Shown here: in pieces, positions 1-64,000 of the stretch
Layout of the letters: every line of letters starts with the position of its first letter
Position numbering within the stretch: position 1 is the first letter of the stretch
Assembly (NCBI GenBank): GCA_005882045.1
Contig: VBHO01000010.1
Span: forward strand, 680 to 64,679
DNA: 64,000 bases
Source: Chloroflexota bacterium
GTDB lineage: Bacteria; Chloroflexota; Dormibacteria; CF-121
Direction: 5' to 3'
Program-made: the position numbers and the translations under genes
Notes under the pieces: generated by a model
Database searches by the model: none
Told to the model about the DNA's origin: nothing
What the model saw: the letters and a program-made list of their open reading frames with translations, nothing else

Positions 1-386
1 ATCTCCCCGTCTGCCGCGCGGCGAACCGCTTCGACCACGTCAGCGGTGGCACGCGACTTCGGGAGGTAGGCGCAGGCTCCGGCGCGGACCGCCGCGATCA
101 TCGCCACCTCGCTTTCGTCGGCGCTGAGAAAGACGATCGGCACCGCCGGCTGGCCCTCGCGGATGTGGCCGGCGACGTCCGCCCCGCTGCCGTCCGGCAG
201 GTGGGAGTCCATCACCACGACATCGGGCTGCTGGAGCAGAGCCTGCCGCACCGCCTCCGCCGCGGTCGCGGCTGTCGCTATCACCTTGAGGTCGCCGGTG
301 GCATTGATCATGGCGGCCAGCCCTTCCGACACCAGGAGGTGGTCCTCGACGAGCAAGACGGTGATCGGCGCGTGGTCAGGCGGCAT
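1..386 (-). CDS. Response regulator, receiver domain visible (N-terminal part only; gene continues beyond window start). Probably NarL/LuxR-family partner of the adjacent HisKA_3 kinase.
   Basis: Minus-strand translation MPPDHAPITVLLVEDHLLVSEGLAAMINATGDLKVIATAATAAEAV...VVMDSHLPDGSGADVAGHIREGQPAVPIVFLSADESEVAMIAAVRAGA is a canonical REC domain. Its start overlaps the stop of the upstream kinase by 11 nt. Confidence 0.8.
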   Translation of the reverse strand, partial: MPPDHAPITVLLVEDHLLVSEGLAAMINATGDLKVIATAATAAEAVRQALLQQPDVVVMDSHLPDGSGADVAGHIREGQPAVPIVFLSADESEVAMIAAVRAGACAYLPKSRATADVVEAVRRAADGE

Positions 387-1602
387 TGCTAACCACCTCC
401 CTGGCATCCGGGATCCAGTACTCGACGACGCAGCCCTGGCCGGCGGATGACGTGATTCGAAACCACCCGCCTGCCATCTCGGCACGTTCGCGCATGGCGA
501 TCAGGCCGAGGTGACCTGGGACGGACCCGTTGCGGCCGCTATCGAAGCCCACGCCGTTGTCGACGATGCGAGTCAAGACGCCGTCATCCACAGCCGACAC
601 TGCACATTCGACGCGGCGGGCCCGGGCATGCTTGCGCACGTTGGCCAGCACCTCCTGGGCAATGCGGTAGGCGATCACCTGCGTTTCGGATGCCGGGTTG
701 TGCTCCAGCGCCGTCTGTAGCTCGACCTCGATGCCGGTTTCTTGTTTCATCGTGTCGAGGTACTGTCGCAGCGCCGCCGGAAGTCCGCCCTCATCCAATG
801 CAGCTGGCCGCAACTCGAAGAGCAGGTGGCGCAGGCGATCGGTGGATTGCTGCACGTTTTGCTGGAGGCGGTCCACCTGCTCGATCTGGGCGGCATCGTG
901 CATTGACTCCCGTAGCGAGAACAGACGGAGGCCGACGGCGAACATCGACTGGATCGAATCGTCGTGGATGTCGCTAGCGATCGCCCGCCGCTCCGCCTCC
1001 TGGGCATTGACCAGCCGTCGGAGCAGCGCGCGACGGTTCTGGTCCACCTGCTTGAGCGTCTCCACCGACTGCCGCAACGCGGCTTCGGTGCGGCGGCCCT
1101 CCGTCACGTCCATCGCCACCACGATCGCGCCCGCCGTGTTCCCGGCGGCATCGCGGAACGGCGCCAGGCTGAAGGAAAAGGTTCGCTCCCCCTGGGTCAG
1201 CTCAGCCCGTCCCTCGATCCCCGAGAGGGACTGGCGAATGCCCTCGACCACCCTGGGGTGCTCGACGAAGAGATCGGCAGCCGACCAGCCCACGGCCTCG
1301 CCCGGTTTCTTGCCGAGTGGGTCGGGCCCGACCCCGGCGGAGAAGGTGATCGCCCCATCACGGTCGATCGCAAACAGCACGATCGCGGCGCTATCGACAA
1401 TGGCCCGCACGCGCGCCTCGCTCTCGCGCAGCTGCCGTTGCACCTGGAGGCGCTGCTCCAACTCGTCTCGAAACATGGCCTGTTTGCGATCGAGCTCAGC
1501 CGTCGCGGCCGCGGCGGCTCGCGCGCGCGCCCGGCTCGCACCCGGTGGCCAGGTGAACAGCCGGCGAATCACGGCATCGACCGCGGAGCGGCCGGCTTCC
1601 AT
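376..1602 (-). CDS. Sensor histidine kinase with PAS domain, HisKA_3-type (NarX/DesK-like) dimerisation domain and HATPase_c.
   Basis: H-box AIASDIHDDSIQSMFAVGLRL, then HATPase motifs (VANVRKHARA, DNGVGF, GHLGLIAMRERAEMAGG). A PAS-like segment lies upstream. The internal ATG at 1602 was chosen because it avoids overlap with the cupredoxin gene; the ORF extends to 1722. Confidence 0.8.
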   Translation of the reverse strand: MEAGRSAVDAVIRRLFTWPPGASRARARAAAAATAELDRKQAMFRDELEQRLQVQRQLRESEARVRAIVDSAAIVLFAIDRDGAITFSAGVGPDPLGKKPGEAVGWSAADLFVEHPRVVEGIRQSLSGIEGRAELTQGERTFSFSLAPFRDAAGNTAGAIVVAMDVTEGRRTEAALRQSVETLKQVDQNRRALLRRLVNAQEAERRAIASDIHDDSIQSMFAVGLRLFSLRESMHDAAQIEQVDRLQQNVQQSTDRLRHLLFELRPAALDEGGLPAALRQYLDTMKQETGIEVELQTALEHNPASETQVIAYRIAQEVLANVRKHARARRVECAVSAVDDGVLTRIVDNGVGFDSGRNGSVPGHLGLIAMRERAEMAGGWFRITSSAGQGCVVEYWIPDAREVVSNAA

Positions 1603-1634
1603 CCCGGTATAACGCGGGGCCGGGGTCGACCGGG

Positions 1635-2162
1635 TTACGGGCGGGTGACGGCCCGACGACGCCCCAGTCCATAGCCCAGGGCTCCGGCAGCCGCGGCAGC
1701 GAGCAATGCCAGCAGCAGCCATGGATCGGCGCCGGAGCGGGGCGAAGCGGTGGCCGGGACGGCTGGTTGGATCACCGCGAGTGGGACGCTCGCCTTGCCA
1801 TCGCCCACGATGACGACGGCGTTCATCCCGTAGTGGAGGGGGCAGCTATACGGAAAGATGCCGGCTGTAGGGAACGTCTGGCTGATGGTCTGACCATCCT
1901 CGAGGGTGCTCGGGCCACGACTCCATCCAGTGCCGACGACCTCGTGCCGCATCGAGTCCCGATTCGACCAGGTCACGATGGCGCCGGGCTGCACGTACAG
2001 GATCGTCGGGCTGAAGCACATGCCGGTGAGGTCGACCCTGGTGCCCACACCCTGGGTGGCGCCTTGATGGCAGCCTCCGCCGGCGAATGCCGTCTGGGCG
2101 GCGACGAGGAGCGCGGCTCCGGTGATCACCGGAACGAATAGGGCGATGATGCCTCTTCTCAT
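1635..2162 (-). CDS. Type-1 (blue) copper cupredoxin, plastocyanin/amicyanin-like, with signal peptide and C-terminal hydrophobic anchor.
   Basis: Ligand pattern H...C-P-L-H-Y-G-M (YSCPLHYGMNAVVIV). Signal peptide MRRGIIALFVPVITGAALLVAAQTAFA. C-terminal WLLLALLAAAAAGALGY segment. Confidence 0.7.
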   Translation of the reverse strand: MRRGIIALFVPVITGAALLVAAQTAFAGGGCHQGATQGVGTRVDLTGMCFSPTILYVQPGAIVTWSNRDSMRHEVVGTGWSRGPSTLEDGQTISQTFPTAGIFPYSCPLHYGMNAVVIVGDGKASVPLAVIQPAVPATASPRSGADPWLLLALLAAAAAGALGYGLGRRRAVTRP

Positions 2163-2226
2163 GTCCCCTATACCCCGCCAGGGACGGGCTGGTTCCATGC
2201 GGGCGCGCCGACTCGGCTTTAGATCC

Positions 2227-2967
2227 CTAGGACGATTGCGCGGCGCCGGCCGCGCGTTCGCCGGTGCCGGCGACGTCGCGGATGGGGTCGAGCCGGTAGC
2301 CGGCTCCCCGGACGGTCACGATCTCGAACCCCAGCTTGCCGAAGCGGCCAAGCTTCTCCCGCAACCAGCGGATATGGACGTCCACCGTCTTGCGGTCGCC
2401 CAGGTAGTTGTAGCCCCAGACCTGCTCCAGCAGGATCTCGCGGGTAAAGACTCGTCCGGGACGGCGGACCAGGTAGGCGAGCAGTTCCCATTCCTTGGGG
2501 GTCAGCTTCAGCTCGGCGTCGTCGACCATGGCTCGGTGCCCGGCGCGGTCGATCCGCAGCCGGCCGAGCCGGTCCTCCTCGACCTCGGGGCGCACATCCC
2601 GCTGCTCGCTGCGCCGCAGTACGGCCGTCATGCGAGCGAAGAGTTCCCGCAGCGAGAAGGGCTTGGTGATGTAATCGTCGGCACCCAATTGCAGCCCCAC
2701 CACCTTGTCGACTTCACTCTCCTTGGCGGTCAGCATGATGATTGGCACGTTGCTTTCCTGGCGGAGGATGCGGCAGACCTCGAGGCCGTTCAACTCGGGC
2801 AGCATGAGGTCGAGCAGGATCAGGTCGGGCCGCGAGCTCCGGGCGCGCGCGACAGCGTCGGCGCCATCCTGCGCCGCCGTGACCACATAGCCTTCTTTCT
2901 TCAGGTTGAAGGTCAGCGTGTCCCGGATGGTCGCGTCATCCTCGACCACGAGGATGCGCTTCGGCAC
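2227..2967 (-). CDS. phoB: OmpR/PhoB-family response regulator (REC + winged helix). By context the phosphate-regulon regulator.
   Basis: MPKRILVVEDDATIRDTLTFNLKKEGY...LILLDLMLPELNGLEVCRIL...; C-terminal LGYNYLGDRKTVDVHIRWLREKL wHTH. Last gene of the pstSCAB-phoU operon. Confidence 0.85.
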   Translation of the reverse strand: MPKRILVVEDDATIRDTLTFNLKKEGYVVTAAQDGADAVARARSSRPDLILLDLMLPELNGLEVCRILRQESNVPIIMLTAKESEVDKVVGLQLGADDYITKPFSLRELFARMTAVLRRSEQRDVRPEVEEDRLGRLRIDRAGHRAMVDDAELKLTPKEWELLAYLVRRPGRVFTREILLEQVWGYNYLGDRKTVDVHIRWLREKLGRFGKLGFEIVTVRGAGYRLDPIRDVAGTGERAAGAAQSS

Positions 2968-3627
2968 CTAGCTGAGCTCCACGATCCGGCCGGTGTGCAG
3001 GAAGACCACGTCTTCGGCGATGTTGGTGACGCGATCCGCGATTCGCTCCAGGTCCTTGGCGAGGAAGAGCAGGATGGCGGCACGCTGGACATTCGCCGGG
3101 TCGTCGACCATGTAGCGGATCAGCTCCTCCCAGATCTTGTGGTACAGGACGTCGACCTCGTCGTCGCGCTCGGCAATGGCGCGCGCCCGGTCCTCGTCGG
3201 CTTCGATGACGGCGCCCAGGATCTCGTGGACCTGCAACTCCGTGAGCTCGGCCATCTTCGGAAGGTCGACGTAGGGCTTCAACTGGGGCAGGTCGTTGAG
3301 CCGGAGCGCCGCCCGCGCTATGCCGACGGCGTGGTCGCCCATCCGCTCCAGTTCGAGCACCATGTGCTGGAAGCTGACGATCAGGCGGAGGTCGCGGGCC
3401 ACCGGCTGCTGGGTCGCCATGATCATGAAGGCCCGCTCGCGCAGCTGCCGGTGCAGCTCATTGACGTCCTGGTCGCGGGCGATGACCATCTTCGCCAGGG
3501 CGTTGTCGCGATCGACCAGCGCCCGCATCGAGTCGGCGATGGCCTGCTCGACCATGCTGCCCAGGCGGACCACGCCGGACTTCAGCTCGGCGAGCTCCTG
3601 GTCGAAAAGGGTACGGGTGGTGGCCAC
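2968..3627 (-). CDS. phoU: Phosphate signalling complex protein PhoU.
   Basis: Two PhoU repeats (LVDRDNALAKMVIARDQDVNELH ... ERMGDHAVGIA ... DLERIADRVTNIAEDVVFLHTG). Located between pstB and phoB. Confidence 0.9.
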   Translation of the reverse strand: MATTRTLFDQELAELKSGVVRLGSMVEQAIADSMRALVDRDNALAKMVIARDQDVNELHRQLRERAFMIMATQQPVARDLRLIVSFQHMVLELERMGDHAVGIARAALRLNDLPQLKPYVDLPKMAELTELQVHEILGAVIEADEDRARAIAERDDEVDVLYHKIWEELIRYMVDDPANVQRAAILLFLAKDLERIADRVTNIAEDVVFLHTGRIVELS

Positions 3628-3637
3628 GAGGGTCGTT

Positions 3638-4483
3638 CTACCCGAAGCGGCCGGTTATGTAATCCTCGGTCCGGCTGTCTTTCGGGCGATTGAAGATGTC
3701 GTCGGTCGGGCCGAACTCAATCACCTCGCCAGCCCGCTTCTGGTTCATCAGCATGAAGGCGGTGAAGTCCGAGGCACGTGCCGCCTGCTGCATGTTGTGC
3801 GTCACGATCACGATCGTATACCGCTCTTTCAGTTCTTGCATGAGTTCTTCGATGCGCAGCGTGGCAATCGGGTCGAGCGCCGAGGCCGGCTCGTCCATAA
3901 GGACGACTTCGGGCTTGACGGCGAGCGCGCGTGCCAGGCATAACCTTTGCTGCTGGCCGCCGGACAGGTTGAGGGCGGAGCGTCGCAACCGGTCTTTCAC
4001 CTCGTTCCACAGCCCGGTGTCCTTGAGGCTCTCTTCCACCACCTCGTTGATCCGTTGTTTCGACCAACCGAGCATGTGAGGCCCGTAGGCGACGTTGTCG
4101 AAGATCGATTTCGGGAAGGGGTTCGCCCGCTGGAACAACATGCCGACCTGTCGGCGCAGGTTGATGACGTCGGTCTCCGGCGAGAGCACGTTGTGGCCGT
4201 CGATCAGCACCTCGCCGGTGGCGCGCGTGCCGGGGACCAGATCGTACATCCGGTTGAACATGCGCAGAAAGGTCGTCTTTCCACAGCCGGAGGGCCCGAT
4301 CAGGGCGGTGATCTTGCGCGCCTGGACGGAAAGCGACGCGTCGTGTAGCGCCTGGAAGTCGCCGTAGAAAAAGTTCACCTTGCGAGCGTCGAGCTTGATC
4401 TCGATGTTCGGCTCGGGCACCGGCGGCGGGGCGACCTCAGTCTGCATCGTGGTCCAAGCCGTCATTCTCCCATTGACCGCCAT
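3638..4483 (-). CDS. pstB: Phosphate ABC transporter ATP-binding protein PstB.
   Basis: Walker [10 protein letters not shown], signature [15 protein letters not shown], Walker [13 protein letters not shown]; PstB-typical N-terminus. Overlaps the pstA stop by 1 nt (TGATG). Confidence 0.92.
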
Positions 4484-5322
4484 CAGCGCTGGATCCGCCG
4501 GACATAGACCCGGGCCAGGATGTTGGTGGCCGCCACCAGGATCACGAGCAGCAGCGCTGCCGCCCAGGCCTGGTCCTGCAAGTTGGGGTAGGGAACCAGG
4601 GCATTACGGAAAACGGTGAGCGCCAGGGCGCCCATCGGCTGGAGCGGGTTGGTCTGCACGATATCGTTGCCGAAGGCCGTGAAGAGGAGCGGTGCCGTCT
4701 CGCCGGCGGCGCGCGCCATCGCGAGCAGCGCGCCGGTGACGATGCCTCCCAGCGCGGCCGGCACGACGATTTCTAGCGTCACGCGCCAGCGCGGCGCGCC
4801 CAGGGCAAGTCCGGCTTCACGGAGCGCATTGGGCACCAGCAGGAGCGCGGTCTCCGTCGCCCGAAGGATCACCGGCAGCATCAGCACCGCCAGCGCGATC
4901 GATGCCGAGAGTGCCGAGAAATGATGCGTGGTGAGGACCACCACGCTGTAGCCGAAGATGCCGAAGGCAATCGAGGGCAAGCCGGTTAAGACGTCGCTGA
5001 TGAAACGGACCGTGTCCCCCACCTGGTTGCGTCCGTACTCCGAGAGGAAGATGCCGATCAAGACACCGACCGGTACCGCCAACAGCGACCCGATGCCCAC
5101 GATCTCGAGCGTTCCAATGATGGCGTTGAGCACCCCGCCACCCGGCACCCCCTGCGGATGCGGTGACTGGGTGAAGAATCCCGGCGTCAGGATTCCCGGT
5201 AAACCCTTGATGATGACGAAGAGGAAAAGCACGAGGACCGGGATGGCGGCCACCATCACGCAGAGCACGACCAGCGCGCCAACGACTCGGTCGAGAAGGA
5301 TGCGTACGAAGGGGAGGCTCAT
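4483..5322 (-). CDS. pstA: Phosphate ABC transporter permease PstA.
   Basis: Polytopic ABC permease with EAA-like loop ([30 protein letters not shown]). ATGA overlap with pstC. Confidence 0.88.
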
Positions 5323-6305
5323 GCTGAGGCCCGAGCCGATCCAGAAAACCGCCAGATCAAAAGGCGCGCCAGGACGTTGACGACGATCGTGATCAGCACC
5401 AGCACCACCCCCAGATAGAAGAGGGAACCGAGGTAGACATTCCCGGTGGCTTCGGTGAATTCGTTGGCGATCACACTCGGCAGCGTGTATCCCGAGGCGA
5501 ACAGCGAGGCGCTGATCTGCATCGTGTTGCCGATCACCATGGTGACCGCGATCGTCTCACCAAGCGCGCGCCCCAGCGACAGCAGGACCGCACCGGTGAT
5601 CCCCACTCGGGCGTAGGGGAGGATCACCGACCAGATGGTCTCGGCGTTGGTCGCGCCGAGCGCCAGGCTGGCCTCGCGGAGCTCGCGAGGGACGGCGCGA
5701 ATCACGTCGCGGGAGAGCGCGATCATGATCGGGAGGACCATGATGGCCAGCACCAGGCCGGCGGTGAGGAAGCCATAGCCGGTAGGCGTGCCCTTGAACA
5801 GCGCAAGGAAGCCCACGGTGTGCTGAAGGAATGGATCGACCTTGTCGCGCATCAAGGGAGTCAGGATGAAAAACGCCCAGAGGCCGATGACGACGCTGGG
5901 AATACCGGCGAGCAACTCGATCAAAAAGGACAGCGGGCCGCGGACCAAGCTCAGGCGAGCGTCCTCCGCGAGGAAAAGCGCGGCGCCCAGTCCGATCGGA
6001 AAGGCGATCAGCAGGGCGATCGCGGAGGTTACCAGTGTGCCGTAGATCGCAGTCAGCGCACCGAACTGATTTCTCACCGGATCCCAGGTGCGGCTGGTAA
6101 AGAAGCCGAGTCCGAACTTTGTGATCGCGGGGAGCGCGGGAATAAACAACGCGATGATGAAGATGACCGCGATCAGCATGATCAGGGCGGCCGCGCCGTA
6201 CGCGATCACGCTGAAGACGCGGTCGCCTGAAACGAGCGGCCGCTGGTGGCTCGCGGCCACCAGCGGCGTGGGAACCATCCGCTCGGCGGCAGTTCCTCGA
6301 CTCAT
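5319..6305 (-). CDS. pstC: Phosphate ABC transporter permease PstC.
   Basis: Polytopic permease with EAA loop (LREASLALGATNAETIWSVILPYARVGITGAV). Lies between pstS and pstA. Confidence 0.88.
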   Translation of the reverse strand: MSRGTAAERMVPTPLVAASHQRPLVSGDRVFSVIAYGAAALIMLIAVIFIIALFIPALPAITKFGLGFFTSRTWDPVRNQFGALTAIYGTLVTSAIALLIAFPIGLGAALFLAEDARLSLVRGPLSFLIELLAGIPSVVIGLWAFFILTPLMRDKVDPFLQHTVGFLALFKGTPTGYGFLTAGLVLAIMVLPIMIALSRDVIRAVPRELREASLALGATNAETIWSVILPYARVGITGAVLLSLGRALGETIAVTMVIGNTMQISASLFASGYTLPSVIANEFTEATGNVYLGSLFYLGVVLVLITIVVNVLARLLIWRFSGSARASA

Positions 6306-6312
6306 TGCGACG

Positions 6313-7425
6313 TTAGGACGGGGCGGGCACGCTGAGGAGGGTGCTGCCTCCCGAGGTAACGGTCTTCAGTGAATTGATGTCGTCGCGCACGATGTTGGAC
6401 GGAAGCCTCGCATAGTGGACATTGGCCGCGTACTGCTGGCCGTCGGTGACCAGCCAGTCGAGGAAGTCGACCAGCGCGGTGCCTTTGGTCTTGTCGGGTT
6501 GGTCCGTATAGAGCATCAGCCAGCTGTAGCCGCTGATCGGGGCGCTGTTCTTGCCGGGGGCGTCGACGATCGAGAATTGCGACGGGTTGACGGCCAGGAA
6601 CTGGCTGGCGGCCGCGGTCGCGCCCTCGGGGCTCGGGATCACGAAGTTGCCATCATGGTTCTGCAGCGAGGCCTGGGTCATGTTGGTCTGGAGGACGTAG
6701 GCGAGCTCGACGTAGCCGATCGCCCCGGGCGTCTGCTTGATGGTGGTGGCGACGGCCTCGTTACCCTTGGCGCCCTGGCCGACGGGCCAGGAGACCGACT
6801 TGCCCTTGCCGACCTTGGTCTTCCAGTCAGCGCTCACCGTCGAGAGGTAGTCGGTGAAGATGTAGGTTGTCCCGCTGCCATCCGAGCGGTGCACCACGGT
6901 GATTGACTGGTTGGGCAGGCTGACGCCGCTGTTGTCAGCGGCCAGTGCCGGATCGTTCCAATTCTTGATGGTCCCGAGGAAGATACCGGCGATCGTCTTG
7001 GGCGTGAGCCTGAGCTGGCCGTTCGAGACGCCGGCCAGGTTGTAGGCCATCGATTCCGTGCCCAACGTGGACGCGATCTGGACGACCTTGTCGCTCCCAC
7101 CCGCGGAGGCAAGCTCCGAGGCATTCATCGGCACGTCGCTCGCGCCGAAGTCGACAGTCTTCTTGATCAGCTGCTGGATGCCGGCTCCTGAGCCGATCGA
7201 CTGGTAGTTGATGGTGACCTGGCTGAACTTCTGGTTGTAGGCGAAGCGGGCGGCGTCGTAGAACGGGGCCGGGAAGGTGGCGCCGGCGCCGGTCAGGGAG
7301 GCGGCGGGCGGTGTCGGCACGCCAGGACCGCCGGTGGACGGATTGGTGACGCCGGTGTTGCCACCGCAGGCAGCAAGCAGCAGCACGCTGCTAGCCGCGG
7401 CAACAAATCGAGCGCCGCTCATCAT
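6313..7425 (-). CDS. pstS: Phosphate-binding lipoprotein PstS.
   Basis: Lipoprotein signal MMSGARFVAAASSVLLLAACGG. PBP-like domain (SIGSGAGIQQL, VVHRSDGSGTTYIFTDYL). First gene of the pst operon. Confidence 0.9.
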   Translation of the reverse strand: MMSGARFVAAASSVLLLAACGGNTGVTNPSTGGPGVPTPPAASLTGAGATFPAPFYDAARFAYNQKFSQVTINYQSIGSGAGIQQLIKKTVDFGASDVPMNASELASAGGSDKVVQIASTLGTESMAYNLAGVSNGQLRLTPKTIAGIFLGTIKNWNDPALAADNSGVSLPNQSITVVHRSDGSGTTYIFTDYLSTVSADWKTKVGKGKSVSWPVGQGAKGNEAVATTIKQTPGAIGYVELAYVLQTNMTQASLQNHDGNFVIPSPEGATAAASQFLAVNPSQFSIVDAPGKNSAPISGYSWLMLYTDQPDKTKGTALVDFLDWLVTDGQQYAANVHYARLPSNIVRDDINSLKTVTSGGSTLLSVPAPS

Positions 7426-7517
7426 GTTGGTGTCTCCTCCTTCACAAGCAGGTCACACGACCCTTTGGGCTCATCAACAGGCTAGCCCGCCCTCTTTATG
7501 GGGCGGGGCGCAGATGG

Positions 7518-8615
7518 TTAAGCCGGCGTTAACGACGCGGCCGGCAGGCGGAGCCGAATGACGGTCCCCGCTCCTGGCGTGCTGTCGGCGTCGATGGTGC
7601 CTCCTTGCAACTCGACCAGATGCCGGGCGATCGAAAGGCCGAGGCCGCTTCCCGGAAGGCCACCTCTTGAGCGGTCAACCTTGTAGAACCGCTCGAAGAT
7701 CCGGGAGAGATCACGGGAAGGAATCCCTGGGCCGGTGTCCCGTACAGCGAACTCGACCCGGTCATGGTCGGCGCTGGCAGTGATGACCACCTCCCCTGCG
7801 GGAGTGAACTTGAGGGCATTATCGAGAATGTTCTGTAGTGCCTGGTCGGTCTTCGCCCGGTCGCCGAGCGCCGTGCTGCCCGTGGTCGCAATCTCGGCTC
7901 GTAGGATCAGCTGGCCGGCCGCGGCCCTGGCCTGGTATCGGTCGATAAGAGCGCGGACCAGTTCATCCACCGAGAAGGGCAGGTGTTCCACCGCGATACC
8001 CTCCGCATCGAGCGCAGCCAGCTGATTCAGATTGAACACGATGTTGGCGAGGCGCTCTGCCTCCTGGGTGATGCGGTCGATAAACAGCCGGCTGTCTCCA
8101 TCCGCGGGAAGCTGAGCCGATAGGGTCTGCGCCGCGAGGTCCAGACCAGCCAGCGGCGTTCGAATCTCATGGGAAAGGTTGGCCACGAATTGCTGCCGAA
8201 CCGTTTCGAGGTGGCGCAGCCGGGTTATGTCTCGCACCAGGAGAGCGACCTCGGCATCGGCAAGGGGCACGGCGCGGACCTGCAAGATGCGGCCTGATAC
8301 TGGCAGTTCGACCTCGGCCGCCTGTTCAAGCCGCGACTCACGGGCTCGGAGCGCCAACCCATCGATGCGATGGTCTCGAGCGACGTCGACCAGCGGACGG
8401 CCCACCGGCTGCTCAAGGGCTGGAAACATCAGCCGCGCCGCCGGATTGAGCCAGCGGACCTGATCCCCCTTCAGGAGCAGGACGCCCTCTTCCACGTGAT
8501 CGATGATCCCGGCTAGCATGGGGCGCGACTGGGCAGCATTGCTCGGCTCGGCGGGAGCCGGGATCGAGGTCCCGCTCAAGCCATTTGGCGGTCGCCGTCG
8601 CCAGAATCGCGCCAT
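7518..8615 (-). CDS. PhoR-like sensor histidine kinase (PAS + HisKA + HATPase), apparently cytoplasmic with no TM segments visible.
   Basis: H-box NLSHEIRTPLAGL. N/G1/G2 boxes (LDNALKFTPAG, RDTGPGI, GSGLGLSIARHLVELQGG). Immediately upstream of pstS on the same strand. Start may be the internal M (MLAGIIDH...). Confidence 0.8.
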   Translation of the reverse strand: MARFWRRRPPNGLSGTSIPAPAEPSNAAQSRPMLAGIIDHVEEGVLLLKGDQVRWLNPAARLMFPALEQPVGRPLVDVARDHRIDGLALRARESRLEQAAEVELPVSGRILQVRAVPLADAEVALLVRDITRLRHLETVRQQFVANLSHEIRTPLAGLDLAAQTLSAQLPADGDSRLFIDRITQEAERLANIVFNLNQLAALDAEGIAVEHLPFSVDELVRALIDRYQARAAAGQLILRAEIATTGSTALGDRAKTDQALQNILDNALKFTPAGEVVITASADHDRVEFAVRDTGPGIPSRDLSRIFERFYKVDRSRGGLPGSGLGLSIARHLVELQGGTIDADSTPGAGTVIRLRLPAASLTPA

Positions 8616-8828
8616 CCTCGCCGAATCTAGCAGACGATCGAACCGCCCCAGTGAATGAAAGCCGCTCCAAAAGGGGGAGTGCCTCGGAGCGGCGATGGGA
8701 ACGTGTCAGCGGTGTCCGTAGCATGCACCTCGAAGGCAAAGCGTTGGCCGCCGGACGGTTAACAATCGGACGCCGCTCGCCTTCCTTTAAGGTTGTGTGG
8801 GGACGTCCACTGCAGCGGAGGTGCGGTC

Positions 8829-9437
8829 ATGAGGTTGAGCCTGGTACCCCAGGAGCGGCGGTTCTACGCCCTGTTCAAGAAGCAGGGAGAGTTGGTCAGC
8901 GAGTCTCTGGAGCAGCTACGCAATGGTTTGCTGGAGGGCCAGACGAGGCACCCGCGCCTCCGCGAACTCGAACACGAGTGCGACGACGTGACGCACGAGA
9001 TCTACAACTTGATCAACCAGACCTTCGTCACACCCTTCGAGCGTGAAGATATCTACTCGCTGGCGTCATCGCTGGACGAGGTCGTTGACCTGGCCGAGGA
9101 GGTCTCAGACAAGATTGACCTCTACCGGGTGAAGGAAATCAGCCAGTCCGCTCGCCGCATGGGGGAACTGCTGGCCAAGGCGGGCAAGGAAGTTCAGGAG
9201 GCCGTCGCCAACCTCGAGGGGTTCAAGAACCTGGCTCCCCGCCGGCTCGCGATTCACAGCCTGGAGAACCAGGGGGACCGGGTCACCCGCGAAGCGCTGG
9301 CCGAACTCTTCACGGACGGCGCCAGCCCCAGTGACCTCGTCAAGTGGAAAGATCTTTATGACTTGCTCGAGACGACCATGGACCAGTGCGAACACGTGGC
9401 CAACGTCCTGGAAGCGACCTCGATCAAGAATGCCTGA
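8829..9437 (+). CDS. DUF47 (PhoU-like, TIGR00153) Pit-accessory protein.
   Basis: MRLSLVPQERRFYALFKKQGELV...HECDDVTHEIYNLINQTFVTPFEREDIYSLASSLDEVVD. SD GGAGGT 7 nt upstream of the ATG. Stop overlaps the pit start by 8 nt. Confidence 0.8.
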   Translation: MRLSLVPQERRFYALFKKQGELVSESLEQLRNGLLEGQTRHPRLRELEHECDDVTHEIYNLINQTFVTPFEREDIYSLASSLDEVVDLAEEVSDKIDLYRVKEISQSARRMGELLAKAGKEVQEAVANLEGFKNLAPRRLAIHSLENQGDRVTREALAELFTDGASPSDLVKWKDLYDLLETTMDQCEHVANVLEATSIKNA

Positions 9438-10437
9438 CGTCCTATTGCTGATTACGATCCTGATCGCCGTTGGTTTCGACTTCACGAACGGCTTTCACGA
9501 TACCGCCAATGCCATCGCCACGTCGGTGTCGACCCGCGCCGTGTCACCCAGGATGGCGGTCCTGATTTCGGCGGTCCTCAACCTGGCCGGCGCGGTGATC
9601 ACCGTGGTCTTCTTCCAGGCCAAGGTGTCGAATACCATCGGCAAGATCGTCGCCTTCAAGGCGGGTCTCGTGGTGATCATTGCGGCCCTGATTGGAGCAA
9701 TCGCCTGGAACCTCATCACCTGGTACCTCGGACTGCCGAGCAGCTCGACCCACGCGTTGGTTGGGGCCCTGAGCGGGGCTGCCATCGCAGCCGCGCACGG
9801 GGTCGGTGGAGTCCGAGCGTCAGAGTTCTGGAAGACCGTACTCTCGCTCGTCATCTCGCCACCCGCAGGCTTTATCCTGGCCGCGGTCGTCATGACGCTG
9901 TTGCTCGTAGTCCTGCACGGCGCCCGGCCTGCGCCGTTGAACCGCACCTTTCGCAACCTTCAGATTCTCACGGCCGCGCTGGTCTCCTACTCTCACGGGG
10001 CCAACGACGCGCAGAAAACGATGGCGGTGATCACCCTCGCGCTGGTGGCCACGGGTCGTCTTCAGAAGTTTCAGGTGCCGGTTTGGGTCGTTCTCCTATC
10101 CGCGTCGGCGATCGCCTTTGGTACCTACGCGGGTGGATGGCGGATCATCAAAACCCTTGGCTGGCGCATCTACAAGCTGGACCCGCCGACCGGCTTCGCG
10201 GCGCAGTTGACCGGAGCCGCCGTGATCCAGTTCGCAACCCAATTTGGCCTTCCCGTATCGACCACGCACGTCGTGACGGGGTCCGTCATGGGGGCCGGCG
10301 CCTCGCAACGGCTTTCTGCCTTGCGATGGGGCGTAGGAGCCAATATCGTGCTAGCCTGGGTGCTGACAATCCCGGCGGCGGGCCTGATGGCCTGGGTGCT
10401 CTACGCGATCCTCAACACGGCCGGACTGCGCGGATAG
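9430..10437 (+). CDS. pit: Inorganic phosphate transporter, PiT family.
   Basis: MPDVLLLITILIAVGFDFTNGFHDTANAIATSVSTRA contains the hallmark GxxDxxN motif twice (also GANDAQKTM). About 10 TM segments. Confidence 0.88.
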   Translation: MPDVLLLITILIAVGFDFTNGFHDTANAIATSVSTRAVSPRMAVLISAVLNLAGAVITVVFFQAKVSNTIGKIVAFKAGLVVIIAALIGAIAWNLITWYLGLPSSSTHALVGALSGAAIAAAHGVGGVRASEFWKTVLSLVISPPAGFILAAVVMTLLLVVLHGARPAPLNRTFRNLQILTAALVSYSHGANDAQKTMAVITLALVATGRLQKFQVPVWVVLLSASAIAFGTYAGGWRIIKTLGWRIYKLDPPTGFAAQLTGAAVIQFATQFGLPVSTTHVVTGSVMGAGASQRLSALRWGVGANIVLAWVLTIPAAGLMAWVLYAILNTAGLRG

Positions 10438-10446
10438 TCGCTCGAA

Positions 10447-10905
10447 TCAGGGCGCGGCCACATAGCGGGCGCCCGTGATTTTTCCACCGGTCTCCTCGAC
10501 CACCCATGTAGATCCCTTCTCCATGTCGGCCCGCCCCCTTGGTACCAACTCTTGTTCCACGAGCTGCTCGAGGAACTCTTCGACGAGGTCGCCGTGGGTG
10601 CATAGAACGATGTTGCGTCCCTCGAACTGCGCTACCAGGCGGATGAGACTCTCGCCACCGGAGCCTTCTTCCAGGTCCTTCCTTGGCTCGATCGGGAGCT
10701 TGCGTTCTTCGGCCAGCGGCTCGAGGGTCTGCACGCAGCGAACGTAGGGGCTGGAGAGGATCGCGTCGAGCGGTTCTTTCTTGAGCCAGGCCGCGAGCGC
10801 CTCCGCCTGACGGCGGCCGGTCTTGGTCAGTGGCCGCAGCCGATCATCGCCCTCCCACTCGCCACGATCGCCCGCCTTTGCGTGGCGGACAATGTAGATC
10901 GCCAT
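10447..10905 (-). CDS. Histidine phosphatase superfamily protein (SixA/phosphoglycerate-mutase-like).
   Basis: N-terminal catalytic RHAKAGDR (RHG-type motif, MAIYIVRHAKA). Histidine at ...LCTHGDLV. 152 aa, SixA size. Confidence 0.7.
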   Translation of the reverse strand: MAIYIVRHAKAGDRGEWEGDDRLRPLTKTGRRQAEALAAWLKKEPLDAILSSPYVRCVQTLEPLAEERKLPIEPRKDLEEGSGGESLIRLVAQFEGRNIVLCTHGDLVEEFLEQLVEQELVPRGRADMEKGSTWVVEETGGKITGARYVAAP

Positions 10906-10935
10906 CAGGTAATGACGGCCTCGAGCGGAGCCGTG

Positions 10936-11439
10936 CTATCCGGTGGCTTCGAGGTCGAGCGCCCGCAGGAGAGCACGATCCCGGCGATAGCTGAGCAGGT
11001 CGAGCGCATCGTCGATCGTCACCCAGCGGACCTCGTCGATCTCGCTGCCTGCGCGGAACCGGCCGCTGACGACGTCCATCAGCCAGTAGCAGGCGACTTT
11101 GTCACGACCCTTGTGGTCGGTGTACGCCGTGCAGCCGAGCGGCGCCACGAGTTTGCAGCGAAGACCCGTCTCCTCCTCGACCTCGCGCAGCGCGGTTTCC
11201 TCTAACGTTTCCCCACGGTCAACCTTTCCCTTGGGAAAGGACCAGTCGTCGTAGCCCGGGCGGTGGACGACGGCGACGCGCAGTGCGCCGCGGGACCCAT
11301 TTCGACGGACGACGCCTCCCGCGGCCCTCACCAGCTTTGCCTCATCGACGTTCAGGATCTTTGCTGCCATGGACACCCCTTGCGGTATTAGTTGCTGTGA
11401 CGATGGCTGGGTCGAGGCGGCTCGGCTCATATCATCCAC
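10936..11439 (-). CDS. NUDIX hydrolase.
   Basis: Nudix box GKVDRGETLEETALREVEEETGL. Start is either 11439 (13 nt overlap with upstream gene) or the ATG at 11370 (MAAKILNV). Confidence 0.8.
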   Translation of the reverse strand: MDDMSRAASTQPSSQQLIPQGVSMAAKILNVDEAKLVRAAGGVVRRNGSRGALRVAVVHRPGYDDWSFPKGKVDRGETLEETALREVEEETGLRCKLVAPLGCTAYTDHKGRDKVACYWLMDVVSGRFRAGSEIDEVRWVTIDDALDLLSYRRDRALLRALDLEATG

Positions 11440-12905
11440 CTTCTGAGCCGTTTACGGTCAAGTTTTTTCCACACTTTAGGCCATTCCGCCCGATCACGGG
11501 CCGCAACTTCGCGCTCGAGGGCGCACAATTCGCCGGCGACGAAGGCTCGTGATCCACTGCCGGCCCCTCGCAACCACACTTGAGCGGTCGCGCTGTCCTG
11601 ATGATCACCGAGGATGTCCTGGAGGGCCGCGGCGGCCTCGGAAAAGCGCGGCACGGTCTTTCCGGCGATGGGCGCCGCGGCTTCGGCGGCATAACGCGCG
11701 CGCTTGGCGAGGATGCGGATTCGGTGCAGGTCGGCGTCGGCGGCCGGTTCGGGCACGCGCTGTACGCCCTGGCGCAAGCGTTTCCAGTCTCGCCGGGCAA
11801 GCGCAGGCAGGGTGGTCGAGGCCGGTTGATCGGCGTGCGCGGTCAACGCCGGGGCGCGAGAGGCCTCGACCAGCCGCTCGATCAGGTCGATGTATCGGTC
11901 GCTGCGCATATCGAGCACGAGCCGGGCGCGGGCTTCCTCACTCTCCGCTTGCAGTTCATCGGCAAGCTCACCCACGATCGGGGCATCATCGGCGGCCAGT
12001 GCCGTCGTCCGGTCGCGCAACCGCTGGCTCATCACTTGCTTGTCGCGAACGCTGCCCAGGCGGGCACCGAGCCAGCGCAAGTCGGCGAGCCACGCGTTGG
12101 CCCACACGGGATCGAGCAGCGGGCGGAAGGTCCGCAATTGCGAGCGCAGGCGGCGGGTCGCGACCCTGGCCCGGTGGACATCTTCCGGATCGTCGCCCAA
12201 CCGCACGCCGGGGTCGTGACGCAGCAGGCTCGCCACCGACACCGCGATCACGTGCCGGACCAGGTCGCCGGCGCGCGCGGTCGGCGCCAGCAGGATGGGC
12301 TCGACCTCGGGCGCGGCCGTCGCCCGCGCCCCGAGCGCGCGCACGAGCTTCGATGCCTGGTCCTCGTCGGACGCGCCGGCGTGACGCAAGCGCGCGAGGA
12401 TGGGATCCAGTAGGCGATCCGCCGACGGATCGCGCAACTCGACCTCGACCTCGCGGAAACGGTTCTGGATGCGAAGTCCCTGGATGACGGAAACGTCGTC
12501 ATCGACGACCTCGGCCAGCACGGCCCCATCCTTGTTCTTGAGTTGCACCCGCCGGCGCACGGTAGAGAGGCTGGCCACCGGCACGAGCGTGGAGCGGCGC
12601 ACGTACGCGATCACGAGCGCGAGCGCCGCATCCGGTGGCCGGTTGCCATCGCCTGGAAACTCGAGCTCCCGCCGGTTCAGCGTCGGGCCTTCGCTCATGG
12701 TCGGGAGCTTGAGGGTCCAACCTTCACCCTGGCGCAGGCGCAGGTTGCAGCCCCAGCGCGCCAGGCGTAAGTCCGGTGTGTCGTAGTAGACGGTCTCCAG
12801 GCGGCGCTCGTCCACGGGCGACGTATCGACCGCCGCCGCTACGTCCTCGAGATTCGGTAGATGGAAACTGGGCGTGACCGCGAGCTTGATCTCGCGCTCA
12901 AGCAT
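11427..12905 (-). CDS. CYTH (triphosphate tunnel metalloenzyme)-CHAD two-domain protein.
   Basis: N-terminal MLEREIKLAV (CYTH ExExK motif) plus downstream beta-strands with conserved acidic/basic residues. C-terminal helical region with CHAD-like features (HRARVATRRLRSQLRTF...RDKQV...LHRIRILAKRARYAAE). The internal ATG at 12905 was chosen because it is tightly coupled to the ppk1 stop at 12898. Confidence 0.7.
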   Translation of the reverse strand: MLEREIKLAVTPSFHLPNLEDVAAAVDTSPVDERRLETVYYDTPDLRLARWGCNLRLRQGEGWTLKLPTMSEGPTLNRRELEFPGDGNRPPDAALALVIAYVRRSTLVPVASLSTVRRRVQLKNKDGAVLAEVVDDDVSVIQGLRIQNRFREVEVELRDPSADRLLDPILARLRHAGASDEDQASKLVRALGARATAAPEVEPILLAPTARAGDLVRHVIAVSVASLLRHDPGVRLGDDPEDVHRARVATRRLRSQLRTFRPLLDPVWANAWLADLRWLGARLGSVRDKQVMSQRLRDRTTALAADDAPIVGELADELQAESEEARARLVLDMRSDRYIDLIERLVEASRAPALTAHADQPASTTLPALARRDWKRLRQGVQRVPEPAADADLHRIRILAKRARYAAEAAAPIAGKTVPRFSEAAAALQDILGDHQDSATAQVWLRGAGSGSRAFVAGELCALEREVAARDRAEWPKVWKKLDRKRLRRWMI

Positions 12906-15120
12906 CCGGCGTGTGCCCGTTCGTCCCGTTCGTTGCCGCCGCGCGTGCCGCGGCCAATTGCTCGAAGGCCTGCTGCGCATTGACGCCCTTGACCGTCGGG
13001 ATCTTCGACCAGGACCCGTTCGACTGCAGGCCCCAAGCGAGTACGTCGTCATCGAGCTCGACATCGAGGATCTGCGCCAGCCGATCCTGCAACGTGCCAT
13101 CGAGGACGGGAACCATTGCCTCGACACGGCGATCGAGGTTCCGCGGCATCAGGTCCGACGAACCGAGATAGTATTCGGCCGCATCGCCGTCTGGACCGAA
13201 TCGAAAGATTCGTGAATGCTCGAGGAAGCGGCCGATCAACGAGCGCACGCGGATTCGGCCGGAAAGGCCAGGCACGCCAGGCCGCAAGGAGCAGAGACCG
13301 CGGACGATCAGGTCGACTTCGGTCCCGGCCTGGGATGCGGCGTAGAGCGCCTCGACGATTTCGGGGTCGACCAGGCTGTTGACCTTGAGGATGATGCGAC
13401 CGCCGCCCGGACGGGCGGCTTCGCGCCGGATCATGCGGATGATGTTGGAGCGCAAGCCCACCGGCGCGACCAGGAGCCGGCCGAATCGACGCTGGCGGCT
13501 GTAGCCGGTGAGGAAGTTGAAGAGCTCGGAGACGTCCGAGCCCAGCTCGGGGTCCGCCGAGAGCAAGCCGACGTCTTCATAGATCTGTGCGGTCTTGGGA
13601 TTGTAGTTGCCGGTGCCGACGTGGACATAGCGTCGGATGCCATCTGTTTCTCGTCGAACAACCAGCGCGACTTTTGCGTGCGTCTTGAGGCCGACGACGC
13701 CATAGACGACGTGGACGCCGACCTGCTCCAGCTCCTGGGCCCACGCGATATTCGCTTGCTCGTCACCGCGCGCCTTCAGTTCGACGAGCGCCACCACCTG
13801 CTTGCCGCTCTCGGCCGCGCGGATCAGCGCCCGGACGATAGGACTCACCGGGCCAGAGGTGCGATAGAGCGTCTGCTTGATGGCAAGGACGTCGGGATCG
13901 TTGGCCGCCTGGTCGATGAAGGCTTCCGCCGAGGTGGTGAAGGAGTCATAGGGGTGATGGACGAGGATGTCCCCGTCCTTGAGGGCCTCGAAGATATCGG
14001 CCTGCTCGACCCCGACGCCCTGCAGCCGCCGCTGGGTGACGGGAGTCCATGGCTCGCCCTTGAGATCGGGACGGTCGAGCGCGTAGATCGCCCAGAGGCT
14101 GCTCAGGTCGAGGAGGCCGTCGACGCGGTAGACGTCCGTGGGTTCGAGCTCGAGCTCACGGACGAGCAGGCCCAACACTTCGTCGGACATTCCGGCATCG
14201 ACTTCGAGTCGGACGACCTGCGCCTTGCGCTGCTGCCGGCGCAACTCGTTCTGGATGGCGGCCAGCAGGTCCGCCGCTTCCTCGTCGACCAGGTCGAGGT
14301 CGGCGTCGCGTGTCACCCGGAAGGGGTGCTGGCTGACGATCTCCATACCGGGAAACAGCTCGCCCACGTAGAGCGCAATCACCTGCTCGAGCGGAATGAA
14401 CCGCTTCCCGTCCGGCAAAGCGATGAAGCGAGGCAGCAACGGCGGCACCTTGACACGGGCGAAGCGCATCTGGTGACGGACCGGGTCGCGCACCATCACC
14501 GCGAGGTTGAGCGAGAGGTGAGAAATGTACGGAAAGGGATGCGCCGGATCCACCGCGAGCGGCGTGAGCACGGGGAAAATCCGGGCACGAAACTCGGCGA
14601 GGAGGAAGTCGTGAGCCGTCTCATCGAGGTCGGCGACCGAGGCGATCGAGACCCCTTGCTGCTCGAGGGCCGGTGCGATATGGCGCGTGAAAAGATCGGT
14701 ACTTCGCTGGAGGAGGGCCCCGGACCGCTGGTGAATGGCTCGCAGCTGCTCGCCGGTGGTCATGCCGTCGGGCGAGGTCTGCGGGAGGGCGGCGTGAACC
14801 TGCTCCTTCAGGCCGGCGACCCGGACCTGGAAGAACTGGTCGACGTTCTCGCCCAGGATCGCCAGAAACCGCACCCGCTCGAGCAGCGGCAGCGACTCGT
14901 CCTCGGCCATGGCCAGCACGCGATCGTCGAAGTCGAGCTGGGAAAGCTCCCGGTTCAGGTAGCGCGGCTGCGATTGGACCGGGGCCGGCTGCGCGGGAGG
15001 GGCTTCAATGGTTGCACCCTGGACGGTCGGTGCTGAAGCTACCGGCATTTGGTCCCAGAGTGACACGGAAGCGGGCTGGGCAGCCGCGGACGCTTCGAAC
15101 TTAGGCGTGCCTTCCCCCAT
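12898..15120 (-). CDS. ppk: Polyphosphate kinase 1.
   Basis: PPK1 N-terminus RYLNRELSQLDFDDRVLAMAED...ERVRFLAILGENVDQFF. PLD-like HxK motifs (HAKVALVVRRE). About 700-aa length. Start may be the internal M at 15048. Confidence 0.9.
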   Translation of the reverse strand: MGEGTPKFEASAAAQPASVSLWDQMPVASAPTVQGATIEAPPAQPAPVQSQPRYLNRELSQLDFDDRVLAMAEDESLPLLERVRFLAILGENVDQFFQVRVAGLKEQVHAALPQTSPDGMTTGEQLRAIHQRSGALLQRSTDLFTRHIAPALEQQGVSIASVADLDETAHDFLLAEFRARIFPVLTPLAVDPAHPFPYISHLSLNLAVMVRDPVRHQMRFARVKVPPLLPRFIALPDGKRFIPLEQVIALYVGELFPGMEIVSQHPFRVTRDADLDLVDEEAADLLAAIQNELRRQQRKAQVVRLEVDAGMSDEVLGLLVRELELEPTDVYRVDGLLDLSSLWAIYALDRPDLKGEPWTPVTQRRLQGVGVEQADIFEALKDGDILVHHPYDSFTTSAEAFIDQAANDPDVLAIKQTLYRTSGPVSPIVRALIRAAESGKQVVALVELKARGDEQANIAWAQELEQVGVHVVYGVVGLKTHAKVALVVRRETDGIRRYVHVGTGNYNPKTAQIYEDVGLLSADPELGSDVSELFNFLTGYSRQRRFGRLLVAPVGLRSNIIRMIRREAARPGGGRIILKVNSLVDPEIVEALYAASQAGTEVDLIVRGLCSLRPGVPGLSGRIRVRSLIGRFLEHSRIFRFGPDGDAAEYYLGSSDLMPRNLDRRVEAMVPVLDGTLQDRLAQILDVELDDDVLAWGLQSNGSWSKIPTVKGVNAQQAFEQLAAARAAATNGTNGHTPDA

Positions 15121-15162
15121 CGGTCAAGTATAGGAAGGCCAGATTAAGGGACGGGTTGCGGC

Positions 15163-16362
15163 TCAGCCGCCCTTATCTGGGGCCCTCGCATATTCGTCTG
15201 GCAGGTCCACGCCGAACTTGTCATGAAGGGCGTAGACGTCGTGAAAGTCCGCGTCACCTGGATCGTAACCGGCGTGGTTGGCGACTTGATATTCGGCGGT
15301 CATGCACCGCACGGATTCGCCGTCGATCGTCCCGGTGCCGGTAAAGGCAACGGCCGGAAAGGCCAGCCCAGTGCCGTCGTCTGGCTGCGGCCCATACAGT
15401 CCATCGCCCGCCCCATCAAAGACCACACCGTGCAGATCAACCTCCCGGCCCCGCCCATCAGCCATGACGAAGTTGAAGGGTCGTGCCGCCTCCTCGACCC
15501 GACGAAATCCGGCCGCACCAAGCACATCGGCGAGACGGTCTATCTCGCTCTGGCGGAGCACGAGGTCGATGTCATCGTGTGGTCGACTCTGTTTGCCGAG
15601 AAGCGCATCGACACCCCACCCACCATCGACCCACACATCGAGCCCTTGGCTCTTCAGGAGCCGGAGGATCTCCGCCGCATCCGCCTCCGTCATTTCGGCC
15701 GTTGAGCCTCGTATTGGCCGGAGTCCCCTGAGCACGTACGGGAGTCTCTCGAGCGACGTGATCACGGGAACGTCCATCGCTTCCGCTTTCCGGGCGTGCA
15801 CTTCACCCCAGGGCCCGCGTCCGAGCAAGATGCCGTAAACTCCGGCCGCTCTCGATGGAATCACATCGGTATCGAGCCGGTCTCCCACGTACGCAATTTG
15901 CTCCGGCGGAACGCCCGCCGTTTCGATCAGGCGTTGAAAGAATGCTGTCGAGGGCTTGCTGGCTCCCCAACGGTCCGGCGCCCCCAGAACATCGACCGGA
16001 AGGTCGGCATCCAGCATGGCCTGCTCGATGACGTCTGAAGGAAAGTTGCCGGCGACGCCCACGAGGCGGCCCCTTGCCTTCACATTAGCCAGGCATGGTC
16101 GAGCATCGGCGTAGACATCACTTGCTCGAAGGCGGTGGGGCCGTCCGGCTCGTATCCGCGCAATCTGCTCGGCCTCAAGGTCAAATCCGGGTCGCAGAAG
16201 TTCGAAGGCCTCACGATGATCTCGTCCCTGCGCAATAACCTCGCGCAGGGTCGTAAACAGCCGTTCCTCGTCCACACCAAGCCAGTCGGCCCATTCGCGC
16301 CACAACCGCGTCTCATCGAAGAGGGTATAGCCGACGTCGAAAAATACCGCGCGGATGATCAT
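15163..16362 (-). CDS. Fusion protein: N-terminal HAD-superfamily hydrolase domain + C-terminal ANT(2'')/Lnu-like nucleotidyltransferase domain.
   Basis: HAD motif I-like FFDVGYTLFD and motif IV YVGDRLDTDV. C-terminal AAEILRLLKSQGLDVWVDGGWGVDALLG...HDDIDLVL resembles the aminoglycoside-2''-adenylyltransferase / lincosamide NTase family. Confidence 0.6.
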   Translation of the reverse strand: MIIRAVFFDVGYTLFDETRLWREWADWLGVDEERLFTTLREVIAQGRDHREAFELLRPGFDLEAEQIARIRAGRPHRLRASDVYADARPCLANVKARGRLVGVAGNFPSDVIEQAMLDADLPVDVLGAPDRWGASKPSTAFFQRLIETAGVPPEQIAYVGDRLDTDVIPSRAAGVYGILLGRGPWGEVHARKAEAMDVPVITSLERLPYVLRGLRPIRGSTAEMTEADAAEILRLLKSQGLDVWVDGGWGVDALLGKQSRPHDDIDLVLRQSEIDRLADVLGAAGFRRVEEAARPFNFVMADGRGREVDLHGVVFDGAGDGLYGPQPDDGTGLAFPAVAFTGTGTIDGESVRCMTAEYQVANHAGYDPGDADFHDVYALHDKFGVDLPDEYARAPDKGG

Positions 16363-16379
16363 TGGTCCGAGGTGTCAGA

Positions 16380-16455
16380 TGGAGCGGGAGACGAGACTCG
16401 AACTCGCGACTCCGACCTTGGGAAGGTCGTACTCTACCAACTGAGTTACTCCCGC
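16380..16455 (-). tRNA. tRNA-Gly (anticodon CCC), encodes 3' CCA.
   Basis: Folded by hand on the minus strand: acceptor GCGGGAG/CTCCCGC, D-arm ACTC-AGTTGGTA-GAGT, anticodon stem CGACC/GGTCG with loop TTCCCAA (U33, CCC, A37), T-arm GCGAG-TTCGAGT-CTCGT, discriminator U, CCA. Confidence 0.9.
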
Positions 16456-16964
16456 TCGGCTAGCCGGATTTTAGCATCGCTCCTTCGCAGGTCCTGGCAC
16501 ATCGGCCAGATGACCCCGATCAACTCGGCCATGCGCGCCGCCGTCACTTTCACCCGGGCCGCATCGAAGACCTCGACCGGGTGGGTTTCGTACAGCCGAA
16601 TCCAGCCACGATCCCAGGGCTCGAGGTCGATCCGCTCGCCGAGGCGCGCCTTGATCATCAGCAACTGCCGTGCCAGCCCGGCGGCGATCCGCTCGTTTAA
16701 GGCCGGCGCCGCCTCCAGGTGAAGGCCCAGCTCGAGCCGGCCCGTGTTGCGATGCCACCAGGCCTCGAAATGCAGGCGCGGGTCGTCGTAGAACCACTGC
16801 GCCTGGCTGGAGCGGACCCGGTGGCTGACCTCCTTCAACCGCGCAGGGAGGGCGGCCTTCACGGGTGCCGGCAATGCCCGGAAGAATCCGGCCGTGCGCA
16901 CGAATCGACGCTCGTTGCGAGCGCGCGCACCCGGTCGGGCGGGAACGATGGGCCGGATCGGCAC
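16446..16964 (-). CDS. Hypothetical protein (no recognisable domain).
   Basis: 172-aa ORF with coding-like GC3. Its stop overlaps the tRNA 5' end by about 10 nt. Function unknown. Confidence 0.4.
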   Translation of the reverse strand: MPIRPIVPARPGARARNERRFVRTAGFFRALPAPVKAALPARLKEVSHRVRSSQAQWFYDDPRLHFEAWWHRNTGRLELGLHLEAAPALNERIAAGLARQLLMIKARLGERIDLEPWDRGWIRLYETHPVEVFDAARVKVTAARMAELIGVIWPMCQDLRRSDAKIRLAERE

Positions 16965-16978
16965 GCGGGCGTGCCGAC

Positions 16979-19474
16979 TTAGCGGGCGGCCGCCGGGCTG
17001 ACCGAGCCCGTGTCGCCGACGGCGGTTTTAACCATGGCGCTGTAGCGGTCGGCCAGGGCGCGCGCCTTGTCCGAGTCCTCCATGCTGACGATGATGTGGT
17101 AGCGCGGCATGTCCGGGTCGGGCAGCACCAGCACCCATCCGCCGTCCACGAACACCTTGATCCCGTCGGCGAGATCGACCGGCGCGTCGCGGTGCATCTC
17201 CACTATGGTGCGCATCACCCGACCCTTGGCGTCCCACGGCACGGTCTCGAGCCGGTGCTCGTAGGCCTCCCGCGGCACCTCCTTCCGAACGGCGGAGACC
17301 GCCCGCCCATCCTTGGCGAGCAGCTCGAGCAGCTTGATCAGTGTGAAGATGGCGTCGAACCCCAGCAGGTGGTCGGGGAAAACGTAGCCGCCGTTCGCGT
17401 CCGACGCCAGCCGGGCCTGGTGCTGCTGCGCGGCGCGCAACAGCGAGGATGGCTCCGTCTTGCCGGGCACGAAGTGTGATCCCGGCACCTGCCGCACCAG
17501 GGCGGCGATCGTTTGCGGCACCGTCGCCGGCGCGAGCAGCACGCCGGGCTTCGCCTTCAACGCCAGCAGGGCGATCACGCCCAGCGCCTCGTGGTGGTCG
17601 AGCAACTCGCCCTGCTCATCGATCAAAAAGAGCCGCTCCGAGCCGTAGTCGATGTAGGCGCCCAGCTTGCAGCCGAGCGTGCGCGTGATCAGCGCCGACT
17701 GCCGGCGCGCCTCGTCGAAGGCCTCATTCGTTTTCGACTGGTAGGTCTCGTCGAAGCCGGCGTTCAGCGGAATCGCCTCGATGTTAAGTTCCTTGAAGAG
17801 ACGCGGCAGCACCAGTGAGGCGCTGCCGTGATCGAAGTCGACCAGCACTTTCAAGTGCCCCTGGCGGATGGCCTCGACATCGATCAACCCGATCAGCCCG
17901 TCGATGTAGGAATCGATCGCGTCCTGCGGGTAGGTGATGTCGCCCATCTCATAGAAATGCACGCGGCGGATGTCCTCTCGGAAGAAGAGATTCTCCAGCT
18001 TGCGCTCCACCTTCTTGTCGAGCACCACGCCGCTGGCGTCGAACATCCGGATGTCCGCGGAGCGGCTGTCGAGCGGTGACATCTGGATATGGATGGCGCC
18101 GGCGATCCGATGACCGAGCGCGTAGTACTGGACCACGGGGATCGGGAGCTCGCTCAGGTCGATGATCGAGGCGCCGGACGAGATCATGCCGGCGACCATC
18201 GCCCGCTTGATCATTCGCGAGGGACGCTGGCCGTCGCGGGCGGCCGCCACCGCGGCACCCTTGGGAAAGAGCGCGGCGAAGGAGGCGCCCAGGCGGGCGC
18301 AGTACTCGGGCGTGAGCTCGATGTTGATCAGGCCGACGAGACCGTTGGAGGAGAACAGCCCCCGCTTGTAGTGGCCGGCCCAGATGATGCTCTCGTGGAC
18401 CGTCGACCCCGGTTCGATCTGCTTGTCGGGCCAGATTTTCACCCCGGCATCGATCGTGGTGCCCTCACCGACGACGACGTCGTCACCGATCACCGCGCCC
18501 TCCTCGAGCAGGCAGCCGTTCTTGATGGTGGCGTGGCGGCAGACGATCGCCTGGCGCAACCGCGAATTTTCCCCGATATAGGAATAGGTCCAGATGATCG
18601 AGTTGCTGACCTTGGTGTTCTCGTCGATCACGGAGAAATTCCCGACGCACGCCGGCCCATTGATGAAGACGCCCGCCTTGAGCTTGCATTCGTTGCCGAT
18701 GTACGCCGGGCCATTGATGCGCACGTCGTAGCCGATCTCGACGTCCTCGCCAATCCACACGTTGCCATGCCGCCGCTCACCCGCGATCTCGACATCGACC
18801 CGTCCCTCGAGCGCGTCCCAGTTCGCCTGGTAGTACGTCTGGATGTTGCCGATGTCGCACCAGTAGCCGGGCGCCAGGAAGCCGTAGAGCGGCATGGCGC
18901 TGGCCAGCATCTTGGGGAAGACGTCGCTGCTCCAGTCCACCACCGTCGCCGGCGGCATCATGTCGAGTACCGTCGGCTCGATGATGTAGATCCCGGTGTT
19001 GACCTGGTCGGAGAAGACCTCGCCCCAGGATGGCTTTTCGAGAAAGCGGTTGATGGTGCCGTCCGGGTTGGTGATCACGACCCCGTACTCGAGCGGGTTC
19101 GGCACCGAGGTCAGCACGATGGTGGCCGCTGCGCCCTTTTCCTCGTGGAATTGCATCACGCGCGTCAGGTCGATGTCGGTGAGGGCGTCGCCGCTGATGA
19201 CGATGAACGGCTCGTCCAGGAACTCCTGCGCATTCTTGACACTGCCGGCCGTGCCCAGTGGCGAATCTTCGACCACGTAGGTGATGTCGACGCCGAAGTC
19301 CGAACCGTCGCCGAAATAGTCGCGGATCGCCGAGCCAAGATACTGCAGGGTCACGACCACATCGGTGATCCCGTGCTTTTTGAGCAGGCGAAGGATGTGC
19401 TCCATCACCGGCACCCCGCTCGTGAGCGGCCGCAGCCGTGAGCCCTCACCGCCCGCCATCACGACCGCCTTCAT
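16979..19474 (-). CDS. Bifunctional NDP-sugar pyrophosphorylase (mannose-1-phosphate guanylyltransferase-like, with left-handed beta-helix) / phosphomannomutase-phosphoglucomutase-like protein.
   Basis: N-terminus [18 protein letters not shown] (G-x-G-x-R NTP_transferase motif). Hexapeptide-repeat region ([21 protein letters not shown]). C-terminal alpha-D-phosphohexomutase-like domains. Start at internal ATG 19474; the ORF extends to 19552. Confidence 0.8.
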
Positions 19475-20471
19475 GCGGGCTGCGCCTCCCGCTTCTGGAC
19501 ACGCTCGCGTAGGAACGCGGCGGAATCCTCGGGCTTGACGACGTTGATCCACATTCCGGTCCCCAGCTCGAAGCCCGCGGCGGTGCTGAGCTTGGGAATC
19601 AGCTCGAGGTGCCAGTGGTACGCATCGCCGACGTCAGCCTTGAGCGGCGCACTGTGGATGAAGTAGTTGAAGGGCGGATCGTTCAGGCCTTCGCGCAAGG
19701 CTTTCAGCGTGAGTTGCAGCGCCTCCGCAAACGCCGGTTTCTCTCGGCTGAGATCGAGGTCGCCGAAGGATGCCGTATCCTCGCCGCATAAGGCGCAAAG
19801 ACGACGAAAGCATCGTTCTCGAACACGATGCGGGCGCCGGCGGCGAGCTCGTCGTCCAGCGTCCGGCAGAAGACGCAGGCATGCTGCTCCTGATGGAAGC
19901 GCCGCCCACCCTGCAGCTCCTCGGTGAAACTCGGTGAAACCAGGCTGATGGCATAGAGCTGGGAATGCGGATGCTCCAGCGAGGCCCCGGCTGGGCGGCC
20001 GTGGTTATACAGGATCAGCACGTGCTCGAGTTGCGGATCATTGGCGTGGTGGCGATAGCGGTCGACGTAGGACTGGACGATCTCCTCCACCTGCCGCCGG
20101 GGCAACAACGGCGTCGGCGCCACGTGGTCGGGGCTGCTGATCAACACCTCGCAGGCGCCGATGGCATCGCGCTGCCAGAAGCGACCCTCCCGCTGTTCCT
20201 GCCCATCCGGCTCGAGCCGAAACGCCGCATACAGGTTCGGCACCACCCGCACCCACCAGCCCTGGCCATTGGGCGTCCCGCCCGGCGCGCGGTAGGCGAG
20301 CACCTCCGGCGGCGTCATCGCCTCATGCCCGGGGCAGAAGGGGCACACATCGCGGGCCGCGACCGCCTCCTTGACTGCCTGGGTGAACGAATCGGGCCGC
20401 CTCGCGCGCTCGGTGGCGACGGCCACCCAGCGCCCCGTGATCAGATCCTGACGAAGCTGGGGCAGGGGCAA
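19471..20471 (-). pseudogene. galT: Galactose-1-phosphate uridylyltransferase (GalT, HIT superfamily) interrupted by a frameshift near 19770-19790.
   Basis: Upstream ORF (20471-19704) carries the Zn motif CPFCPGHE and ends in out-of-frame residues. Downstream ORF (19698-19471) carries the HIT motif [11 protein letters not shown]. Hand translation shows the two frames join at ...AARIRHP / FGDLDLSRE, needing 1 nt. Either a genuine pseudogene or a sequencing indel. Confidence 0.7.
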
Positions 20472-20549
20472 ACTCCTGGGGAAGGACGCGAGAACGCAGT
20501 GTCCATTATGCCGTAAGGTTTAACGTTTAGCATTGTCGCGGCCGATCCC

Positions 20550-21392
20550 TTGGCCGGTGAGTGCGGCGTCGCGGTGGCGTCGAAGTTCCTGTCGGCCGGG
20601 GCCGTGGTCCCCTGGGCTCGGGGTGGGGTGGGTGCGATCGCCACCCAGTCGTACGCCAATACGAGTTACGGCCCGGCCGGCCTCGACCTGCTGGCGGACG
20701 GCGTGTCACCCCAGGCCGTCATCGACCGGCTAACCGCCGCCGATCCCGACTCGGCGAAGCGCCAGGTCGGCATCGTCGATATGAAGGGTGGCGCGGCAAG
20801 CTTTACCGGCAGTGCGTGTTTTCCCTGGTTCGGAGGCCTGACCAGTGACCACGTCGCCATCCAGGGCAACATCCTGGTCGGCGAAGCAACGGTTAGCGCC
20901 ATGCTGCGGGCCTTTCAGACCACCACGGGCACTCTCGCCGGACGCTTGCTCGCCGCATTGAAGGCGGGGGATCGCGCCGGCGGCGACCGCCGCGGGAAGC
21001 AGTCGGCGGCGCTGCTGGTGGTCAAGCCGGCTGGTGGGTACGGCGGCCTCAACGACCGCTACCTGGACTTGCGAGTCGATGACAACCCCCATCCGGTTGA
21101 CGAGCTCGAACGGCTCACCCGCCTCTGGCGCCTCTACTTTGAAAAACCGGCCGAGGACGACCTGCTGGTCATCGATGAGCGGCTGGCGCATGAGTTGCGC
21201 GACGGCCTGCGCCGTTTGGGGTACGATGCGGGCCCCGACGGCGAGCCTTGGGGCGACCGGGCTCGCCGTGCCTTCACCGCCTTCTCGGAGATGGAAAACC
21301 TCGAGGACCGACTGCGCGCCGACGGCCGCACCGACCGCCAGGTGCTTGCCTACTTTCGGGACCGGCTCGCCTCCTCCTCCGGCTCGGCGTAG
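20550..21392 (+). CDS. DUF1028-family protein (predicted Ntn-hydrolase-like fold).
   Basis: The translation GECGVAVASKFLSAGAVVPWARGGVGAIATQSYAN matches the DUF1028 N-region. The conserved extreme N-terminus (T)FSIVAADP is encoded upstream (20523-20549) but has no canonical start codon. Confidence 0.65.
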   Translation: MAGECGVAVASKFLSAGAVVPWARGGVGAIATQSYANTSYGPAGLDLLADGVSPQAVIDRLTAADPDSAKRQVGIVDMKGGAASFTGSACFPWFGGLTSDHVAIQGNILVGEATVSAMLRAFQTTTGTLAGRLLAALKAGDRAGGDRRGKQSAALLVVKPAGGYGGLNDRYLDLRVDDNPHPVDELERLTRLWRLYFEKPAEDDLLVIDERLAHELRDGLRRLGYDAGPDGEPWGDRARRAFTAFSEMENLEDRLRADGRTDRQVLAYFRDRLASSSGSA

Positions 21393-21985
21393 GTGAGCCG
21401 GGCACCGATCCGGCGAAAGCCAAGCCTTTCGTAAAGGGCCTCCGCGCCAGGATTCTCTGCGTCGAGGAAGACCAGGCTGCCACCGTCGTGGAATTGCCGC
21501 TCGATGAGCGCGCTGCAGATGGTCGCGGCGACGCCCCGACGCCGAAACGGCGGGTCGGTCACGACCCCGTACAGCTCGGCGACCCCGTCGACGGTGCCGA
21601 TCGACGCCCGGCCAGCCACCTGACCGGCCAGCTCCCCAACGGCGCGCAGCGTCGACGGATAGCGCGGATCGACATCGAGAAACCGGACCACCACCGACGA
21701 GCTCGTAAACGGCCGAAATTCGCCCGGCTCGCAGGCCATCAACGCGTTGCGGCTCTCGAGGATCAGGCCAGCCCGATCCAGCGCTGCACCGAGCTCCGGC
21801 CAGGTTTCCTCGTTGAACTCCAGGCGCAGCGGCTCGTGGTGGCTGCGGTAGCGGGCCCGAAGCGCGGCGATGGCGGCCGGCAATCTCTCGTCAAGCGGAT
21901 CCACCGGCAGCGCGTAGTTGAATCCGACCATCTCGCCGGTTCGTCCTGGAATGGCACGGAAAGGTGCGATGACCTCCACCGGCAC
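21350..21985 (-). CDS. GNAT-family N-acetyltransferase.
   Basis: Acetyl-CoA binding motif A region (LYGVVTDPPFRRRGVAATICSALI) and C-terminal LYERLGFRRIG. Convergent 43-nt overlap with the DUF1028 3' end. Confidence 0.7.
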   Translation of the reverse strand: MPVEVIAPFRAIPGRTGEMVGFNYALPVDPLDERLPAAIAALRARYRSHHEPLRLEFNEETWPELGAALDRAGLILESRNALMACEPGEFRPFTSSSVVVRFLDVDPRYPSTLRAVGELAGQVAGRASIGTVDGVAELYGVVTDPPFRRRGVAATICSALIERQFHDGGSLVFLDAENPGAEALYERLGFRRIGARLTYAEPEEEASRSRK

Positions 21986-22072
21986 CTGGGTGGCGGCCTT
22001 CTCGAGGAGCGTCAGCTCCCATCGTTGCAGCCGGTCGATGGTCGTGATCGACGAAGGAGTGGGTGCCAGTGG

Positions 22073-23128
22073 TCAGGCCGACGGCAAGCCGGCTTCCGTC
22101 GCCGACCTGGCGCTGAGCTCGCCGGCGAAGTGGCAGGCGGCCACCTGCCCCGGACGTCCGTGCGCGACCAGCGGCGGCTCGATTTCGGAGCACACGCCGG
22201 GTACGCGCGCGATCGGACAGCGGGTGTGAAAGCGGCAGCCACTCGGTGGGTTGACCGGCGAGGGAATCTCGCCCTTGAGCGGGATCGGCTCGCGGTTGGC
22301 CTCGCGGCGCGGGTCCGGGACCGGGATGGAGCTGAGCAGGGCGCTGGTGTAGGGGTGTTGCGGACGGTCGTAGATATCGAGCCGGTCGGCGATCTCCACG
22401 ATCTTCCCCAGGTACATGACGGCGATCCGGTTCGAGATATGCCGGACCACGGCGAGGTCGTGGGCGATGAAGAGATAGGTGAGGTTGAACTCCCGTTGCA
22501 GGTCCTGGAGCAAGTTGATGATCTGGGCCTGGATCGAGACGTCGAGCGCCGAGACCGGCTCGTCGCAGACGATCAGCGATGGGTTCAACGCCAGCGCCTT
22601 GGCGATGCCGATGCGCTGCCGCTGGCCGCCAGAAAACTCGTGCGGGTAGCGGTTGGTGAAGTTCGGGTTCAAGCCAACAACTCGCAACAATTCCTGGATG
22701 CGCAGCTGCCGCTGCCGGCCGCGGGCGAGTCCGTAGTTGTCGAGCGGTTCGGCGATGATCTCGCCGACTGTCATGCGGGGGTCGAGCGAGGCGAATGGGT
22801 CCTGGAAGATGATCTGCAACTGCCGGCGGATCTGTCGCAACTTGCCGCCGCGCAGCTTGGTCACATCTTTCCCCTCGAAAAAGACGTGCCCACCACTGGC
22901 GGGGTGCAGGGCGGTGATCACCCGGCCCAGGGTCGACTTTCCGCTCCCGGACTCCCCCACCAGCCCGAGCGTTTCCCCCCGGCGAATCTCGAAACTGACC
23001 CCATCGACGGCTCGGACTGCTCCGCCGCCGAGGCCGCCCACCGGGAAATGCTTGTAGACGTTGTCCACCCGCAGGATGACGGGGTCGACGCGGCGCTCGG
23101 TCGAGGGAGGGGCCTCGGCGACTTTCAC
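22073..23128 (-). CDS. oppF: Oligopeptide/dipeptide ABC transporter ATP-binding protein (OppF-type).
   Basis: Walker A GESGSGKST, signature FSGGQRQRIGIAKAL, Walker B LIVCDEPVSALD, C-terminal oligopeptide-transporter extension. GTG start at 23128 overlaps the oppD stop (GTGA). The 481-aa ORF-track entry is an N-terminal over-extension. Confidence 0.88.
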   Translation of the reverse strand: MKVAEAPPSTERRVDPVILRVDNVYKHFPVGGLGGGAVRAVDGVSFEIRRGETLGLVGESGSGKSTLGRVITALHPASGGHVFFEGKDVTKLRGGKLRQIRRQLQIIFQDPFASLDPRMTVGEIIAEPLDNYGLARGRQRQLRIQELLRVVGLNPNFTNRYPHEFSGGQRQRIGIAKALALNPSLIVCDEPVSALDVSIQAQIINLLQDLQREFNLTYLFIAHDLAVVRHISNRIAVMYLGKIVEIADRLDIYDRPQHPYTSALLSSIPVPDPRREANREPIPLKGEIPSPVNPPSGCRFHTRCPIARVPGVCSEIEPPLVAHGRPGQVAACHFAGELSARSATEAGLPSA

Positions 23129-24183
23129 CCGGATCCGGCCTGCTTGAGCTCGGTCGCCGCCTCGCGCGACACTTCTCCGGCCTTGGTCTCCTCTCGCTGT
23201 TCCTGCGCCACGTTGCGCATCATCACCCAGCATCGAGCCACCTGGTTGGGCGCCACTTCCTCGAGGGGCGGCTCCTCCCGCTCGCATTTCTCGATCTTGA
23301 ACCGGCAGCGGGGGTGGAATTTGCAGCCGGGCGGCAGGCGCACCAGGTCCGGCGGCAACCCCTTGATGCTGACCAGGCGTTCGGCGCGGGCCACATCGAC
23401 CCGGGGGACGGAGCGCAGCAGGGACCAGGTATACGGGTGCTGGGGGCTGTCGAAGATCTGCTCGACCGGCCCTTCCTCGACGATCCGGCCCGCGTACATC
23501 ACGATGATGCGCTGGCAAAGGCTGGCCACCAGGGCCATGTTGTGGGTGATCAGGATGATGGCTGCCCCAACGTCGCGATTGAGCTGCTTTAGCAGCTGGA
23601 TGATCTGCGCCTGGACCGTGACGTCGAGGGCGGTGGTCGGCTCGTCGGCGATCAGCAGTTCTGGCTCGTTGGACAGGCCCATGGCGATCATGGCCCGCTG
23701 CCGCATCCCGCCCGAGAACTGGTGTGGGTAGTCCTGTGCCCGCCGGGCCGCCTCGGGGATTCGCACCTGCTGGAGGAGCGGGATGATTCGCGCCTGCGCC
23801 TCCTTCTTCGAGAAGCGCTCGTGGGCCGTCATCGCCTCATCGATCTGGGTCCCGACCTTGGTCACCGGGTTGAGTGACGTCATCGGGTCCTGAAAGATCA
23901 TGGCGACGTCGTTGCCGCGAAACTCACGGACGTCGTCGTCGTTCATCTGGACGACGTCCTGGTCCTTGAACAGGATCCGCCCAGACACGATCCGTCCGGG
24001 GTCAGGGACCAGCCGCAGGATGGAAAAGGCGGTCATCGTCTTCCCCGAGCCCGACTCCCCGACGATGCCGACCGTCTCCCCGCGATTGACGTTGAAGCTG
24101 ATCCCGTCTACCGCGTGGACGATTCCGCGAGAGGTGAAGAACTGCGTGCGCAGGTCCTCGACGCGCAAGAGAGGCGCTGCCAC
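23125..24183 (-). CDS. oppD: Oligopeptide/dipeptide ABC transporter ATP-binding protein (OppD-type).
   Basis: Walker A GESGSGKTM, signature FSGGMRQRAMIAMGL, Walker B LLIADEPTTALD, C-terminal Cys-rich Opp extension (CKFHPRCRFKIEKC). Confidence 0.88.
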   Translation of the reverse strand: MAAPLLRVEDLRTQFFTSRGIVHAVDGISFNVNRGETVGIVGESGSGKTMTAFSILRLVPDPGRIVSGRILFKDQDVVQMNDDDVREFRGNDVAMIFQDPMTSLNPVTKVGTQIDEAMTAHERFSKKEAQARIIPLLQQVRIPEAARRAQDYPHQFSGGMRQRAMIAMGLSNEPELLIADEPTTALDVTVQAQIIQLLKQLNRDVGAAIILITHNMALVASLCQRIIVMYAGRIVEEGPVEQIFDSPQHPYTWSLLRSVPRVDVARAERLVSIKGLPPDLVRLPPGCKFHPRCRFKIEKCEREEPPLEEVAPNQVARCWVMMRNVAQEQREETKAGEVSREAATELKQAGSG

Positions 24184-24187
24184 AGCG

Positions 24188-25093
24188 CTATCTTCGCATT
24201 CGGGGATCGATGGCGTCTCTCAGTCCATCTCCGATGAAACTGAACGACAGCATGGTGACGGCCAGCGCCAGCGCCGGCACCAGCACCTGGTGTGGGTAGG
24301 CGAAGATCGCCTGGTTTCCGTCCGAGATCATGATGCCCCAGCTCGGAGTGGGTGGCGGGATGCCGACGCCCAGGTAGCTGAGGGTAGCCTCGAGGAAGAT
24401 CGCCCGCGGGATGCCGAAGGTCAGGCTCACGATGATCGGGCCGAGGGTGTTGGGCAGCAGGTGCCGGAGGATGATCTTCGAAGGACCGCTGCCGGCGGCA
24501 CGCGCGCCTTCCACGAACTCCTTCTCCTTGAGCGAAAGCACCTGGCCGCGGATGAGCCGGGAGAGGTCGACCCACCCAATCAGCCCGATGGCCCCGAAGA
24601 TGACGAACAGGCTGGGCTGGAAGACGGAGACCACGACCAGAATGAAAAGCAGGTCCGGGAAGGCATACCAGATGTCGACGAAGCGCATCAGCAGGTTGTC
24701 GGTTCGGCCGCCGAAGTACCCGGCGATCAGCCCGATGGTGCCGCCGACCACGAGGTAGATCGCCTGCACGGTCAGCCCGATGGTGAGCGAGATCCGGGCG
24801 CCGAACATGGTCCGACTCAACAGGTCACGGCCGAGGTAGTCGGTGCCGAGCAGATGCTGGAGGCTGGGCCCCGCGTAGGAGTCCGCGGGGTTCTGCTTGA
24901 GCGGATCCGCGATCACGTGGAAGTTCACCAGGAGCGGTGCGAACAGGGCGTCGAGCGCGAGCAGAATGACGAAGACCAGCCCGCCGACCGCGATCGGGTT
25001 TCGACGGAAGCGCAGCCAGGCGTCCTGCCAGAGCCCGATCTGCTCGGGATTTTCCCAATCGATCTGCTCGAGCGAGACGGCCGCGGCAGCCAT
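24188..25093 (-). CDS. oppC: Oligopeptide ABC transporter permease (OppC-type).
   Basis: Polytopic permease with EAA-type loop (KEFVEGARAAGSGPSKIILRHLLPN). Gene order within the opp operon. Confidence 0.85.
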   Translation of the reverse strand: MAAAAVSLEQIDWENPEQIGLWQDAWLRFRRNPIAVGGLVFVILLALDALFAPLLVNFHVIADPLKQNPADSYAGPSLQHLLGTDYLGRDLLSRTMFGARISLTIGLTVQAIYLVVGGTIGLIAGYFGGRTDNLLMRFVDIWYAFPDLLFILVVVSVFQPSLFVIFGAIGLIGWVDLSRLIRGQVLSLKEKEFVEGARAAGSGPSKIILRHLLPNTLGPIIVSLTFGIPRAIFLEATLSYLGVGIPPPTPSWGIMISDGNQAIFAYPHQVLVPALALAVTMLSFSFIGDGLRDAIDPRMRR

Positions 25094-26109
25094 CAGCCGA
25101 GTCTCACGCGGGGATCGATCACGGTGTAGAGCAGGTCGACGACGAGGTTGGCGAGCGCGACGATCACGGAAAACAGGATGGTGGTGGCCAGGATCATTGG
25201 GTAATCACGCGAGCTCACCGCCACCACGAAGGCGCGGCCGATGCCGGGGATGGCGAAGACGCTCTCCACGATCACCGATCCGGTGATCAGGACCGCGAAG
25301 GTCGGACCCAGCGCCGATACCACCGGGATCAGCGAATTCTTCAAGACGTGCTTGGTGACGACCAGGCGCTCGCGCAGGCCTTTCGCCCAGGCGGTGCGCA
25401 CGTAATCCTGGCGGAGCACTTCGAGCGTGCTGGCTCGCGTCAGGCGCGCGATGAACGCGATCGGCAAGACGGATAGGGTGACGACGGGCATGATGAGGTG
25501 CTGGTCGAATGCGAAACCGCCCGTCGGCAGTGAGAAGTTGCCGCCGGTGACGCGGTAGAGCGTGACCGAGAAGATGATGATCAGGATGATGCCGACGACG
25601 AAGGCAGGCGTCGACGCGCCGATCGTGCTGAAACCAACCACGAGATAGTCGACCCAGGTGTTCTGCCGCAGTGCGGCAATGACGCCGATCCCGATGCCGA
25701 AGATCACGATCATCAGGAAGGCGAGCAGTCCGATGGTCGCGGTGGGCGGCCAGCTTCGCAAGATGAGGCTGCTGACCGGCTGGTCCTCGTATTGGTACGA
25801 GAGGCCGAAGTCGAAATGCACCACGTTGACCAGGTAGCGGCCGTACTGGACGAGAACCGGGTCGCTCAGACCGTACTTCGCGTTTAGGTTGCGAACCACC
25901 GCCGCCGAGAGCTGTTTTCCTTCCTTATCCCATGGGCTGCCGGGGGCGAGGTGCATCAGCACGAAGGTGATGGTGATGACGAAGAAGAGGACCGGGACCA
26001 ACCACAGGATTCGTCGGACGACGTACAGGCCGAGGCCGGCCCCTCGGCCCCGCGGAATCTTGATGGAGAGAAGGGCGCCCCGCGGCGGGGCGCCCTGTGC
26101 TACTGCCAA
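25093..26109 (-). CDS. oppB: Oligopeptide ABC transporter permease (OppB-type).
   Basis: N-terminal YVVRRILWLVPVLFFVITITF is typical of OppB/DppB. EAA loop DYVRTAWAKGLRERLVVTKHVLKNSLIP. Confidence 0.85.
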   Translation of the reverse strand: MAVAQGAPPRGALLSIKIPRGRGAGLGLYVVRRILWLVPVLFFVITITFVLMHLAPGSPWDKEGKQLSAAVVRNLNAKYGLSDPVLVQYGRYLVNVVHFDFGLSYQYEDQPVSSLILRSWPPTATIGLLAFLMIVIFGIGIGVIAALRQNTWVDYLVVGFSTIGASTPAFVVGIILIIIFSVTLYRVTGGNFSLPTGGFAFDQHLIMPVVTLSVLPIAFIARLTRASTLEVLRQDYVRTAWAKGLRERLVVTKHVLKNSLIPVVSALGPTFAVLITGSVIVESVFAIPGIGRAFVVAVSSRDYPMILATTILFSVIVALANLVVDLLYTVIDPRVRLG

Positions 26110-26118
26110 GCGTGTTCT

Positions 26119-27798
26119 CTAGTGCTGGGCGATCGAGACCTTGCCCCAGAACCAGTCGCCGATGACCTCGAAGTCCTCGGCCGTCGTCGTCAGCCCCTGG
26201 AGGTACGGCTTCACCAGCTGGTAATAGGTCCGCTGGTACAGGAAGCCGCCACCAGCATCATCGATGAGGATTTTCTGCGCCTGGTCGTAGAGGTCCTGGC
26301 GCTTCTTCGCGTCCGGCTCGACGTCGGCCTTCTTCACGAGCGCGTCGTAGTCCGGGTTGCTGTAGCCACCGAACACGTTGCCGCTGCCGGTCATCCAGAT
26401 GTCGAACCAGTCCTGGTCGTCCGGATAGTCGGCGCCCCAGCCGCCCACGTACAGCTGGTAATCGTGCTTGCGGAGGCGCGTCGTCACGGTCTTGCTGTCG
26501 ATGACCACCTGGTTGACTTTGACCCCGAGGTTGGTCTGCAGCTGATCGGCGAGGAACTCGCCGAGTTGCTTGTTGGCCGTGCTGTTCCGGATCAGGAAAT
26601 CGATCGTGATCTTGCTCGGATCGCCGACCGCCGAGGTCAGCATGGTCTTGGCGGCGGCGGGATCAAACGCCTGCGACGCGCCGAGGTCAGGCCGGTAGCC
26701 GTTCATGCCCTTCGGAATAAAGAAGGGCGCGGGAGACCAGCGGCCCCTGCCGACATTTTTGACCATCGAGTCGCGGTCAACCGCCTTCGAGAACGCGAGG
26801 CGCGCTTTCGGGTTGTTGAACGGCGCCTTCCGGGTGTTGAAGTCCATCCAGAAGAGCGTTAGCTGGGGAACGATCTTGAGCTGCTTGCTCAGAACCGGGT
26901 CGTTCTTGACCAGGTCGGTGTTCGCCAGCGGAACGTTGTCGATATCGAGCTCGCCGTTCAGGTACTTCGCATAAGCCTGGTTGTCGTCGGCAATCTCGTA
27001 CTCGATAACCTTGGTGAGCGTCGGTGCCCCACCCCAGTAAAAGGTATTCGGCACCAGCGTGAGGTGGTCCTTCGAGACCATTTCCGAAACCTTGAACTGA
27101 CCGTTCGTGATCAGCGAGTCGGGCGAGGTCGCCCACTTGTCCGACCCGAACTTATCGACCACGTCCTTGCGAACCGGGGCCGACATCCAGAGGCTGGCGA
27201 TCCACTTGAAGTAGGGCGCCGGCGCCTGCAGCTTGACGACGAAGGTCGAGGCGTCCGGTGCGGAGAGGCCGAGACCTTTGATGAAGTCGGGGATCTTGGC
27301 CGCATCCTTGGTCGGATCGAGGTTGCCGTAGTCCGCCGCGCCCGCAATGGTGCCATCGAAGAAGGGATCGGCATATGGCGCCGCGAGGCGCGGGTCCAGG
27401 ACCCGCTGCCAGGCATAGACGAAGTCGGCGCCCGTGACAGGTTTGCCGTCGTTCCACTTGGCGTTCGAGCGGATGTGGAAGGTCCAGGTCAAGCCATCGG
27501 ACGAGATGTTCCAGCTGGAGGCGGTCGCGCCCACGACATCCGACAGGTCCGGCTTGATCTTCAGGAGCGCCTCGCTGATCGAGGCGCCGGCGTCGGCCTC
27601 ATAGCTGTATTGCTCCTGCCCAGGGTCGAGGCTGTTGGGCTCGGTGTTGATGTTGACCCGTAGCGTCTGGTCCTTCGCGAGGTTGCTCGTAGTGGGGGCG
27701 GAGGTTCCGCACGCCGCCACGACGAGCCCGACCACCGTTAAGAGTGCTGGCACCCGAAGCCATCGGAGTCGAGCGGCTGAATCGTCCATATACGTCAA
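26119..27798 (-). CDS. oppA: Peptide ABC transporter substrate-binding lipoprotein (SBP family 5, OppA/DppA-type).
   Basis: Lipoprotein signal ...LLTVVGLVVAACG. About 550-aa family-5 SBP. First gene of the operon. GGGAGG SD upstream. Confidence 0.85.
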   Translation of the reverse strand: MTYMDDSAARLRWLRVPALLTVVGLVVAACGTSAPTTSNLAKDQTLRVNINTEPNSLDPGQEQYSYEADAGASISEALLKIKPDLSDVVGATASSWNISSDGLTWTFHIRSNAKWNDGKPVTGADFVYAWQRVLDPRLAAPYADPFFDGTIAGAADYGNLDPTKDAAKIPDFIKGLGLSAPDASTFVVKLQAPAPYFKWIASLWMSAPVRKDVVDKFGSDKWATSPDSLITNGQFKVSEMVSKDHLTLVPNTFYWGGAPTLTKVIEYEIADDNQAYAKYLNGELDIDNVPLANTDLVKNDPVLSKQLKIVPQLTLFWMDFNTRKAPFNNPKARLAFSKAVDRDSMVKNVGRGRWSPAPFFIPKGMNGYRPDLGASQAFDPAAAKTMLTSAVGDPSKITIDFLIRNSTANKQLGEFLADQLQTNLGVKVNQVVIDSKTVTTRLRKHDYQLYVGGWGADYPDDQDWFDIWMTGSGNVFGGYSNPDYDALVKKADVEPDAKKRQDLYDQAQKILIDDAGGGFLYQRTYYQLVKPYLQGLTTTAEDFEVIGDWFWGKVSIAQH

Positions 27799-27953
27799 TT
27801 ACCTCCCTTCCAGGGGTTGATGTATCGGCGTTTTTGAATTGCCTTCAAAGCCGAATCGCCGTAATCATGACCTACCGGGTGTCAAGACATCAAGAAAATC
27901 GTCCAAATATTAAGCTCTATTAGACCGGTGCCCTTTCGGGGGCCGCCGACCGG

Positions 27954-30900
27954 CTACCAGCCGTACGGGCCGGCGGCGGCGGCCGAGTACTCCCGAGCCT
28001 CGCCGTGATTGACGATCGCCGCCCGGTAGAGCCGAATGTACTTCTCGGCCGAGTTGGCCCAGCTGACGTCGGTCGCCATCGCGTTGGCCTGTAGCCGCTG
28101 CCAGAGCTGTGGCTGGCGGAAGGTTTCGAGCGCCCGCACCACCTGGGCGAAGAGGTCCCAGTGGTCGTAGGCGCTGAAGACGAAACCGTTGCCGGTCTGC
28201 CGCACCGGGTCCCAGTCATCGATGGTGTCGGCGAGTCCGCCGGTGGCGCGCACGATCGGGATGGTCCCGTACCGAAGGCTGATCAGCTGGCCCAGCCCGC
28301 AAGGCTCGAACCGCGACGGCATCAGGAACATGTCGGAGCCCGCGTAGATGTGCTGGGCCAGCACCGGCTTGAAGCCGATGGTGGCGGAGACCTTCTGCGG
28401 GTTGTCGCGAGCGCTGGCGCGGAACATCTCCTCGTAACGCGAGTCGCCGGCGCCGAGCACGACGAGCTGGAGGTTCAGCCGCATCAACCCCCACATGATG
28501 TTCGCGATCAGGTCGAGCCCCTTCTGGTCGTAGAGGCGTGAGATCAGGCCGATGACCGGGATCGCCGGATCCTGCGGCAGCCCGGCCTCCTTCTGGAGCG
28601 CCAGCTTGTTCTCGACTTTCTTGTCGACGCTGCCGATGTCGTAGCGGGCGGCGATCGACGTGTCGACCGACGGGTTGAAGACTTCGTAGTCGATGCCGTT
28701 GATGATGCCGTGCAGCTTGCTGCCAAAGACCCGCAGCAGCGGGTCCATCTTCTCGCCGTACTCCGGCGTCAGGATCTCTTCCGCGTAGCGGTTGCTGACG
28801 GTGTTGATGACATCCGAGAAATAGATCCCGCGACCCAGCAGGTTGACGATGTCGTCGAGCCCTGGCATACCGGGCTTGATCAGCCCCCACTGCTCGAGAT
28901 CGGCCAGGTGGAGGGTGCCGTAACCGAAGACCCCCTGGAAGGCGAGGTTGTGAATGGTGAGAACGGTCGCGACATCGGCGAAAAACGGGTCGCCGGCATA
29001 GAGCCGAGCCAGCATGTTGGGGATGACGGCGGTGTGCCAGTCGTTGACGTGGATCACGTCGGGTTGAAAATCGAGCGGCCGCAGCATCTCGAGCGCGGCC
29101 CGGCTGAAATAGATGAAGCGCGCGTCATCGTCCCAGAAGCCGTACATGCCTTCGCGGCCGAAGAATTGCGGGTTGTCGATGAAGTAGATCGGCACCTCGC
29201 CACCGATCCGTCCCTCGAGCACGTCGGCGTTGACCGGTTGGTGCGCCAGGGGGACGCCGAGATTGGTCACGACCTTGCGTAGTCCGTACTTGTCGACATC
29301 GATGCTGCCGTAGCGGGGCATCACCACCCGGACGTCGTGCCCCATGGCCCGCAGCGCCTTCGGCAGCGCGCCCGCCACGTCGGCGAGCCCACCCACCTTG
29401 GCAAAGGGCGCGACCTCGGCCGACACCAGCAGGATCTTCAACGGCCGGTTCGGCCCGCCGTTGGCGACATCGCCCGGCACCCGGACCGCGATCGAGCCGG
29501 TTGGGGGTAACTGTTCGACCGGTTCGCCGTCCTGATGGGCGAGCGCCACCATGTGGAGGGTATCACCGGGGTCGTGGCCGAGAGCATGGAAGGGCACCGC
29601 GAACGCGATCGCGTCGGCGACCCTGGCGCGACCGGTCCAGCGAGACGTCCCGCCGCCCGGCGTCACGTCGTAAAGCTCGAGCTCGACGTCGCTCTCCCGT
29701 CGCTGCACCGTCAGTCGGAAGGCCGGCTCGAAACCGAAATCGGTGGTGGCGGGACCGCTCGGCGCCGCACTCCCGGAAAAGAACATCTCCAGCTTCATCG
29801 GGGGCGTCGCCTGGCGGTCGAGGAGGTCGAAGCGCAAATAGAGGTTGCGGTCGTCATGGCCGAACCAGATCCGGCGCACCGCACCGCGGGGTGGATGCAT
29901 GGCGCCGAAGAGCGCCGTCACGTCGACATAGCCGCCCGCGTTCCACTCGTCCTGGTCGACCCCACCGTTGAGCTTGGGGCTGATCTTCCGATCCGGCCGC
30001 TTGGTGGCCGCTCCCTCAGCGGCCCTCACGATCGGCTGGTAGAGACTCGCCGGTGGGCGTTCGCCGAGCGACATATATATGTTGCGCAGGTGAAGCCGGA
30101 AGAGGCTGTCCCAGATCTGGTCCATGCCGGAGTCGTGCGAGCGCCCGAACCACCAGAACCAATCGCTGCCTTCCGCGATCAGCACTTCTCGGCGCGCCGC
30201 TTTCAGTTGCTCGTGGTCGATGGCATCGCGCTCGCGCTCGCTGAAGAGATCGCGGGCGTCGGCCAGCATGTCCCAGGCGGCGTTGTGCTCCTGGTCACCG
30301 ACCCAGGTGTCGAACGAGGCGTTGATCCAGGACCCCGGATGAATGCGTGACAGCGAGCGGTCCGCCGGGAACTCCGAGAGAAACTCCGAAACGGTCACGG
30401 TCTTCAGTTCGGGCTCGCGGCTCAAGCGCGCGTAGAGCGAACGCAGGAACGGGTTACCGTTCGCTTCGTAGAAATCCCAGCAATTTTCGCCGTCGAGGGC
30501 GATCACGGCGAGGAAGGGGCTGTCCTTCTGGCGTTGCCCGATGGCCCTGAGTCGATCGACCAGGTCCTTGGCCGCCTCGTCGGGGGCCGAATTCTGATAC
30601 TCGAAGCCGATCGCGTTGGACAGGCGCCCGTCGCGGAACAGCAAGTGAATGGGCGGCGAACCACCGGCCTGCACGCGATAGGGCGCATAGAGCACCTCGG
30701 GTTGCATCACCTGCCCCTCGCCGTCGCGCGTGACCGAGCTCGAGAGCGAGCGGGCCAGGATGGCCTCATCGCTGAGCATCCACTCGATACCCTGGTCGGC
30801 CGCGAGTCGCACCACGTCCTCAGAGATGGCCTCTTCCGGTGGCCAGAGGCCGCGTGGTCGAATCCCGAAGCTGCGGGTGTGTGCCTCGATGCCACGACGC

Positions 30901-31658
30901 AGCTGTTCGGCGGCATCCTCCGGATGCGCGAAGGGCCGGTGGGGCATGGCCAGGTCCGGTCGCGCCACCCGCGCGATGCCGATGTCGGCGATCAGCGGGA
31001 GGATCGGGTGGTAGGTGGGGCTGGTGATCAGCTCGGCCTGGCCACGGTCCTGGACCTCGCGATAGGTGGGCAGCACCTTGCTCAGCAGTTGGAGCTGCGT
31101 GTCAAAGACGGGCCCCTTGTCGGCTTCCGCGAAGTCGCGGCCTCGCCGCACCAGCTCGGCGATGACGGGATCGCGCTCCATCACTTCCGGGCCGATCCAG
31201 GAGAGGTTGAACCACACCTGCAGGTCGCGCAGCTCGGCATCGCTGAAGAGGCGGGCCAGGTCAAGGGAACCGCGCGGCCAGGCCTGCTCGCGCTTTCGGA
31301 CCAGCTCGGCGTACCGCGGGTAATCCCGGACCCGACGGATCTGGCTCGACTCGGTCATCCAGCGCGCCACGAAGGCGCGCTCGTCCGCGCTCAGCTCCGC
31401 GACGGGACGGCGGGCAAGCTCGAGGTACACGTCGGAGAAACGACCGTCCGCATAGTCCTGCACCTGGGCGACCAGCGCCGGCACGAGGTTGAAGGTCTGC
31501 TTGATGGCCGGGTAGTCGGCGAGCAGCGCCGGCATCTTGTAGTAGTCCTTGGCGCAACGCAACCGTACCCAGGGGAGGAGGAACTGGTTTTGGAGGTCAT
31601 CCTTGTAATACGGCTGGTGCATGTGCCAGACGAACGCCACATGCAGGGGTCGCGTCAC
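27954..31658 (-). CDS. 1234-aa fusion protein: N-terminal GH57 glycoside hydrolase domain (alpha-amylase/4-alpha-glucanotransferase/branching-enzyme family) + C-terminal GT5 glycogen/starch synthase domain (GlgA-like).
   Basis: N-terminus MTRPLHVAFVWHMHQPYYKD (GH57 HxHQP motif). From about residue 745, KILLVSAEVAPFAKVGGLADVAGALPKALRAMGHDVRVVMPRYG (GlgA KxGGL motif) continues through a full GT5 domain. Single uninterrupted frame. Confidence 0.8.
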   Translation of the reverse strand: MTRPLHVAFVWHMHQPYYKDDLQNQFLLPWVRLRCAKDYYKMPALLADYPAIKQTFNLVPALVAQVQDYADGRFSDVYLELARRPVAELSADERAFVARWMTESSQIRRVRDYPRYAELVRKREQAWPRGSLDLARLFSDAELRDLQVWFNLSWIGPEVMERDPVIAELVRRGRDFAEADKGPVFDTQLQLLSKVLPTYREVQDRGQAELITSPTYHPILPLIADIGIARVARPDLAMPHRPFAHPEDAAEQLRRGIEAHTRSFGIRPRGLWPPEEAISEDVVRLAADQGIEWMLSDEAILARSLSSSVTRDGEGQVMQPEVLYAPYRVQAGGSPPIHLLFRDGRLSNAIGFEYQNSAPDEAAKDLVDRLRAIGQRQKDSPFLAVIALDGENCWDFYEANGNPFLRSLYARLSREPELKTVTVSEFLSEFPADRSLSRIHPGSWINASFDTWVGDQEHNAAWDMLADARDLFSERERDAIDHEQLKAARREVLIAEGSDWFWWFGRSHDSGMDQIWDSLFRLHLRNIYMSLGERPPASLYQPIVRAAEGAATKRPDRKISPKLNGGVDQDEWNAGGYVDVTALFGAMHPPRGAVRRIWFGHDDRNLYLRFDLLDRQATPPMKLEMFFSGSAAPSGPATTDFGFEPAFRLTVQRRESDVELELYDVTPGGGTSRWTGRARVADAIAFAVPFHALGHDPGDTLHMVALAHQDGEPVEQLPPTGSIAVRVPGDVANGGPNRPLKILLVSAEVAPFAKVGGLADVAGALPKALRAMGHDVRVVMPRYGSIDVDKYGLRKVVTNLGVPLAHQPVNADVLEGRIGGEVPIYFIDNPQFFGREGMYGFWDDDARFIYFSRAALEMLRPLDFQPDVIHVNDWHTAVIPNMLARLYAGDPFFADVATVLTIHNLAFQGVFGYGTLHLADLEQWGLIKPGMPGLDDIVNLLGRGIYFSDVINTVSNRYAEEILTPEYGEKMDPLLRVFGSKLHGIINGIDYEVFNPSVDTSIAARYDIGSVDKKVENKLALQKEAGLPQDPAIPVIGLISRLYDQKGLDLIANIMWGLMRLNLQLVVLGAGDSRYEEMFRASARDNPQKVSATIGFKPVLAQHIYAGSDMFLMPSRFEPCGLGQLISLRYGTIPIVRATGGLADTIDDWDPVRQTGNGFVFSAYDHWDLFAQVVRALETFRQPQLWQRLQANAMATDVSWANSAEKYIRLYRAAIVNHGEAREYSAAAAGPYGW

Positions 31659-31669
31659 GATCGAAGAGT

Positions 31670-32335
31670 CTAGCTAACCACCGCTTTTTTCAGCGGTTCG
31701 GGCAGCACCATCTTGTACACGTAAAACAGGCGCGGCGAGTACTCGACGGTGACGCGATCGCCCGGGCTGAGGCGTTGAAAGATGGCGCGGTTGACCCGGA
31801 AGGAGTCCGCCCACAGGCGTTTGGCCATCGCCTTGTCTCCCGTCTGCACGGCGATCCGGTAGCTGCGGCCGAAGACACCCGCGTCACGCCGCATCCCGAC
31901 CACCAGGCCGACCATCGAGGACCGGCGGGCGGCCAGGTCCAGGGTCGCGCGGATCAAGACCGATAATCCCAGCGGGACCAGCACGGTGGAGACGGCGATG
32001 GTAAAGATCATCATGGTCGTCGCCACCGAGTTGACCGGATGCACGACCGAGTCGAACAGCCGCGGACCAAGCGCGGCTGCCGCCGCGCAGCCAAGCGCCA
32101 CCGAGGCGAGACCGCCGATGGCCGCGAGGCGCGGGGACTCGCCATGGCTGATCGACCACAGGTGCCATTTCACGCGCGGCCGCATCGGCCGGCCGTCGGG
32201 GCCGACCGCGATCATCAGGTGTCCCCAGGGCAGCGCGCCATGCGCCAGGCGGAGGATCAGCAGTGAGCCCAACGCCACGGCGACCAGTGACAGATCGATG
32301 ACGGCCGGCAACGCCGGCACGGGCAAGGAAGGCAC
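31670..32335 (-). CDS. Hypothetical polytopic membrane protein.
   Basis: Several hydrophobic helices, no recognisable motif. Lies between the GH57-GlgA fusion and the receiver-domain gene on the same strand. Confidence 0.5.
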   Translation of the reverse strand: MPSLPVPALPAVIDLSLVAVALGSLLILRLAHGALPWGHLMIAVGPDGRPMRPRVKWHLWSISHGESPRLAAIGGLASVALGCAAAAALGPRLFDSVVHPVNSVATTMMIFTIAVSTVLVPLGLSVLIRATLDLAARRSSMVGLVVGMRRDAGVFGRSYRIAVQTGDKAMAKRLWADSFRVNRAIFQRLSPGDRVTVEYSPRLFYVYKMVLPEPLKKAVVS

Positions 32336-32399
32336 CCTTGCGGTATAACCGGCCGGCGGAGCCGACCTTGCAGCGGTCGAATACAGGTTGTATTCGCGG

Positions 32400-32804
32400 C
32401 TAGTGAGTCCGCGCGCTCACGTACTGGCGAACCTTGTCCCGCAGCCTCGGCAGGGGATCGGTCTTCAGGAAGTACTCGTCGCAGCCCGCCCGTCGCGCTT
32501 CCTCGGGCGTCGCCATGCCGGCGGTGTAGACGATCACCTTGATGCCGGCCGAGTACTCGCTAGACCGGATCTTCCGGCACAACTGCAGGCCGTCGAGGCC
32601 CGGCATCTGGATGTCGGCCACCACCACCGACGGCTGCCACTCGAGGCAAAGGCGCCAGGCCTCGTCACCGTCCTTGGCCTCCATCACCTCGTGACCATCC
32701 AGCTCGAGGAGCGTCCGTAACATGGTCCGGACATCGCGGTCGTCATCCGCCACGACCACTGGGGGAAAATCGCTGCCGGGAACAGACGCTGGGACACTAC
32801 TCAT
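32400..32804 (-). CDS. Stand-alone response-regulator receiver domain (CheY-like).
   Basis: VVVADDDRDVRTMLRTLLELDGHEVMEAKDGDEAW...VVVADIQMPGLDGLQLCRKIR...IKVIVYTAG. No output domain. Confidence 0.8.
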   Translation of the reverse strand: MSSVPASVPGSDFPPVVVADDDRDVRTMLRTLLELDGHEVMEAKDGDEAWRLCLEWQPSVVVADIQMPGLDGLQLCRKIRSSEYSAGIKVIVYTAGMATPEEARRAGCDEYFLKTDPLPRLRDKVRQYVSARTH

Positions 32805-32867
32805 CGGAGTCCCCTCCTCGCCATTCCATTCGAAATTCTAGGTCGGATGTCTATCAGACAGCAAGGG

Positions 32868-34073
32868 TCACGCGTACTCGTCCATGGCGCGCAGGAAGTT
32901 GACGTAGACGCGCTGCTGCTCGCGGAGGATGCCAAGGCCGCCCAGCTCCCACCACTCGTCCGGGGTGAAGTAGGCCGAGACCTCGGCCTGGCTGCCGCTC
33001 TTGGAAAACCACTGGATCAGGTGGAGGTTGTCCGACTGCAGCAGCCACATCGCGATGTCCATCAGGTGGGGGTGCTTGGTGAGCTTCGCCTTGTTGTAGA
33101 TGTGGTGCATCAGGCGGAAGATGCCCTGCTGGGCCTCGTTGCCCAGGAAGAAATCCATGCCGCCGTCGCCGGCCCAGGTGCAGCCGTACTCGGGCAGCGG
33201 CATCTCGTGGGCGTCCTTGAAGGTGGCGATCGCCTCCGAGGGGGTCAGGTACTTCATCTTGTTCTTGACCAGGTCGTCGTGGAGCGCGTGCATGAAGGGG
33301 AAAATCCCCGAGTCGGCGCGGTGGTGCTCGCCGAAGGTCTCGAAGTCCCAGGCGAGGAAGACGACCTCCCCCATGGCGCCGCGGAGCCAGTTGGCGTAGG
33401 TGTCGGCCATCAGCGGCCAGCCGTTCCACTCGCGGTTACTGAACCGGTATCCGACGTCGTCACTCAGCTCGTAGTGCCGGGTCAGGAGCCGCATCTCCTC
33501 ATTGGGGTAGCGGTAAAGGTGGGTCGGCTCGCGCCAGCCCATCACCCAGGGCCGGCCGTCCATGACGGCGCCCTTGAAGCCACTCGCCTGCAGCTGGAAA
33601 TAGACGTCGTTCGACATGAACATCTCGGTCGTGTCGGTGACGGCGATCGTCTTCTGGAAAGTCTCCTCGAGCTGCCGCTTGCCCCAGGCCATCCGCTCCG
33701 CGAAGGCCGCGATGTCGAGATAGAAGATGAAGGAGTGGTAGGGCTCGACCGCCACCAGCTCGACGTTCTCGTGACTGACCAGCTTCTGAAAGCCCACCAG
33801 CACGTCCGGACCGTAGCGTCGCATCTGAAGTAGGAGTGAGACCGAGAATCCGAGCGAGATCTTCATGCCCTTGTCGACCAGCGACTGAAAGAGCTCGGTG
33901 GCGGGCCGATAGCAGTACTTCGCCACCTTGTCGAAGTAGCGCCGGTCCATCTGGTCATCGAAGATCAGCGCGTCCATCTTCTCGGGCGGGGTGCCGCGCG
34001 GAATCAGCAGCGCCGGCAGGCGGACCCGCCGGGGCTGGTGCGCGACCATGTAGATCACGAGCGAGTTCGGCAC
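32868..34073 (-). CDS. GH57-family glycoside hydrolase (second copy, single domain).
   Basis: N-terminal LVIYMVAHQPRR (HQP motif). WDFETFGEHH catalytic-region motif typical of GH57. Confidence 0.7.
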   Translation of the reverse strand: MPNSLVIYMVAHQPRRVRLPALLIPRGTPPEKMDALIFDDQMDRRYFDKVAKYCYRPATELFQSLVDKGMKISLGFSVSLLLQMRRYGPDVLVGFQKLVSHENVELVAVEPYHSFIFYLDIAAFAERMAWGKRQLEETFQKTIAVTDTTEMFMSNDVYFQLQASGFKGAVMDGRPWVMGWREPTHLYRYPNEEMRLLTRHYELSDDVGYRFSNREWNGWPLMADTYANWLRGAMGEVVFLAWDFETFGEHHRADSGIFPFMHALHDDLVKNKMKYLTPSEAIATFKDAHEMPLPEYGCTWAGDGGMDFFLGNEAQQGIFRLMHHIYNKAKLTKHPHLMDIAMWLLQSDNLHLIQWFSKSGSQAEVSAYFTPDEWWELGGLGILREQQRVYVNFLRAMDEYA

Positions 34074-34086
34074 GGGCTCTATCCTC

Positions 34087-35370
34087 TCATGGCGTTTTGA
34101 GCCCTTGCTTGAGGGCGACGAACTCCAGGCGCTGCAGCAGGATGTCGATCACGCGTTGCCAGGTGTAGTCACGCGCGGTCCGCTGCGCGGCGATCCGCAG
34201 GTTGCGCGCGGCTTCCGGGCGGGCGGCCAGGTTGGTGACATAGGCGACGATCTCCGCCGCGTCCTCGGTCTCGATCACGATCGCGTTCTTGAAGGGCTGG
34301 GCGTATTCCTCGCCCGTGGCCCCGACGAAGGCGACGCCGCCGGAGGCCATCGCTTCCAGGCCGACCAGGCCGAACGGCTCGTGGCCGCTGTTGGCCAGGG
34401 TCGCGGTGGCCGAGGCGTAGAGCACCGGGAGTAAGTCGTCAGGCAGAAACGCCGTCACGTTCCAGATGTCGGCGTCGGCATGCTCCTTGAGCGCGCTCGC
34501 CAACCCCGCCACGTCCTCGATCCGGGTGGAGAGCGGCGCCACGCGCAGGCCGCGTTGCCTGGCAAAGTCCAGCACCTCACCACCGAACGGCTCCAGTCCG
34601 CCCCGCATTAGCAGCCGTGCCCCGATCCGACGATCCTTCAACTGGGCGACCGCGGCGATCGCCTGGTGCCAGCGCTTGTCGGGACTGAACCGCCCGATCT
34701 TGAAGAGGAAGGCGGGGACGGCCACCGCGGCGCGAACCGCCCGCACCTGCGCCTGGCTGACCCGCGCCATCATCGACCCGGGGATGCCGTTGGGCACCAC
34801 GATCGGGTTCACCCCCCAGCGCCACATGATGTGCTTCATGTAGCGGCTTACCGTCATCAGCGTGGCGACGAAGCCGAGTTGGCCCCAGTTGATGCGGTTG
34901 AACGAGAAGTGGTTGTTGGCGTTCCACAACAGCAGGCAGCGATCGCGGAGCCCGGCGAAATAGAGCGCGTCCGAGATCAGCGACATGGCGTGCGCGATGT
35001 GCCACTCCTCGCCAAGCACCACCACCGTGTGGCCGCGCGCGATCGCCGGCTTGATGTAATCCTTGACCAGCGCGTCGGGCAGGCTGCGGTTCAGGTCCGC
35101 CACCTTGTCGTCCTCGCCGTCGTAGACGCCCACCGGGTGATAGCGGCTGATCCACTGGCTCCAGCGATGGAGCCAGAGCCGGCCATCGAGGGCGCTCTCG
35201 TGCGCCGGGAGCGTCGGATCACCAACGAAGAACAGGTGGGTCTCGAAGCCGCGTTCCGCCAGGGCACGGGAGAGCTCCTTCACCCGCACGCCGAGCCCGC
35301 CGGCCTGGGAATAGACATCCGGGCCTTCGAAGGAGAGGATGATGAAGGTCGTCTGCTCTGGCTCGAGCAT
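34087..35370 (-). CDS. GT4 glycosyltransferase, sucrose-phosphate-synthase-like (sugar-phosphate glycoside synthase family).
   Basis: N-terminal FIILSFEGPDVYSQAGGLGVRVKELSRALAERGFETHLF resembles the SPS/GT4 N-domain. C-terminal GT4 E-x7-E region (SGHEPFGLVGLEAMASGGVAFV). Confidence 0.65.
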   Translation of the reverse strand: MLEPEQTTFIILSFEGPDVYSQAGGLGVRVKELSRALAERGFETHLFFVGDPTLPAHESALDGRLWLHRWSQWISRYHPVGVYDGEDDKVADLNRSLPDALVKDYIKPAIARGHTVVVLGEEWHIAHAMSLISDALYFAGLRDRCLLLWNANNHFSFNRINWGQLGFVATLMTVSRYMKHIMWRWGVNPIVVPNGIPGSMMARVSQAQVRAVRAAVAVPAFLFKIGRFSPDKRWHQAIAAVAQLKDRRIGARLLMRGGLEPFGGEVLDFARQRGLRVAPLSTRIEDVAGLASALKEHADADIWNVTAFLPDDLLPVLYASATATLANSGHEPFGLVGLEAMASGGVAFVGATGEEYAQPFKNAIVIETEDAAEIVAYVTNLAARPEAARNLRIAAQRTARDYTWQRVIDILLQRLEFVALKQGLKTP

Positions 35371-36197
35371 CAGGGCACCCGCTCCCCCACCAGCTGGCGG
35401 GCAAAGGCATGGACCTGCGCGGAGAGTGACGCCAGCACGGTCGTCCTCGAATCGAGGCGCACCGAAACGCCCTCCAGCGGATCCCCGTCGTAGTCGGTCG
35501 CGACCCCGCCAGCCTCCCGGAGGATCAGCAGCGGCCCGGCCAGGTCGAAGGCGCGAACCGGCGCGGGCGTCGCCTGGAGTGCAACGCCGCCGGCTGCCGT
35601 GTGGCAGAGGTTCAGCGCCGCCGAGCCAAGCTGGCGGACCTTTTCCGCCTTCGCGAAGATGGCCGCGGCGCGTTCGCGCGGCTCGACGCCGCTGGGGGCA
35701 TCGAACGAAACCAGCGGAATTGACCGACCATCGAAGGCGGCCGGACTCGGCTGGAGCGGCTTCCCATTTCGAAAGGCGCCGGCGCCCTCGATCGCGTGGA
35801 ACTCGTCGGCGGTCACCAGGTTCTGGACGTAGCCGAGGCGCACCTCCCGGAATCGGTCACCCTCGGTGACAGCCAGCACGACGGCATAGTACGGCAGTCC
35901 CATTTTGGCGTTGACGCTGCCGTCCAGGGGGTCGCAAAGGACGAGCGCCGAGCCACCGAAGTCACGTTCGCCGAGCTCTTCCGAGATCAAGTGAAAACGC
36001 AAACCGCTGCGATAGGCTTGCTCCAGGTGGCGCACGACAATCCCTTCGGCGAGCTGGTCGAGATAGATCGTCCGGTCGCCGCCCGCGCCAAGGCCGACCA
36101 CCTCGCGGCCGCGCACCGTGCCCGCCAGGGGCACGATCTCGGCGCGGATCTCCGCGGCGATGGCGCGGAAAATCGGAAGCCAGGCTTGTGAAGTCAC
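35370..36197 (-). CDS. Inositol-monophosphatase/FBPase-family (IMPase-like) phosphatase.
   Basis: Metal-binding motifs ISEELGE and LCDPLDGSVN. C-terminal CHTAAGGVAL (WD-x-AAG-like). Start overlaps the GT4 stop. Confidence 0.7.
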   Translation of the reverse strand: MTSQAWLPIFRAIAAEIRAEIVPLAGTVRGREVVGLGAGGDRTIYLDQLAEGIVVRHLEQAYRSGLRFHLISEELGERDFGGSALVLCDPLDGSVNAKMGLPYYAVVLAVTEGDRFREVRLGYVQNLVTADEFHAIEGAGAFRNGKPLQPSPAAFDGRSIPLVSFDAPSGVEPRERAAAIFAKAEKVRQLGSAALNLCHTAAGGVALQATPAPVRAFDLAGPLLILREAGGVATDYDGDPLEGVSVRLDSRTTVLASLSAQVHAFARQLVGERVP

Positions 36198-37354
36198 TCA
36201 GCGCGACGGCCGGCAAGCCGTTGCGTCGCTATGGTACCCGAACATTAGCGATCGGGGGGCCGATCCCTGATCGAATCCGGCCCTGGCTCGGCCTTCTCCT
36301 CCTGGCCCTGCTGGTCAAGGCGGTGCTCATCGCCCTCACGCTGGTCGAATTCGGCGCGGCGCCCGATCCGCTGACCGCCCTCGGCCGCGCCTGGGACCGC
36401 TGGGACGCGCAGCACTACCTGTACCTCGCTACCCACGGATACGGTGCGACCGGCGATGCGCGCAACCTGATCGCCTTCTTCCCCCTCTATCCGGCGCTGA
36501 TCAGCGCCATCGCGGCGACCGGCCTCCCCGCGCGCACGGCCGCCCTCGTGATCAGCAATGTCGCCGGCGTGGTGGCCGCCATCCTGCTCTATGAGATCGC
36601 TCGGCACGACCTGCGCGAGAACGCCGCCTTTCGGGCCGCCGCCTTCTTCGTCGTCTTCCCGACCGCCTATTTCCTCCTCGTCGGTTACACGGAAGCGCTC
36701 TTCTGCGCACTCGCCTTCGGCGCGGTCCTCGCGGCGCGACGGCAGCGTTGGCTGGTTGCGGGGATGCTAGGAGGCCTCGCCGCCGCCGCCCGCCTCACCG
36801 GGCTCGCGCTGCTCCCGTTTCTCGTGATCGAGCTCTTTTATGCGCGGCGATCGCTGCGCGAAGCGTGGCAGGTGATCCTCGCGCCAGCGTTGATCGTGGT
36901 TGGCTTCCTGACCTACCTTCTGACCAACCTGCTCGTCCTCGGCGATGCCTTCGCCTTCATCAGCGTGCAGCGCCAGCACTGGTCGCATTCGGTAGCGGCG
37001 CCCTGGGTCGGTTTTGCCGAGGCGATCCGGGGCATCAGCTGGCGGGTGCCGTGGGAGAAGCTGACCGTCGGTGGCGGCGAGGCCGCCGGCGGGATCGCGG
37101 CCTATGCGACGACGGCCCTCAGCTGGCTACGGCTCCGGCCATCGGATGCCGCCTACGCCACGGTGCTCACCGTGATGGTGACCTTTCTGCCCTTCTGGCT
37201 GAGCATCCCGCGCTATCTCCTGGCGATGTATCCCCTCTTCCTCCTCGTGGGACGGATCAACCAGCGATGGATCTACCTGGCGATGGTGGCGGTCTCTTTC
37301 GTGAGCCTGATGGTCTTCGGGCTCGCCTTCGGCCGCGGCTACTGGGCCTTCTAG
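36188..37354 (+). CDS. Integral membrane glycosyltransferase, GT-C superfamily (PIG-V/GT76- or DUF2029/GT87-like mannosyltransferase).
   Basis: About 10 TM helices. First-loop motif WDRWDAQHYLYLATHGY typical of GT-C mannosyltransferases. Divergent from the IMPase gene; true start uncertain. Confidence 0.55.
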   Translation: MKSLSATAGKPLRRYGTRTLAIGGPIPDRIRPWLGLLLLALLVKAVLIALTLVEFGAAPDPLTALGRAWDRWDAQHYLYLATHGYGATGDARNLIAFFPLYPALISAIAATGLPARTAALVISNVAGVVAAILLYEIARHDLRENAAFRAAAFFVVFPTAYFLLVGYTEALFCALAFGAVLAARRQRWLVAGMLGGLAAAARLTGLALLPFLVIELFYARRSLREAWQVILAPALIVVGFLTYLLTNLLVLGDAFAFISVQRQHWSHSVAAPWVGFAEAIRGISWRVPWEKLTVGGGEAAGGIAAYATTALSWLRLRPSDAAYATVLTVMVTFLPFWLSIPRYLLAMYPLFLLVGRINQRWIYLAMVAVSFVSLMVFGLAFGRGYWAF

Positions 37355-37812
37355 GCGAGCAACCTGCGCAAGGCCTCGACGTCTTCGTGTAGAACGTGGT
37401 CGTCGATGGGCGGTGGGTCATGTTCAGGGAAAGGAAAGGGCCAGCCCGGCCGGGGATCGTCGGCGTAGCGAGGGATGATATGCGCGTGCAGATGCGGAAG
37501 GGAATTCCCGAGGACGTTGTAGTTCATCTTCACCGGCTTCAGTTGCGTCTCGAGCGCCTGGGCGACGCGGAGCACCTCGAGCCAGTACGCAGACGCATCG
37601 GTTGTCGAGAGTTCCGTCGGCTCGGCGACATGGCGACCGCGCCAGACGACGACCGTGTAACCGCGCTGGATGTTGGCACGCTGCAGGTACGCATCCGACA
37701 CCCGACCCGCGAAGAAGCGCACACCCCACCGTGTCTCATCGGGCCGACCCTGTCGGCACATCTCGCAGCCTTCGCCACGCTTGAGGGCATAGAAAGACGC
37801 CGGCCACTCCAC
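37351..37812 (-). CDS. HIT-family (histidine triad) nucleotide hydrolase/transferase.
   Basis: Histidine triad NSLPHLHAHIIPR. 153 aa. Confidence 0.8.
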   Translation of the reverse strand: MEWPASFYALKRGEGCEMCRQGRPDETRWGVRFFAGRVSDAYLQRANIQRGYTVVVWRGRHVAEPTELSTTDASAYWLEVLRVAQALETQLKPVKMNYNVLGNSLPHLHAHIIPRYADDPRPGWPFPFPEHDPPPIDDHVLHEDVEALRRLLA

Positions 37813-37837
37813 CTGCGAGCCAACCTACCATAGCCCC

Positions 37838-38410
37838 ATGCCCGAGACGCCCGAGCAACTGTACCTTCGTGCCGCGAAAGCGCTGCGCATGCCAGCGGTC
37901 CAGGAGTGGGATACGTTTCCCTTCGACGGTGAGATGCGACCGCGTGCCCTGCAGCCGCCGGGCGAGCATGAGGTGCGCCGGAGCGGCGAAGGCGGAGTCG
38001 ACTGCAAGGCGTGCGCCGCTCCCGACAGCGACTTCCTCTGGACCACGGAGCGCTGGCGTCTTCACAGCCTGCCCAGGCCTTCGGGCCTGCCGGTCATCCT
38101 CTTGCTCCAGCCGCGGGCTCACTACGGAGAACCCGGCGACCTACCGGACGCGATGGCCGCCGAGCTGGGAACCCTTCTGGCCCGCATTGAACGCGCGGTA
38201 CGCAGCATCGACGGCGTTGGACGGGTTCATGTCTGCCGCTGGGGCGACGGCAGCGAGCACCTCCACTGGTGGTTCATGGCGCGTCCCGCACGCTTTCCTC
38301 AGCTGATCGGGAGCTTTGCCGCTATCTGGGACGACGTTCTGCCGGCTACACCGGACAGCATCTGGCGCGACAACCTCGCACTGGTCATCCGCGAATTGAA
38401 TCGCGCCTAG
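37838..38410 (+). CDS. HIT-like protein with degenerate triad (HLHWWF).
   Basis: ...CKACAAPDSDFLWTTERWRL...GDGSEHLHWWFMARP has the HIT topology but the third His is replaced. Divergent from the canonical HIT gene. Confidence 0.5.
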   Translation: MPETPEQLYLRAAKALRMPAVQEWDTFPFDGEMRPRALQPPGEHEVRRSGEGGVDCKACAAPDSDFLWTTERWRLHSLPRPSGLPVILLLQPRAHYGEPGDLPDAMAAELGTLLARIERAVRSIDGVGRVHVCRWGDGSEHLHWWFMARPARFPQLIGSFAAIWDDVLPATPDSIWRDNLALVIRELNRA

Positions 38411-38748
38411 CGGATCAGGTGTGACAGCACGGTGCTGATGATCACGTAGATCACATACCCGATGAGGATCTGGACGAAGCTCAGGTCGAAGTGCACGTTG
38501 AGGATCCCCTGGAGGACCGCAAAGGAGAGCGCGAAGAGCAGCGCGTTGAGGACGATGATGAACAACCCGAGCGTCAAGATGGTGACGGGAAGGGTCAGGA
38601 TGAGGAGCACCGGCCGGATGATGGTGTTGACCAGCGCCAGGATCACGGCCATGACGATGGCCGCACCGAGAATGCTGGAGTGAATGTGCCAGATGAAATA
38701 AAAGACGAATAGCAGGGCGACGATGTGGATCAGGAAGCGCGTCAGCAC
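38407..38748 (-). CDS. Small 4-TM membrane protein, phage_holin_4_2 (PF04020)-like.
   Basis: MLTRFLIHIVALLFVFYFIWHI...AIVMAVILALVNTIIRPVLLILTLPVTILTLGLFIIVLNALLFALSFAV matches the mycobacterial 4-TMS holin-like family pattern. Last gene of the minus-strand operon. Confidence 0.55.
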   Translation of the reverse strand: MLTRFLIHIVALLFVFYFIWHIHSSILGAAIVMAVILALVNTIIRPVLLILTLPVTILTLGLFIIVLNALLFALSFAVLQGILNVHFDLSFVQILIGYVIYVIISTVLSHLIR

Positions 38749-38757
38749 GCGGACATT

Positions 38758-40725
38758 CTATCCGGGCGGGACCGCGTAGATCTGGTAGCTCGCAGTATGC
38801 AGCACCAGTCGGAAGGTGGTGTTGAAGTAGTCAAGATTCGGACGAAGCGTCGTCATCTCATTCGGACCGACGACAACGTAATCGGCATGATATTGATGCA
38901 ATAAATCAAGGGCGGTTGCGCCGCCAGCGTAGATTCGCTGGATATCCGCTTCGCGGCGCGTGTAGTTGATGCCGTAGCTCCACAGCCAGCCTGGATAGCT
39001 CATCAGCACCGAACGTCCGGCGAGGTCGGCAATCGGGTTGTTCGGTTGCTCGCCGGTGACGAAGACCGCCTTCGGTGGCGTCTGTTGCCGCACCTGAGCC
39101 GCCAGCTGCACCTCCTCGTTCGTGAACCAGACGTAGGCCGGGCCCTGGGGCGGCAGGAATTGCAGCAGCGACAGCACGCCAGACCCAACCAGGCTCAGCC
39201 AGATCGCGGCCGCGACCACGGCGCCGGCCAGGTGCGCGCGCGCCAGCCGGACGAGCACGGCCTCGACGGCGACCGCACTCGCCATGTACCAGAAGACCAG
39301 CAGTTTGCTGTTGTCCCAGTCCCAGGGTTGAAACTTGATGAGGTTGGCCACAAGGAACACCAGGCTGAAGGGCGCGATCAGCAGGCGCATCCGCCCCCGC
39401 AAGGCCAGCGGACTCAGCAGGGCGAGCAGCAGGAGCGGCCAGAACAGCCCCGTGTTCTTGATCCAGAACCAGGGCGGGAAGTCCGTGCCCGATACCCAGC
39501 CGATCAGCCACCGCGGGTACTGGTGATCGGGCGGCGCGCCGGGATCCCCCGGCACCGCCATCAGCAGTCGCGGCACGGCCAGCACCGCCATGACGGCGAA
39601 GAACCCGAGCCACGCCGGCCGCGGAAAGAGCAGCGCCCAGCAGACGGTCACGATGCCGAGCACGACCAGGCTGTGCACGTGGAAGAGGGGCAGCACGCCC
39701 GTCAGCCCGCCGGCGGTAAGGAAGGCAACGGCGTCGCTCTTGATCGTCCAGCGCCGCCACGACCGACGGATGGCGTCGATGGTTTCGCGCCAACGGAAGA
39801 ACGGCGTCGTCAGGAGTGGCGGCGTCAACAGCAGCAACACCGCCATCACGATCGCCGCGCCGAAGACGAACGATCGCTGCGGGAGGTAGTAGGAGAGAAT
39901 CGGGTTGTACCACTGGATATTGACCGGCGGATCGAATCGGTCGTAGCTGCGCGGAATATGCAGCAACGTATCGAGCAGCCCCAGTCGTGCCGCATCGCCA
40001 AAAAAGAACCAGAATCCGACCCCGCCCCCCAGCAAGGTCAGCGTGACCGCGATGACGCCGGCAGCGGTCCCGCCCGTGAGCCGCCGCGCCCAGAAGATCA
40101 GTCCGCTGAGCGCGAGCACCGTCATTCCCAGGCTCGGCCAGGCTAGCGCGGCCGGGATGGTCCATCCGCCCGCGACCAACAGGGCGCTGGCAAAGTCCGG
40201 CGCAAACGTGTATCGGAACGGCGTCCCCGCGAAGATCGGATTCTGCGGCGGCAGGTTGTGGCCGTAGACGAAGGTGGTCGTGTAGCTGGCGTGGAACGAC
40301 CAGTCGGACCAGGTGTTGTTGTAGTGCGCCATCCAGGCGTCGGGGGTTACCTCCACCGCCCGGAGGAAGAGGTAGCCCATGGTCAGCGCGACAACGGCGA
40401 TCGCGACGGCGACGGATATTGTGGCGGGCTGGGCCCATGGCCGCGTGGCCGCCGCGGAACGGAGCCGCGGGAGGTGGCGCCATAGCTGGAATCCGCCGGC
40501 CGCCAATCCGAGTAGCGCCAGCAGGAGGACGAGCCCACCGGTGACCCCTAACGCGAGCGCGAGCACATAGCCCAGCAGCGTGAGCCCCACCACCGCCAGC
40601 ACGATGCCGATCACCGCGCGCTCGCCCCACGTCAGCCAGGGCGGCCCACCGGCGGCCAGGCCGAGCCCGAGGATGAGACAGCCGGCGACGAGCGCTAGCC
40701 CGGGGAAGTCCAGTAGCAGAGGCAC
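38758..40725 (-). CDS. 655-aa polytopic membrane protein, possible GT-C-type glycosyltransferase or polysaccharide polymerase (unassigned family).
   Basis: More than 12 predicted TM helices with large loops. No motif I can assign. Co-operonic with PMT. Confidence 0.45.
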   Translation of the reverse strand: MPLLLDFPGLALVAGCLILGLGLAAGGPPWLTWGERAVIGIVLAVVGLTLLGYVLALALGVTGGLVLLLALLGLAAGGFQLWRHLPRLRSAAATRPWAQPATISVAVAIAVVALTMGYLFLRAVEVTPDAWMAHYNNTWSDWSFHASYTTTFVYGHNLPPQNPIFAGTPFRYTFAPDFASALLVAGGWTIPAALAWPSLGMTVLALSGLIFWARRLTGGTAAGVIAVTLTLLGGGVGFWFFFGDAARLGLLDTLLHIPRSYDRFDPPVNIQWYNPILSYYLPQRSFVFGAAIVMAVLLLLTPPLLTTPFFRWRETIDAIRRSWRRWTIKSDAVAFLTAGGLTGVLPLFHVHSLVVLGIVTVCWALLFPRPAWLGFFAVMAVLAVPRLLMAVPGDPGAPPDHQYPRWLIGWVSGTDFPPWFWIKNTGLFWPLLLLALLSPLALRGRMRLLIAPFSLVFLVANLIKFQPWDWDNSKLLVFWYMASAVAVEAVLVRLARAHLAGAVVAAAIWLSLVGSGVLSLLQFLPPQGPAYVWFTNEEVQLAAQVRQQTPPKAVFVTGEQPNNPIADLAGRSVLMSYPGWLWSYGINYTRREADIQRIYAGGATALDLLHQYHADYVVVGPNEMTTLRPNLDYFNTTFRLVLHTASYQIYAVPPG

Positions 40726-42338
40726 CAGTTGGGTAGCGGCTTGGTCAGGGCAAACCAGACGTGGCTGTTCAGGGCCTCGCCCGTGAGCGGCAGCCCGGTC
40801 CAGAGCGGATAGAAGTAGATGAAGAAGCCGATCACCATCACCAGGTAGGCATAGGCGGGCACCGCCCCATTGAAGCGGACCGCCATCCCGGGCAGGCGAC
40901 CGGAGAGCGTACGGAGATAGGTGAGCGCAAGCGACAGGGCGAGGAACATCGCCGGTAGCCCGCCCAGCATGTGGTAAAGGAAGAGCCCGCGTGGCACCCG
41001 CGAGAGCGGCAGCCAGGCGCTAAAGAACGAGACGAGGATGAAGATCGAGGCATAGAGGCGCTGGTCCGTAGGTCCTGCCGCAGCGCGCCGCGCCGCTTCC
41101 GCTGGATCGAGCTCGCGCCGAAAGCGATGGTCGCGGATCAGCGCCGGCAATCCAATCGCGATCCCCGCGATCGAAAAAGTCGCCGCCCACCAGATCAGCG
41201 GATTACCCAGGTTGAAAATTTCCGCGACCAGCGTCGAGCCGCTGGATTGATCGACGCCGAGCCCCTGGCCCGCGTAGTAGTAGACGACCGGCCGGAAGTC
41301 GAGCGGCCAGGACCACCAGGGGCTGTAGAAGATGTGGTCCGCTTTGAGATTGATGTGGTAGAGCCAGGTCTGCCGGTGCCATTCCGCGATCTCGGTCCAG
41401 GCCGCACCGGGGTTGACGTGGAAGGGCGCGAAGCCGAGTGCCGGCTGCGGTAGGTTCGTGATTCCGTGGGTGATGGTGACGTAACGGATGAAGGTCAAGC
41501 CGTAAACGATCGCCGGCAACAGGGCGAGGCTGAGCAGTGCGATGCCGGCGGTGGCGCTGTCGTAGCGGGTCCAGCGAACGATCAGGCGAAAGACGAGGAT
41601 CACGATGATGACGCCGTAGGCGGCCAGCGTCGTCCACTTGGCGCCCAGCGCGAGGCCGAGCGTGATGCCGGTGAGCACGATCATCCAGCGCCGTCGAGTC
41701 ACCGTGTCGGCGTTGAGGTGGAGGTGGAACAGCAGATACGCCAGCACCACGAGCGTGATCGGGATGATGTCGATCACGGCCGTGCGCGCCTCGACGAAGG
41801 TCATGCCGTCGAAGGCGGTGAGCACGCCGGCGGCGATCGCGAAGAACCGCACGGACAGTAGCTGGCGGGCGAGCAGGTACATCAGGGGGATCAGCGCCGT
41901 GCCGAAAAGCACCGGCATGAAGCGCCAGCCGAAGGAGTTGAATCCGAACAGCTTGATCCCGATCGCGATCATCAGCTTGGCGAGCGGCGGCTCGGGATCG
42001 AAGTAGTCCTGGCCCAACAGGTCCTTGTTGGCATCGTTGGCGAAGTAGAGCTCGTCGAACACGAAGGGAGAGTTGGGTGCGATGTCGTTCGGTTTGCCCA
42101 GCCCCGCAATCGATGGATCCTGGTAGTTGTGCCCGATACCCCAGGCACTGACGGGCGACGCTGATCCGGGGTGGGCAAAGATGTCGAGAAAGATCGGGCT
42201 GGCGAAGCGAAGCATGCCCGCGACCAGCGTCAGGGCAATCAGCCAGTAGAGGTCGGTGCGGTCGAGGCGCCACCACGCGGCGCGCGAAACTCGCCGGGTC
42301 AATGCGGTCGGAGCCTTAAGTGTTGGCCCCGCTTGCAT
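40695..42338 (-). CDS. pmt: Dolichyl/polyprenyl-phosphate-mannose protein O-mannosyltransferase (PMT family, GT39).
   Basis: First-loop DE motif VFDELYFA, with polytopic topology (ALIPLMYLLAR...). Start chosen at internal ATG 42338, forming an ATGA overlap with the upstream gene stop. The 712-aa ORF-track entry is an over-extension. Confidence 0.75.
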   Translation of the reverse strand: MQAGPTLKAPTALTRRVSRAAWWRLDRTDLYWLIALTLVAGMLRFASPIFLDIFAHPGSASPVSAWGIGHNYQDPSIAGLGKPNDIAPNSPFVFDELYFANDANKDLLGQDYFDPEPPLAKLMIAIGIKLFGFNSFGWRFMPVLFGTALIPLMYLLARQLLSVRFFAIAAGVLTAFDGMTFVEARTAVIDIIPITLVVLAYLLFHLHLNADTVTRRRWMIVLTGITLGLALGAKWTTLAAYGVIIVILVFRLIVRWTRYDSATAGIALLSLALLPAIVYGLTFIRYVTITHGITNLPQPALGFAPFHVNPGAAWTEIAEWHRQTWLYHINLKADHIFYSPWWSWPLDFRPVVYYYAGQGLGVDQSSGSTLVAEIFNLGNPLIWWAATFSIAGIAIGLPALIRDHRFRRELDPAEAARRAAAGPTDQRLYASIFILVSFFSAWLPLSRVPRGLFLYHMLGGLPAMFLALSLALTYLRTLSGRLPGMAVRFNGAVPAYAYLVMVIGFFIYFYPLWTGLPLTGEALNSHVWFALTKPLPNWCLCYWTSPG

Positions 42339-42883
42339 CAGCTCGATTGGCCGCGCAGCCGGCCCTTGATCTGCGCCACGAAATCGTCGACGCCGACGAT
42401 CGGGATCACGATGTCCGCGCCGGCAACCAGACGCGGGCCGAGCTGTCGTTCGGCCGTTTCGATCAGGTCGGCCCGACGGCGGTCGAGCCGGATGTAGGCG
42501 GCGGGCCCACGCCCCAGCCGGCGGACGAAACGGTTGACGAAGCGACGCCGTTCCGCTGGCTGGAAGGCGACCTCGAGCGGTTGGCGGCGGACCCGCGCCA
42601 GCGCGGTGTAGGGCAGCTCGATGTGACGCAGCAGGTAGCGGATCTGGAGCCCATCGTTCGACACGTCGATGTAGGAAATCCGCTGCATCAGCCAGAAGGC
42701 GACAAGAACGACGCCGTCGAGGACCGTGACCGGAATAAAGGAAACGATCGACTGGTGCTGGACCTGCTTGATGACGATCAGCACCACCAGGATGATGAAA
42801 AAGCCGCCGTAGAACCACTTGCCGTCGTTCCAACGCTGGACCGAATAGAGGATCGGATAGCGGCGCCGCGTCGTGTCGCTCAT
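42338..42883 (-). CDS. Membrane-anchored bacterial PH-domain protein (bPH_2/DUF304-like).
   Basis: Two N-terminal TM helices followed by a bPH_2-like segment (...IRYLLRHIELPYTALARVRRQ...IRLDRRRADLI). ATGA-coupled to both neighbouring genes. Confidence 0.55.
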   Translation of the reverse strand: MSDTTRRRYPILYSVQRWNDGKWFYGGFFIILVVLIVIKQVQHQSIVSFIPVTVLDGVVLVAFWLMQRISYIDVSNDGLQIRYLLRHIELPYTALARVRRQPLEVAFQPAERRRFVNRFVRRLGRGPAAYIRLDRRRADLIETAERQLGPRLVAGADIVIPIVGVDDFVAQIKGRLRGQSS

Positions 42884-43977
42884 CGCGCCACGCGGACGGT
42901 CCCGGTGCGTTCCATCAGGTGGTCGGCGCCCTCGAAGTAGGTGTCGAGATTGGGCTGCTGCTGCAACCATTGCCAGTACTCGCGGACCATCGCCTCCAGG
43001 CCGGACTGCGCCTCCCACCCCTCAGCCTTCAGCCGGCTGACGTCCGGAACGACATGTCGCGGATCCCCCACGCGGTAGCGGCCCGGCGTCTCCGGGGCGA
43101 GGTCGCGCTCGGCGATGCGCAGAAGGGTGCGCGCGAGGTCGATCACCGCGTGGGCGCGGCCGGTGGCCACGTTGTAGGCGCCGGGCGGCAATCCGGTGAT
43201 GGCCGCCAGGTTGGCGCGCGCCACGTCCTCGACATCGACGAAATCGCGCAGCTGGTTGCCGTCCTCGAGCAGCAACGGGGCTTGACCGTGCGCCAGGCGG
43301 AGCGCAGCGATTCGGAGCGCGCCGTAGTACGCGTTCTGAAACGGTTGGCCCTTTCCCTGGACGGCGCCATAACGCAGGATGACCCACTCGATGCCATGCC
43401 GGTCGCCCAGCAACCGAACCAGGTCTTCCTGCGCTAGCTTGCTGAGACCGTAGGCGCTGGTCGGCCGGGTGACCGACTCATCGGTGATCATCGGCGTGAT
43501 CGCGCCGCCGCAAATCGGACAGGGCGGATCCCAGACGCCGCGCTCGAGGACGTCCACCCGGCGCGGCAGCGGGTAAACGTCGCCATCCTTGCCGCATCGA
43601 TACTTGCCCTCGCCGTAGACCGCCGTCGTCGATCCCAGCACGATCCGCCGCACCGATGTCTTTCCCTCGAGTAGAAGCTCGAACAGGATGGCGGTGCCGA
43701 CGGCATTGATGTGAAACAGCTTGCTGAATGACGGCAGGTAGTCGTGGTAGTCGGCGAGATGCACGACCACCTCGTTCTCCTTCAGCGCCTTGACCCAATC
43801 CTCACGCTTGCGGATGTCGCCCTCGACCAGCTCCATCCCGGCGGGTAGCGCCGGCGGGCCATCGTGGGCGGGTGGCGAGAGGTTATCGAGGACCGTGACC
43901 TGGTGCGCCTGCTTGAGAAGAAGCTGGCCGGTGCGCTGACCAATGAAACCGGCCCCGCCGGTGATCAGCACCCTCAT
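42880..43977 (-). CDS. NAD-dependent epimerase/dehydratase (SDR, UDP-hexose 4-epimerase-like) with a Cys-rich insertion.
   Basis: Rossmann motif MRVLITGGAGFIG and catalytic YxxxK (SAYGLSK). Insertion YRCGKDGDV...PPCPICGG has four Cys arranged as a zinc ribbon. Confidence 0.75.
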   Translation of the reverse strand: MRVLITGGAGFIGQRTGQLLLKQAHQVTVLDNLSPPAHDGPPALPAGMELVEGDIRKREDWVKALKENEVVVHLADYHDYLPSFSKLFHINAVGTAILFELLLEGKTSVRRIVLGSTTAVYGEGKYRCGKDGDVYPLPRRVDVLERGVWDPPCPICGGAITPMITDESVTRPTSAYGLSKLAQEDLVRLLGDRHGIEWVILRYGAVQGKGQPFQNAYYGALRIAALRLAHGQAPLLLEDGNQLRDFVDVEDVARANLAAITGLPPGAYNVATGRAHAVIDLARTLLRIAERDLAPETPGRYRVGDPRHVVPDVSRLKAEGWEAQSGLEAMVREYWQWLQQQPNLDTYFEGADHLMERTGTVRVAR

Positions 43978-44102
43978 TGCTGGGGACTATAGCTGACGCT
44001 CGATCGAGCCCCGATCCATTCCCGTGACAGCGCCGTTACGGCCCCTTCACTGGTCCTTAACAGTGCCACCGATATCGTGATCCCCGCTTCCCCTTCCTTG
44101 AA

Positions 44103-44137
44103 GGCCGAGACCCCAATCTCGGCCTTTCTTCTTTTTT
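44103..44137 (+). terminator. Intrinsic terminator-like hairpin + T-tract, plus-strand oriented.
   Basis: GGCCGAGA-CCCCAA-TCTCGGCC perfect 8-bp stem followed by TTTCTTCTTTTTT. No plus-strand CDS lies upstream. Confidence 0.5.
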
Positions 44138-44153
44138 GCGCCCGGCGCTTGGG

Positions 44154-44954
44154 TCACATCCGGGCCCCCTCGAGCGCGCGCTGACAGTTGCAACTCGGGG
44201 TGGTTGGGATGATCGGGATCAGGGTGGCCAGCAGGTCGCGAACCCGGCTGATGTTGCCGCCCAGCACGCGCATCACGTCGTGCGCTTGAACGGCCGCCAC
44301 CTCGGGCGCTTCCTCGAGCCCGGCATCGTAGTCGGTCACCAGCGAGAGGTTGAGGTAGCACATCTCCAGCTCGCGCGCCAGGATCACCTCTGGGTACTGG
44401 GTCATGCCCACGATGTCCCAGCCCATTCGACTGAACCAGCGGCTCTCGGCTCGCGTCGAGAAGCGCGGCCCCTGCACCACGACCACGGTTCCCGAAGGTT
44501 GAAACCGCAGCGATTGTTGTTCCGCGATGCGACCGGCCAGCGAACGCAGCTCCGGACAGTACGGGTCGGCGGCGCTGATGTGAACGACATCGGGTCCCGG
44601 ATAGTAGGTGTCCGCTCGACCGGTGGTGCGATCGAAGAACTGGTCACAGATCACCAGGTCTCCCGGATGCAGGTCAGGCTTCAGGCTGCCCACCGCGGAC
44701 GGGCCGACGATCCGCTTGACGCCAAGTTCGTGCATGGCCCAGACGTTGGCGCGGAAGTTGACGAAGGGCGCGGAGACCTCGTGGTTGGGTCCATGACGCG
44801 GCAGAAACGCCACGCTGCGTCCCCCAAGCTCGGCCAGCGCGATCGACCCGCTGGGTGGGCCATAGGGCGTCGCGATCTCGATCTCGTCGGCGGCGTCGAG
44901 CCACTCGTAGAAGCCGGACCCGCCGAAAATGCCGATCTCCGCCGTGGGCGACAT
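44154..44954 (-). CDS. mtnP: 5'-methylthioadenosine / purine nucleoside phosphorylase (MTAP family).
   Basis: N-terminus IGIFGGSGFY, ...RHGPNHEVSAPFVNFRANVWAMHELGV..., MTQYPEV. About 266 aa. Confidence 0.85.
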   Translation of the reverse strand: MSPTAEIGIFGGSGFYEWLDAADEIEIATPYGPPSGSIALAELGGRSVAFLPRHGPNHEVSAPFVNFRANVWAMHELGVKRIVGPSAVGSLKPDLHPGDLVICDQFFDRTTGRADTYYPGPDVVHISAADPYCPELRSLAGRIAEQQSLRFQPSGTVVVVQGPRFSTRAESRWFSRMGWDIVGMTQYPEVILARELEMCYLNLSLVTDYDAGLEEAPEVAAVQAHDVMRVLGGNISRVRDLLATLIPIIPTTPSCNCQRALEGARM

Positions 44955-45751
44955 CAGCTCCGGACGTGGCCGCGTGGCGAGACCTGTTCAGCGTAGCGAG
45001 CGAGGTCGTTGATGCGCGGCTGCGAGGAGCACACCGGGCAGTCGGCGTCGCGCGGAAACCTGGTGATGCGGGTGTCGCCGCGCAGGCCATCGTGCTGAAA
45101 GATGCGGCCGCTCAGCGGCGTGCCCACGTTGAGAATCACCTTCAGCGCTTCCTCCGCCTGCACGCTTCCGACGACGCCGGTCGCCGCCCCGATGATGCCG
45201 GCCTCCTCGCAGGTTTCGATATCGGCGTCTTGGGGGGGATCGCGGAAAAGGCAGCGCAGACACGGTCCGTCAGGGAGCACCGTCGTGACCTGGCCGCCCC
45301 AGCGCAGGACTGCGCCATGCACCAGCGGTTTGCGAAGCAGGACGGCCGCATCGTTCAAGAGGAACTTCGTCTCGAACGAATCAGTGGCATCGACGACGAC
45401 GTCGTACTCCGCCACAATGGCCTCCACGTTCGATGCGCGAACGTTCTCCTGGCGAGCATCCAGCCGGAGGGCGGAGTCGAGGATCAGTAGTCGGCCGGCC
45501 GCCGCTTCGACCTTGGGCCGGCCCACGTCACAGTCCTCGAAGAGGATCTGCCGGTTGAGATTCGAGAGTTCAACCTGCTGGTCGTCGATCAGGCCGAGCC
45601 TCCCCACCCCGGCCGCCGCCAGGTAGAGGGCGACGGGCGAACCCAAACCCCCGAGGCCGACGATCGCGACCGAGGCACGTTCGAGCCGCTGCTGCCCGGC
45701 CTCGCCGACCTCAGCGAGGATGCGTTGACGATGATGCCGCTCGGCGGTCAT
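44954..45751 (-). CDS. ThiF/MoeB-family E1-like adenylyltransferase with CxxC...CxxC zinc motif (no rhodanese domain).
   Basis: HHRQRILAEVGEAGQQRL...VAIVGLGGLGSPVALYLAAAGVG (glycine-rich ATP loop). CLRC ... CPVC. Confidence 0.8.
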   Translation of the reverse strand: MTAERHHRQRILAEVGEAGQQRLERASVAIVGLGGLGSPVALYLAAAGVGRLGLIDDQQVELSNLNRQILFEDCDVGRPKVEAAAGRLLILDSALRLDARQENVRASNVEAIVAEYDVVVDATDSFETKFLLNDAAVLLRKPLVHGAVLRWGGQVTTVLPDGPCLRCLFRDPPQDADIETCEEAGIIGAATGVVGSVQAEEALKVILNVGTPLSGRIFQHDGLRGDTRITRFPRDADCPVCSSQPRINDLARYAEQVSPRGHVRS

Positions 45752-46566
45752 CGGCGTCCCTCCGCCGCCGCGGCGACGGCGCGGTAATCGGCGAGCGATG
45801 TGATGCTGGGTCGGTCACCACAGGTTGGACACGCGGGATTGCGACGGTAGCGCACCTCACGAAAGGTCATCGCCATGGTGTCGTGCAGCAGCACGCGGTT
45901 CACCAGCGGCTCGCCCGTACCCGTGATTTGTTTGATGGTCTCGGCGGCCTGGATGGTGCCGATGATGCCGGGTAGCGCGGCCAGGACTCCGACCTGTTCG
46001 GATTCTTCGATCGCGCCGGCCGGTGGCGGTTCCGGATAGAGACACCGATAGCAGCCACGACCCGGGGTGAAGACCGTCACCTGCCCCTCGATGCGAAAGA
46101 TGCTGCCGTGCACCAGCGGCTTGCGCAGCAGGTAGGCGGTATCGCTGAGCAGGTAGCGGGCACGGAAAGTGTCCGTGCCATCGACGATCACGTCGTAGCG
46201 TTGCAGCAGCTCCATCGCGTTGTGTTCGTCGACGGTGGCCTCGACCGCGTCGACCTTGATACCAGGATTCAAGCCGCCGACGGTTCGCGCCGCACCGTCG
46301 ACTTTGGAACGGTTCAGTCCCGCCATCGAATGGATCACCTGTCGTTGCAGGTTCGAGAGCCGGACGTGGTCGTGGTCGGCGAGACCGATGGTGCCCACGC
46401 CCGCCGCTGCCAGGTAGAGCGCCACCGGCGAACCGAGCGCGCCGACGCCCACGATCAGCACGCTCGAGCGCAGCAGTCGCCGCTGACCGGCGGGCCCGAT
46501 CTCAGCCAGCGCCAGATGGCGGGCGTACCGCTGTCGCTGTTCGGCCGTCAGCGATGCCTCGGACAT
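45748..46566 (-). CDS. Second ThiF/MoeB-family E1-like adenylyltransferase (tandem paralog).
   Basis: RYARHLALAEIGPAGQRRL...VLIVGVGALGSPVALYLAAAGVG. CYRC ... CPTC. ATGA overlap with the downstream paralog. Confidence 0.8.
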   Translation of the reverse strand: MSEASLTAEQRQRYARHLALAEIGPAGQRRLLRSSVLIVGVGALGSPVALYLAAAGVGTIGLADHDHVRLSNLQRQVIHSMAGLNRSKVDGAARTVGGLNPGIKVDAVEATVDEHNAMELLQRYDVIVDGTDTFRARYLLSDTAYLLRKPLVHGSIFRIEGQVTVFTPGRGCYRCLYPEPPPAGAIEESEQVGVLAALPGIIGTIQAAETIKQITGTGEPLVNRVLLHDTMAMTFREVRYRRNPACPTCGDRPSITSLADYRAVAAAAEGRR

Positions 46567-47030
46567 TACGCGCCCCGCGGCTTGGCCGGCACGGCGTGAA
46601 AGATGCCGTGGAAGACCTGCGGCTGCGCCCGCCGCAAGCGAAGGCAGTCGGCCAGGGTATGCGCGGCGAAGACATCGCGCGCGGCCTGCTCGGCTTTCTC
46701 GGTGACCTGCGCCAGCACGCGGCTGTCTCCGGTCTCCGCTCCGTCCGGCTGGCGGCTCCTCACGCCGTCACCCTCGAGGCAGGCGATGACTTCGTCGAGA
46801 CGGATGTCTTCCGGGCTGCGGGCCAGCACATGTCCGCCGTGCGGGCCGCGGGTCGACTGCACCAGGCCGGCGCGGCGCAGCGTCATCAGCACCTGGTCAA
46901 GGAACGGCCCGGGGATCACCTGCCGGCGCGCGATCTCGCCGCTTTGCAGCGCGCCCTGTCCAGCATTGGCCGCCAGTTCCACGATGGCCCTGACTCCATA
47001 CTCGGTTTTCATCGACAGGCGCATTCGCAC
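46566..47030 (-). CDS. Rrf2-family transcriptional regulator.
   Basis: N-terminal wHTH MRLSMKTEYGVRAIVELA...SGEIARRQVIPGPFLDQVLMTLRRAGLVQSTRGPHGG. First gene of the MoeB-MoeB-MTAP operon. Confidence 0.75.
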   Translation of the reverse strand: MRMRLSMKTEYGVRAIVELAANAGQGALQSGEIARRQVIPGPFLDQVLMTLRRAGLVQSTRGPHGGHVLARSPEDIRLDEVIACLEGDGVRSRQPDGAETGDSRVLAQVTEKAEQAARDVFAAHTLADCLRLRRAQPQVFHGIFHAVPAKPRGA

Positions 47031-47076
47031 TCAGGATCCCTCAATAGTTGATCGGACCAGTCAAGTATAGGAGATT

Positions 47077-47529
47077 TTAGAGGGAAATTCGGAGCGCGAG
47101 CACGACAAAAAGTAGACCGAGGACGACCAGCGGCACGGTGGTCGCAATCAGGCTCAGACTGCGCAACCCGATCGCGCGTCGCTCCTCGTTCGAGGAGCGC
47201 ACCCGACTGCGCAGCACGAAGCCCTCGAACGCGAGCAGCAACGACGACCCGCCGAGCCCGAGCGCCACCATGACGATCGCCCAGATCGTGCTCGGCGTCC
47301 CCTCCTGTTGCGAGAAGGCATTGAAACTGGCGGCCAGCACACCCACGAGCGCGACGAGCACGCCGAGAGGGACGAGCGTGAGGTTGATGAAGCGCATCGA
47401 ACGGCCCGGCTCCGGGCGGCGCGAAAACTGCCAGGCCGAGACCAGCACGAAGGCCATGTAGGCCACGATCACGACGTAGAAAAACAGCGGCGTCAACACT
47501 TCGCCAAAGCTGAGAGCCGCAGGAATCAC
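47077..47529 (-). CDS. Hypothetical 4-TM membrane protein.
   Basis: Hydrophobic helices only, no motif. Confidence 0.45.
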   Translation of the reverse strand: MIPAALSFGEVLTPLFFYVVIVAYMAFVLVSAWQFSRRPEPGRSMRFINLTLVPLGVLVALVGVLAASFNAFSQQEGTPSTIWAIVMVALGLGGSSLLLAFEGFVLRSRVRSSNEERRAIGLRSLSLIATTVPLVVLGLLFVVLALRISL

Positions 47530-47690
47530 GCGATCAATTTAGTCTTTAGCGCCCCTCGGGGCGCCGCCCTTTCGGGCGTAAGCTGCGCCTTGCCGAGTGC
47601 ACCGGGCCCGCCGGCCCACGCGAGCGGCGCTTTAGTGCCAGGCGAGCGTTTGAGGCGTTCGTTGTGCGGCTCGACGCCGCCAATGCGCGG

Positions 47691-48059
47691 TTAGTTCAAT
47701 ATGCGGTAGATGTTGTTGATCACGGCAAACGTCGTGATCCACGCCGCAATCAGGTAGGCGTTCCAAACGGCACTGCTTCGACGCCCGTAGAGGAGCAGAA
47801 ACGCCACCAGCATGCCGACCAGGCCGAGCTTGAGGCCGTAGACGGCCAGCTCCCCGTTGTGGGCGATGATCCAGGCGGCCGCGCCATTGAGCTCCTGGCG
47901 CCCCTGCGAGAGGCCGATGTGGGTGGTGGTCACGTCGAGCAGCTGCGCCGTGCAGAACCCGCCCAGGATGATGGCTTTCTTGCGGGTGGAGACGTCTTTC
48001 TTGCCGAAGATTTTCCCCCGTCTGCTCAGCGCGCTGCCCACGTCCCCAATCCCCAGCAT
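47691..48059 (-). CDS. Hypothetical small membrane protein.
   Basis: 122 aa, 3 hydrophobic segments, no motif. Confidence 0.4.
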   Translation of the reverse strand: MLGIGDVGSALSRRGKIFGKKDVSTRKKAIILGGFCTAQLLDVTTTHIGLSQGRQELNGAAAWIIAHNGELAVYGLKLGLVGMLVAFLLLYGRRSSAVWNAYLIAAWITTFAVINNIYRILN

Positions 48060-48201
48060 GGAAAAACTCTATAGCGGCGTTATCAGAAAAGCAACGTCCA
48101 AGTTGGCGCTTTCTGAATTCCGTGGCCTTCCTTCATCGAACTGCCCGGATTATATGGGCAGTTTTAGGACTCGTCCAGAGCCAAGTTTCGCGACCCTGCG
48201 G

Positions 48202-48777
48202 TCAGCCGGCTTTTTTGCTGTCGCCCATGATCTCGCGACGCCGCGTGAAGAGGTACGGGATGGCGATCAGTAAACCGCCGACGACCAGGACGCCCGCTCC
48301 GATGCGCAGGTATAGCGTCCAGTCCGACGGGGGATCGAGGGCCGGGTCATAGACCGTGCGGGCATTGAGCTTGAAGCTGAGCGCACCCACCGTGCCGGTC
48401 AGGCTCCAGATGCCGACCGTGGTCTCCGCGTGGTTCCAGCGCTGGTCCTCATTGACCGCCGGCAGGCTGGCACAGGGCCAGACGCCGGCCGTTGGCAGAT
48501 GAACCGCGATGGGCGGCCGAGGCGTGGCGGCCTTTGGTTGGGCGGCGAAGCGAAAGGGCTTAGCTGGTTTGCTCATGTCGAAGAGCACGACGTCCTGGCC
48601 GGTCTGGTTCTGGAGGAGCAGGTCGCAACCGCCGGTCGAGCCCTCGATGGTCAGGCCGGGCGTCTTGGGCACGATGGTGTCCACGACCGTCTTGAACGGC
48701 TGATCTTCAGCCAGGGCGCTTGCCGAGAACAACAGCAGGGCGCCCGCGGGGGCAAGGGCCGCAACCAGCCGCTTCAC
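48202..48777 (-). CDS. Hypothetical secreted protein with signal peptide and C-terminal TM anchor.
   Basis: Signal peptide MKRLVAALAPAGALLLFSASALA. C-terminal VLVVGGLLIAIPYLF followed by basic residues. Confidence 0.5.
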   Translation of the reverse strand: MKRLVAALAPAGALLLFSASALAEDQPFKTVVDTIVPKTPGLTIEGSTGGCDLLLQNQTGQDVVLFDMSKPAKPFRFAAQPKAATPRPPIAVHLPTAGVWPCASLPAVNEDQRWNHAETTVGIWSLTGTVGALSFKLNARTVYDPALDPPSDWTLYLRIGAGVLVVGGLLIAIPYLFTRRREIMGDSKKAG

Positions 48778-48860
48778 GAGCCTATAACGCCGATTGGGCC
48801 GATGGCTGGCACCGGTCGTCGGGCGGCGCCCCGGCTAGACTTGGCCCGCAGGAGGGAGAA

Positions 48861-49634
48861 ATGCCCTACGAGTTCGTGCTCACCGAGACCGACGGCGCGG
48901 TGGGGATCGTGAGGATCAACCGGCCGCAGGTCCGCAATGCCCTCAACCCCCAGACTATCGCGGAGCTGGTCGACGCGCTCGAGGCGTTTGATCGCGACGA
49001 CGCCATCCGCTGCATGATCCTGACCGGCGACGACCGAGCCTTTGCGGCCGGCGCCGATATCACCCAGATGGTGGAGGCCAGCGCCGTCGACGTCCTCAGC
49101 GACGACAACTTCGCGCGCTGGACCCGCTTTCGGGCGATCCACAAACCGGTGATCGCCGCCGTCAGCGGCTACGCGCTCGGCGGCGGTTGCGAGCTGGCCC
49201 TGATGTGCGACCTGGTGGTGGCGTCAGAGACCGCCCAGTTCGGCCAGCCGGAGGTGAAGATCGGGATCATCCCGGGCGCCGGCGGCACCCAGCGATGGGC
49301 ACGGTCGGCCGGAAAAGTCCGGGCCATGGAGGCGGTGTTGACCGGCGAACCGGTGAACGCGGCGGATGCGGAACGGCTCGGTCTCGTCAACCGCGTCGTT
49401 CCGGCCGGGGCCCACCTGGATGAGGCACTCCGGTTGGCGAAGGTGATTGCGCAACGCCCGCCGCTGGCGGTTCGCCTTGGAAAGGAAGCCGTCAATCATG
49501 CGATGGAGGTGGGGCTCTCGGCCGGCCTCGACTTCGAGCGCAAGCTCTTCTACCTGCTGTTCGCCTCCGATGACAAACGCGAGGGGATGCGCGCCTTTCT
49601 CGAGAAGCGCCCCGGTCGGTTCACCGGTCGATGA
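48861..49634 (+). CDS. Enoyl-CoA hydratase/isomerase (crotonase family).
   Basis: VRINRPQVRNALN...AFAAGADI...AAVSGYALGGGCELALMCD. SD GGAGGGAGAA precedes the ATG. Confidence 0.85.
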   Translation: MPYEFVLTETDGAVGIVRINRPQVRNALNPQTIAELVDALEAFDRDDAIRCMILTGDDRAFAAGADITQMVEASAVDVLSDDNFARWTRFRAIHKPVIAAVSGYALGGGCELALMCDLVVASETAQFGQPEVKIGIIPGAGGTQRWARSAGKVRAMEAVLTGEPVNAADAERLGLVNRVVPAGAHLDEALRLAKVIAQRPPLAVRLGKEAVNHAMEVGLSAGLDFERKLFYLLFASDDKREGMRAFLEKRPGRFTGR

Positions 49635-50434
49635 GCGAGGTCATCCTCAGTACCCTTGACGCCGGCGTCCTGACGCTCACACTCAACCGGCCCGCGGCGC
49701 TCAACGCCCTCAATCGCGAGCTGACCAGCGCGCTGCGCGACGGCGTGGAGGCGGCGGCTCGTGATCTCGGGGTGGGCGCGGTGATCATCACCGGGGCCGG
49801 CCGCGCTTTTTGCGCCGGCGCCGACCTCAAGGATGTGGTGGCGCGACGCGAGGCCGGCGAGCGCGATCTCGGCGAGGACCTGCGCACGAACTACGCGCCG
49901 ATGATCCGAGCCATCCGAGCCTGTCCCAAGCCGGTGATCGCCGCCCTAAACGGAACCGCGGCCGGTGCGGGCCTCAGCCTGGCGCTTGCCTGCGACCTGC
50001 GGATCGCGGCCGCCGGCACCCCGTTGATCGTGGTCTTCGTGCGCGTCGGCCTGGTCCCCGATGCTGGCAGCCTCTTCTTCCTTACGCGCATGCTCGGTTT
50101 GAGCAAGGCGACCGAGCTCGCCCTGTCAGGCGATCCGCTGACGGCGGAAGACGCCCACATGCTCGGCCTGGTTGCGGCGGTCGTCCCGCCGGAGCAGCTG
50201 ATGGCGGCGGCATTGGAACGCGCCCGGCGCCTTAACGACGGGCCGCGCCAGACCTACGCCCTGATCAAGCACGGCCTGGAGCGCGCGCTCGACCTCGACC
50301 TCGAGCAGGCGATGGAACTCGAGTCACAGCTGCAGTCGCTGGCTGCAGAAACGCCGGACGCGAAGGAAGCGATCCAGGCGTTCCTGGAGAAACGAAAGCC
50401 GCAGTTCGGCCGCGGGGAGGTCGCTAACCCCTAA
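49631..50434 (+). CDS. Enoyl-CoA hydratase/isomerase (crotonase family), tandem paralog.
   Basis: LTLNRPAALNALN...AFCAGADL...AALNGTAAGAGLSLALACD. ATGA-coupled to the upstream paralog. Confidence 0.85.
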   Translation: MSEVILSTLDAGVLTLTLNRPAALNALNRELTSALRDGVEAAARDLGVGAVIITGAGRAFCAGADLKDVVARREAGERDLGEDLRTNYAPMIRAIRACPKPVIAALNGTAAGAGLSLALACDLRIAAAGTPLIVVFVRVGLVPDAGSLFFLTRMLGLSKATELALSGDPLTAEDAHMLGLVAAVVPPEQLMAAALERARRLNDGPRQTYALIKHGLERALDLDLEQAMELESQLQSLAAETPDAKEAIQAFLEKRKPQFGRGEVANP

Positions 50435-50470
50435 AAAGAAAGAGCGGCGGTGTTACCCGCCGCTCTCACT
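50431..50470. terminator. Bidirectional intrinsic terminator between convergent genes (stronger for the minus-strand MgtC gene).
   Basis: AAAAAGAAAG-AGAGCGGCGG-TGTTAC-CCGCCGCTCT. Perfect 10-bp stem. The A-tract on the plus strand becomes a U-tract for the minus transcript. Confidence 0.6.
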
Positions 50471-50523
50471 TAAATCAACTAATGCCATGGGCACCACCTC
50501 CCAGTTCTTAGGGAGAAATTGTA

Positions 50524-51204
50524 TCAATTCCCGGCGCGAACGCGGTCTTCGATGAGGTCGCGCGAAATGAGGACCTGGCGCGCCCCCTGCACGGCGCGGA
50601 GCTGACGCAGCAGCTCGGCGGTCGTCCGGTTGGCGGGCAGGCCGACGTCGATCTCGAGCCGATCGTCGGTTTCGTTGAGCTCGTGAATGCGGATCGCAAG
50701 CGGAAAGGCGCCGATCGCGGCGAGCGCTGCCCGCAGCTCTTCGATCTCACCATCGCCGCGGGGGACGATGACGCTGACCTGGGCCTCGCTTGGCCGCTTG
50801 AAGAAGCGTTTTTCGATCGGCTTCAACACCATCAGCACGCCCAGGATCAAGAGCGTGGTGAAGGCGGCCTCGAAGTATTGTGCCGTGCCGGCCGCCATGC
50901 CGATGGCCGCCACCGTCCAGATGGTCGCGGCGGTCGTCAGCCCTCGCACCAGGTCCTTGCGAAGAAAGATCGTCCCCGCGCCAAGGAAACCGATGCCGGT
51001 GACGATCTGGGCGGCCACCCGTGATGGGTCCGTGTTGGGGAAGCCGTAGGCGCCGATGATGGTGAAGAGGCACGATCCGAGCGACACCATGGTCACGGTC
51101 CGTAGCCCGGCCGCTCGCTCCTGGCGCTCGCGCTCCAGGCCGACGATGGCGCCCAAGGTCAGCGCCACCACCAGGCGCAGCATCAGGTCGGCGGCATTTG
51201 GCAC
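50524..51204 (-). CDS. mgtC: MgtC/SapB-family membrane protein.
   Basis: LRLVVALTLGAIVGLERERQERAAGLRT...GIGFLGAGTIF is the MgtC signature. C-terminal ACT-like soluble domain. Confidence 0.8.
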   Translation of the reverse strand: MPNAADLMLRLVVALTLGAIVGLERERQERAAGLRTVTMVSLGSCLFTIIGAYGFPNTDPSRVAAQIVTGIGFLGAGTIFLRKDLVRGLTTAATIWTVAAIGMAAGTAQYFEAAFTTLLILGVLMVLKPIEKRFFKRPSEAQVSVIVPRGDGEIEELRAALAAIGAFPLAIRIHELNETDDRLEIDVGLPANRTTAELLRQLRAVQGARQVLISRDLIEDRVRAGN

Positions 51205-51248
51205 GGCGCTATGGTACTGCCGCGCGCCTGCCGGTGACGGAAAAGGTC

Positions 51249-51629
51249 TTAGGCGGCGCTAAAGAGCGTGTTGTCGAACCCCTGGACGTCGGCGTCGGGT
51301 GACGGACCGTGACGCTCGGTGAAGAGCGCTTCCTCGACGGCAAACAGGGCATCCATCAGCTTCGAGATCCCGACCTTGACCTTGATGTTGCCCAGGTCCT
51401 CGGCGAGCGACTGCATCGGACCCACCAGCCGAAGGATCTCCTCCAGCCGCGGCTCGTACGACATCGGAACCCGCTTGAAGCCTTTGAGGTTGAGCTCCTC
51501 GAGCTCTTGCAGCAACCGGTCGATCAGCTGCACCGGACGGCGAATCTGGTCCTGCCGGGCCTTGAGGTCCTTGGACTGGCGCTCGGCATCGCGGATGTAG
51601 GCATTGGTCTGGGCAAGCAAACCTGTCAT
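51249..51629 (-). CDS. Hypothetical protein.
   Basis: 126-aa ORF, charged/helical, no motif recognised. Confidence 0.4.
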   Translation of the reverse strand: MTGLLAQTNAYIRDAERQSKDLKARQDQIRRPVQLIDRLLQELEELNLKGFKRVPMSYEPRLEEILRLVGPMQSLAEDLGNIKVKVGISKLMDALFAVEEALFTERHGPSPDADVQGFDNTLFSAA

Positions 51630-51760
51630 CGATGACCCCTCATTTCATGGCGGTGAAAATCCACGTCGACTTCGCAAACCGAATCGGCCCGGCGTTTATT
51701 CCCGGAATTCGAACCAACCTGGGGGCGGCGTCCGGGAGGCAGCCGTAGACTTTCGGTGAC

Positions 51761-53647
51761 ATGCCACTGCTCCGCGTCGACCGCCTCGCCGTGTTGTACG
51801 GCGCTACCGAGGTATTGCGCGACCTGAGCTTCCAGGTCGAGCCCCGGCAGCGGCTTGGGATCGTCGGCGCTAACGGCAGTGGAAAGTCGAGCCTCCTCAA
51901 GGCGATCTCCGGGGAAATCATCCCCACTGCCGGCTCGCTGACGCTCGCGCCGCGCGCCCGAACCGCTTACCTGGCGCAGGAGATCGAAGCTAGTCCGCAC
52001 GAAAGTGTTTACGAGGACGCGCTACACAGCCGGCCCGACATCATGGGCCGGCGCAGCCGGCTGACCGAGCTCGAGACCGCCATGGCAAAAGTCAGCGGCG
52101 CCGAGCTGACCGCGCTGGTCGAGAACTACGGCGACGTCCAGCACGAGTACGAGCGCCTCGACGGCTATGCCTACGACAACCGGGTCGCCGAGGTGCTCCA
52201 CGGGGTTGGCCTGACCGAGGCGGACCAGGCGCTGCCGCCGAGTGCGCTCAGCGGCGGACAGCGACGTCGCCTGGCGCTGGCCCGATTGCTACTCCAGGAC
52301 GCCGACCTGCTGCTGCTGGACGAGCCGACCAACCACCTCGACCTCGAGGCCATCGAGTGGCTGGAGGAATTCCTTCGGCTCTCCCGCGCCGGCATGCTGA
52401 TCGTCTCGCACGATCGCCGCTTTCTGGAGCGTACTGCCGATGACATCCTCGAGCTGCAGGGCGGATCGGGCGAGTGGTATCCGGGCAACTACCGTCAGTA
52501 CCTTCGGCTGCGCCGCGAGCGCCGGGCCGTGCGCCAGAAGGAGTACGACGCCCAACAGGATTACATCGCTCGGACCGAGGAGTTCATCCGTCGCTACAAA
52601 GCCGGGCAGCGGGCCCGCGAGGCGCGTGGCCGGCAGACCAAGCTCGATCGTCTCGACCGGGTCGCTCCACCCTCGGACGATCAGCAGATCCGAATCCGGC
52701 TGCGTGCCTCGAGCACCAGCGACCTGATCTTTCAGAGCGACGGGCTCACGCTCGCATACCCTTCCCCTTCTGGAAAGGGATCCGCCTGGCAGCTCGCCAT
52801 GCCCGCCTTCACCATCAACGCCGGAGAGCGGGTTGCCATCGTCGGGCCCAATGGCTCCGGCAAAACCAGCCTGCTCAAGGCGTTGCTCGGCGAACTTCGC
52901 CCGCTCAAGGGCCGTGTGAAGACCGGGCCGCGGGTCACGATGCGCTATTACGACCAGCACCTGGCCGACCTCGATCCCAACAAGACCGTGTTGACCGAGT
53001 TGCAGGACGCCTTCGGTCTGCCCGAGGAAACCCTGCGTACTTTCCTCGGGCGCTTGCTCTTCCGGGGCGAGGACGCCTTCAAGGTAATCCGGTCATTGAG
53101 CGGTGGCGAGAAGAGCCGCGTGGCGCTCGCGAAGCTCATGCTCGACGACGCCGGATTGCTGCTGCTGGACGAGCCCACCAACCATCTCGACATCCCCGCC
53201 CAGGAAATGCTCGAGGAAGCGCTGCAGGACTTCGAGGGCACCATCGTCTTCGTCTCGCACGACCGCTATTTCATCGACGACATCGCCACCCGGCTGTGGG
53301 TGGTCGACTGGGGCAGGGTCACAACGCACCTCGGCAACTACACCGACCTCGAGCGGTCGCGCCAGCGTGCCGGCCGGCTCGTGGTGGCCGCCGAGCCCGA
53401 GCCCGTGCCTCGCCGCGACCGCCGCCGAGAGGCGGGCGCGGCGGCCCGACCGGTCGCTCCTGCCGCCGGCGTCGAGCAGCGGATCGGCGAGCTCGAGGCC
53501 GAGATCCGACGGCTCGAGGAGCAACTCGCCGACCATCAGACCTATGACGACCCGGCCCGGGTGACACAGCTCGCGCAGGCGCACGAAGACGCCTCTCGGC
53601 GGCTGCGCGCGCTCTACCAGGAATGGGAGCAAGCCGCCGGCGAATAG
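51761..53647 (+). CDS. ABC-F family ATPase (two ABC domains, no TMD; translation-factor/antibiotic-resistance-type), with C-terminal coiled-coil.
   Basis: Two Walker A sites (GANGSGKSS, GPNGSGKTS), two signatures (LSGGQRRRLALARLL, LSGGEKSRVALAKLM). C-terminal ELEAEIRRLEEQL. Confidence 0.85.
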   Translation: MPLLRVDRLAVLYGATEVLRDLSFQVEPRQRLGIVGANGSGKSSLLKAISGEIIPTAGSLTLAPRARTAYLAQEIEASPHESVYEDALHSRPDIMGRRSRLTELETAMAKVSGAELTALVENYGDVQHEYERLDGYAYDNRVAEVLHGVGLTEADQALPPSALSGGQRRRLALARLLLQDADLLLLDEPTNHLDLEAIEWLEEFLRLSRAGMLIVSHDRRFLERTADDILELQGGSGEWYPGNYRQYLRLRRERRAVRQKEYDAQQDYIARTEEFIRRYKAGQRAREARGRQTKLDRLDRVAPPSDDQQIRIRLRASSTSDLIFQSDGLTLAYPSPSGKGSAWQLAMPAFTINAGERVAIVGPNGSGKTSLLKALLGELRPLKGRVKTGPRVTMRYYDQHLADLDPNKTVLTELQDAFGLPEETLRTFLGRLLFRGEDAFKVIRSLSGGEKSRVALAKLMLDDAGLLLLDEPTNHLDIPAQEMLEEALQDFEGTIVFVSHDRYFIDDIATRLWVVDWGRVTTHLGNYTDLERSRQRAGRLVVAAEPEPVPRRDRRREAGAAARPVAPAAGVEQRIGELEAEIRRLEEQLADHQTYDDPARVTQLAQAHEDASRRLRALYQEWEQAAGE

Positions 53648-54351
53648 ACCGGCGCCTGAGCGCGTCGGCCGCGCCGCTTGGCCCGGTGGCGAGCAACGAC
53701 CACCCGCTGCTCATCCCCGGGGTGTCGATTGCCTACGCGGCGACGATCGCCGCCGGAGTGCTGGCGGTCGACCAGCTGGCCGAGTACATGCCCGGGCCAT
53801 GGGTCGACGTCCTGGGTGCGGCCCTGCTTCTCGTCTCCGCCATGACGATCGTGGTCTGGCTCCGCGCCGGCTGGCGGCGGCGGCGAGAAGGGCTGGGCCG
53901 CCGGGCCCTGCTCTGGGCGGGCGGCGCCATCGGGCCCGCGGTGCTGGCGGTGTTCGCCGTCCTGGTGCTGGTTCAGAACGCGCAGATCGCGTCCGAGATC
54001 AGCGGTGCCGATGTCCGCCTGACCCGCCCGCTGATCGAGTCCCTGCCTCGGCCACCGGGCACCCAGTTGGTCGACCAGCGGCCGGGGCTCGCCGACACCG
54101 AGAGCATCTCCGAGGACTTCAGTGCCCAGGACCTGAACAGCATCGTTCCCTTCTACGAAGCCAAGCTGGCGAAGGACGCGTGGGTCGAGGACAAAGCCTC
54201 GGCGACGACGTCGATCGTCTGGTTCACCAAGGGTGCCTACCTTCTGTCCGTGGCGATCGACGCACCCTCGAGCAGCTACACGCTGACCCTGGACCGCATC
54301 AACCCGAACCTCGAGGGGTCACCCTCTCCTTCGGTCAGCCCCACGCCGTGA
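53623..54351 (+). CDS. Hypothetical membrane protein (start uncertain).
   Basis: Two or three hydrophobic helices followed by a soluble C-terminal region. Overlaps the ABC-F 3' end, so the true start is probably an internal Met. Confidence 0.35.
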   Translation: MGASRRRIDRRLSASAAPLGPVASNDHPLLIPGVSIAYAATIAAGVLAVDQLAEYMPGPWVDVLGAALLLVSAMTIVVWLRAGWRRRREGLGRRALLWAGGAIGPAVLAVFAVLVLVQNAQIASEISGADVRLTRPLIESLPRPPGTQLVDQRPGLADTESISEDFSAQDLNSIVPFYEAKLAKDAWVEDKASATTSIVWFTKGAYLLSVAIDAPSSSYTLTLDRINPNLEGSPSPSVSPTP

Positions 54352-54477
54352 CCGCATTGGGCGGGCTGCACAAAAAGGTGGTCCGCAACTCGTCGTTCCG
54401 GACCGATGACGCGGCCGGCAGCCGCCCCTAGGATCGAGACAGTCGGATCACTGCGTTCACACGGAGGGAAACTCTTT

Positions 54478-55935
54478 ATGGCGATTGATCAGGGCGTGCG
54501 CTCGAAAAAGGAAACCAAGGCAGATGCCCAATCCGTCATCGATCTCGCCCACAAGCAGGGGTTGAAGATCGTCGACCTCAAGTTCATCGACTTGATTGGG
54601 ACCTGGCAGCACTTCTCGATTCCCGTTCAGGAGCTGTCCAGGGACCTCTTCAGCGAGGGCATCGGCTTTGACGGCTCCAGCATTCGCGGCTTCCAGCACA
54701 TCCACGAGAGCGACATGCTGCTGATCCCGGATCCGTCGACGGCGAAGGTCGACCCGGTGCTGAAGGTGCCGACACTGACCATCAACTGCGACGTGATCGA
54801 CCCGATCACCCGCGAGCCTTATTCTCGCGATCCGCGCTACGTCGGCAAGAAGGCGGAGGCCTTCCTACTCTCCACCGGGATCGCCGACACCAGCTTCTTC
54901 GGCCCGGAATTGGAGTTCTACATCTTCAATAGCATGCGGTTCGACCAGAACCAGTTCTCGGGCATGTACGAGATCGACTCGGTGGAAGGCGTCTGGAACT
55001 CGGGCAAGAACTCCGAGCCGAACCAGGCCTACCGGCCGCGCTACAAGGAAGGCTATTTCCCGGTGCCACCGACTGACAAGCTGCAGGACCTTCGTTCGCA
55101 GATCGTCCTCAAGCTGATCGAGGCGGGCGTCGACGTCGAGGTCCATCACCATGAGGTCGGGACCGCCGGCCAGACCGAGATCGACATGCGCTACGACACG
55201 CTGGTCAACATGGCCGACAAAGTGATGATGTACAAGTACGTCGTCAAGAACGTCTGTGCCCAGAACGGGTTCGTGGCGACGTTCATGCCCAAGCCGCTCT
55301 TCATGGACAACGGGTCGGGGATGCACACACACCAGAGCCTCTGGAAGGATGGCATGCCGCTGTTCTATGACAAGGCCGGTTATGCGGGCATCAGCGACAT
55401 GTGCCGCTGGTACATCGGCGGCCTGCTCAAGCACGCGCCGTCGCTGCTCGCCTTTGCCGCGCCGACCACCAACTCGTACCGCCGTCTGGTGCCCGGATAT
55501 GAAGCGCCCATCAACCTGATCTATTCGAAGCGCAACCGCAGCGCGTGCGTGCGCATCCCGATGTATTTCGATAACCCCAAGGCCAAGCGACTCGAGTTCC
55601 GGACGCCCGACCCGTCGTGCAACCCGTACCTCTCGTTTGCCGCCTGCCTGATGGCCGGCCTCGACGGGGTCATCAACAGGATCGAGCCGCCCAAGCCGAT
55701 CGACGAAGATCTGTACGAGCTGGAGCCCGAGCTGAAGCGCCAGGTGAAGAGCACGCCCGGCTCGCTGGTCGAAGTCCTCGATGCGCTGGAGATCGACAAC
55801 GATTACCTGACCCGGGGTGGGGTGTTCACCACCGACCTGATCGAAACCTGGATCGACTACAAGCGCGTGCGCGAGGTCGATCAGGTGGCGCTCCGGCCGC
55901 ATCCCTGGGAGTTCTACCTCTACCACGACATCTAG
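54478..55935 (+). CDS. glnA: Glutamine synthetase, type I.
   Basis: DLKFIDLIGTWQHFSIP (beta-grasp N-domain), GPELEFYIFN, MPKPLFMDNGSGMHTHQSLW, NSYRRLVPGYEAP, and possible adenylylation-loop Tyr (DEDLYELEPE). SD GGAGGGAA precedes the ATG. Confidence 0.9.
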   Translation: MAIDQGVRSKKETKADAQSVIDLAHKQGLKIVDLKFIDLIGTWQHFSIPVQELSRDLFSEGIGFDGSSIRGFQHIHESDMLLIPDPSTAKVDPVLKVPTLTINCDVIDPITREPYSRDPRYVGKKAEAFLLSTGIADTSFFGPELEFYIFNSMRFDQNQFSGMYEIDSVEGVWNSGKNSEPNQAYRPRYKEGYFPVPPTDKLQDLRSQIVLKLIEAGVDVEVHHHEVGTAGQTEIDMRYDTLVNMADKVMMYKYVVKNVCAQNGFVATFMPKPLFMDNGSGMHTHQSLWKDGMPLFYDKAGYAGISDMCRWYIGGLLKHAPSLLAFAAPTTNSYRRLVPGYEAPINLIYSKRNRSACVRIPMYFDNPKAKRLEFRTPDPSCNPYLSFAACLMAGLDGVINRIEPPKPIDEDLYELEPELKRQVKSTPGSLVEVLDALEIDNDYLTRGGVFTTDLIETWIDYKRVREVDQVALRPHPWEFYLYHDI

Positions 55936-55968
55936 TTCGCGTCGCTGAATCCGTTCGTCCGACCGTGA

Positions 55969-56004
55969 GGCGGTTGCCACTCGCCCTGGCAACCGCCTTT
56001 ATCG
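55969..56004 (+). terminator. Terminator-like hairpin downstream of glnA.
   Basis: GGCGGTTGCC-ACTCGCCCT-GGCAACCGCC (10-bp stem) followed by TTTATCG. Confidence 0.45.
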
Positions 56005-56027
56005 ACCATAAGAAGAGGAGCAACGTC

Positions 56028-56156
56028 ATGGAGCAACCAGCAGAGAGAGACAAGCCCTGGCGACCCGGTGACCACCCGCGGCCGGGCCCGTCCTGGGGCG
56101 AGGACGATCGCCCACGGACGGACGTGCCCACGGAGGCCCCCAACGGCGAAGACTGA
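56028..56156 (+). CDS. Candidate small ORF (42 aa, Pro/Asp/Glu-rich) with a strong SD; alternatively the SD serves the downstream GS paralog.
   Basis: AAGAAGAGGAG then 8 nt then ATG. Translation MEQPAERDKPWRPGDHPRPGPSWGEDDRPRTDVPTEAPNGED. Overlaps the annotated start of the second GS in another frame. Confidence 0.3.
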   Translation: MEQPAERDKPWRPGDHPRPGPSWGEDDRPRTDVPTEAPNGED

Positions 56157-57513
56157 CGCGGCCGCGGGCCGCGCGAGTTCGCTCGGCATCGAGCGGGCGC
56201 TGGAGCGACTGTCCGAACGTGGGATCCGCTTCCTCGACCTGCGCTTCGTCGACGTGCTGGGGACGGTGAAGAGCATCACCATCCCGGCACAGCGGCTGGC
56301 GCACGCCGTCCGCAACGGTGAGTGGTTCGACGGCTCGTCGGTGGAGGGCTTCGCCCGGGTCTTCGAGAGCGACATGTTCCTTCGTCCCGACCTCGACACC
56401 CTGACGATCGGCGACCCCGACGGTGTGCTCGGCGCCCAGGTGATCTGCGATCTACTCACGCCCGACGGCGAGCGCTTCGCCGGCGACCCGCGGGGCGTGC
56501 TGGCGCGGGCGCTGGCCGAGGCCGCCGCCCTCGGCTTCGACTACGCCGTCGCGACGGAGCTCGAGTTCTTCCTGCTGAACACCGACGCCGCCAACGGCAG
56601 TGTTCGACCCGGCCGGCACGACCGGGCCAGCTACTTCGACCATCCGGTCGACGTCGCCAGCGATGTCCGCCAGGAGATCGTCAGCGCGCTCGACCACCTC
56701 GGCATCACGGTCGAGGCGAGCCACCACGAGGTCGCGGCCGGACAGTACGAGCTCGACCTCGCGCTTAGCAACGCGCTGAAAAGCGCCGACCATCTCGTGA
56801 CCCTCAAGCACGCCGTCAAGGCAGTGGCGCAGCGACGGGGCTTGCTGGCGACCTTCATGCCCAAGCCGATCTTCGGCGCGGCGGGCTCCGGGATGCATAC
56901 CCATCAGGTGCTCAGCGGCGTGGGGCGGGAATCGAACGCGTTCTACGACCGCGCCGACCAGTACCAGCTCTCGCCCGTTGCCAAGCACTTCATCGCCGGC
57001 CAGCTGGCGCATGCCCGCGCGCTGTGCGCGCTCGTCGCGCCGCTGGTCAACTCCTACAAGCGCTTCGTGCCCGGCTTCGAAGCCCCGGTGGCGATCAGCT
57101 GGGCGCAGGTGAATCGCTCGGCGCTGATTCGAGTCCCGCGCGCCGGAATCGGTGATCGCGCCGCGATCCGGATCGAGTTTCGCGCCCCCGACCCCTCGTG
57201 CAATCCCTATCTCGCCTTCGCCGCCATGCTGCACGCCGGCCTGTCGGGGATCCGACAGAAGCTGCCGCTGCCGCCGCCCGTGGAGGAGAATCTCTACGCC
57301 TTCGACCCGGAGGCGCTCGCCCGCCACCAGCTCGGCCAGCTCCCCAGGTCGCTCGCCGAAGCACTGCGCGACCTGCGCCAGGACGACGTGATGCGCGACG
57401 CGCTGGGTGTCCACCTCCTGGAACGTTTTATCGAGGCGAAGGAGATGGAGTGGCAGAGCTATGAGAAGCAGGTCACCGGCTGGGAGCTCGACGCCTACCT
57501 CGAAGCCTACTAG
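56068..57513 (+). CDS. Glutamine synthetase family protein (second paralog; GlnA2/GlnA3-like).
   Basis: IRFLDLRFVDVLGTVKSITIP, ELEFFLLN, MPKPIFGAAGSGMHTHQ, NSYKRFVPGFEAP. GTG at 56068 is the only canonical in-frame start and gives an Arg-rich N-terminal extension of about 35 aa with no SD. Confidence 0.8.
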   Translation: MTTRGRARPGARTIAHGRTCPRRPPTAKTDAAAGRASSLGIERALERLSERGIRFLDLRFVDVLGTVKSITIPAQRLAHAVRNGEWFDGSSVEGFARVFESDMFLRPDLDTLTIGDPDGVLGAQVICDLLTPDGERFAGDPRGVLARALAEAAALGFDYAVATELEFFLLNTDAANGSVRPGRHDRASYFDHPVDVASDVRQEIVSALDHLGITVEASHHEVAAGQYELDLALSNALKSADHLVTLKHAVKAVAQRRGLLATFMPKPIFGAAGSGMHTHQVLSGVGRESNAFYDRADQYQLSPVAKHFIAGQLAHARALCALVAPLVNSYKRFVPGFEAPVAISWAQVNRSALIRVPRAGIGDRAAIRIEFRAPDPSCNPYLAFAAMLHAGLSGIRQKLPLPPPVEENLYAFDPEALARHQLGQLPRSLAEALRDLRQDDVMRDALGVHLLERFIEAKEMEWQSYEKQVTGWELDAYLEAY

Positions 57514-57550
57514 ACAAATCTCCTTCCCCCGCTTGCGGGGGAGGGTCGGG

Positions 57551-57832
57551 ATGGGGGCCCTGGCGCTTTCCGCGATTGCACTCGCAACGCTGTATGTCAT
57601 CGAGGCCTTCACGGCGCCCAGCCCACTGCTTCGCATCGTGCTTCGTAGCGCGCCCGTCCTCCCAGTCGCGGTGTGGACCCTGTGGTTCGACCGCTCGCGT
57701 CCACTTGAACGGCAGGCGCCTGCCATCCGCTTGAGTGGACGCCTTGCCCTGCTCCTGCTGGTCATGGTCTTTGCGGTTGCCCTCCTCGGGCTCGGCCTCA
57801 ACTGGCTCTATGATCCGAAGCGAGTGATTTGA
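57551..57832 (+). CDS. Small 3-TM membrane protein, hypothetical.
   Basis: MGALALSAIALATLYVIEAF...LALLLLVMVFAVALLGLGL. 93 aa. Confidence 0.4.
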   Translation: MGALALSAIALATLYVIEAFTAPSPLLRIVLRSAPVLPVAVWTLWFDRSRPLERQAPAIRLSGRLALLLLVMVFAVALLGLGLNWLYDPKRVI

Positions 57833-57848
57833 TCGATGCCACCGAGTT

Positions 57849-58559
57849 TTGTCTGAGGCGCTGAGCAAGCGGATCGTCGCCCTGGGTGGAGGTGGGTTCT
57901 CCGACGGGGGACCATGGTCGAAACTCGACGACTACATCCTGGGACTTACGAGAAAGCCGCGACCGCGCGTCTGCTTCCTGCCCACGGCCGGTGGCGATGC
58001 CGACAGCTACGTGGCCCTGTTCTATCGAGCCTTTAGCCCAAAGGATTGCCAACCGTCGGACCTGGCGCTCTTTCGCCGAACCGTCGTCGACCTCCGCCCC
58101 TTCCTGCTCGAGCAAGACGTGATCTACGTCGGGGGAGGCAACACGGCGAACATGCTCGCCATCTGGCGCAGCCACGGCGTCGACCGTATCCTCCGCGAGG
58201 CATGGGATCAGGGCATCGTGCTCGCCGGGATTAGCGCCGGAGCGATCTGCTGGTTCGAGGCCTCGGTGACCGACTCCTTCGGCCTCAACCTCGCGGGTCT
58301 CCGCGATGGGCTGGGGCTGATCTCCGGCAGCGCCTGCCCGCATTACAACTCGGAGGAGCGTCGACGGCCGGTCTACCGGCAGCTGGTCGGCAGCGGTTTC
58401 CCGCCCGGGTACGCGATCGACGACCAGGTCGGCCTGCACTTCGTCGATGGCGAGCTGGCGGAGGTGGTGAGCAGTGTGGAAGGGCGATCCGCCTACGAGG
58501 TGAGGCTGGAAGGCGCGGCTGTCCGGGAGCGGCCGCTCACGCCGAGGATCTTGAGCTAG
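57849..58559 (+). CDS. Peptidase S51 family (dipeptidase E / cyanophycinase-like).
   Basis: RIVALGGGGFS...VCFLPTAGGD...IYVGGGNTANMLAIW...LAGISAGAICWFE (Ser nucleophile in the GISAG context). TTG start. Confidence 0.7.
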   Translation: MSEALSKRIVALGGGGFSDGGPWSKLDDYILGLTRKPRPRVCFLPTAGGDADSYVALFYRAFSPKDCQPSDLALFRRTVVDLRPFLLEQDVIYVGGGNTANMLAIWRSHGVDRILREAWDQGIVLAGISAGAICWFEASVTDSFGLNLAGLRDGLGLISGSACPHYNSEERRRPVYRQLVGSGFPPGYAIDDQVGLHFVDGELAEVVSSVEGRSAYEVRLEGAAVRERPLTPRILS

Positions 58560-58627
58560 CAGGCCCGGCCGCGCTCGCGGGATAATGGCGGCCAGGACGT
58601 GGGGGCAGTTCACGGGAGGTGTTTGTG

Positions 58628-59029
58628 ATGGCGCACCATTGGAAGGACCTGACGATCGAGCTCGAGGAGAAGGCCGGCACCGTCGCCGCGGCGGCCGAAG
58701 CCCTGGGGAAAGCCGGCGTCAACATCGAAGGCATCTGTGGCTTCGTCGTCGGTGACAAGGGAGTCGGCCATGTGTTGGTCGCCGATGCCGCGAAGGCGCG
58801 CCAGGCGCTCCAGAGCGCGGGGGCCCGGGTGACCGGCGAGCAGGAGGTCCTCGTCCTGGAGATCGAGGACAAGCCCGGCGCCCTGGGGAAGGTGACGCGC
58901 AAGATCGCCGACGCCGGCGTCAGCCTGAACGCCGTGTACCTGGCGACGAAGACGCGCGTGGTGCTCGGGGCCCGCGACCTGCAGAAGGCGCGCGCGGCCG
59001 TCGGCGAAGGCGCCGCCAGTCGTCAGTAG
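58628..59029 (+). CDS. Tandem ACT-domain protein.
   Basis: Two repeats of the pattern LTIELEEKAGTVAAAAEALGKAGVNIEG / LVLEIEDKPGALGKVTRKIADAGVSLNAV. SD GGGAGG 8 nt upstream of ATG 58628. Confidence 0.65.
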   Translation: MAHHWKDLTIELEEKAGTVAAAAEALGKAGVNIEGICGFVVGDKGVGHVLVADAAKARQALQSAGARVTGEQEVLVLEIEDKPGALGKVTRKIADAGVSLNAVYLATKTRVVLGARDLQKARAAVGEGAASRQ

Positions 59030-59522
59030 TCAGCGCCCACCGCTGGTGGTCGCGCCAGCGCCCGGCAATTTTTAGGTAGCGCGGCGAGAAGCCCTCGAGC
59101 CGGAAGCCAGTGCGCTTCACGAGGGCGATCGACGCGACGTTCTCCGGCTGGATGTTCGCCTCGACGCGATGCAGCTTCATGGTCGTGAAGGTGTGGCGCA
59201 GCACGAGCTGCATGCCCTCCCTCATGTAGCCCTGGCCGGCAAACGGACGCTCGGCGTAGTAGCCGAGGTAGGCGCTCTGAAAGAGCCGGCGAACGATCTG
59301 ACTCAGCGTGAACACGCCGACAATTGCGCCGTCCTCGCGCCGGCAAACGAGGAAGCACTGCACATTCGGTTGCCGGCAGCGCACCATCCATTCGGCGAAG
59401 CCGTGCGCGTCCGTGGGCGGGGTCACCCAGCCGCGATGCAGGGCCCGGCTGGCAGCGTTCCGCGCCACGATCTCCACCTTGTCGCGCTCGGTGGGCTCGC
59501 GCAGGTAGACCCGTTCGCCCAC
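58920..59522 (-). CDS. GNAT acetyltransferase, RimJ/RimL-like.
   Basis: VYLREPTERDKVEIVARNAAS...; LGYYAERPFAGQGYMREGMQLVLRHTF...KLHRVEANIQPENVASIALVKRTGFRLEG. GTG start chosen 20 nt downstream of the SDR stop. The 3' end overlaps the ACT gene by about 110 nt (convergent). Confidence 0.65.
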   Translation of the reverse strand: MGERVYLREPTERDKVEIVARNAASRALHRGWVTPPTDAHGFAEWMVRCRQPNVQCFLVCRREDGAIVGVFTLSQIVRRLFQSAYLGYYAERPFAGQGYMREGMQLVLRHTFTTMKLHRVEANIQPENVASIALVKRTGFRLEGFSPRYLKIAGRWRDHQRWALTTDDWRRLRRRPRAPSAGRGPRAPRASSSPGTRRSG

Positions 59523-59541
59523 CTCGAGTGCATGCTCGAGA

Positions 59542-60336
59542 TCAGGCTTGTGCACGCCGAGCCCAACCTCGCAGAACGGCGCTGACGGCCCAGCCGGCGA
59601 GCCGGTTGGCCGCGACGGCGGCACGATCGGGAATCCAGGAAATGTAGACCGAACGTTGATCACGCTCCACCGCGCGTGCGATCCTGGTTGCGACTTTCTC
59701 GGCCATCACGGGTGGGAGCCGCTGATGGGCCTGAGGGCCGCGCGCACCGAGGCGGTTCTCGCCGAAGTTCGAGCGCGTCGTCCCAGGGAACACATTCATC
59801 ACCTTGATGCCGCGATGTTCCTCTTCCATCCGCAGGGCGTCGCCGATCGCGGTCAACGCGAACTTACTCGCCGAGTAGTAGCCGATCCGCGGAACCACGA
59901 TCCGGCCGGCGATCGAGGAGATGTTGACGATCATCCCGCTGTGCTGCGTCCGCATGATCGGCACCACGGCGCGGATGGCCGCAGCCGCTGCCAGCAGGTT
60001 GAGCGCGAACACCGCTTCGACGTCGGCGCTCGAGGCGTCGGCGATGGGTGCCGTCATCCCGATGCCCGCGTTGTTCACCAGGATGTCGATGCCGCCGAGC
60101 CGGCGGATCGTATCTTGCGCAAGCTGCTCGACCGCGCCCGCCGCCGTCACGTCCGTCGGGGTGACGATCGCCGAACCACCCTCCGCCGTGATCGCCCCCG
60201 CCAGCTCTTCCAATGCCGGCCGGTTTCGCGAGGCGAGCACGAGCCGCGCGCCGCGACGTCCGAACTCGAGCGCGATCGCCCGTCCAATGCCCTGCGAGGC
60301 ACCCGTGATGATGACGCGCGCGCCCTTCAGCCGCAC
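59542..60336 (-). CDS. Short-chain dehydrogenase/reductase (SDR).
   Basis: TGASQGIGRAIA (TGxxxGxG), NNAG, catalytic S...YYSASK. Confidence 0.85.
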   Translation of the reverse strand: MRLKGARVIITGASQGIGRAIALEFGRRGARLVLASRNRPALEELAGAITAEGGSAIVTPTDVTAAGAVEQLAQDTIRRLGGIDILVNNAGIGMTAPIADASSADVEAVFALNLLAAAAAIRAVVPIMRTQHSGMIVNISSIAGRIVVPRIGYYSASKFALTAIGDALRMEEEHRGIKVMNVFPGTTRSNFGENRLGARGPQAHQRLPPVMAEKVATRIARAVERDQRSVYISWIPDRAAVAANRLAGWAVSAVLRGWARRAQA

Positions 60337-60339
60337 GAT

Positions 60340-61143
60340 CTAATGCTGGCAGCCACGACAGAAGTGGGTCGCCTCACCGCGGGCGGTCAGTTCGGAGATG
60401 CGATGACCACAGCGTGGACACTTCTCCTTCCCTTTGCCGTGGACCGCCATGAAGCTGCGGTCCTGTTTGTGTGGCTCATATTTCGCCTGGGCCTTGATCG
60501 ACTCGATGGCGTCGCGCAGAACTTTTCCGGTCGCCGCGTGAAGGCGCACCACCTCATCCGGCTTGAGCGTCGTCCGCTTGCGCAGCGGTAAGAGACCCGC
60601 CTCGTGCAGGATCTCGTCGGAGTAGGCGTTACCGACGCCGGCGATGAACGCCTGGTTGCGCAGGAGGTTCTTCAGCTCGCCCGGGTGCCGGCGAATGCGC
60701 TGCGAGAACTCCGACAGTGAGACCGTCAGCGCATCGGGACCAAGCTCCGCCCATCCGGGGATCGTCGGCAAGGCGCCGGGCACCACCCAGTAGACGCGGC
60801 CCATCTTCACAGTGTCGAGGAAGCGCAGCTCATCCCCTTCTTCGAGCGTGATTCGAAAGACGGTGGCGGCCGCGACTTTCTCCGACGCCGTGGTCCACTG
60901 CAGCCGGCCACCCAGCATGGGATTGATGACGAGGTGCTGCCCGCTGATGTCGAAAACCAGGAACTTGCCCCGGCGCCAGACTCGCTCGAAGGTCCCGCCG
61001 ATCAGCTGCCGCGCGTACTCGTCCGGCGGTGTCCGCAGCAGAAAGCTCAGCTTGGGCGAGGTCCAGACCTGGGCGATCTTCCTGCCTTCGAGACGCGGGC
61101 CGAGATATTCGCGCAGGACTTCGAGCTCCGGGAGTTCAGGCAC
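60340..61143 (-). CDS. Formamidopyrimidine-DNA glycosylase / endonuclease VIII family (Fpg/Nei).
   Basis: N-terminal MPELPELEVL (catalytic Pro2/Glu3). H2TH region. C-terminal zinc finger CPRCGHRI...CRGCQ. Confidence 0.85.
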   Translation of the reverse strand: MPELPELEVLREYLGPRLEGRKIAQVWTSPKLSFLLRTPPDEYARQLIGGTFERVWRRGKFLVFDISGQHLVINPMLGGRLQWTTASEKVAAATVFRITLEEGDELRFLDTVKMGRVYWVVPGALPTIPGWAELGPDALTVSLSEFSQRIRRHPGELKNLLRNQAFIAGVGNAYSDEILHEAGLLPLRKRTTLKPDEVVRLHAATGKVLRDAIESIKAQAKYEPHKQDRSFMAVHGKGKEKCPRCGHRISELTARGEATHFCRGCQH

Positions 61144-61182
61144 TGGCGGTCAGGCTACCGCAGAACGGCGTGGCAAAAATGT

Positions 61183-61215
61183 GTCTTGACAAGACTGGAC
61201 GTCTAGTCTAGTCTC
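61183..61215 (+). promoter_or_regulatory. Putative sigma-70-type promoter with overlapping palindromic operators upstream of the TetR gene.
   Basis: TTGACA (61186-91), then 17 nt, then TAGTCT (61209-14), 15 nt before the ATG. 13-bp perfect palindrome GTCTTGACAAGAC. Near-perfect 16-bp palindrome GACTGGACGTCTAGTC. Confidence 0.45.
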
Positions 61216-61228
61216 GTTATCAGACGAG

Positions 61229-62005
61229 ATGGCAGCGGCGGAAACATCCAGGGAGCGGATCATGAACCAGGCGGCGCGGCTACTGTCCCGGGACCGGCAG
61301 TCATCGGTGGAGGCGATTGTGAGCGCGGCCGGCCTCTCGCGAACGACCTTCTACCGAGCCTTCCCCTCGCGCGCCGAACTCCTGCAGGCTCTCGAACTTG
61401 AACCGGAACCCGATACGCGGCAGCGGGTTCTCGACGCCTCGATCCGAATGCTGCGCTTCCAGACGCTCAAGGACCTTTCCATGGATGAGCTCGCTTCGGA
61501 GGCGGACGTCTCGCGAGCGAATCTCTATCGCCTATTCCCCGGCAAATCGGCGTTGTTCCGCGCCATGGTGCTGGCGTACTCCCCGTTCGAGCCAGTGATG
61601 GCGGTGTTCGCCCGTGCCGGTGACGGCCCGCCCGAGGAGGTCATCCCAGAAGTCGTGCTCACCGCCTACCGCACGGTCGCGGGACGTTCCGGCATCGTTC
61701 GGACCCTCCTCCTCGAGGTCACCTCGATGACACCCGAGCCCACCCAGGCCTTCGCCGAGACGGGGTTGCGCGCCTTTGGCACCTTTGCCCAGTACCTGGC
61801 CGGGCAGATGGCGGCGGGCCGCCTCCGCCGGATGCATCCGATGCTCGCGGTGCAGAGCCTGGTCGGCGGTCTGATGTTTCACATGCTGGCGGGGCCGGTG
61901 CTGAGCCAGGCAACCGTCGACGTGCCCGCCGGTGAAGAGGTCGCGCTTGAGTTCGCGAATATCTGGCTGCGCGGCATGCGCCCGGAGGCCGCCCGTGGCA
62001 ACTGA
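61229..62005 (+). CDS. TetR-family regulator with two tandem TetR_N-like HTH segments.
   Basis: SVEAIVSAAGLSRTTFYRAFPSRAEL and SMDELASEADVSRANLYRLFPGKSAL are two consecutive TetR HTH signatures in a 258-aa protein. Confidence 0.7.
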   Translation: MAAAETSRERIMNQAARLLSRDRQSSVEAIVSAAGLSRTTFYRAFPSRAELLQALELEPEPDTRQRVLDASIRMLRFQTLKDLSMDELASEADVSRANLYRLFPGKSALFRAMVLAYSPFEPVMAVFARAGDGPPEEVIPEVVLTAYRTVAGRSGIVRTLLLEVTSMTPEPTQAFAETGLRAFGTFAQYLAGQMAAGRLRRMHPMLAVQSLVGGLMFHMLAGPVLSQATVDVPAGEEVALEFANIWLRGMRPEAARGN

Positions 62006-62714
62006 GACCTACGCGGTCGACGCCGAGGACGTCGTCAAACTATTCGGCAAACAGCGGGCCCTTGATGGCGTGACCCTGCGCGTCCGGCGCGGCGAGGTCT
62101 ACGGCCTGCTCGGTCCAAACGGAGCGGGCAAAACGACGTTGATCCGCAGCCTGGTCGGGTTGGTGGCTCCCGAGGCGGGGACCGTGTCCGTCCTCGGGCA
62201 CCGGATGCCGCAACTCGATGTACTCGCGCACGTTGGCTATATGACCCAGCAGGCCGCCCTCTATCCCGATCTCTCCGCCGAAGAGAACGTGCACTTCTTC
62301 GGCGCCATCTACGGACGCGTCGACGGGGTTCGCGACGCGCTCGAGTTGGTTGACCTGTGGGATCGCCGCAAATCCGTGGTCGCCAGCTTGAGCGGCGGGA
62401 TGCGAACCCGATGCTCGCTCGCCTGCGCCCTGGTCCACAAGCCGGACCTGCTCCTCCTCGACGAGCCCACCGTCGGCGTCGATCCGCAGTTGCGCGTTCA
62501 GCTCTGGGATCGCTTCCGGAAGATGGCGGCCGAGGGCACGACCATTGTTGTCTCTAGCCACGTCATGGACGAGGCCGAGCGATGCGACCGTCTCGGCTTG
62601 ATCCGCTTCGGCAAACTGCTGGCCGAAGGCTCCGTTGCCGAGATCAAAGCGAAGGCCGGCGTCGATCGATTGGAGGAAGCGTTTCTGAAGCTGTCCGAGG
62701 TTTCGCCGGCGTGA
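61995..62714 (+). CDS. ABC transporter ATP-binding protein (ABC-2/DrrA-like exporter ATPase).
   Basis: Walker A GPNGAGKTT, signature LSGGMRTRCSLACAL, Walker B LLLLDEPTVGVD. GTG start overlaps the TetR 3' end by 11 nt. Confidence 0.85.
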   Translation: MATETYAVDAEDVVKLFGKQRALDGVTLRVRRGEVYGLLGPNGAGKTTLIRSLVGLVAPEAGTVSVLGHRMPQLDVLAHVGYMTQQAALYPDLSAEENVHFFGAIYGRVDGVRDALELVDLWDRRKSVVASLSGGMRTRCSLACALVHKPDLLLLDEPTVGVDPQLRVQLWDRFRKMAAEGTTIVVSSHVMDEAERCDRLGLIRFGKLLAEGSVAEIKAKAGVDRLEEAFLKLSEVSPA

Positions 62715-63808
62715 ACGCAAGGCGCGTCGAGGCCATCACGCAACGACTCCTACACCAGTTCCGGAGAGACCGTCGAACACTCGCGCTCCTGTTTGGAGCA
62801 CCGCTCGTCATTCTTGGGCTCCTCGGTTACCTGCTACGCGGTGGGGGCGACGTGCCGAAGATGGGCGCGGTCAACCTCGACAGCGGCCAGCTCGGAAGTC
62901 TGGTCGCCTCGACGCTCGAAGGCTCAAAAACCGTATCCGCGTCCAGCATGTCGCAGGCCGACGCCGAAACCAGGTTGCGCTCCGGTGACATCGCCGGATA
63001 CGTCTTGCTGCCGGCCGACTTCACCGCGCAGGTGCAGCAACATCGCGTCGTCGCTCCCGAGGTGCATCTGGAGGGCAGCCAGCCCGGGTTGTCGCAGAGC
63101 ATCCTGCAGTCGGTCAGCCAATCGTTCGTCTCTCTCGCCAGCCAGGCCGGTGGCGTGCAGTTCACGCCCCGGGTCAGCTTCCTCTATGGCGGGCCGAGCT
63201 TCGACACGCTGGACTATTTCGGCGCCGCCTTCATCGGCCTGGTCGTCTTCTTCCTCGTCTTCGTCATCACGGCGGTCGCCTTCCTTCGCGAGCGCGGCCA
63301 GGGAACGCTCGAGCGCCTGATGGCGAGCCCGCTGCGGCGGGCGGAAATCGTGCTCGGCTACATGCTCGGCTTCACGGTGCTGGCGCTGGTGCAATCGGCC
63401 GAAGTGCTCGCGTTCAGTCTGCTGGTGCTGCACGTCCACAACGTCGGCAACGTCGCCTTGATCTTCCTGCTCGAAGCCTTGATGGCGATCGCCGCCGTCA
63501 ACCTCGGCATCTTCCTCAGCATGTTCGCCCGCACCGAGTTCCAGGCCGTGCAGTTCATCCCGCTTGTGATCGTCCCGCAGGTATTGCTCGCCGGCATCAT
63601 CTTCCCCATCAGCACCGAGCCCGGGCCACTCCAGTGGCTGTCCCATGTGTTGCCACTGACCTACGCCGTCGAGGGGCTGCGGAACATCATGATCAAAGGT
63701 GCCGACTTGACATGGTCGACGCTACAGCTCGACGTGGGCGTCGTGCTCGGTTTCTGTGTCCTCGTCATACTCGCCGGCGCAGCGACGCTCCGCCGCCGCA
63801 TCGCCTGA
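62711..63808 (+). CDS. ABC-2 family transporter permease.
   Basis: Six TM helices with ABC-2 type loop (FLRERGQGTLERLMASPLRRAEIVLGY). GTGA overlap with the ATPase stop. Confidence 0.75.
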   Translation: MNARRVEAITQRLLHQFRRDRRTLALLFGAPLVILGLLGYLLRGGGDVPKMGAVNLDSGQLGSLVASTLEGSKTVSASSMSQADAETRLRSGDIAGYVLLPADFTAQVQQHRVVAPEVHLEGSQPGLSQSILQSVSQSFVSLASQAGGVQFTPRVSFLYGGPSFDTLDYFGAAFIGLVVFFLVFVITAVAFLRERGQGTLERLMASPLRRAEIVLGYMLGFTVLALVQSAEVLAFSLLVLHVHNVGNVALIFLLEALMAIAAVNLGIFLSMFARTEFQAVQFIPLVIVPQVLLAGIIFPISTEPGPLQWLSHVLPLTYAVEGLRNIMIKGADLTWSTLQLDVGVVLGFCVLVILAGAATLRRRIA

Positions 63809-63832
63809 TCGCATCGGCGGTAGACTCACCGG

Positions 63833-64000
63833 ATGAAGCCGCTCATCTCCGGCGCACACGTGATCATCTACAGCCAGGATGCCGAGGCCGACCGGAAGTT
63901 CTTCAAGGATGTTCTCGGTCTCGACTCCGTGGACTCAGGCGGCGGCTGGCTCATCTTCGCGCTTCCCCCCTCGGAGGTTGCGATCCATCCGACCGACGAG
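63833..64000 (+). CDS. Glyoxalase/bleomycin-resistance/dioxygenase (VOC) family protein, 5' part only (runs off window end).
   Basis: MKPLISGAHVIIYSQDAEADRKFFKDVLGLD... is a typical VOC N-terminus. Confidence 0.5.
   Translation, partial: MKPLISGAHVIIYSQDAEADRKFFKDVLGLDSVDSGGGWLIFALPPSEVAIHPTDE

Follow-up and report, generated by a model that had tools for sequence, protein, structure and literature searches.

The locus comprises four consecutive minus-strand genes (15120..10447 of the 64,000-nucleotide stretch of DNA analysed here, the window), encoding polyphosphate kinase 1 (ppk1), a protein with an N-terminal CYTH (TTM) and a C-terminal CHAD domain, a NUDIX hydrolase and a branch-1 histidine phosphatase. 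Together they form a real, tightly packed polyphosphate operon with junctions of -8, +56 and +30 nt, in agreement with the four tightly stacked genes described in the earlier note. The CYTH-CHAD gene, which had been thought to start 7 nt after the ppk1 stop, actually overlaps it by 8 nt, its ATG (12905-12903) lying upstream of the ppk1 TGA (12900-12898) in the sequence ATGCTTGA. The NUDIX gene had been described as overlapping or within 60 nt; the start with the most support from relatives, ATG 11370, lies 56 nt past the CYTH-CHAD stop. This ATG is preceded by an invariant GCAAGGGGTGTCC, and both the start codon and the Shine-Dalgarno sequence are conserved in relatives. The 30 nt of the last junction separate the NUDIX stop from the histidine phosphatase ATG.

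Features of the polyphosphate operon and its surroundings in the window
Feature	Position	Strand	Basis or remark
ppk1, polyphosphate kinase 1, 740 aa	12898..15120	-	four PPK1 Pfam domains, TIGR03705
CYTH(TTM)-CHAD protein, 492 aa	11427..12905	-	PF01928 + PF05235
CYTH tunnel domain, residues 1-186	12905..12348	-	
CHAD domain, about residues 205-488	12293..11442	-	
NUDIX hydrolase, 144 aa	10936..11370	-	PF00293, NF052459
Branch-1 histidine phosphatase, 152 aa	10447..10905	-	PF00300, NF052459
Conserved block upstream of ppk1	15118..15150	-	alignment of 9 close relatives
PhoU_div (DUF47) protein and Pit/PHO4 phosphate transporter	8793..10437	+	Pfam; convergent neighbours, outside the operon
PhoR-like histidine kinase, pstS, pstC, pstA, pstB, phoU, OmpR/PhoB-type response regulator	2227..8615	-	Pfam; context only
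PhoR-like histidine kinase gene	7518-8615	-	
TTAAC-N6-TTAAC repeat upstream of pstS	7516-7533		kept in 9/9 aligned relatives

The ppk1 product matches PP_kinase_N, PP_kinase, PP_kinase_C_1 and PP_kinase_C (E 1e-34 to 7e-72), scores 788 bits against TIGR03705 (cut-off 466) and contains the PPK1 motifs KTHAK (H481) and EHSR (H635); its N-terminal ~45 residues are poorly conserved. The domains that the earlier note had assigned are correct, and all of them, including those of PPK1, exceed the Pfam curated cut-offs; in the other three products, CYTH does so with 52 bits (cut-off 23.2), CHAD with 185 (25.6), NUDIX with 86 (21.1) and His_Phos_1 with 81 (21.7).

The CYTH family spans triphosphatases, thiamine triphosphatases and adenylate cyclases, and sequence does not reveal substrate specificity within it. 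In the protein encoded here, residues E3, E5, K7, R56, R58, E154 and E156 align with E4, E6, K8, R56, R58, E160 and E162 of the Escherichia coli inorganic triphosphatase YgiF (5a60/5a61), the catalytic roles of which have been described (PMC4641920); every catalytic glutamate (E4, E6, E160 and E162) and the catalytic arginine (R56) is matched, and the aligned residues are nearly invariant among 29 diverse homologues. An AlphaFold2 model (pLDDT 94.5) has YgiF 5a60, which shares the CYTH-CHAD two-domain architecture, as its top full-length Foldseek match, along with the polyP complex of CtCHAD (6qva, TM 0.82) and PptA (6rn5, TM 0.77). The CHAD form of the window protein is the long one, as in CtCHAD, whereas that of YgiF is short; identity between the two proteins amounts to only about 17-23%, the relationship was found by profile search alone (E 5e-6), and ygiF adjoins glnE, not ppk. 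With the stand-alone CHAD “phosins” (Ralstonia PptA/PptB, Chlorobium CtCHAD 6qv7/6qva), the protein shares two four-helix bundles and the motifs HxxRVxxRRxR and HxxRIxxKRxRY, but the phosins lack an enzymatic domain. The link to polyphosphate drawn previously is sound: experiments have established CHAD as a module that binds polyP, and YgiF and other CYTH/TTM-CHAD proteins act as short-chain polyphosphatases (PMC6537752, PMC4641920). CHAD also boosts the activity of YgiF (PMC6537752).

The NUDIX protein and the histidine phosphatase are not two independent additions, and the earlier note missed their relationship to mycobacterial MutT1. They correspond to the N-terminal and the SixA-like C-terminal domain of this enzyme, respectively, encoded here by separate genes. 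The NUDIX protein covers positions 1-124 of 292 in the MutT1 model NF052459 and the phosphatase positions 134-289, although their scores (120 and 92 bits) are far under the equivalog cut-off of 475. The best solved relatives of the NUDIX protein are MutT1 of Mycobacterium tuberculosis (9cxx, 1e-27) and M. smegmatis (5gg5, 1e-24), with Ap6A and Ap4A hydrolases next; the phosphatase likewise matches 5gg5 (7e-22) and 9cxx (3e-18), and SixA 1ujb only at 2e-6. Both catalytic centers are intact, with a complete Nudix box at residues 48-70 (GKVDRGETLEETALREVEEETGL) and a phosphatase core of R7-H8, R56 and H104. All 68 phosphatase orthologues share R7, H8 and R56, and 67 have H104; the RHG of MutT1 is replaced by RHA in the window and in 57 of the 68. 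As in M. tuberculosis, where the locus tags place mutT1 (Rv2985) next to ppk1 (Rv2984), Nudix and SixA-like domains are encoded beside ppk1, but MutT1 is a single polypeptide, whereas here the halves are two genes and the CYTH-CHAD gene separates them from ppk1. The two halves behave as a single unit, being fused in 3 loci and encoded separately in 37 (37/40 relatives); the gap between the split genes has a median of 9 nt and is ≤31 nt in 37/37. Known substrates of MutT1 are 8-oxo-(d)GTP and diadenosine polyphosphates, and its C-terminal domain takes phosphate off sensor kinases, one of which is the phosphate sensor SenX3 (PMC11784022, PMC12407098).

We surveyed 80 loci with a CYTH-CHAD orthologue from other genomes, whose labels are Dormibacterota, basal Actinomycetota or Eremiobacterota; the source record of the window itself bears the name “Chloroflexi bacterium”, and its closest relatives that of Candidatus Dormibacterota. 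The arrangement, for which the earlier note had proposed a neighborhood comparison, recurs far beyond chance. CYTH-CHAD is immediately preceded by ppk1 in 69 loci (median junction -1 nt, with an overlap in 36 of the 69), and the histidine phosphatase is downstream in 64, or in 68 with the inclusion of four loci where it lies within <1 kb and NUDIX is not in its usual place. NUDIX is found between CYTH-CHAD and the phosphatase in 45 loci. All four genes occur in order in 33 loci, and 26 have ppk1, CYTH-CHAD and the phosphatase without NUDIX, while the flanking genes vary from locus to locus.

Although the cluster had been presented as a candidate system, an operon of this kind is already known. 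In Streptomyces lividans, ppk, pptA (CHAD) and a nudix gene are co-transcribed, as proven by RT-qPCR, activated by PhoP and adjacent to pstSCAB, and pptA deletion causes phosphate stress; in other bacteria, NUDIX, MutT and histidine-phosphatase genes have been noted downstream of ppk (PMC8003754). The S. lividans/coelicolor cluster (ppk-pptA-SLI_4382; PMC8003754) resembles the one in the window in the order of ppk, CHAD protein and small Nudix hydrolase, the overlap of the ppk stop by the start of the CHAD gene, the proximity of pst genes for phosphate transport, the CHAD fold (the 6rn5 match) and the Ap(n)A-hydrolase type of the closest characterised Nudix relatives. It differs in host phylum, in that PptA is CHAD-only and lacks the N-terminal CYTH/TTM domain and its intact set of catalytic residues, and in that no SixA-like histidine phosphatase gene follows the Nudix gene; co-transcription and Pho control, proven in Streptomyces, are inferred here. 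The operon is thus useful for understanding polyphosphate turnover as a variant of the Streptomyces and mycobacterial operons, not as a new kind of system; what sets it apart is the TTM domain with all YgiF catalytic residues on the CHAD protein, the split MutT1, its recurrence under the three phylum labels of the survey and, in Dormibacterota, the repeat found ahead of both pstS and ppk1.

Given the overlaps and short gaps together with the homologous Streptomyces operon, the four genes are probably co-transcribed from a promoter located immediately before ppk1, and their translation is probably coupled. Inside the cluster, promoter-like and terminator-like sites are not above chance. The Streptomyces pptA and nudix genes also have their own promoters (PMC8003754), and partial independent transcription is conceivable here too. 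The block upstream of ppk1 contains one CTTAAT unit (15148-15143) followed by CTATACT (15133-15127), 6 nt ahead of the ATG, and is kept across 9 aligned close relatives though the genes farther upstream vary; it is a putative promoter with a near-leaderless start.

The cluster sits inside a phosphate island, a setting absent from the earlier note: it is flanked by pit and a phoU-like gene, a pair kept downstream in the closest relatives, and by a histidine kinase, pstSCAB, phoU and a response regulator. In Dormibacterota, the upstream regions of pstS and ppk1 have TTAAC-N6-TTAAC in common; the full repeat is present at a fixed site upstream of ppk1 in 16 of 63 relatives (control matches, 0). 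Because the window retains a single recognisable repeat unit at this site, Pho control in this particular genome is something we infer from relatives and context. In the survey, Pho genes occur no farther than 7 kb away in only 27 of the 80 loci.

We consider it fairly probable that the cluster is a polyphosphate turnover operon of the Pho (phosphate-starvation) circuitry in an uncultured soil bacterium. PPK1 would convert ATP to polyP, or polyP and ADP to ATP, and the CHAD domain would tether the CYTH-CHAD protein to the polymer or granule. The conserved catalytic residues and the fold suggest that the two-metal TTM tunnel cuts tripolyphosphate and short polyP to Pi, as in YgiF. The Nudix half of the split MutT1 may cleave nucleoside and dinucleoside polyphosphates (8-oxo-GTP, Ap4A/Ap6A-type), and the SixA-like half may then take off a further phosphate, turning NDP into NMP, and/or act on proteins that carry phosphohistidine, for instance the PhoR-type kinase. 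Deletions of ygiF, of the Ralstonia CHAD genes and of the Streptomyces nudix gene gave no clear phenotype (PMC6537752, PMC8003754).

The last of these activities could instead be central, which we regard as unlikely: the phosphatase would reset phosphohistidine on the PhoR-type kinase or on PPK1, at its autophosphorylated histidine. The Nudix half would sense or modulate this via nucleotides, and CYTH-CHAD would report the state of the polyP store, so that the cluster would tie store size to Pho signaling instead of just breaking polyP down. The C-terminal domain of MutT1 acts on several sensor kinases, SenX3 among them, via the RHG histidine and with modulation by guanine nucleotides (PMC12407098), and its N-terminal domain dephosphorylates NDK-His~P (PMC11784022). 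The phosphatase is also kept more often than NUDIX (64 vs 45 loci, and without it in 26), its R-H-R-H core shows little or no variation, and a PhoR-like kinase and PhoB-like regulator adjoin the cluster here and in many relatives. However, Pho genes lie within 7 kb in only 27 of the 80 loci, the phosphatase scores under the SixA equivalog cut-off (47.9 vs 74.5 bits), most orthologues have RHA, the mycobacterial domain also converts a small molecule, 8-oxo-GDP, to 8-oxo-GMP, and any protein substrate is conjectural.

It is quite improbable that the MutT1 halves are ordinary sanitisers of the nucleotide pool (8-oxo-GTP/8-oxo-dGTP) that stay beside ppk1 by inherited order only, leaving ppk1 and CYTH-CHAD as the sole functional pair. 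Hydrolysis of 8-oxo-(d)GTP is indeed the characterised activity of MutT1 (PMC11784022), 26 loci keep the rest of the cluster without NUDIX, and loss of the nudix gene from the Streptomyces operon produced no visible phenotype (PMC8003754). Nevertheless, linkage to ppk1 persists under three phylum labels despite changing gene surroundings, the gaps are very short or replaced by overlaps, in Streptomyces the genes share a transcript and Pho regulation (PMC8003754), and mutT1 adjoins ppk1 in M. tuberculosis.

The earlier note's granule-bound module, capping polyP or processing nucleoside polyphosphates made by PPK1, is very improbable: CHAD proteins do locate to polyP granules, TTM enzymes work on triphosphate ends (PMC6537752) and, apart from MutT1, the characterised enzymes closest to the Nudix protein are Ap4A and Ap6A hydrolases, but no feature of the locus suggests capping, no cluster enzyme has a cap-adding transferase fold, TTM domains with such an acidic patch are hydrolases or cyclases (PMC4641920), and in Agrobacterium tumefaciens PPK1 made no adenosine tetraphosphate, the nucleoside oligophosphates being made by PPK2 (PMC7595981).

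The four consecutive minus-strand genes at 10447-15120, for which the earlier note gave the correct coordinates and order, represent a variant of an operon type that has already been described, not a new system, and the best-supported reading, which we consider probable, is that of a Pho-linked polyphosphate (polyP) turnover operon. All the Pfam assignments originally proposed for these genes scored above the curated thresholds.

Genes of the cluster and features immediately upstream of ppk1
Feature	Position	Strand	Remarks
ppk1	15120..12898	-	740 aa
CYTH-CHAD	ATG 12905, end 11427	-	492 aa
NUDIX gene	ATG 11370 start	-	144 aa; 56-nt gap after CYTH-CHAD
Histidine-phosphatase gene	10905..10447	-	152 aa; 30 nt past NUDIX stop
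HAD phosphatase + Lnu-like (lincosamide/aminoglycoside-type) nucleotidyltransferase fusion	15163-16362	-	399 aa; between tRNA-Gly and ppk1
tRNA-Gly(CCC)	16380-16455	-	

The CYTH-CHAD start codon lies within ATGCTTGA and, therefore, this gene overlaps the ppk1 TGA by 8 nt instead of starting 7 nt after the ppk1 stop, as had been supposed. Two longer versions of the protein, the 566-aa ORF from GTG 13127 and the 541-aa NCBI model (P0001, the public entry for this protein), were rejected because the relatives begin with M-x-E-R-E and the ExExK motif must be N-terminal. P0001 (window 11427-13127, minus strand) exceeds the homologue-supported version by 49 aa, and given that the conserved ExExK should be N-terminal, its deposited start looks over-extended into ppk1. 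For the NUDIX gene, GTG 11439 and ATG 11430 are less likely starts than ATG 11370, which alone is preceded by the Shine-Dalgarno block GCAAGGGGTGTCC, invariant across 14 close relatives, and which is also the start in the gene calls for identical contigs. When the window was compared with 13 close relatives, the spacer separating CYTH-CHAD from NUDIX (11371-11426) measured 56 nt in 12 of the 14 sequences and was open in the NUDIX frame in every one. Folding of this conserved spacer gave no stable structure (z = +1.15), so that an RNA element at this position was dropped; by analogy with Streptomyces, it may contain an internal promoter. A scan of 8500-17500 for consensus promoters and terminators yielded nothing above chance, including no internal terminator, and the tRNA-Gly was the sole Rfam match in 10300-16600. 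The 102-nt “tRNA-Asp” called by ARAGORN at 12280-12381 (plus strand), antisense within the CYTH-CHAD gene, has no Rfam match and is most likely a false positive.

PPK1 contains all four expected Pfam domains (PF13089, PF02503, PF17941 and PF13090; N, middle (head), C1 and C2, respectively) and scores 788 bits against TIGR03705, for which the cut-off is 466. The motifs KTHAK (H481) and EHSR (H635) are present as well; going by these motifs, the two histidines may be the equivalents of H435 and H592 in the PLD-like C domains of the E. coli enzyme. The H435A/H592A mutant of E. coli PPK1 is impaired in catalysis (PMC6537752).

The CYTH-CHAD protein belongs to a large family (17,209 clusters at 50% identity with E<=0.001), and its two domains score 52 bits (CYTH) and 185 bits (CHAD, PF05235). 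In a profile of 29 diverse homologues, E3, E5 and K7 align with E4, E6 and K8 of E. coli YgiF, R56 and R58 with R56 and R58, and E154 and E156 with E160 and E162, all seven residues being conserved in at least 90% of the homologues. The signature of the triphosphate tunnel metalloenzymes (TTM), namely, the N-terminal ExExK, the tunnel arginines and the second ExE pair, which together account for two metal sites, is thus complete. In YgiF, metal 2 is held by E4, E6 and E162, and metal 1 by E160, and mutation of E6, E160 or R56 impairs catalysis (PMC4641920). The AlphaFold2 model (pLDDT 94.5, pTM 0.90) is nearly all beta strand across residues 2-157, which fits the beta-barrel tunnel fold, and the best Foldseek matches are full-length YgiF, the Chlorobium CHAD-polyP structure 6qva (TM 0.82) and Streptomyces PptA (TM 0.77), along with other TTM enzymes including thiamine triphosphatases and SaTTM. 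By analogy, we infer that the CYTH domain would hydrolyze tripolyphosphate or short polyP, although the sequence does not separate cyclase or ThTPase activity. The CHAD part comprises two four-helix bundles with conserved histidines and basic patches, and a repeated basic motif occurs there in two versions, HxxRVxxRRxR and HxxRIxxKRxRY, with invariant His and Arg/Lys residues (H244, R247, R251, R254; H394, R397, K401, R404) and an invariant Y405. The affinity of other CHAD proteins for polyP is in the nanomolar to micromolar range, and they localize to granules; about half of the CHAD proteins contain a TTM domain, stand-alone CHAD genes are frequent in polyP operons, and the CHAD domain enhances the activity of YgiF (PMC6537752). 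YgiF shares the two-domain architecture of the window protein but is not its ortholog, because the identity is low (about 17-23%), the window CHAD is closest to the long forms whereas that of YgiF is short, and ygiF adjoins glnE in E. coli, unlike the window gene. In agreement with this distance, phmmer found no YgiF match at E<0.01, compared with E = 5e-6 in the profile search.

The two remaining proteins, with Pfam scores of 86 bits (NUDIX) and 81 bits (His_Phos_1), match successive parts of NF052459, the 292-position model of the mycobacterial 8-oxo-(d)GTP phosphatase MutT1: the NUDIX protein covers positions 1-124 (120 bits) and the phosphatase positions 134-289 (92 bits). Both scores are far below the equivalog cut-off of 475 bits and the genes are 30 nt apart, which rules out a single-polypeptide MutT1 equivalog. 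The best solved relatives of both proteins are M. tuberculosis MutT1 (9cxx) and M. smegmatis MutT1 (5gg5), followed by Ap6A and Ap4A hydrolases for the Nudix half and, much more weakly, by SixA for the phosphatase half (PDB 1ujb, 2e-6 vs 7e-22 for the MutT1 C-terminal domain). Judged by sequence, each of the two proteins is a free-standing and distant relative of one MutT1 domain. As in mycobacterial MutT1, the Nudix box is complete (residues 48-70) and the R-H-R-H core of the phosphatase is kept, with R7, H8 and R56 invariant and H104 present in 67 of 68 orthologs, but the window protein, like 57 of the 68 orthologs, has RHA in place of RHG. MutT1 acts on 8-oxo-(d)GTP and diadenosine polyphosphates; in addition, NDK-His~P is a substrate of its Nudix domain, and its C-terminal domain acts as a phosphatase on sensor kinases, among them SenX3, which senses phosphate (PMC11784022, PMC12407098). 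The locus tags of M. tuberculosis PPK1 (Rv2984) and MutT1 (Rv2985), taken from separate papers, are consecutive, from which we infer that the genes are adjacent in that bacterium and, therefore, that the ppk1-MutT1 neighborhood is old. A MutT1-like NUDIX-HisPhos protein is encoded by one ORF in three related loci (L056, 8491-9399; L075, 8545-9339; L078, 8560-9354), of which one is labeled Eremiobacterota and two Actinomycetota, and by separate genes in 37 other loci. Such two-gene relatives beside ppk1 could help to separate the nucleotide-cleaning and phosphohistidine-phosphatase roles of MutT1.

The closest described counterpart is the operon of Streptomyces lividans, in which ppk, pptA (CHAD only) and a gene for a 142-aa Nudix protein form one transcript that is activated by PhoR/PhoP at low phosphate; this operon adjoins pstSCAB, and the end of ppk is overlapped by pptA (PMC8003754). 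Loss of pptA causes phosphate stress, and PptA has been proposed to be an accessory factor that helps an unnamed phosphatase to degrade polyP (PMC8003754). The window cluster matches this operon in the order of ppk, the CHAD gene and the Nudix gene, in their location on one strand and in the ppk/CHAD overlap. The main difference is that PptA is a CHAD-only phosin, whereas its counterpart in the window has an N-terminal CYTH domain; furthermore, co-transcription is proven in Streptomyces, whereas in the window it is putative, being suggested indirectly by the gene spacing (8-nt overlap, 56- and 30-nt gaps) and by the finding of no internal terminator above chance. In the window, the protein at the operon position of PptA joins its CHAD domain to a TTM phosphohydrolase domain that seems active. 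This fusion fits the accessory-factor proposal, providing “Rosetta stone” support for it and naming a candidate class of partner enzyme. It has been reported that ppk is commonly followed by genes for NUDIX, MutT and histidine-phosphatase proteins, and that the ppk-pptA-nudix arrangement is conserved in Streptomyces and not elsewhere (PMC8003754). In our comparison, the ppk-CHAD-Nudix(-His-phosphatase) arrangement is widespread beyond Streptomyces, in genomes labeled Dormibacterota, Acidimicrobiia, Thermoleophilia and Eremiobacterota. This spread, together with a putatively catalytic CYTH domain on the CHAD protein of the operon, the two-gene MutT1 and a candidate Pho box, is new.

The cluster faces two convergent genes, which encode a PhoU_div protein and a Pit transporter, and further out are a gene for a PhoR-like kinase (7518-8615), the pstSCAB genes, phoU and a gene for an OmpR/PhoB-type regulator (2227-2967). 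Upstream of pstS (7516-7533) we found the direct repeat TTAAC-N6-TTAAC, in 11-nt phase, which is kept in 9 of 9 aligned relatives, and in one related locus (L022, 4830-4856) three repeat units occur in 11-nt phase; this is the layout expected of a putative PhoB/PhoP-type binding site. The same repeat, with at most one mismatch, also precedes ppk1 in 16 of 63 relatives (among loci L010 and L014-L050), where its position is constant. All 16 are labeled Dormibacterota or close, and control stretches inside ppk1 yielded no matches. Searching the window by itself for exact GTTAAC-N6-TTAAC was not informative, and the signal comes from the comparative alignment only. Whereas these relatives have the full repeat, the window site has decayed to one CTTAAT unit (15148-15143), and Pho control, which is proven in Streptomyces, is therefore plausible at most for the window operon. 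Following this unit, CTATACT (within 15118-15133) ends 6 nt before the ppk1 ATG and is invariant even though the upstream genes of the relatives differ, which suggests a -10-like element of a promoter giving a near-leaderless ppk1 transcript. We regard the TTAAC repeat as a candidate Pho box of the Dormibacterota, one that is testable in a phylum without cultured genetics.

To assess the conservation of the gene neighborhood, we scanned one genome per species and placed the partner genes by tblastn in the loci of the best 80 CYTH-CHAD matches, a sample that describes the orthologous group (46-92% identity to the window protein) and not all CYTH-CHAD genes. Soil metagenome contigs and an NCBI MAG labeled “Chloroflexi bacterium” encode an identical copy of the window protein, the close relatives of which are labeled Candidatus Dormibacterota. 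The 80 loci are labeled Dormibacterota, Actinomycetota (Acidimicrobiia, Thermoleophilia, Gaiellales, Solirubrobacterales) and Eremiobacterota, although a few MAG labels seem unreliable. The neighborhood is conserved: the complete order ppk1, CYTH-CHAD, NUDIX, HisPhos is present in 33 of the 80 loci, and ppk1, CYTH-CHAD and HisPhos are back to back without NUDIX in 26 (L018-L041 and others), mostly labeled Dormibacterota or Chloroflexi. Four loci lack ppk1 but keep the three genes that follow it, and in the rest, the contig ends early or one partner is missing. The junctions are tight, with a median of -1 nt between ppk1 and CYTH-CHAD and of 9 nt (maximum <=31 nt) between NUDIX and HisPhos.

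In a Pho-linked polyP turnover operon, PPK1 would make polyP or draw upon it, and the CYTH-CHAD protein would dock on polyP and hydrolyze tripolyphosphate or short chains, while the split MutT1 pair would take phosphates off nucleoside or dinucleoside polyphosphates step by step, with phosphohistidine proteins as a possible further substrate. No PPX, GppA or PPK2 was detected among the ORFs tested in the rest of the window. An alternative is a module with a mainly regulatory function, whose SixA-like enzyme would reset the phosphohistidine of PhoR or PPK1; this gains from the phosphatase being kept more often than NUDIX. The phosphatase scores 47.9 bits against TIGR00249 (SixA), short of the 74.5 cut-off, and so is not a SixA phosphohistidine phosphatase equivalog, and we regard this reading as unlikely. 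Given that ppk1, CYTH-CHAD and the SixA-like phosphatase persist as a core where NUDIX is lost, the phosphatase could act on PPK1 His~P or on the neighboring PhoR-type kinase, such that a polyP-bound complex gates polyP synthesis or informs Pho signaling. This more specific proposal is quite unlikely to be correct, but if true, it would mean that polyP stores and phosphate sensing are coupled by regulation in a way not described before. That the MutT1 pair is a mere passenger seems very unlikely. The idea in the earlier note of nucleoside polyphosphates made by PPK1, which the Nudix enzyme would clear, is weakened because, in A. tumefaciens, nucleoside oligophosphates are made by PPK2 and not by PPK1 (PMC7595981). 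Overall, the genes, order and domains described in that note stand and its interpretation holds in part, polyP capping being extremely unlikely.

The HAD-nucleotidyltransferase fusion gene upstream of ppk1 has no counterpart in any of the 80 related loci and, therefore, lies outside the module. In two of these loci, L008 and L010, a tRNA-like sequence is located shortly upstream of ppk1, so that the fusion gene looks like a local insertion beside the tRNA gene. Elsewhere in the window, the minus strand encodes two other fusion proteins, one of 1234 aa that combines a GH57 glycoside hydrolase with a GT5 starch/glycogen synthase (27954-31658) and one of 857 aa that combines a sugar-nucleotidyl transferase with hexapeptide repeats and a phosphoglucomutase/phosphomannomutase (16979-19552). 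Together with a second GH57 gene (32868-34073), these look like an alpha-glucan storage cluster.

Follow-up and report, generated by a model that had tools for sequence, protein, structure and literature searches.

Comparison with described systems

In the mycobacterial Rv3030-Rv3032 methylglucose lipopolysaccharide cluster, a GT4 alpha-1,4-glucosyltransferase is encoded beside a GH57 protein, and the primer, glucosylglycerate, is produced in a synthase/phosphatase two-step by GpgS and GpgP. The otsBA operon likewise has a phosphatase-synthase gene order. In the mycobacterial GlgM-GlgE system (GT4 and GH13_3, with TreS-Pep2 and GlgB), the acceptor of GlgM is a sugar phosphate, glucose-1-phosphate, and there is no phosphatase partner. 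To our knowledge, a fixed coupling to a glycosyltransferase has not been described for the archaeal-type IMPase/FBPase family. In archaeal glycogen clusters, including those of Picrophilus torridus and Methanoculleus bourgensis, a GT4 gene is nested among GH57 'amylase' genes; its role needs clarification, and glycogen synthase or GlgM-like activity has been speculated (PMC11046441, Chem Rev 2024). Dormibacterota genomes have been reported with genes for glycogen and trehalose (bioRxiv 10.1101/647651).

We analysed a 64,000-nucleotide stretch, here called the window, of contig VBHO01000010.1 (assembly GCA_005882045.1) from a soil Candidatus Dormibacterota genome. With a rough probability of 0.55, the region described here is a six-gene minus-strand operon for storage alpha-glucan (glycogen-type) metabolism, best explained as a module of a GT4 glycosyltransferase and a small GH57 enzyme together with a coupled phosphatase. 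The features are:

35370..36197, minus strand: IMPase-superfamily phosphatase, 275 aa, first gene of the operon (PF00459, 6.8e-26)
34087..35370, minus strand: GT4-type retaining GT-B glycosyltransferase, 427 aa, here GT4 (Pfam Glycos_transf_1 and Glyco_transf_4)
32868..34073, minus strand: minimal GH57 enzyme, 401 aa, here GH57s (PF03065, 2.7e-43)
32400..32804, minus strand: stand-alone receiver domain protein, 134 aa (PF00072, 6.3e-22)
31670..32335, minus strand: predicted membrane protein, 221 aa (ORF without a family match)
27954..31658, minus strand: GH57-GlgA fusion, 1234 aa, last gene of the operon (PF03065, 6.6e-62; Glyco_transf_5, 6e-78)
36188..37354, plus strand: divergent GT-C membrane glycosyltransferase, judged to lie outside the module (PIG-V, 2e-10, above the Pfam cut-off; PMT_2, GT87)

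The ORFs and domains described in an earlier sequence-only reading were all recovered in place (ORF list, Pfam, NCBIfam). Its gene set stands, but its gene order had to be corrected: since all five operon genes that it named lie on the minus strand, the phosphatase comes first and the GH57-GlgA fusion last, with GT4, GH57s, the receiver and the membrane protein between them in that order. The translational coupling that it proposed between GT4 and the phosphatase is borne out, the phosphatase TGA and the GT4 ATG sharing one base (TGATG at 35370).

As compared by description, the archaeal clusters resemble this locus in having a GT4-type gene beside a small GH57 alpha-amylase-type gene in a glycogen locus; unlike them, the arrangement here is bacterial, occurs in several phyla and also in a fused form, and includes a coupled IMPase-family phosphatase in Dormibacterota. 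The likeness to mycobacterial GlgM-GlgE lies in three loci (L033, L040 and L046) in which GT4 occurs with GlgE, TreS-Mak and GlgB, but GT4 scores far under the cut-off of the GlgM model and GH57s or GH57-GlgA replaces GlgE in most loci. With Rv3030-Rv3032 the locus shares a GT4 and GH57 pair, which in mycobacteria serves an alpha-1,4-glucan primed by a synthase/phosphatase step. Compared with Rv3032, however, GT4 falls outside TIGR02149; Rv3031 is a branching-enzyme-like GH57 of ~526 aa, whereas GH57s has 401 aa and an amylopullulanase/AmyC-like fold; methyltransferase and acyltransferase genes are absent here; and GpgP is not an IMPase-family enzyme. As in otsBA and SPS-SPP, the phosphatase gene directly precedes and overlaps that of a retaining GT-B synthase, with OtsA and SPS as structural neighbours, but the phosphatase is an IMPase-superfamily rather than a HAD protein, and the glycosyltransferase is neither GT20 nor SPS-family GT4. 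The phosphatase shares its fold family and metal-binding motifs with MJ0109 and AF2372 (class IV FBPase), but at ~30% identity, under the equivalog cut-off, and with ~20 additional residues.

Conservation of gene order

The synteny survey comprised 80 GT4 loci, including 60 Dormibacterota-like loci and 14 from other phyla. The phosphatase lies beside GT4 in 59 of the 60 Dormibacterota-like loci, making the pair a conserved unit, and in none of the 14 others; the stop/start overlap is retained in many loci, down to ~40% IMPase identity. GH57s adjoins GT4 in 41 of 56 Dormibacterota-like loci and 10 of 11 from other phyla, and GH57-GlgA lies downstream of GT4 in nearly all Dormibacterota-like loci with sufficient flank (44/47). 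Furthermore, the phosphatase-GT4 unit is constant whether it stands in a GH57/GH57-GlgA operon or in one of the GlgE-TreS/Mak-GlgB type. In the latter (L033, L040, L046) the order is IMPase-GT4-GlgE-TreS/Mak-GlgB, without GH57s, and GlgE directly follows GT4 in the slot usually held by GH57s. In eight Dormibacterota loci GH57s and GlgE are both missing, and GH57-GlgA comes immediately after GT4.

The order of the GT4 and GH57s module is kept across at least Dormibacterota, Chloroflexota (Ktedonobacteria, Dehalococcoidia) and Elusimicrobiota, and GH57s is a conserved partner of GT4, found once joined to it in a single polypeptide (P0368). Among the non-Dormibacterota loci with annotated neighbours (L060, L065, L067 and L073), two from Dehalococcoidia and one from Elusimicrobia place the module among alpha-glucan genes: a GH57 4-alpha-glucanotransferase, alpha-glucan phosphorylase and additional GH57s in Dehalococcoidia, and a GT5 synthase, a GH57+DUF3536 branching-type enzyme and a 4-alpha-glucanotransferase in Elusimicrobia. 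In L065 the pair stands alongside a full GT5 and GH57-branching set, and its role is therefore not merely that of a synthase with a branching enzyme. Pyruvate kinase adjoins the pair in L060, L065 and L074. One carrier of the pair, L064, is the cultured Tengunoibacter tsumagoiensis Uno3. In the deeper Dormibacterota clade, alpha-glucan phosphorylase is a neighbour. Overall, the conserved neighbours are GH57s, GH57-GlgA, GlgE, TreS-Mak, GlgB, alpha-glucan phosphorylase, GH57 4-alpha-glucanotransferase and GT5 synthase.

No phosphatase was linked to GT4 outside Dormibacterota in loci with clustered or annotated neighbours; if the GT4 product needs dephosphorylation, the phosphatase of those organisms must be encoded away from GT4.

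GT4 and the GH57 enzymes

Sequence comparison suggests that GT4 represents an uncharacterised family of retaining GT-B, GT4-type enzymes. A search of 1.84 billion proteins recovers 373 representatives of the family at E<=1e-30, and databases name it just 'glycosyltransferase family 4 protein'. Against NCBIfam, none of the models attains its cut-off: the ordinary GlgA model TIGR02095 gives 20.7 bits (cut-off 328), the GlgM-type model TIGR02149 gives 28.9 bits (cut-off 302), and the SPS, GpgS, MpgS and PimA family models give no match. GT4 is thus no ordinary GlgA. The earlier label 'SPS-like' also lapses, as donor-domain similarity to SPS does not exceed that to glycogen synthase. Only in its C-terminal nucleotide-sugar domain does GT4 resemble known enzymes, and this domain is about equidistant from archaeal glycogen synthase, SPS, MshA and GlgM. 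The profile of the N-terminal (acceptor) domain has no match in the PDB even at E<=10, and a phosphorylated acceptor can therefore not be argued from homology.

The family alignment displays an E-x7-E motif (E331, E339), R227/K232, an AGGLG loop and many invariant Trp, Arg and Lys residues in the N-domain, and these invariant residues are the same in phyla without a linked phosphatase. The best Foldseek matches of the AF2 model (pLDDT 86.7) are P. abyssi glycogen synthase, MshA, the MMP mannosyltransferase, SPS and OtsA, at 12-18% identity; archaeal glycogen synthase is the best-scoring match both there and in the PDB profile search. Likewise, hhalign pairs EEWH, WNANN, TVSRY and PNGIP of GT4 with NDWH, TIHN, TVSNRY and INGID of the GlgA domain. 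Several members of the family have Gln in place of His124 of the EEWH motif.

In two lineages, a sugar-1-phosphate nucleotidylyltransferase gene stands immediately before that of a more distant GT4 relative (41-45% identity) or is translationally coupled with it, in one case with a GH15 glucoamylase nearby, which reads as a glgC-glgA type arrangement. The best model for these nucleotidylyltransferases is that of mannose-1-phosphate guanylyltransferase, at a score far under its cut-off, so that a mannose donor is conceivable for GT4.

GH57s has a GH57 fold with the catalytic Glu and Asp intact, as the catalytic residues of GT4 also are, and is nearest in fold to the amylopullulanase and AmyC types. 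The fusion joins an amylopullulanase/alpha-amylase-type GH57 domain to a bona fide GT5 ADP-glucose-type glycogen synthase, its GlgA part scoring 543 bits with TIGR02095 against the cut-off of 328. GH57s and GT4 as paired enzymes mirror this GH57 and GT-B architecture. The fusion is only remotely related to either (E 0.034 with GH57s, 0.016 with GT4), so neither pair is a recent duplicate of the other.

The phosphatase

The phosphatase is an archaeal-type IMPase/FBPase relative with intact catalytic motifs. Its best NCBIfam model is PRK12676, 'bifunctional FBPase/IMPase' (1.7e-50; 171.5 bits, under the cut-off of 264), and it is not an orthologue of SuhB, CysQ or HisN, whose models all score far under their cut-offs. 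The nearest solved relatives are MJ0109 (1dk4, 4e-25) and AF2372; in the alignment with MJ0109, the GDRT loop, SEELG, DPLDGS and FDLAG of the phosphatase fall on the metal and catalytic motifs of that enzyme. A short loop permits FBP binding, according to a published heuristic (PMC2080633). The corresponding loop has ~21 residues here, against 9-16 in dual-activity archaeal enzymes and 27 in human IMPase, counts which were made by hand from the MJ0109 alignment and are weakly informative. The nearest solved relatives are dual IMPase/FBPases, and a plain gluconeogenic role fits equally well.

The sequence-only reading was to be given up if GT4 proved an ordinary glycogen synthase, the phosphatase a housekeeping SuhB or CysQ orthologue and the pair unconserved; the pair is conserved, and neither enzyme falls into those groups.

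Proposed pathway and alternatives

In the proposed pathway, GT4 would be a retaining NDP-glucose-dependent alpha-glucosyltransferase, its donor, acceptor and product all being putative, and GH57s would act on its product as a retaining alpha-glucan hydrolase or transglycosylase. For the phosphatase we tentatively favour the role of a dedicated GT4 partner in an otsBA-like synthase/phosphatase two-step. The acceptor glucosylated by GT4 would be a phosphorylated glucosyl compound, such as the glucose-1-phosphate used by GlgM, or a different sugar phosphate; the phosphatase would strip the phosphate from the product, and the resulting maltose- or maltooligosaccharide-type glucoside would prime or feed GlgA- or GlgE-type polymerisation. 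A possible and only slightly less favoured role for the phosphatase is that of an FBPase/IMPase supplying hexose phosphate.

That supply role is part of a broader alternative, itself rather unlikely, in which no phosphorylated glycoside intermediate arises: a class IV (archaeal-type) FBPase/IMPase would push gluconeogenic carbon to hexose phosphate, GT4 would be a second glycogen synthase elongating alpha-1,4 chains, and GH57s would trim or branch them. The top model and the dual-activity solved relatives of the phosphatase are consistent with it, as are the supply enzyme coupled upstream of GT4 in other lineages, the central-carbon pyruvate kinase beside the pair, the archaeal glycogen synthase matches and the hhalign motifs. 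However, it is hard to see why a housekeeping FBPase should remain coupled to GT4, with stop and start overlapping, through the swap from GH57-GlgA to GlgE operons, PRK12676 is not reached at equivalog level, the loop length is intermediate, and the His aligned to GlgA NDWH is variable. In a further alternative, in keeping with GH57 enzymes being retaining transglycosylases like those of GH13, GT4 might resemble GlgM, making alpha-maltose-1-phosphate from NDP-glucose and glucose-1-phosphate, with GH57s polymerising it as a non-homologous replacement of GlgE and the phosphatase limiting or recycling toxic maltose-1-phosphate. The occupation of the GH57s slot by GlgE and the GlgM matches of GT4 in structure and sequence point that way. 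We nevertheless regard this as improbable: the TIGR02149 score is low, eight loci lack both GH57s and GlgE, a maltose-1-phosphate phosphatase beside maltokinase would run a futile cycle, and we know of no GH57 enzyme that uses a glycosyl phosphate donor. A review rule does take a GT4-type 'GlgA' co-occurring with GlgE to be GlgM (PMC11046441).

The two remaining alternatives were those of the sequence-only reading. A synthase/phosphatase pair making a free small glycoside (glucosyl- or mannosyl-inositol or -glycerate, or a sucrose-like compound) as compatible solute agrees with the conserved otsBA-like coupling, the weak SPS and MshA matches of GT4, inositol phosphates being substrates of IMPase-family enzymes, and the nucleotidylyltransferases of distant relatives, which are as like GDP-mannose pyrophosphorylases as GlgC. 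We consider it quite doubtful, since the conserved neighbours are all alpha-glucan enzymes, no inositol-1-phosphate synthase, glycerate-related or osmoregulation gene was seen among annotated neighbours of GT4, SPS, GpgS and MpgS models do not match, and the invariant GT4 residues are unchanged where the phosphatase is not linked. It is very improbable that GT4 is PimA-like and builds an inositol-containing glycolipid with the IMPase and the GT-C. In the window, as in close relatives, the GT-C divergently abuts the phosphatase, but the reading fails because this adjacency is confined to the close clade: alpha/beta-hydrolases take its place in 16 of 16 deeper-clade Dormibacterota loci, and it is also lost in all other phyla surveyed. 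Moreover, GT4 has no PimA family match and neither a phosphatidylinositol synthase nor an inositol-phosphate synthase was seen nearby. The GT-C is more plausibly part of an envelope glycosylation cluster, as a second, PMT-type GT-C (40695-42833) and an epimerase (42880-43977) follow it in the window.

Lineage-specific genes of the operon

The receiver, in which the DD, D64, T94 and K113 positions are readable, is restricted to loci with a GT4 at least ~74% identical to that of the window; in the surveyed loci it occurs neither in the deeper Dormibacterota clade nor in the other phyla. Its earlier inclusion in the gene set thus applies to one clade only. The 221-aa membrane protein at 31670-32335, which the earlier description had omitted, is likewise limited to the close clade (58-98% identity), with hydrophobic segments read from its sequence and a sub-threshold match to DUF7489 only. 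Both proteins are lineage-specific regulatory additions to the operon.

Organisation of the operon

The phosphatase, GT4 and the minimal GH57 enzyme (hereafter GH57s) are encoded in a row of six minus-strand genes; the window as a whole is high in GC (∼65%). With spacings of −1, 13, 63, 64 and 11 nt from the phosphatase to the GH57-GlgA fusion, all on one strand, the row forms one operon. At its head, the stop codon of the phosphatase gene overlaps the start codon of GT4 in the sequence TGATG.

Genes of the operon and its divergent neighbour (ORFs; assigned by Pfam and NCBIfam where marked)
36197–35370, minus strand: IMPase-family phosphatase, 275 aa (Pfam, NCBIfam)
35370–34087, minus strand: GT4 glycosyltransferase, 427 aa (Pfam, NCBIfam)
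34073–32868, minus strand: GH57s, 401 aa (Pfam, NCBIfam)
32804–32400, minus strand: receiver (Pfam, NCBIfam)
32335–31670, minus strand: hydrophobic protein without family, 221 aa
31658–27954, minus strand: GH57-GlgA fusion, 1234 aa (Pfam, NCBIfam)
36188–37354, plus strand: GT-C gene, divergent from the phosphatase gene

Scans of the operon for promoters and terminators returned nothing informative. The longest ORFs of the GT-C and phosphatase genes share 10 nt at their 5′ ends (36188–36197), and therefore leave no intergenic promoter region between them; translation of GT-C may in fact start from the TTG in frame at 36221, or downstream of that codon. The nearest database matches are MAGs named Candidatus Dormibacteraeota or ‘Chloroflexi bacterium’, including one IMPase with 100% identity to that of the window and one GT4 locus at 98%.

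Conservation within the Dormibacterota

A scan with degenerate patterns, covering a single genome for each species, found at least 555 loci with GT4 relatives, the best 80 of which were analysed (66 Dormibacterota-like and 14 from other lineages). Within these best 80, the IMPase gene lies directly upstream of GT4 in 59/60 Dormibacterota-like loci with enough flanking sequence, bearing out the translational coupling proposed in the sequence-only reading, and the one-base overlap is kept in many loci, even at 40–45% IMPase identity. A word-indexed search for IMPase relatives gave matches at 80% identity or above only. Downstream, again among the best 80 of at least 555 loci, GT4 is followed by GH57s in 41 of 56 Dormibacterota-like loci and the GH57-GlgA fusion is present in 44 of 47. 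In three loci (L033, L040 and L046) the IMPase-GT4 pair is retained, and the genes after it encode GlgE, a TreS-maltokinase fusion and GlgB. Since the pair persists despite these GlgE-type downstream genes, the phosphatase travels with GT4 and not with a given polymerase.

Among the best 80 of at least 555 loci, only the clade nearest the window has the genes for the receiver, membrane protein and GT-C, and the deeper Dormibacterota clade carries two α/β-hydrolases upstream and an α-glucan phosphorylase downstream. The GT-C gene was rejected as part of the module, being found only in the close clade and absent from 16/16 deeper-clade loci and from all other phyla.

Several gene joins were noted. 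In locus L051 (9340–14124) GH57s is joined in frame to the GH57-GlgA gene, with the junction ...EWWEL|HQPYYKDD, and in L005 (3796–5502) GH57s reads through into the receiver gene. Each was seen in one MAG and may reflect a genuine fusion, a deletion or an assembly error; neither was used as evidence. An apparent IMPase::GT4 fusion in L046 was rejected, the ORF of 698 aa being extended upstream out of frame. All checked long or N-terminally extended GT4 representatives lacked an IMPase domain.

The GT4/GH57s pair in other lineages

Outside the Dormibacterota, GH57s follows GT4 in 10/11 loci and the IMPase gene adjoins GT4 in none of 14 (best 80 of at least 555 loci); a search for a recurrent phosphatase beside GT4/GH57s, over those loci whose neighbours were clustered or annotated, found none. 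The carriers are Ktedonobacteria, among them the cultured Tengunoibacter tsumagoiensis Uno3 (GT4 orthologue at 8001–9392 of L064), members of the Dehalococcoidia and Elusimicrobia, and bins with a Proteobacteria label. In Dehalococcoidia loci the pair is accompanied by extra GH57 genes, a GH57 4-α-glucanotransferase and a DUF3417-type α-glucan phosphorylase, and in the Elusimicrobia locus by a GT5 starch-synthase-domain protein, a GH57+DUF3536 protein (branching-enzyme type) and a 4-α-glucanotransferase. A search of 1.84 billion representatives gave 373 GT4-family members at E≤1e-30. Among them is a GT4::GH57 fusion protein of 876 aa, in which the GH57 part shares 49% identity with GH57s. In database records GT4 is named throughout simply as a ‘glycosyltransferase family 4 protein’, and GH57s appears at JGI as an ‘alpha-amylase’. 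Searching a plasmid collection with GT4 (tblastn) gave no match.

In two lineages, one represented by an Alicyclobacillaceae MAG, the gene for a distant GT4 relative (41–45% identity) comes after one for a sugar-1-phosphate nucleotidylyltransferase. The two genes overlap by 4 nt in one case, and a GH15 glucoamylase lies near one of the relatives.

Further neighbours were observed in individual loci. A pyruvate kinase gene is next or close to GT4-GH57s in L060, L065 and L074, from different lineages; L060 and L074 also have in common a PASTA Ser/Thr kinase and a YegS/DAGK-like kinase, the latter annotated in L060 only. In Dehalococcoidia-type loci, GT4 or GH57s is followed by a gene of ∼100 aa with the motif VFWCxDG...ETFAYH...NDFSNWVxDIIGDxKLA; the window lacks this possible third member of the module. 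The same domain, with a weak DUF5752 match, is fused to the C-terminus of two GT4-family proteins (P0365 and P0367).

Positions of the ∼100-aa motif gene
L067: 8371–8676
L073: 10594–10923
L069: 9462–9884
L079: 7453–7755

One 41%-identical GT4 relative lies at 8001–9260 of a JGI metagenome contig (3300056599; L085) whose other genes encode eukaryote-type domains (RhoGEF, C1, Tra1, TMEM33 and protein kinases), which suggests either a chimeric contig or a wider distribution of the family that includes a microbial eukaryote.

Identity of the enzymes

The phosphatase belongs to the IMPase superfamily, with a PF00459 score of 91.8 bits against a cut-off of 27. Its DPLDGS, FDLAG, SEELG and GDRT segments align with MJ0109, so that all metal and catalytic motifs are present, including the metal-binding DPxDG(S/T) and (W/F)DxA(A/G)G required of the superfamily. 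The nearest family is the archaeal dual IMPase/FBPase (NF009321, PRK12676), although at 171.5 bits against a cut-off of 264 the phosphatase is not an equivalog. Scores for SuhB-type NF008027 (50.2 against 332), CysQ (27.2 against 228.8) and HisN (58.2 against 275) are lower still, which sets the phosphatase far apart from these three housekeeping types. The Glu213/loop-length heuristic for separating FBPase from IMPase (PMC2080633) gave an intermediate loop length, with an uncertain alignment round the diagnostic residue.

GT4 has the two-Rossmann GT-B fold, the E-x7-E motif and the Arg/Lys diphosphate-binding pair; E331/E339 and R227/K232 are invariant in the family alignment, the AGGLG loop is present, and invariant Trp, Arg and Lys residues are unusually frequent in the N-domain. 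R69, K89, R142, R159 and K179 are among the invariant positions. It matches generic GT4 Pfam domains only and falls far below the cut-off of every NCBIfam model, including TIGR02149 glgA_Coryne (GlgM/Rv3032-type; 28.9 bits against 302) and GlgA of GT5 (TIGR02095; 20.7 bits against 328), and so is no ordinary GlgA. Co-occurrence with GlgE pathway genes is seen in L033, L040 and L046, and not in the window or in most loci.

Comparison with solved structures placed GT4 in broad company. In sequence and profile searches of the PDB only the C-terminal nucleotide-sugar domain aligned significantly, the matches to SPS (6kih, 2r60) lying mainly over residues ∼295–416, and the profile of the N-terminal acceptor domain (A5) had no match among solved structures at E≤10. 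The top of the ranking was shared by archaeal glycogen synthase (2e-14) and Thermosynechococcus SPS (4e-14), with MshA and GlgM next. The AF2 model was confident (pLDDT 86.7), and Foldseek returned P. abyssi glycogen synthase, MshA, a mannosyltransferase, SPS, OtsA and starch synthases at 12–18% identity, with a probability of 1.0 for glycogen synthase, MshA, SPS and OtsA alike. Assignment from solved structures by sequence, profile, N-domain or fold thus did not discriminate among glycogen synthase, SPS, MshA, OtsA and GlgM. Since glycogen synthase is as close as SPS, the likeness to SPS is confined to the C-domain and the N-domain has no solved match, the original label ‘SPS-like’ is unsupported; no SPS-specific model was among the NCBIfam matches at E≤0.01. 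GT4 belongs to an orphan family inside the retaining GT-B glucose-transferase cluster.

GH57s is a member of glycoside hydrolase family 57 (PF03065, scored above its cut-off), with the (β/α)7 barrel and helical domain. All five conserved regions are kept, and Glu150 and Asp243, corresponding to the catalytic nucleophile (Glu) and acid/base (Asp) of the family, are invariant. No solved relative was found by sequence search, and only a weak one with a profile. Identity as a GH57 glycogen branching enzyme (∼500–560 aa, C-terminal DUF3536-type domain, nearest to solved GBEs) was rejected; the DUF3536 region is absent.

Both enzymes have just a remote relationship to the fusion, GH57s to its GH57 domain and GT4 to its GlgA domain. 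For the latter, hhalign gave a probability of 77% over residues 118–412, and at just this profile-profile probability the motifs EEWH, WNANN, TVSRY and PNGIP of GT4 pair with NDWH, TIHN, TVSNRY and INGID. As both halves are remote, GH57 and GT-B enzymes occur in the operon as two independent pairs, of which one is fused and the other split.

Function of the module

We consider it probable (about 0.75) that the region serves α-glucan metabolism, rather than making a compatible solute or glycolipid, and that GT4 and GH57s form a functional unit, because their order is conserved across phyla and one natural fusion joins them. Of the two pathways first proposed, the synthase/phosphatase route to a compatible solute has a low probability. 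The inositol-glycolipid pathway is essentially excluded, the GT-C linkage not being conserved.

For the phosphatase, two roles carry almost equal weight. It may be a dedicated partner, acting on a phosphorylated substrate or product of GT4, as its retention beside GT4 through the operon swap and an overlapping gene order resembling otsBA would suggest. GT4 could, for example, glucosylate glucose-1-phosphate, the phosphatase then removing the phosphate, so that GlgA or GlgE would receive a primer or disaccharide. Alternatively it may have a gluconeogenic, supply role, which is consistent with its family affinity to FBPases, with the nucleotidylyltransferase, itself a supply enzyme, at the equivalent upstream position in other lineages, and with pyruvate kinase near the pair in other loci. 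For GH57s, one observation, the positional exchange of the GH57s and GlgE genes after GT4, suggests that it may stand in for GlgE as a maltosyltransferase. We offer only tentatively, as rather less than an even chance, an undescribed IMPase/GT4 two-step in which a glucosyl-phosphate-derived glucoside of the maltose or maltooligosaccharide type would be the α-glucan primer or building block for a GlgA- or GlgE-type polymerase, and/or GH57s as a GH57-family analogue of GlgE.

In the Dormibacterota, uncultured bacteria that are abundant in soil, persistence has been put down to storage compounds, and the operon described here is the main α-glucan locus conserved among them. Glycogen gene clusters that combine GH57 with GT-B enzymes belong to a known kind. 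Three features appear to be new: a GT4/GH57s module shared by several phyla and carrying an orphan acceptor domain, the fused form of that module, and a phylum-wide coupling to an IMPase-superfamily phosphatase. With a true two-step, an IMPase-superfamily enzyme would for the first time be paired with a glycoside-phosphate synthase in glucan metabolism, and the two-step could account for chain priming or a new route among glucan, maltose and trehalose pools; were the phosphatase just an FBPase, the gene arrangement would be unusual but unsurprising. Either the two-step or the GlgE analogue would give the multi-phylum module its first function, with a bearing on bacterial α-glucan chain initiation and on archaeal GT4 roles. 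On GH57+GT4 operons or Dormibacterota carbohydrate metabolism, the literature search found only a 2024 review (PMC11046441) and a general genome description. The review, which names WP_011178040.1 and BN140_RS11275 among archaeal GT4s, leaves the analogous archaeal GT4 genes beside GH57 amylases unexplained, a question echoed by the co-occurrence of GT4 and a minimal GH57 in several phyla.

The wider window

The 36188–37354 GT-C gene more plausibly belongs to an apparent envelope glycosylation cluster beyond it. The genes on that side are:
37351–37812, minus strand: HIT-domain protein
37838–38410, plus strand: 190-aa protein without family match
38758–43977, minus strand: a 655-aa protein without Pfam match, a PMT-type GT-C (40695–42833) and an NAD-dependent epimerase (42880–43977)

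On the other side, an 857-aa fusion (16979–19552, minus strand) combines a sugar-1-phosphate nucleotidylyltransferase (NTP_transferase + LbH) with a phosphohexomutase (PGM/PMM domains I–II). The models that score best with it, none of them reaching its cut-off, are those for mannose-1-P guanylyltransferase, archaeal GlmM and GlgC, and the fusion is likely an NDP-hexose supplier ∼8 kb from the glucan operon. A nucleotidylyltransferase of this type is directly coupled to distant GT4 relatives in L081 and L088. Also upstream of the operon are a GalT-like gene (UDP-glucose–hexose-1-P uridylyltransferase/DUF4921-like; 19704–20471, minus strand), polyphosphate kinase 1 (12898–15120, minus strand) and a PHO4 phosphate transporter (9331–10437, plus strand). 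With polyphosphate kinase and the glucan operon together, the window thus covers two storage polymers, polyphosphate and α-glucan. Two tandem glutamine synthetase genes lie at 54406–55935 and 56068–57513 on the plus strand.

Follow-up and report, generated by a model that had tools for sequence, protein, structure and literature searches.

The window analyzed here (the whole 64,000-nucleotide stretch of contig VBHO01000010.1) contains an operon of five co-directional minus-strand genes (38407 to 43977), one of which encodes a PMT homolog. Bacterial protein O-mannosylation has so far been studied almost only in Actinobacteria, and the locus comes from an uncultured soil bacterium of the phylum Dormibacterota, in which the PMT homolog has unusual partners. 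We give a somewhat better than even chance to the reading that this locus is a two-GT-C extracytoplasmic O-glycosylation module, most likely on the outer face of the cytoplasmic membrane. From the 5' end, the gene order is epimerase, 181-aa gene, PMT, 655-aa gene, and 113-aa gene, with the following features in and around the operon:

44100 to 44127, no strand: G+C-rich hairpin with an 11-bp stem in the MTAP/epimerase spacer
42880 to 43977, minus strand: epimerase of the GalE-like extended-SDR NDP-sugar 4-epimerase/dehydratase family, 365 aa (PF01370)
43498 to 43608, minus strand: 37-residue insert of the epimerase (residues 124 to 160), skipped in PDB alignments
42338 to 42883, minus strand: 181-aa membrane protein with two transmembrane (TM) helices and a C-terminal domain (ATG at 42883)
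40695 to 42338, minus strand: GT39-type PMT homolog, 547 aa, without MIR domains (PF02366 and PF16192)
42051 to 42056, minus strand: DE motif (D95-E96) of the PMT homolog in VFDELYF, placed by alignment to Pmt1
38758 to 40725, minus strand: 655-aa membrane protein with a predicted GT-C fold; no Pfam or NCBIfam model for its family
38761 to 39138, minus strand: C-terminal alpha/beta domain of the 655-aa protein (residues ~530 to 655), with a resemblance to AglB
38407 to 38748, minus strand: 113-aa protein with four TM helices (PF04020), last gene of the operon
36188 to 37354, plus strand: neighboring convergent PIG-V/GT87-like GT-C gene, 388 aa (PF04188, 2e-10; PF09594 GT87, 5.9e-4)

The original prediction of five tightly joined minus-strand genes was accurate. 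The epimerase and 181-aa genes share an ATGA (4-nt overlap), the 181-aa gene and PMT share a TGATG (1-nt overlap), PMT and the 655-aa gene overlap by 31 nt, and a 9-nt gap precedes the 113-aa gene. Translational coupling of the operon genes is supported at the sequence level. Upstream, a 176-nt spacer separates the MTAP gene (stop at 44154) from the epimerase start; its hairpin (plus strand, T-run; minus strand, A-run) is the probable 5' limit of the operon. Downstream, the stop of the 113-aa gene overlaps that of a convergent gene (37838 to 38410). A search of 37300 to 44400 for a sigma-70-like promoter found none, which is uninformative for this phylum, and an Rfam scan returned a distant tRNA alone and no RNA element within the operon.

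The PMT homolog, whose start (ATG at 42338) is backed by the N termini of its homologs, scored above the Pfam gathering thresholds of both PF02366 (5.3e-20; 72.4 bits; cutoff, 22.7) and PF16192 PMT_4TMC (1.1e-23; 84.3 bits; cutoff, 32.4). When it was aligned to yeast Pmt1 (6p25) and Pmt4, D95-E96 paired with D77-E78 of ScPmt1 (in VFDEVHF, first external loop), R185-x4-D190 (EL2) aligned with ScPmt1 D189, and R450-x2-F453 (EL5; R-x2-Y/F motif) aligned with ScPmt1 R649/F652. All six residues (D95, E96, R185, D190, R450, and F453) were invariant in 15/15 Dormibacterota PMT sequences, both lineages of the phylum being covered. The counterparts in MtPMT are D74-E75, D176 (Rx4-6D), and R441/Y444, and D74, D176, R441, and Y444 are essential by mutagenesis (PMC12331936). 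The predicted PMT homolog with a DE motif is therefore present with its remaining catalytic residues, including the loop 5 pair (R450xxF453), the loss of which would have spoken against the prediction. By sequence, it is a genuine GT39-type enzyme that keeps all four residue groups essential in M. tuberculosis, and activity is predicted. Its score against the NCBIfam equivalog of actinobacterial Pmt (NF058602; 75.9 bits; cutoff, 800) makes it a family member and not an equivalog; the acceptor and the sugar could therefore differ from those of actinobacterial Pmt. The protein also matches ArnT weakly.

Searches of Pfam, NCBIfam, and PDB with the 655-aa protein, as a single sequence and as a profile, gave nothing usable; weak profile hits to triosephosphate isomerase were dismissed as chance. 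An AF2 model built from an alignment of 42 family sequences (~30% identity) reached a pLDDT of 94.5 and a pTM of 0.95 (a shallow alignment at 70 to 91% identity gave a pLDDT of 59). The best Foldseek matches of the model were STT3, DPY19, AglB, PglB, and ArnT (E, 3e-7 to 7e-5). Judged by the model, the protein has a multi-TM GT-C core fold, and we predict a second GT-C glycosyltransferase that belongs to an unclassified family; the earlier guess of an accessory or second-step transferase fits this prediction. Ten residues were invariant in the 42 sequences (D141, H145, Y172, G237, R284, G339, N424, N472, K474, and G570), and D471 was nearly so. D141-x3-H145 is placed in the predicted first external loop, in the helix that follows TM helix 100 to 123. 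The C-terminal domain is predicted to be extracytoplasmic and is similar to the globular domain at the C terminus of AglB, the archaeal oligosaccharyltransferase.

The protein nevertheless differs from STT3/AglB/PglB and from the C-mannosyltransferase DPY19. Neither it nor its family matched the STT3 Pfam or TIGR models, and TM-scores against the oligosaccharyltransferases (STT3/AglB/PglB) and DPY19 were only ~0.4. Its WDWDN stretch (residues 468 to 472) lies between TM helices and is followed by two more, unlike WWDYG, which opens the soluble domain. An identity as STT3, AglB, or PglB was thus rejected, the likeness being one of fold and C-terminal domain only. A paralogous pair of the Pmt1/Pmt2 kind was likewise rejected, as the 655-aa and PMT families showed no profile-level homology (hhalign probability, 2.9%). 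A 1093-aa ORF in Chloroflexia (locus L076) was considered as a possible fusion between a PMT-like domain and the 655-aa family; its N-terminal 467 aa had no Pfam match, so that a fusion is unsupported, and the length of the ORF may be due to crude ORF picking. The 655-aa protein did not match TIGR03662 or DUF2298 (PF10060) at an E value of ≤0.1; 5 of its 42 relatives matched TIGR03662 (best, 2.6e-12), and 2 matched DUF2298 (3.2e-6). At the sequence level, the family is a related but separate branch beside Chlor_Arch_YYY/DUF2298. A literature search on DUF2298 returned nothing relevant.

The start of the 181-aa protein (ATG at 42883) is backed by homologs of 181 aa. A basic N terminus is followed by TM helices at ~23 to 41 and 45 to 63 and then by an Arg-rich C-terminal domain of ~115 aa. 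The original prediction of a membrane-flanked PH domain of the PF03703 bPH_2 type needs revision on both counts: both helices precede the domain, which is not flanked on both sides, and no bPH model was significant on the window protein (best, bPH_7; E = 0.056; 13.4 bits, below the cutoff of 25). Among its relatives, 7/15 matched PF10756 bPH_6 instead (best, 2e-5), and PF10756 was precomputed on relatives P0364 (75% identical) and P0376 (73% identical). The C-terminal domain is probably a bPH_6-type bacterial PH domain on the cytoplasmic side. In the divergent lineage, the C terminus of the family members is a GGGRRRKRRR tail. The window protein had no match in PHROGs.

Conserved synteny, on which the original prediction depended, was found in both deep Dormibacterota lineages. 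The order bPH-PMT-GT-C was observed in 29/29 orthologous loci and in 21 of ~28 divergent Dormibacterota loci; in the other seven, PMT-GT-C is there but no bPH match passed the coverage filter, in several of them because the contig is cut. The triad proteins of the two lineages are 25 to 39% identical, and since no isolate occurs in both locus sets, the two sets are orthologs and not paralogs. The conserved core across the phylum is the bPH-PMT-GT-C triad only. The epimerase and PF04020 genes are lineage-specific additions outside this core: they are limited to the lineage of the window, and the divergent lineage has the triad without them; there, MTAP or a kinase directly abuts the bPH gene. 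Their functional link to the triad is therefore weaker.

The PIG-V/GT87-like gene is a third GT-C within 7 kb and is syntenic in the lineage of the window. A GT4 gene and an inositol monophosphatase (IMPase)-family gene are also syntenic neighbors, and the GT4/IMPase/GH57 genes form a separate transcription unit with the appearance of glucan or compatible-solute metabolism. Neither a GT2 polyprenyl-phosphate sugar synthase (PF00535) nor GtrA (PF04138) was found in the operon, in the ~20-kb syntenic neighborhoods, or in ten further ORFs of the window. Given that GT2 is missing from the operon and from within ~10 kb of the syntenic loci, the locus by itself does not provide a complete donor supply. 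The dedicated sugar-donor supply proposed originally is not upheld, as the locus has no GT2 synthase and the divergent lineage has no epimerase.

Outside Dormibacterota, members of the 655-aa family mostly have no neighboring GT39 gene (27 loci), and partnership with PMT is therefore not obligatory for the family. In 10 acidobacterial loci, a homologous ~636-aa gene directly follows the 655-aa family member. The one member tested (L060) overlaps the 655-aa family gene and encodes a PMT-like protein with a DE motif that belongs to the TIGR03663/Agl23 family.

The epimerase matched PF01370 (3.7e-40) and, below the cutoff, TIGR01179 GalE (126 bits; cutoff, 262). Its closest PDB relatives were 6wjb/6wj9 (NAD-dependent epimerase/dehydratase family) and the GalE entries 4zrm and 2p5u. 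A Rossmann GGAGFIG (GxxGxxG) and a YxxxK (Y176-K180) motif could be read from the sequence. The insert at 124 to 160, which has no counterpart in solved epimerases, contains C128-x2-D131 and C153-x2-C156, kept in 22/22 distinct ortholog sequences. The protein has three Cys in total (C128, C153, and C156), and the insert described originally as Cys4 is in every ortholog three Cys plus an Asp (CxxD…CxxC). This conserved, lineage-specific insert suggests that the epimerase is specialized and not housekeeping. The 113-aa protein has four hydrophobic segments and matched PF04020 (1.2e-16; 61.7 bits; cutoff, 28.8), as anticipated. Its earlier label, holin-like, comes only from the name of the Pfam family (Phage_holin_4_2, "mycobacterial 4-TMS phage holin"): PHROGs gave no family at an E value of ≤0.01, and no lysis genes lie nearby, the neighbors being glycosyltransferases and HIT-like genes.

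The absence of these two genes from the lineage that otherwise keeps the triad, together with the direct abutment of MTAP on the bPH gene in L039, speaks for a possible reading that we rate as somewhat unlikely. Only the triad would be functional, and the epimerase (general UDP-hexose metabolism) and the PF04020 protein (a small membrane protein with a stress-related role, as for B. subtilis YvlD) would be co-transcribed passengers. PF04020 is not known to be linked to glycosylation; a literature search on PF04020/YvlD found no such link and nothing else relevant. Against this reading, both genes accompany the triad in every orthologous locus, at identities down to 57 to 67% and in >23 species, with the ATGA epimerase/bPH junction and a spacing of 9 to 34 nt before the last gene retained, and the epimerase has its conserved insert.

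In the two-GT-C module that we prefer, PMT would use a polyprenyl-phosphate sugar as the donor and attach its hexose, presumably mannose, to Ser/Thr of exported proteins, with D95 as the putative catalytic base and R450/F453 holding the donor phosphate. We infer that the 655-aa GT-C works with PMT, either as its partner subunit in a heteromeric complex, the place that Pmt2 has beside Pmt1 and Rv0051 beside mycobacterial Pmt, or by adding the next sugar, or both. The bPH protein would serve this pair as a cytoplasmic-side scaffold or regulator. The epimerase, gained upstream in the lineage of the window, probably makes a nucleotide sugar from which the second transferase's donor is supplied, and the four-TM PF04020 protein, gained downstream, is possibly a small membrane accessory, e.g., a lipid-linked-sugar translocator. 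All of these functional statements are predictions: the analysis establishes which genes are present, their coupling and conserved order, the catalytic residues, and the fold, and from these the acceptor, the sugars, complex formation, and the roles of the bPH, epimerase, and PF04020 proteins are deduced. A literature search on mannosyltransferases in Dormibacter returned nothing relevant.

The 655-aa protein could instead be a non-catalytic PMT partner that acts as a scaffold or recruits acceptors, as in the case of Rv0051/ML2687c, a GT87-like protein that is catalytically dead. The AglB-like domain of the 655-aa protein would then cap the active site of PMT, a role that MIR domains or the Rv3212 beta-propeller have elsewhere. 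The mycobacterial Pmt complex provides a precedent, the 31-nt overlap with PMT suggests stoichiometric co-expression, and the C-terminal domain has the resemblance to AglB. We nevertheless consider this unlikely: D141, H145, R284, N424, N472, and K474 are invariant at ~30% identity, and the general lack of an adjacent GT39 gene is as expected of a self-sufficient enzyme and not of a degenerate partner. Finally, it is quite improbable that both GT-Cs build or decorate an envelope glycolipid or polysaccharide (like ArnT, AftA/AftB, EmbC, and PimE) rather than proteins, perhaps with the syntenic PIG-V/GT87-like, GT4, and IMPase-family genes; the low Pmt equivalog score and the weak ArnT match would suit such a role, but the two Pfam domains specific to GT39 and all four catalytic groups, the EL5 RxxF among them, are present in PMT, the 655-aa model matches protein-modifying GT-Cs best in Foldseek (STT3, DPY19, AglB, and PglB), the GT4/IMPase/GH57 genes belong to their other transcription unit, and, to our knowledge, all characterized GT39 enzymes modify proteins.

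The locus overturns nothing known. It presents a different, operon-encoded set of PMT partners (a GT-C family without a model plus a bPH membrane protein), phylum-wide in Dormibacterota. The 655-aa GT-C family comprises thousands of sequence clusters, and the locus offers a first functional lead for this large unannotated family of membrane proteins; bPH, PMT, and the 655-aa GT-C are a concrete candidate three-protein complex that can be tested. A broader proposal, which we consider unlikely, is that the 655-aa protein founds a new protein-modifying GT-C family with an OST/DPY19-like layout and an AglB-like C terminus, each member being the obligate partner of a PMT-like GT-C with a DE motif, namely GT39 in Dormibacterota and Agl23/TIGR03663 in Acidobacteria, Chloroflexi, and Archaea. 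The pairing of two unlike GT-Cs in a single complex would then represent an ancient, generally used solution for extracytoplasmic O-glycosylation, the operon would be its most compact genetic form, bPH scaffold included, and the long-unexplained Chlor_Arch_YYY/DUF2298 superfamily would gain a function.

Among known systems, the three-component systems (GtrA/GtrB/GtrC; ArnC/ArnEF/ArnT) share with the operon GT-Cs that presumably act on a polyprenyl-phosphate sugar and a co-encoded small four-TM protein. The operon differs in having two GT-Cs and not one, in lacking a GT2 synthase in and around it, and in a four-TM protein that is PF04020 and not GtrA or SMR-like. In the Pmt1-Pmt2 heterodimer (PDB 6P25/6P2R), two GT-C subunits are likewise proposed to cooperate, and the window PMT residues align with Pmt1; those subunits are paralogs with MIR domains, whereas the second GT-C here shows no profile-level homology to PMT and has an AglB-like domain.

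Actinobacterial Pmt (GT39; M. tuberculosis Rv1002c) resembles the window PMT in its lack of MIR domains and in its DE motif, EL2 Asp, and EL5 RxxY/F, although the equivalog score marks the two as distantly related. The need of Pmt for a second GT-C and accessory subunits was reported only in 2026: mycobacterial Pmt co-purifies with a second, GT87-like GT-C (Rv0051), a small cytoplasmic-side scaffold (the DivIVA-like Rv1209), and a periplasmic cap (the beta-propeller Rv3212), and Paenibacillus has GT39-GT87 fusions (bioRxiv 10.64898/2026.07.15.738315). Common to that complex and the locus are a GT39 enzyme, a second protein of predicted GT-C fold, a small protein with a domain on the cytoplasmic side (probably so in the window), and an extracytoplasmic domain that could cover the active site. 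The second GT-C of the window is, however, not GT87-like but from a family without a model, with putative catalytic residues kept; the small partner is a two-TM protein, probably of the bPH type, and not DivIVA-like; the locus has no beta-propeller subunit; and the partners lie in one operon, whereas the locus tags in the preprint (ML0192c, ML0810c, ML1065, and ML2687c) are far apart.

In Archaea, Chloroflexi, and other groups, the Chlor_Arch_YYY (TIGR03662)/DUF2298 proteins paired with TIGR03663 (Agl23, "flippase activity-associated protein") are a further parallel. For Agl23, a connection to hexose-P-dolichol, through either its use or its flipping, has been reported (PMC11182771). The window 655-aa protein matches neither model, and its partner is a true GT39 PMT and not Agl23. 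Relatives of the protein do match TIGR03662 and DUF2298, and an acidobacterial family member adjoins the PMT-like, DE-motif Agl23 protein; a theme of a YYY-like GT-C plus a PMT-like GT-C therefore recurs, and through this locus the 655-aa GT-C family is connected with the YYY–Agl23 gene pairs of Archaea and Chloroflexi.

The window (G+C ~65%) encodes proteins that match those of soil MAGs at 98% identity. These MAGs carry the labels Chloroflexi or Candidatus Dormibacteraeota/Dormiibacterota, and we therefore assign the window to the candidate phylum Dormibacterota (AD3). All five minus-strand genes of the original prediction are real, with their coordinates confirmed within 38407-43977.

The five genes of the operon, in order of transcription.
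42880-43977, minus strand: epimerase, 365 aa
42338-42883, minus strand: small membrane protein (bPH-like), 181 aa
40695-42338, minus strand: PMT (GT39 protein O-mannosyltransferase), 547 aa
38758-40725, minus strand: polytopic protein (GT-C membrane glycosyltransferase fold), 655 aa
38407-38748, minus strand: four-TM protein (PF04020), 113 aa

Longer upstream extensions of two ORFs (226 aa and 712 aa) were rejected because homologues and gene callers use the ATGs at 42883 and 42338. Going down the operon, the first two junctions are ATGA and TGATG (1-nt overlap); the PMT and 655-aa genes then overlap by 31 nt, and 9 nt separate the last two genes. The operon is preceded by a 176-nt spacer with a strong hairpin (44100-44127), 27 nt past the stop of an MTAP-like gene, and at its 3' end the stop of the PF04020 gene overlaps that of a convergent gene. 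Given these flanks and junctions, the five genes look like a single transcription unit. The hairpin has an 11-bp stem followed by a T-run on the plus strand (CTTCTTTTTT), where no plus-strand gene ends; on the minus strand, an A-run precedes it. It may act as a terminator, either bidirectional or lacking a U-tract, between the ThiF-ThiF-MTAP genes and the operon.

To compare neighborhoods, we drew on data with one genome per species, retrieved 79 loci with a relative of the 655-aa protein (the best 80 of 519+ family loci were considered), and ran tblastn with the window genes over 85 loci, i.e., these 79 and six found separately. In 29 of 29 orthologous Dormibacterota loci (57 to 91% identity), every one of the five genes within contig reach was kept, in order, and the gene calls of the six separately found loci showed the same overlaps. 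Approximately 28 further Dormibacterota loci encoded a more divergent 655-aa homologue (33 to 37% identical), each with a PMT (32 to 39%) directly upstream. A bPH protein (25 to 34%) preceded the PMT in 21 of these; for the remaining seven, the coverage filter left no bPH hit, in several cases because of a cut contig. The tblastn search detected neither the epimerase nor the PF04020 gene in the ~28 divergent loci, and the bPH gene was abutted instead by a PP-loop ATPase, an FGGY kinase, or MTAP. Since no isolate was common to both sets while ThiF/MTAP neighbors were, the loci of the two sets are positional orthologues from two deep lineages. Synteny holds in both lineages for the bPH-PMT-GT-C triad, which is the conserved unit; the window's lineage has added the epimerase and PF04020 genes to it.

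Upstream of the triad, both lineages keep two tandem ThiF/E1-like genes (44954-47030 in the window; mutually 46% identical), which in the window are preceded by an Rrf2-family regulator. The PP-loop ATPase added in the divergent lineage suggests a sulfur-transfer or adenylation pathway. In Candidatus Dormibacter inghamiae (locus L072, 9754-11193), the triad is followed by a further PMT_2-family GT-C (PF13231, 6.3e-15), which also matches archaeal STT3 and TIGR03663, though weakly.

The identification of the PMT with its DE motif was upheld. The protein scored above threshold for both GT39 Pfam domains, and alignment with yeast Pmt1 (6P25) placed D95-E96 at D77-E78, R185-x4-D190 at D189, and R450-x2-F453 at R649/F652. 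These are also the positions of D74, D176, R441, and Y444 of the Mycobacterium tuberculosis PMT, which are essential by mutagenesis (PMC12331936). All of these window residues were invariant in 15 PMTs sampled from both Dormibacterota lineages. The protein lacks MIR domains, as does actinobacterial Pmt, and its score for the NCBIfam Pmt equivalog was only 75.9 bits (cut-off, 800). It is a divergent GT39 member rather than an orthologue of the enzymes studied so far.

The 655-aa protein had no sequence match in Pfam, NCBIfam, or PDB. An exhaustive HMMER search nevertheless retrieved 2,880 representatives of 50%-identity clusters at an E value of <=1e-3 (776 at <=1e-30), so that the family is large and without a curated model. 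Among 42 relatives, five matched TIGR03662 (Chlor_Arch_YYY; best, 2.6e-12) and two matched DUF2298. An AlphaFold2 model built from the 42-sequence alignment (pLDDT, 94.5; pTM, 0.95) ranked STT3, DPY19, AglB, and PglB at the top in Foldseek (E value, about 1e-6; TM-score, about 0.4). One triad component is a member of a large unannotated GT-C family. The possibility that it is a recent PMT paralogue was rejected (hhalign probability, 2.9%). D141, H145, Y172, G237, R284, G339, N424, N472, K474, and G570 are invariant in the family and D471 is nearly so; D141 and H145 lie within WSDWSFH in the first external loop. This pattern is compatible with an active enzyme.

Outside Dormibacterota, the family is independent of GT39: none of 27 loci from other phyla (Acidobacteria, Chloroflexia, Thermomicrobiales, CPR, and Verrucomicrobia) had an adjacent co-directional PMT homologue. 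In 10 acidobacterial loci (L060, L042, L047, L061, L066, L069, L070, L071, L075, and L082), a homologous gene of ~636 aa comes immediately after the family member. In L060 (1336-5245), the sole member tested, this ORF overlaps the family gene; its product is PMT_2-like, has a DE motif, and matches TIGR03663 (flippase activity-associated protein Agl23; 1.1e-69). In TIGRFAMs, TIGR03663 is described as co-occurring with TIGR03662, often as the neighboring gene. Five of the ten loci adjoin the housekeeping genes rpsB-tsf-pyrH-frr. A TMEM260-like O-mannosyltransferase family gene lies nearby in a Thermomicrobiales locus, and a CPR locus has a YfhO-like GT-C.

The 181-aa protein had been described as a membrane-flanked bPH_2 domain. 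The kind of domain is probably right, whereas the family and the layout are not: a basic N terminus and two TM helices are followed by an Arg-rich C-terminal domain. Seven of 15 family members matched bPH_6 (best, 2e-5), the window protein alone reached only E=0.056 against bPH_7, and close homologues have PF10756 as a precomputed annotation and are named "Bacterial PH domain" by JGI. The divergent-lineage proteins end in GGGRRRKRRR, which by the positive-inside rule places the C-terminal domain of the family on the cytoplasmic side. This ending belongs to a near-identical polybasic tail (G-Q-N-x-G-G-G-R/K-R-R-K-R-R-R) in all divergent-lineage members (loci L031-L083) that is absent from the window's lineage.

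The epimerase is a GalE-like extended SDR (PF01370) whose best PDB relatives are NAD-dependent epimerase/dehydratase family proteins (6wjb/6wj9) and GalE entries (4zrm and 2p5u). Its 37-residue insert (124-160) has no counterpart in solved homologues. The proposed Cys4 site was wrong, as the whole protein contains three cysteines; the conserved pattern, C128xxD131…C153xxC156, makes a putative Cys3-Asp metal site possible. A GalT (galactose-1-phosphate uridylyltransferase) N-terminal-domain gene (19704-20471, minus strand; PF01087, 2.1e-15) lies ~20 kb away. The last operon gene is a clear PF04020 member. It had no PHROGs relative and no lysis genes in its context; "holin" is thus the name of its family rather than its function.

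Downstream, two divergently oriented HIT-like genes, one matching PF01230 (37351-37812, minus strand) and one without a Pfam hit but with an H-L-H-W-W motif and CxxC (37838-38410, plus strand), separate the PF04020 gene from a PIG-V/GT87-like gene of a GT-C mannosyltransferase family (36188-37354, plus strand). The pair looks like a recent insertion, since the flanking genes are directly adjacent in most relatives (e.g., loci L001, L009, and L012). The PIG-V/GT87-like gene, which converges on the operon and whose position is conserved in the window's lineage, is the third GT-C inside 7 kb. Beyond it, 27954-36197, read by synteny with loci L001-L005, holds genes for an inositol-monophosphatase-family protein, a GT4, and a GH57, together with a 1,234-aa ORF that has homologues in which GH57, GT5, and GT4 domains occur together. 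In some relatives, genes for an S6PP-like HAD phosphatase and for an EamA transporter are inserted here. This cluster looks like alpha-glucan or compatible-solute metabolism. Elsewhere, a HAD hydrolase fused to an aminoglycoside-2''-adenylyltransferase-like nucleotidyltransferase domain (15163-16362, minus strand; PF00702 and PF10706) adjoins a tRNA gene (16383-16455).

Overall, the observation behind the original prediction was largely confirmed, and its interpretation is partly supported. In the window's lineage, the GalE-like epimerase would be the source of an epimerised nucleotide sugar. The PF04020 protein, judged purely from its size and four TM helices, would be an accessory, possibly handling lipid-linked sugar. 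Searches of the operon, of ~20 kb of syntenic sequence around it, and of ten other window ORFs yielded no GT2 donor synthase.

According to a 2026 preprint (10.64898/2026.07.15.738315), three proteins co-purify with mycobacterial Pmt: a second GT-C, which is GT87-like and catalytically dead; a small DivIVA-like scaffold linking the two GT-Cs from the cytoplasmic face; and a beta-propeller located in the periplasm above the active site. GT39 is also fused to GT87 in Paenibacillus (same preprint). Given the GT87-like partner, a link between the PIG-V/GT87-like gene and the PMT system is conceivable. The Dormibacterota triad matches the mycobacterial plan: besides the PMT, it comprises a second GT-C, which carries an extracytoplasmic domain itself, and a small membrane protein whose C-terminal domain is placed in the cytoplasm. 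Because it maps naturally onto this plan, we propose that the triad may form a heteromeric or sequential two-GT-C O-glycosylation module acting on polyprenyl-phosphate sugars. The locus is predicted to be a PMT-based glycosylation system of an already known kind, in which the partner set of the PMT is new and conserved across the phylum.
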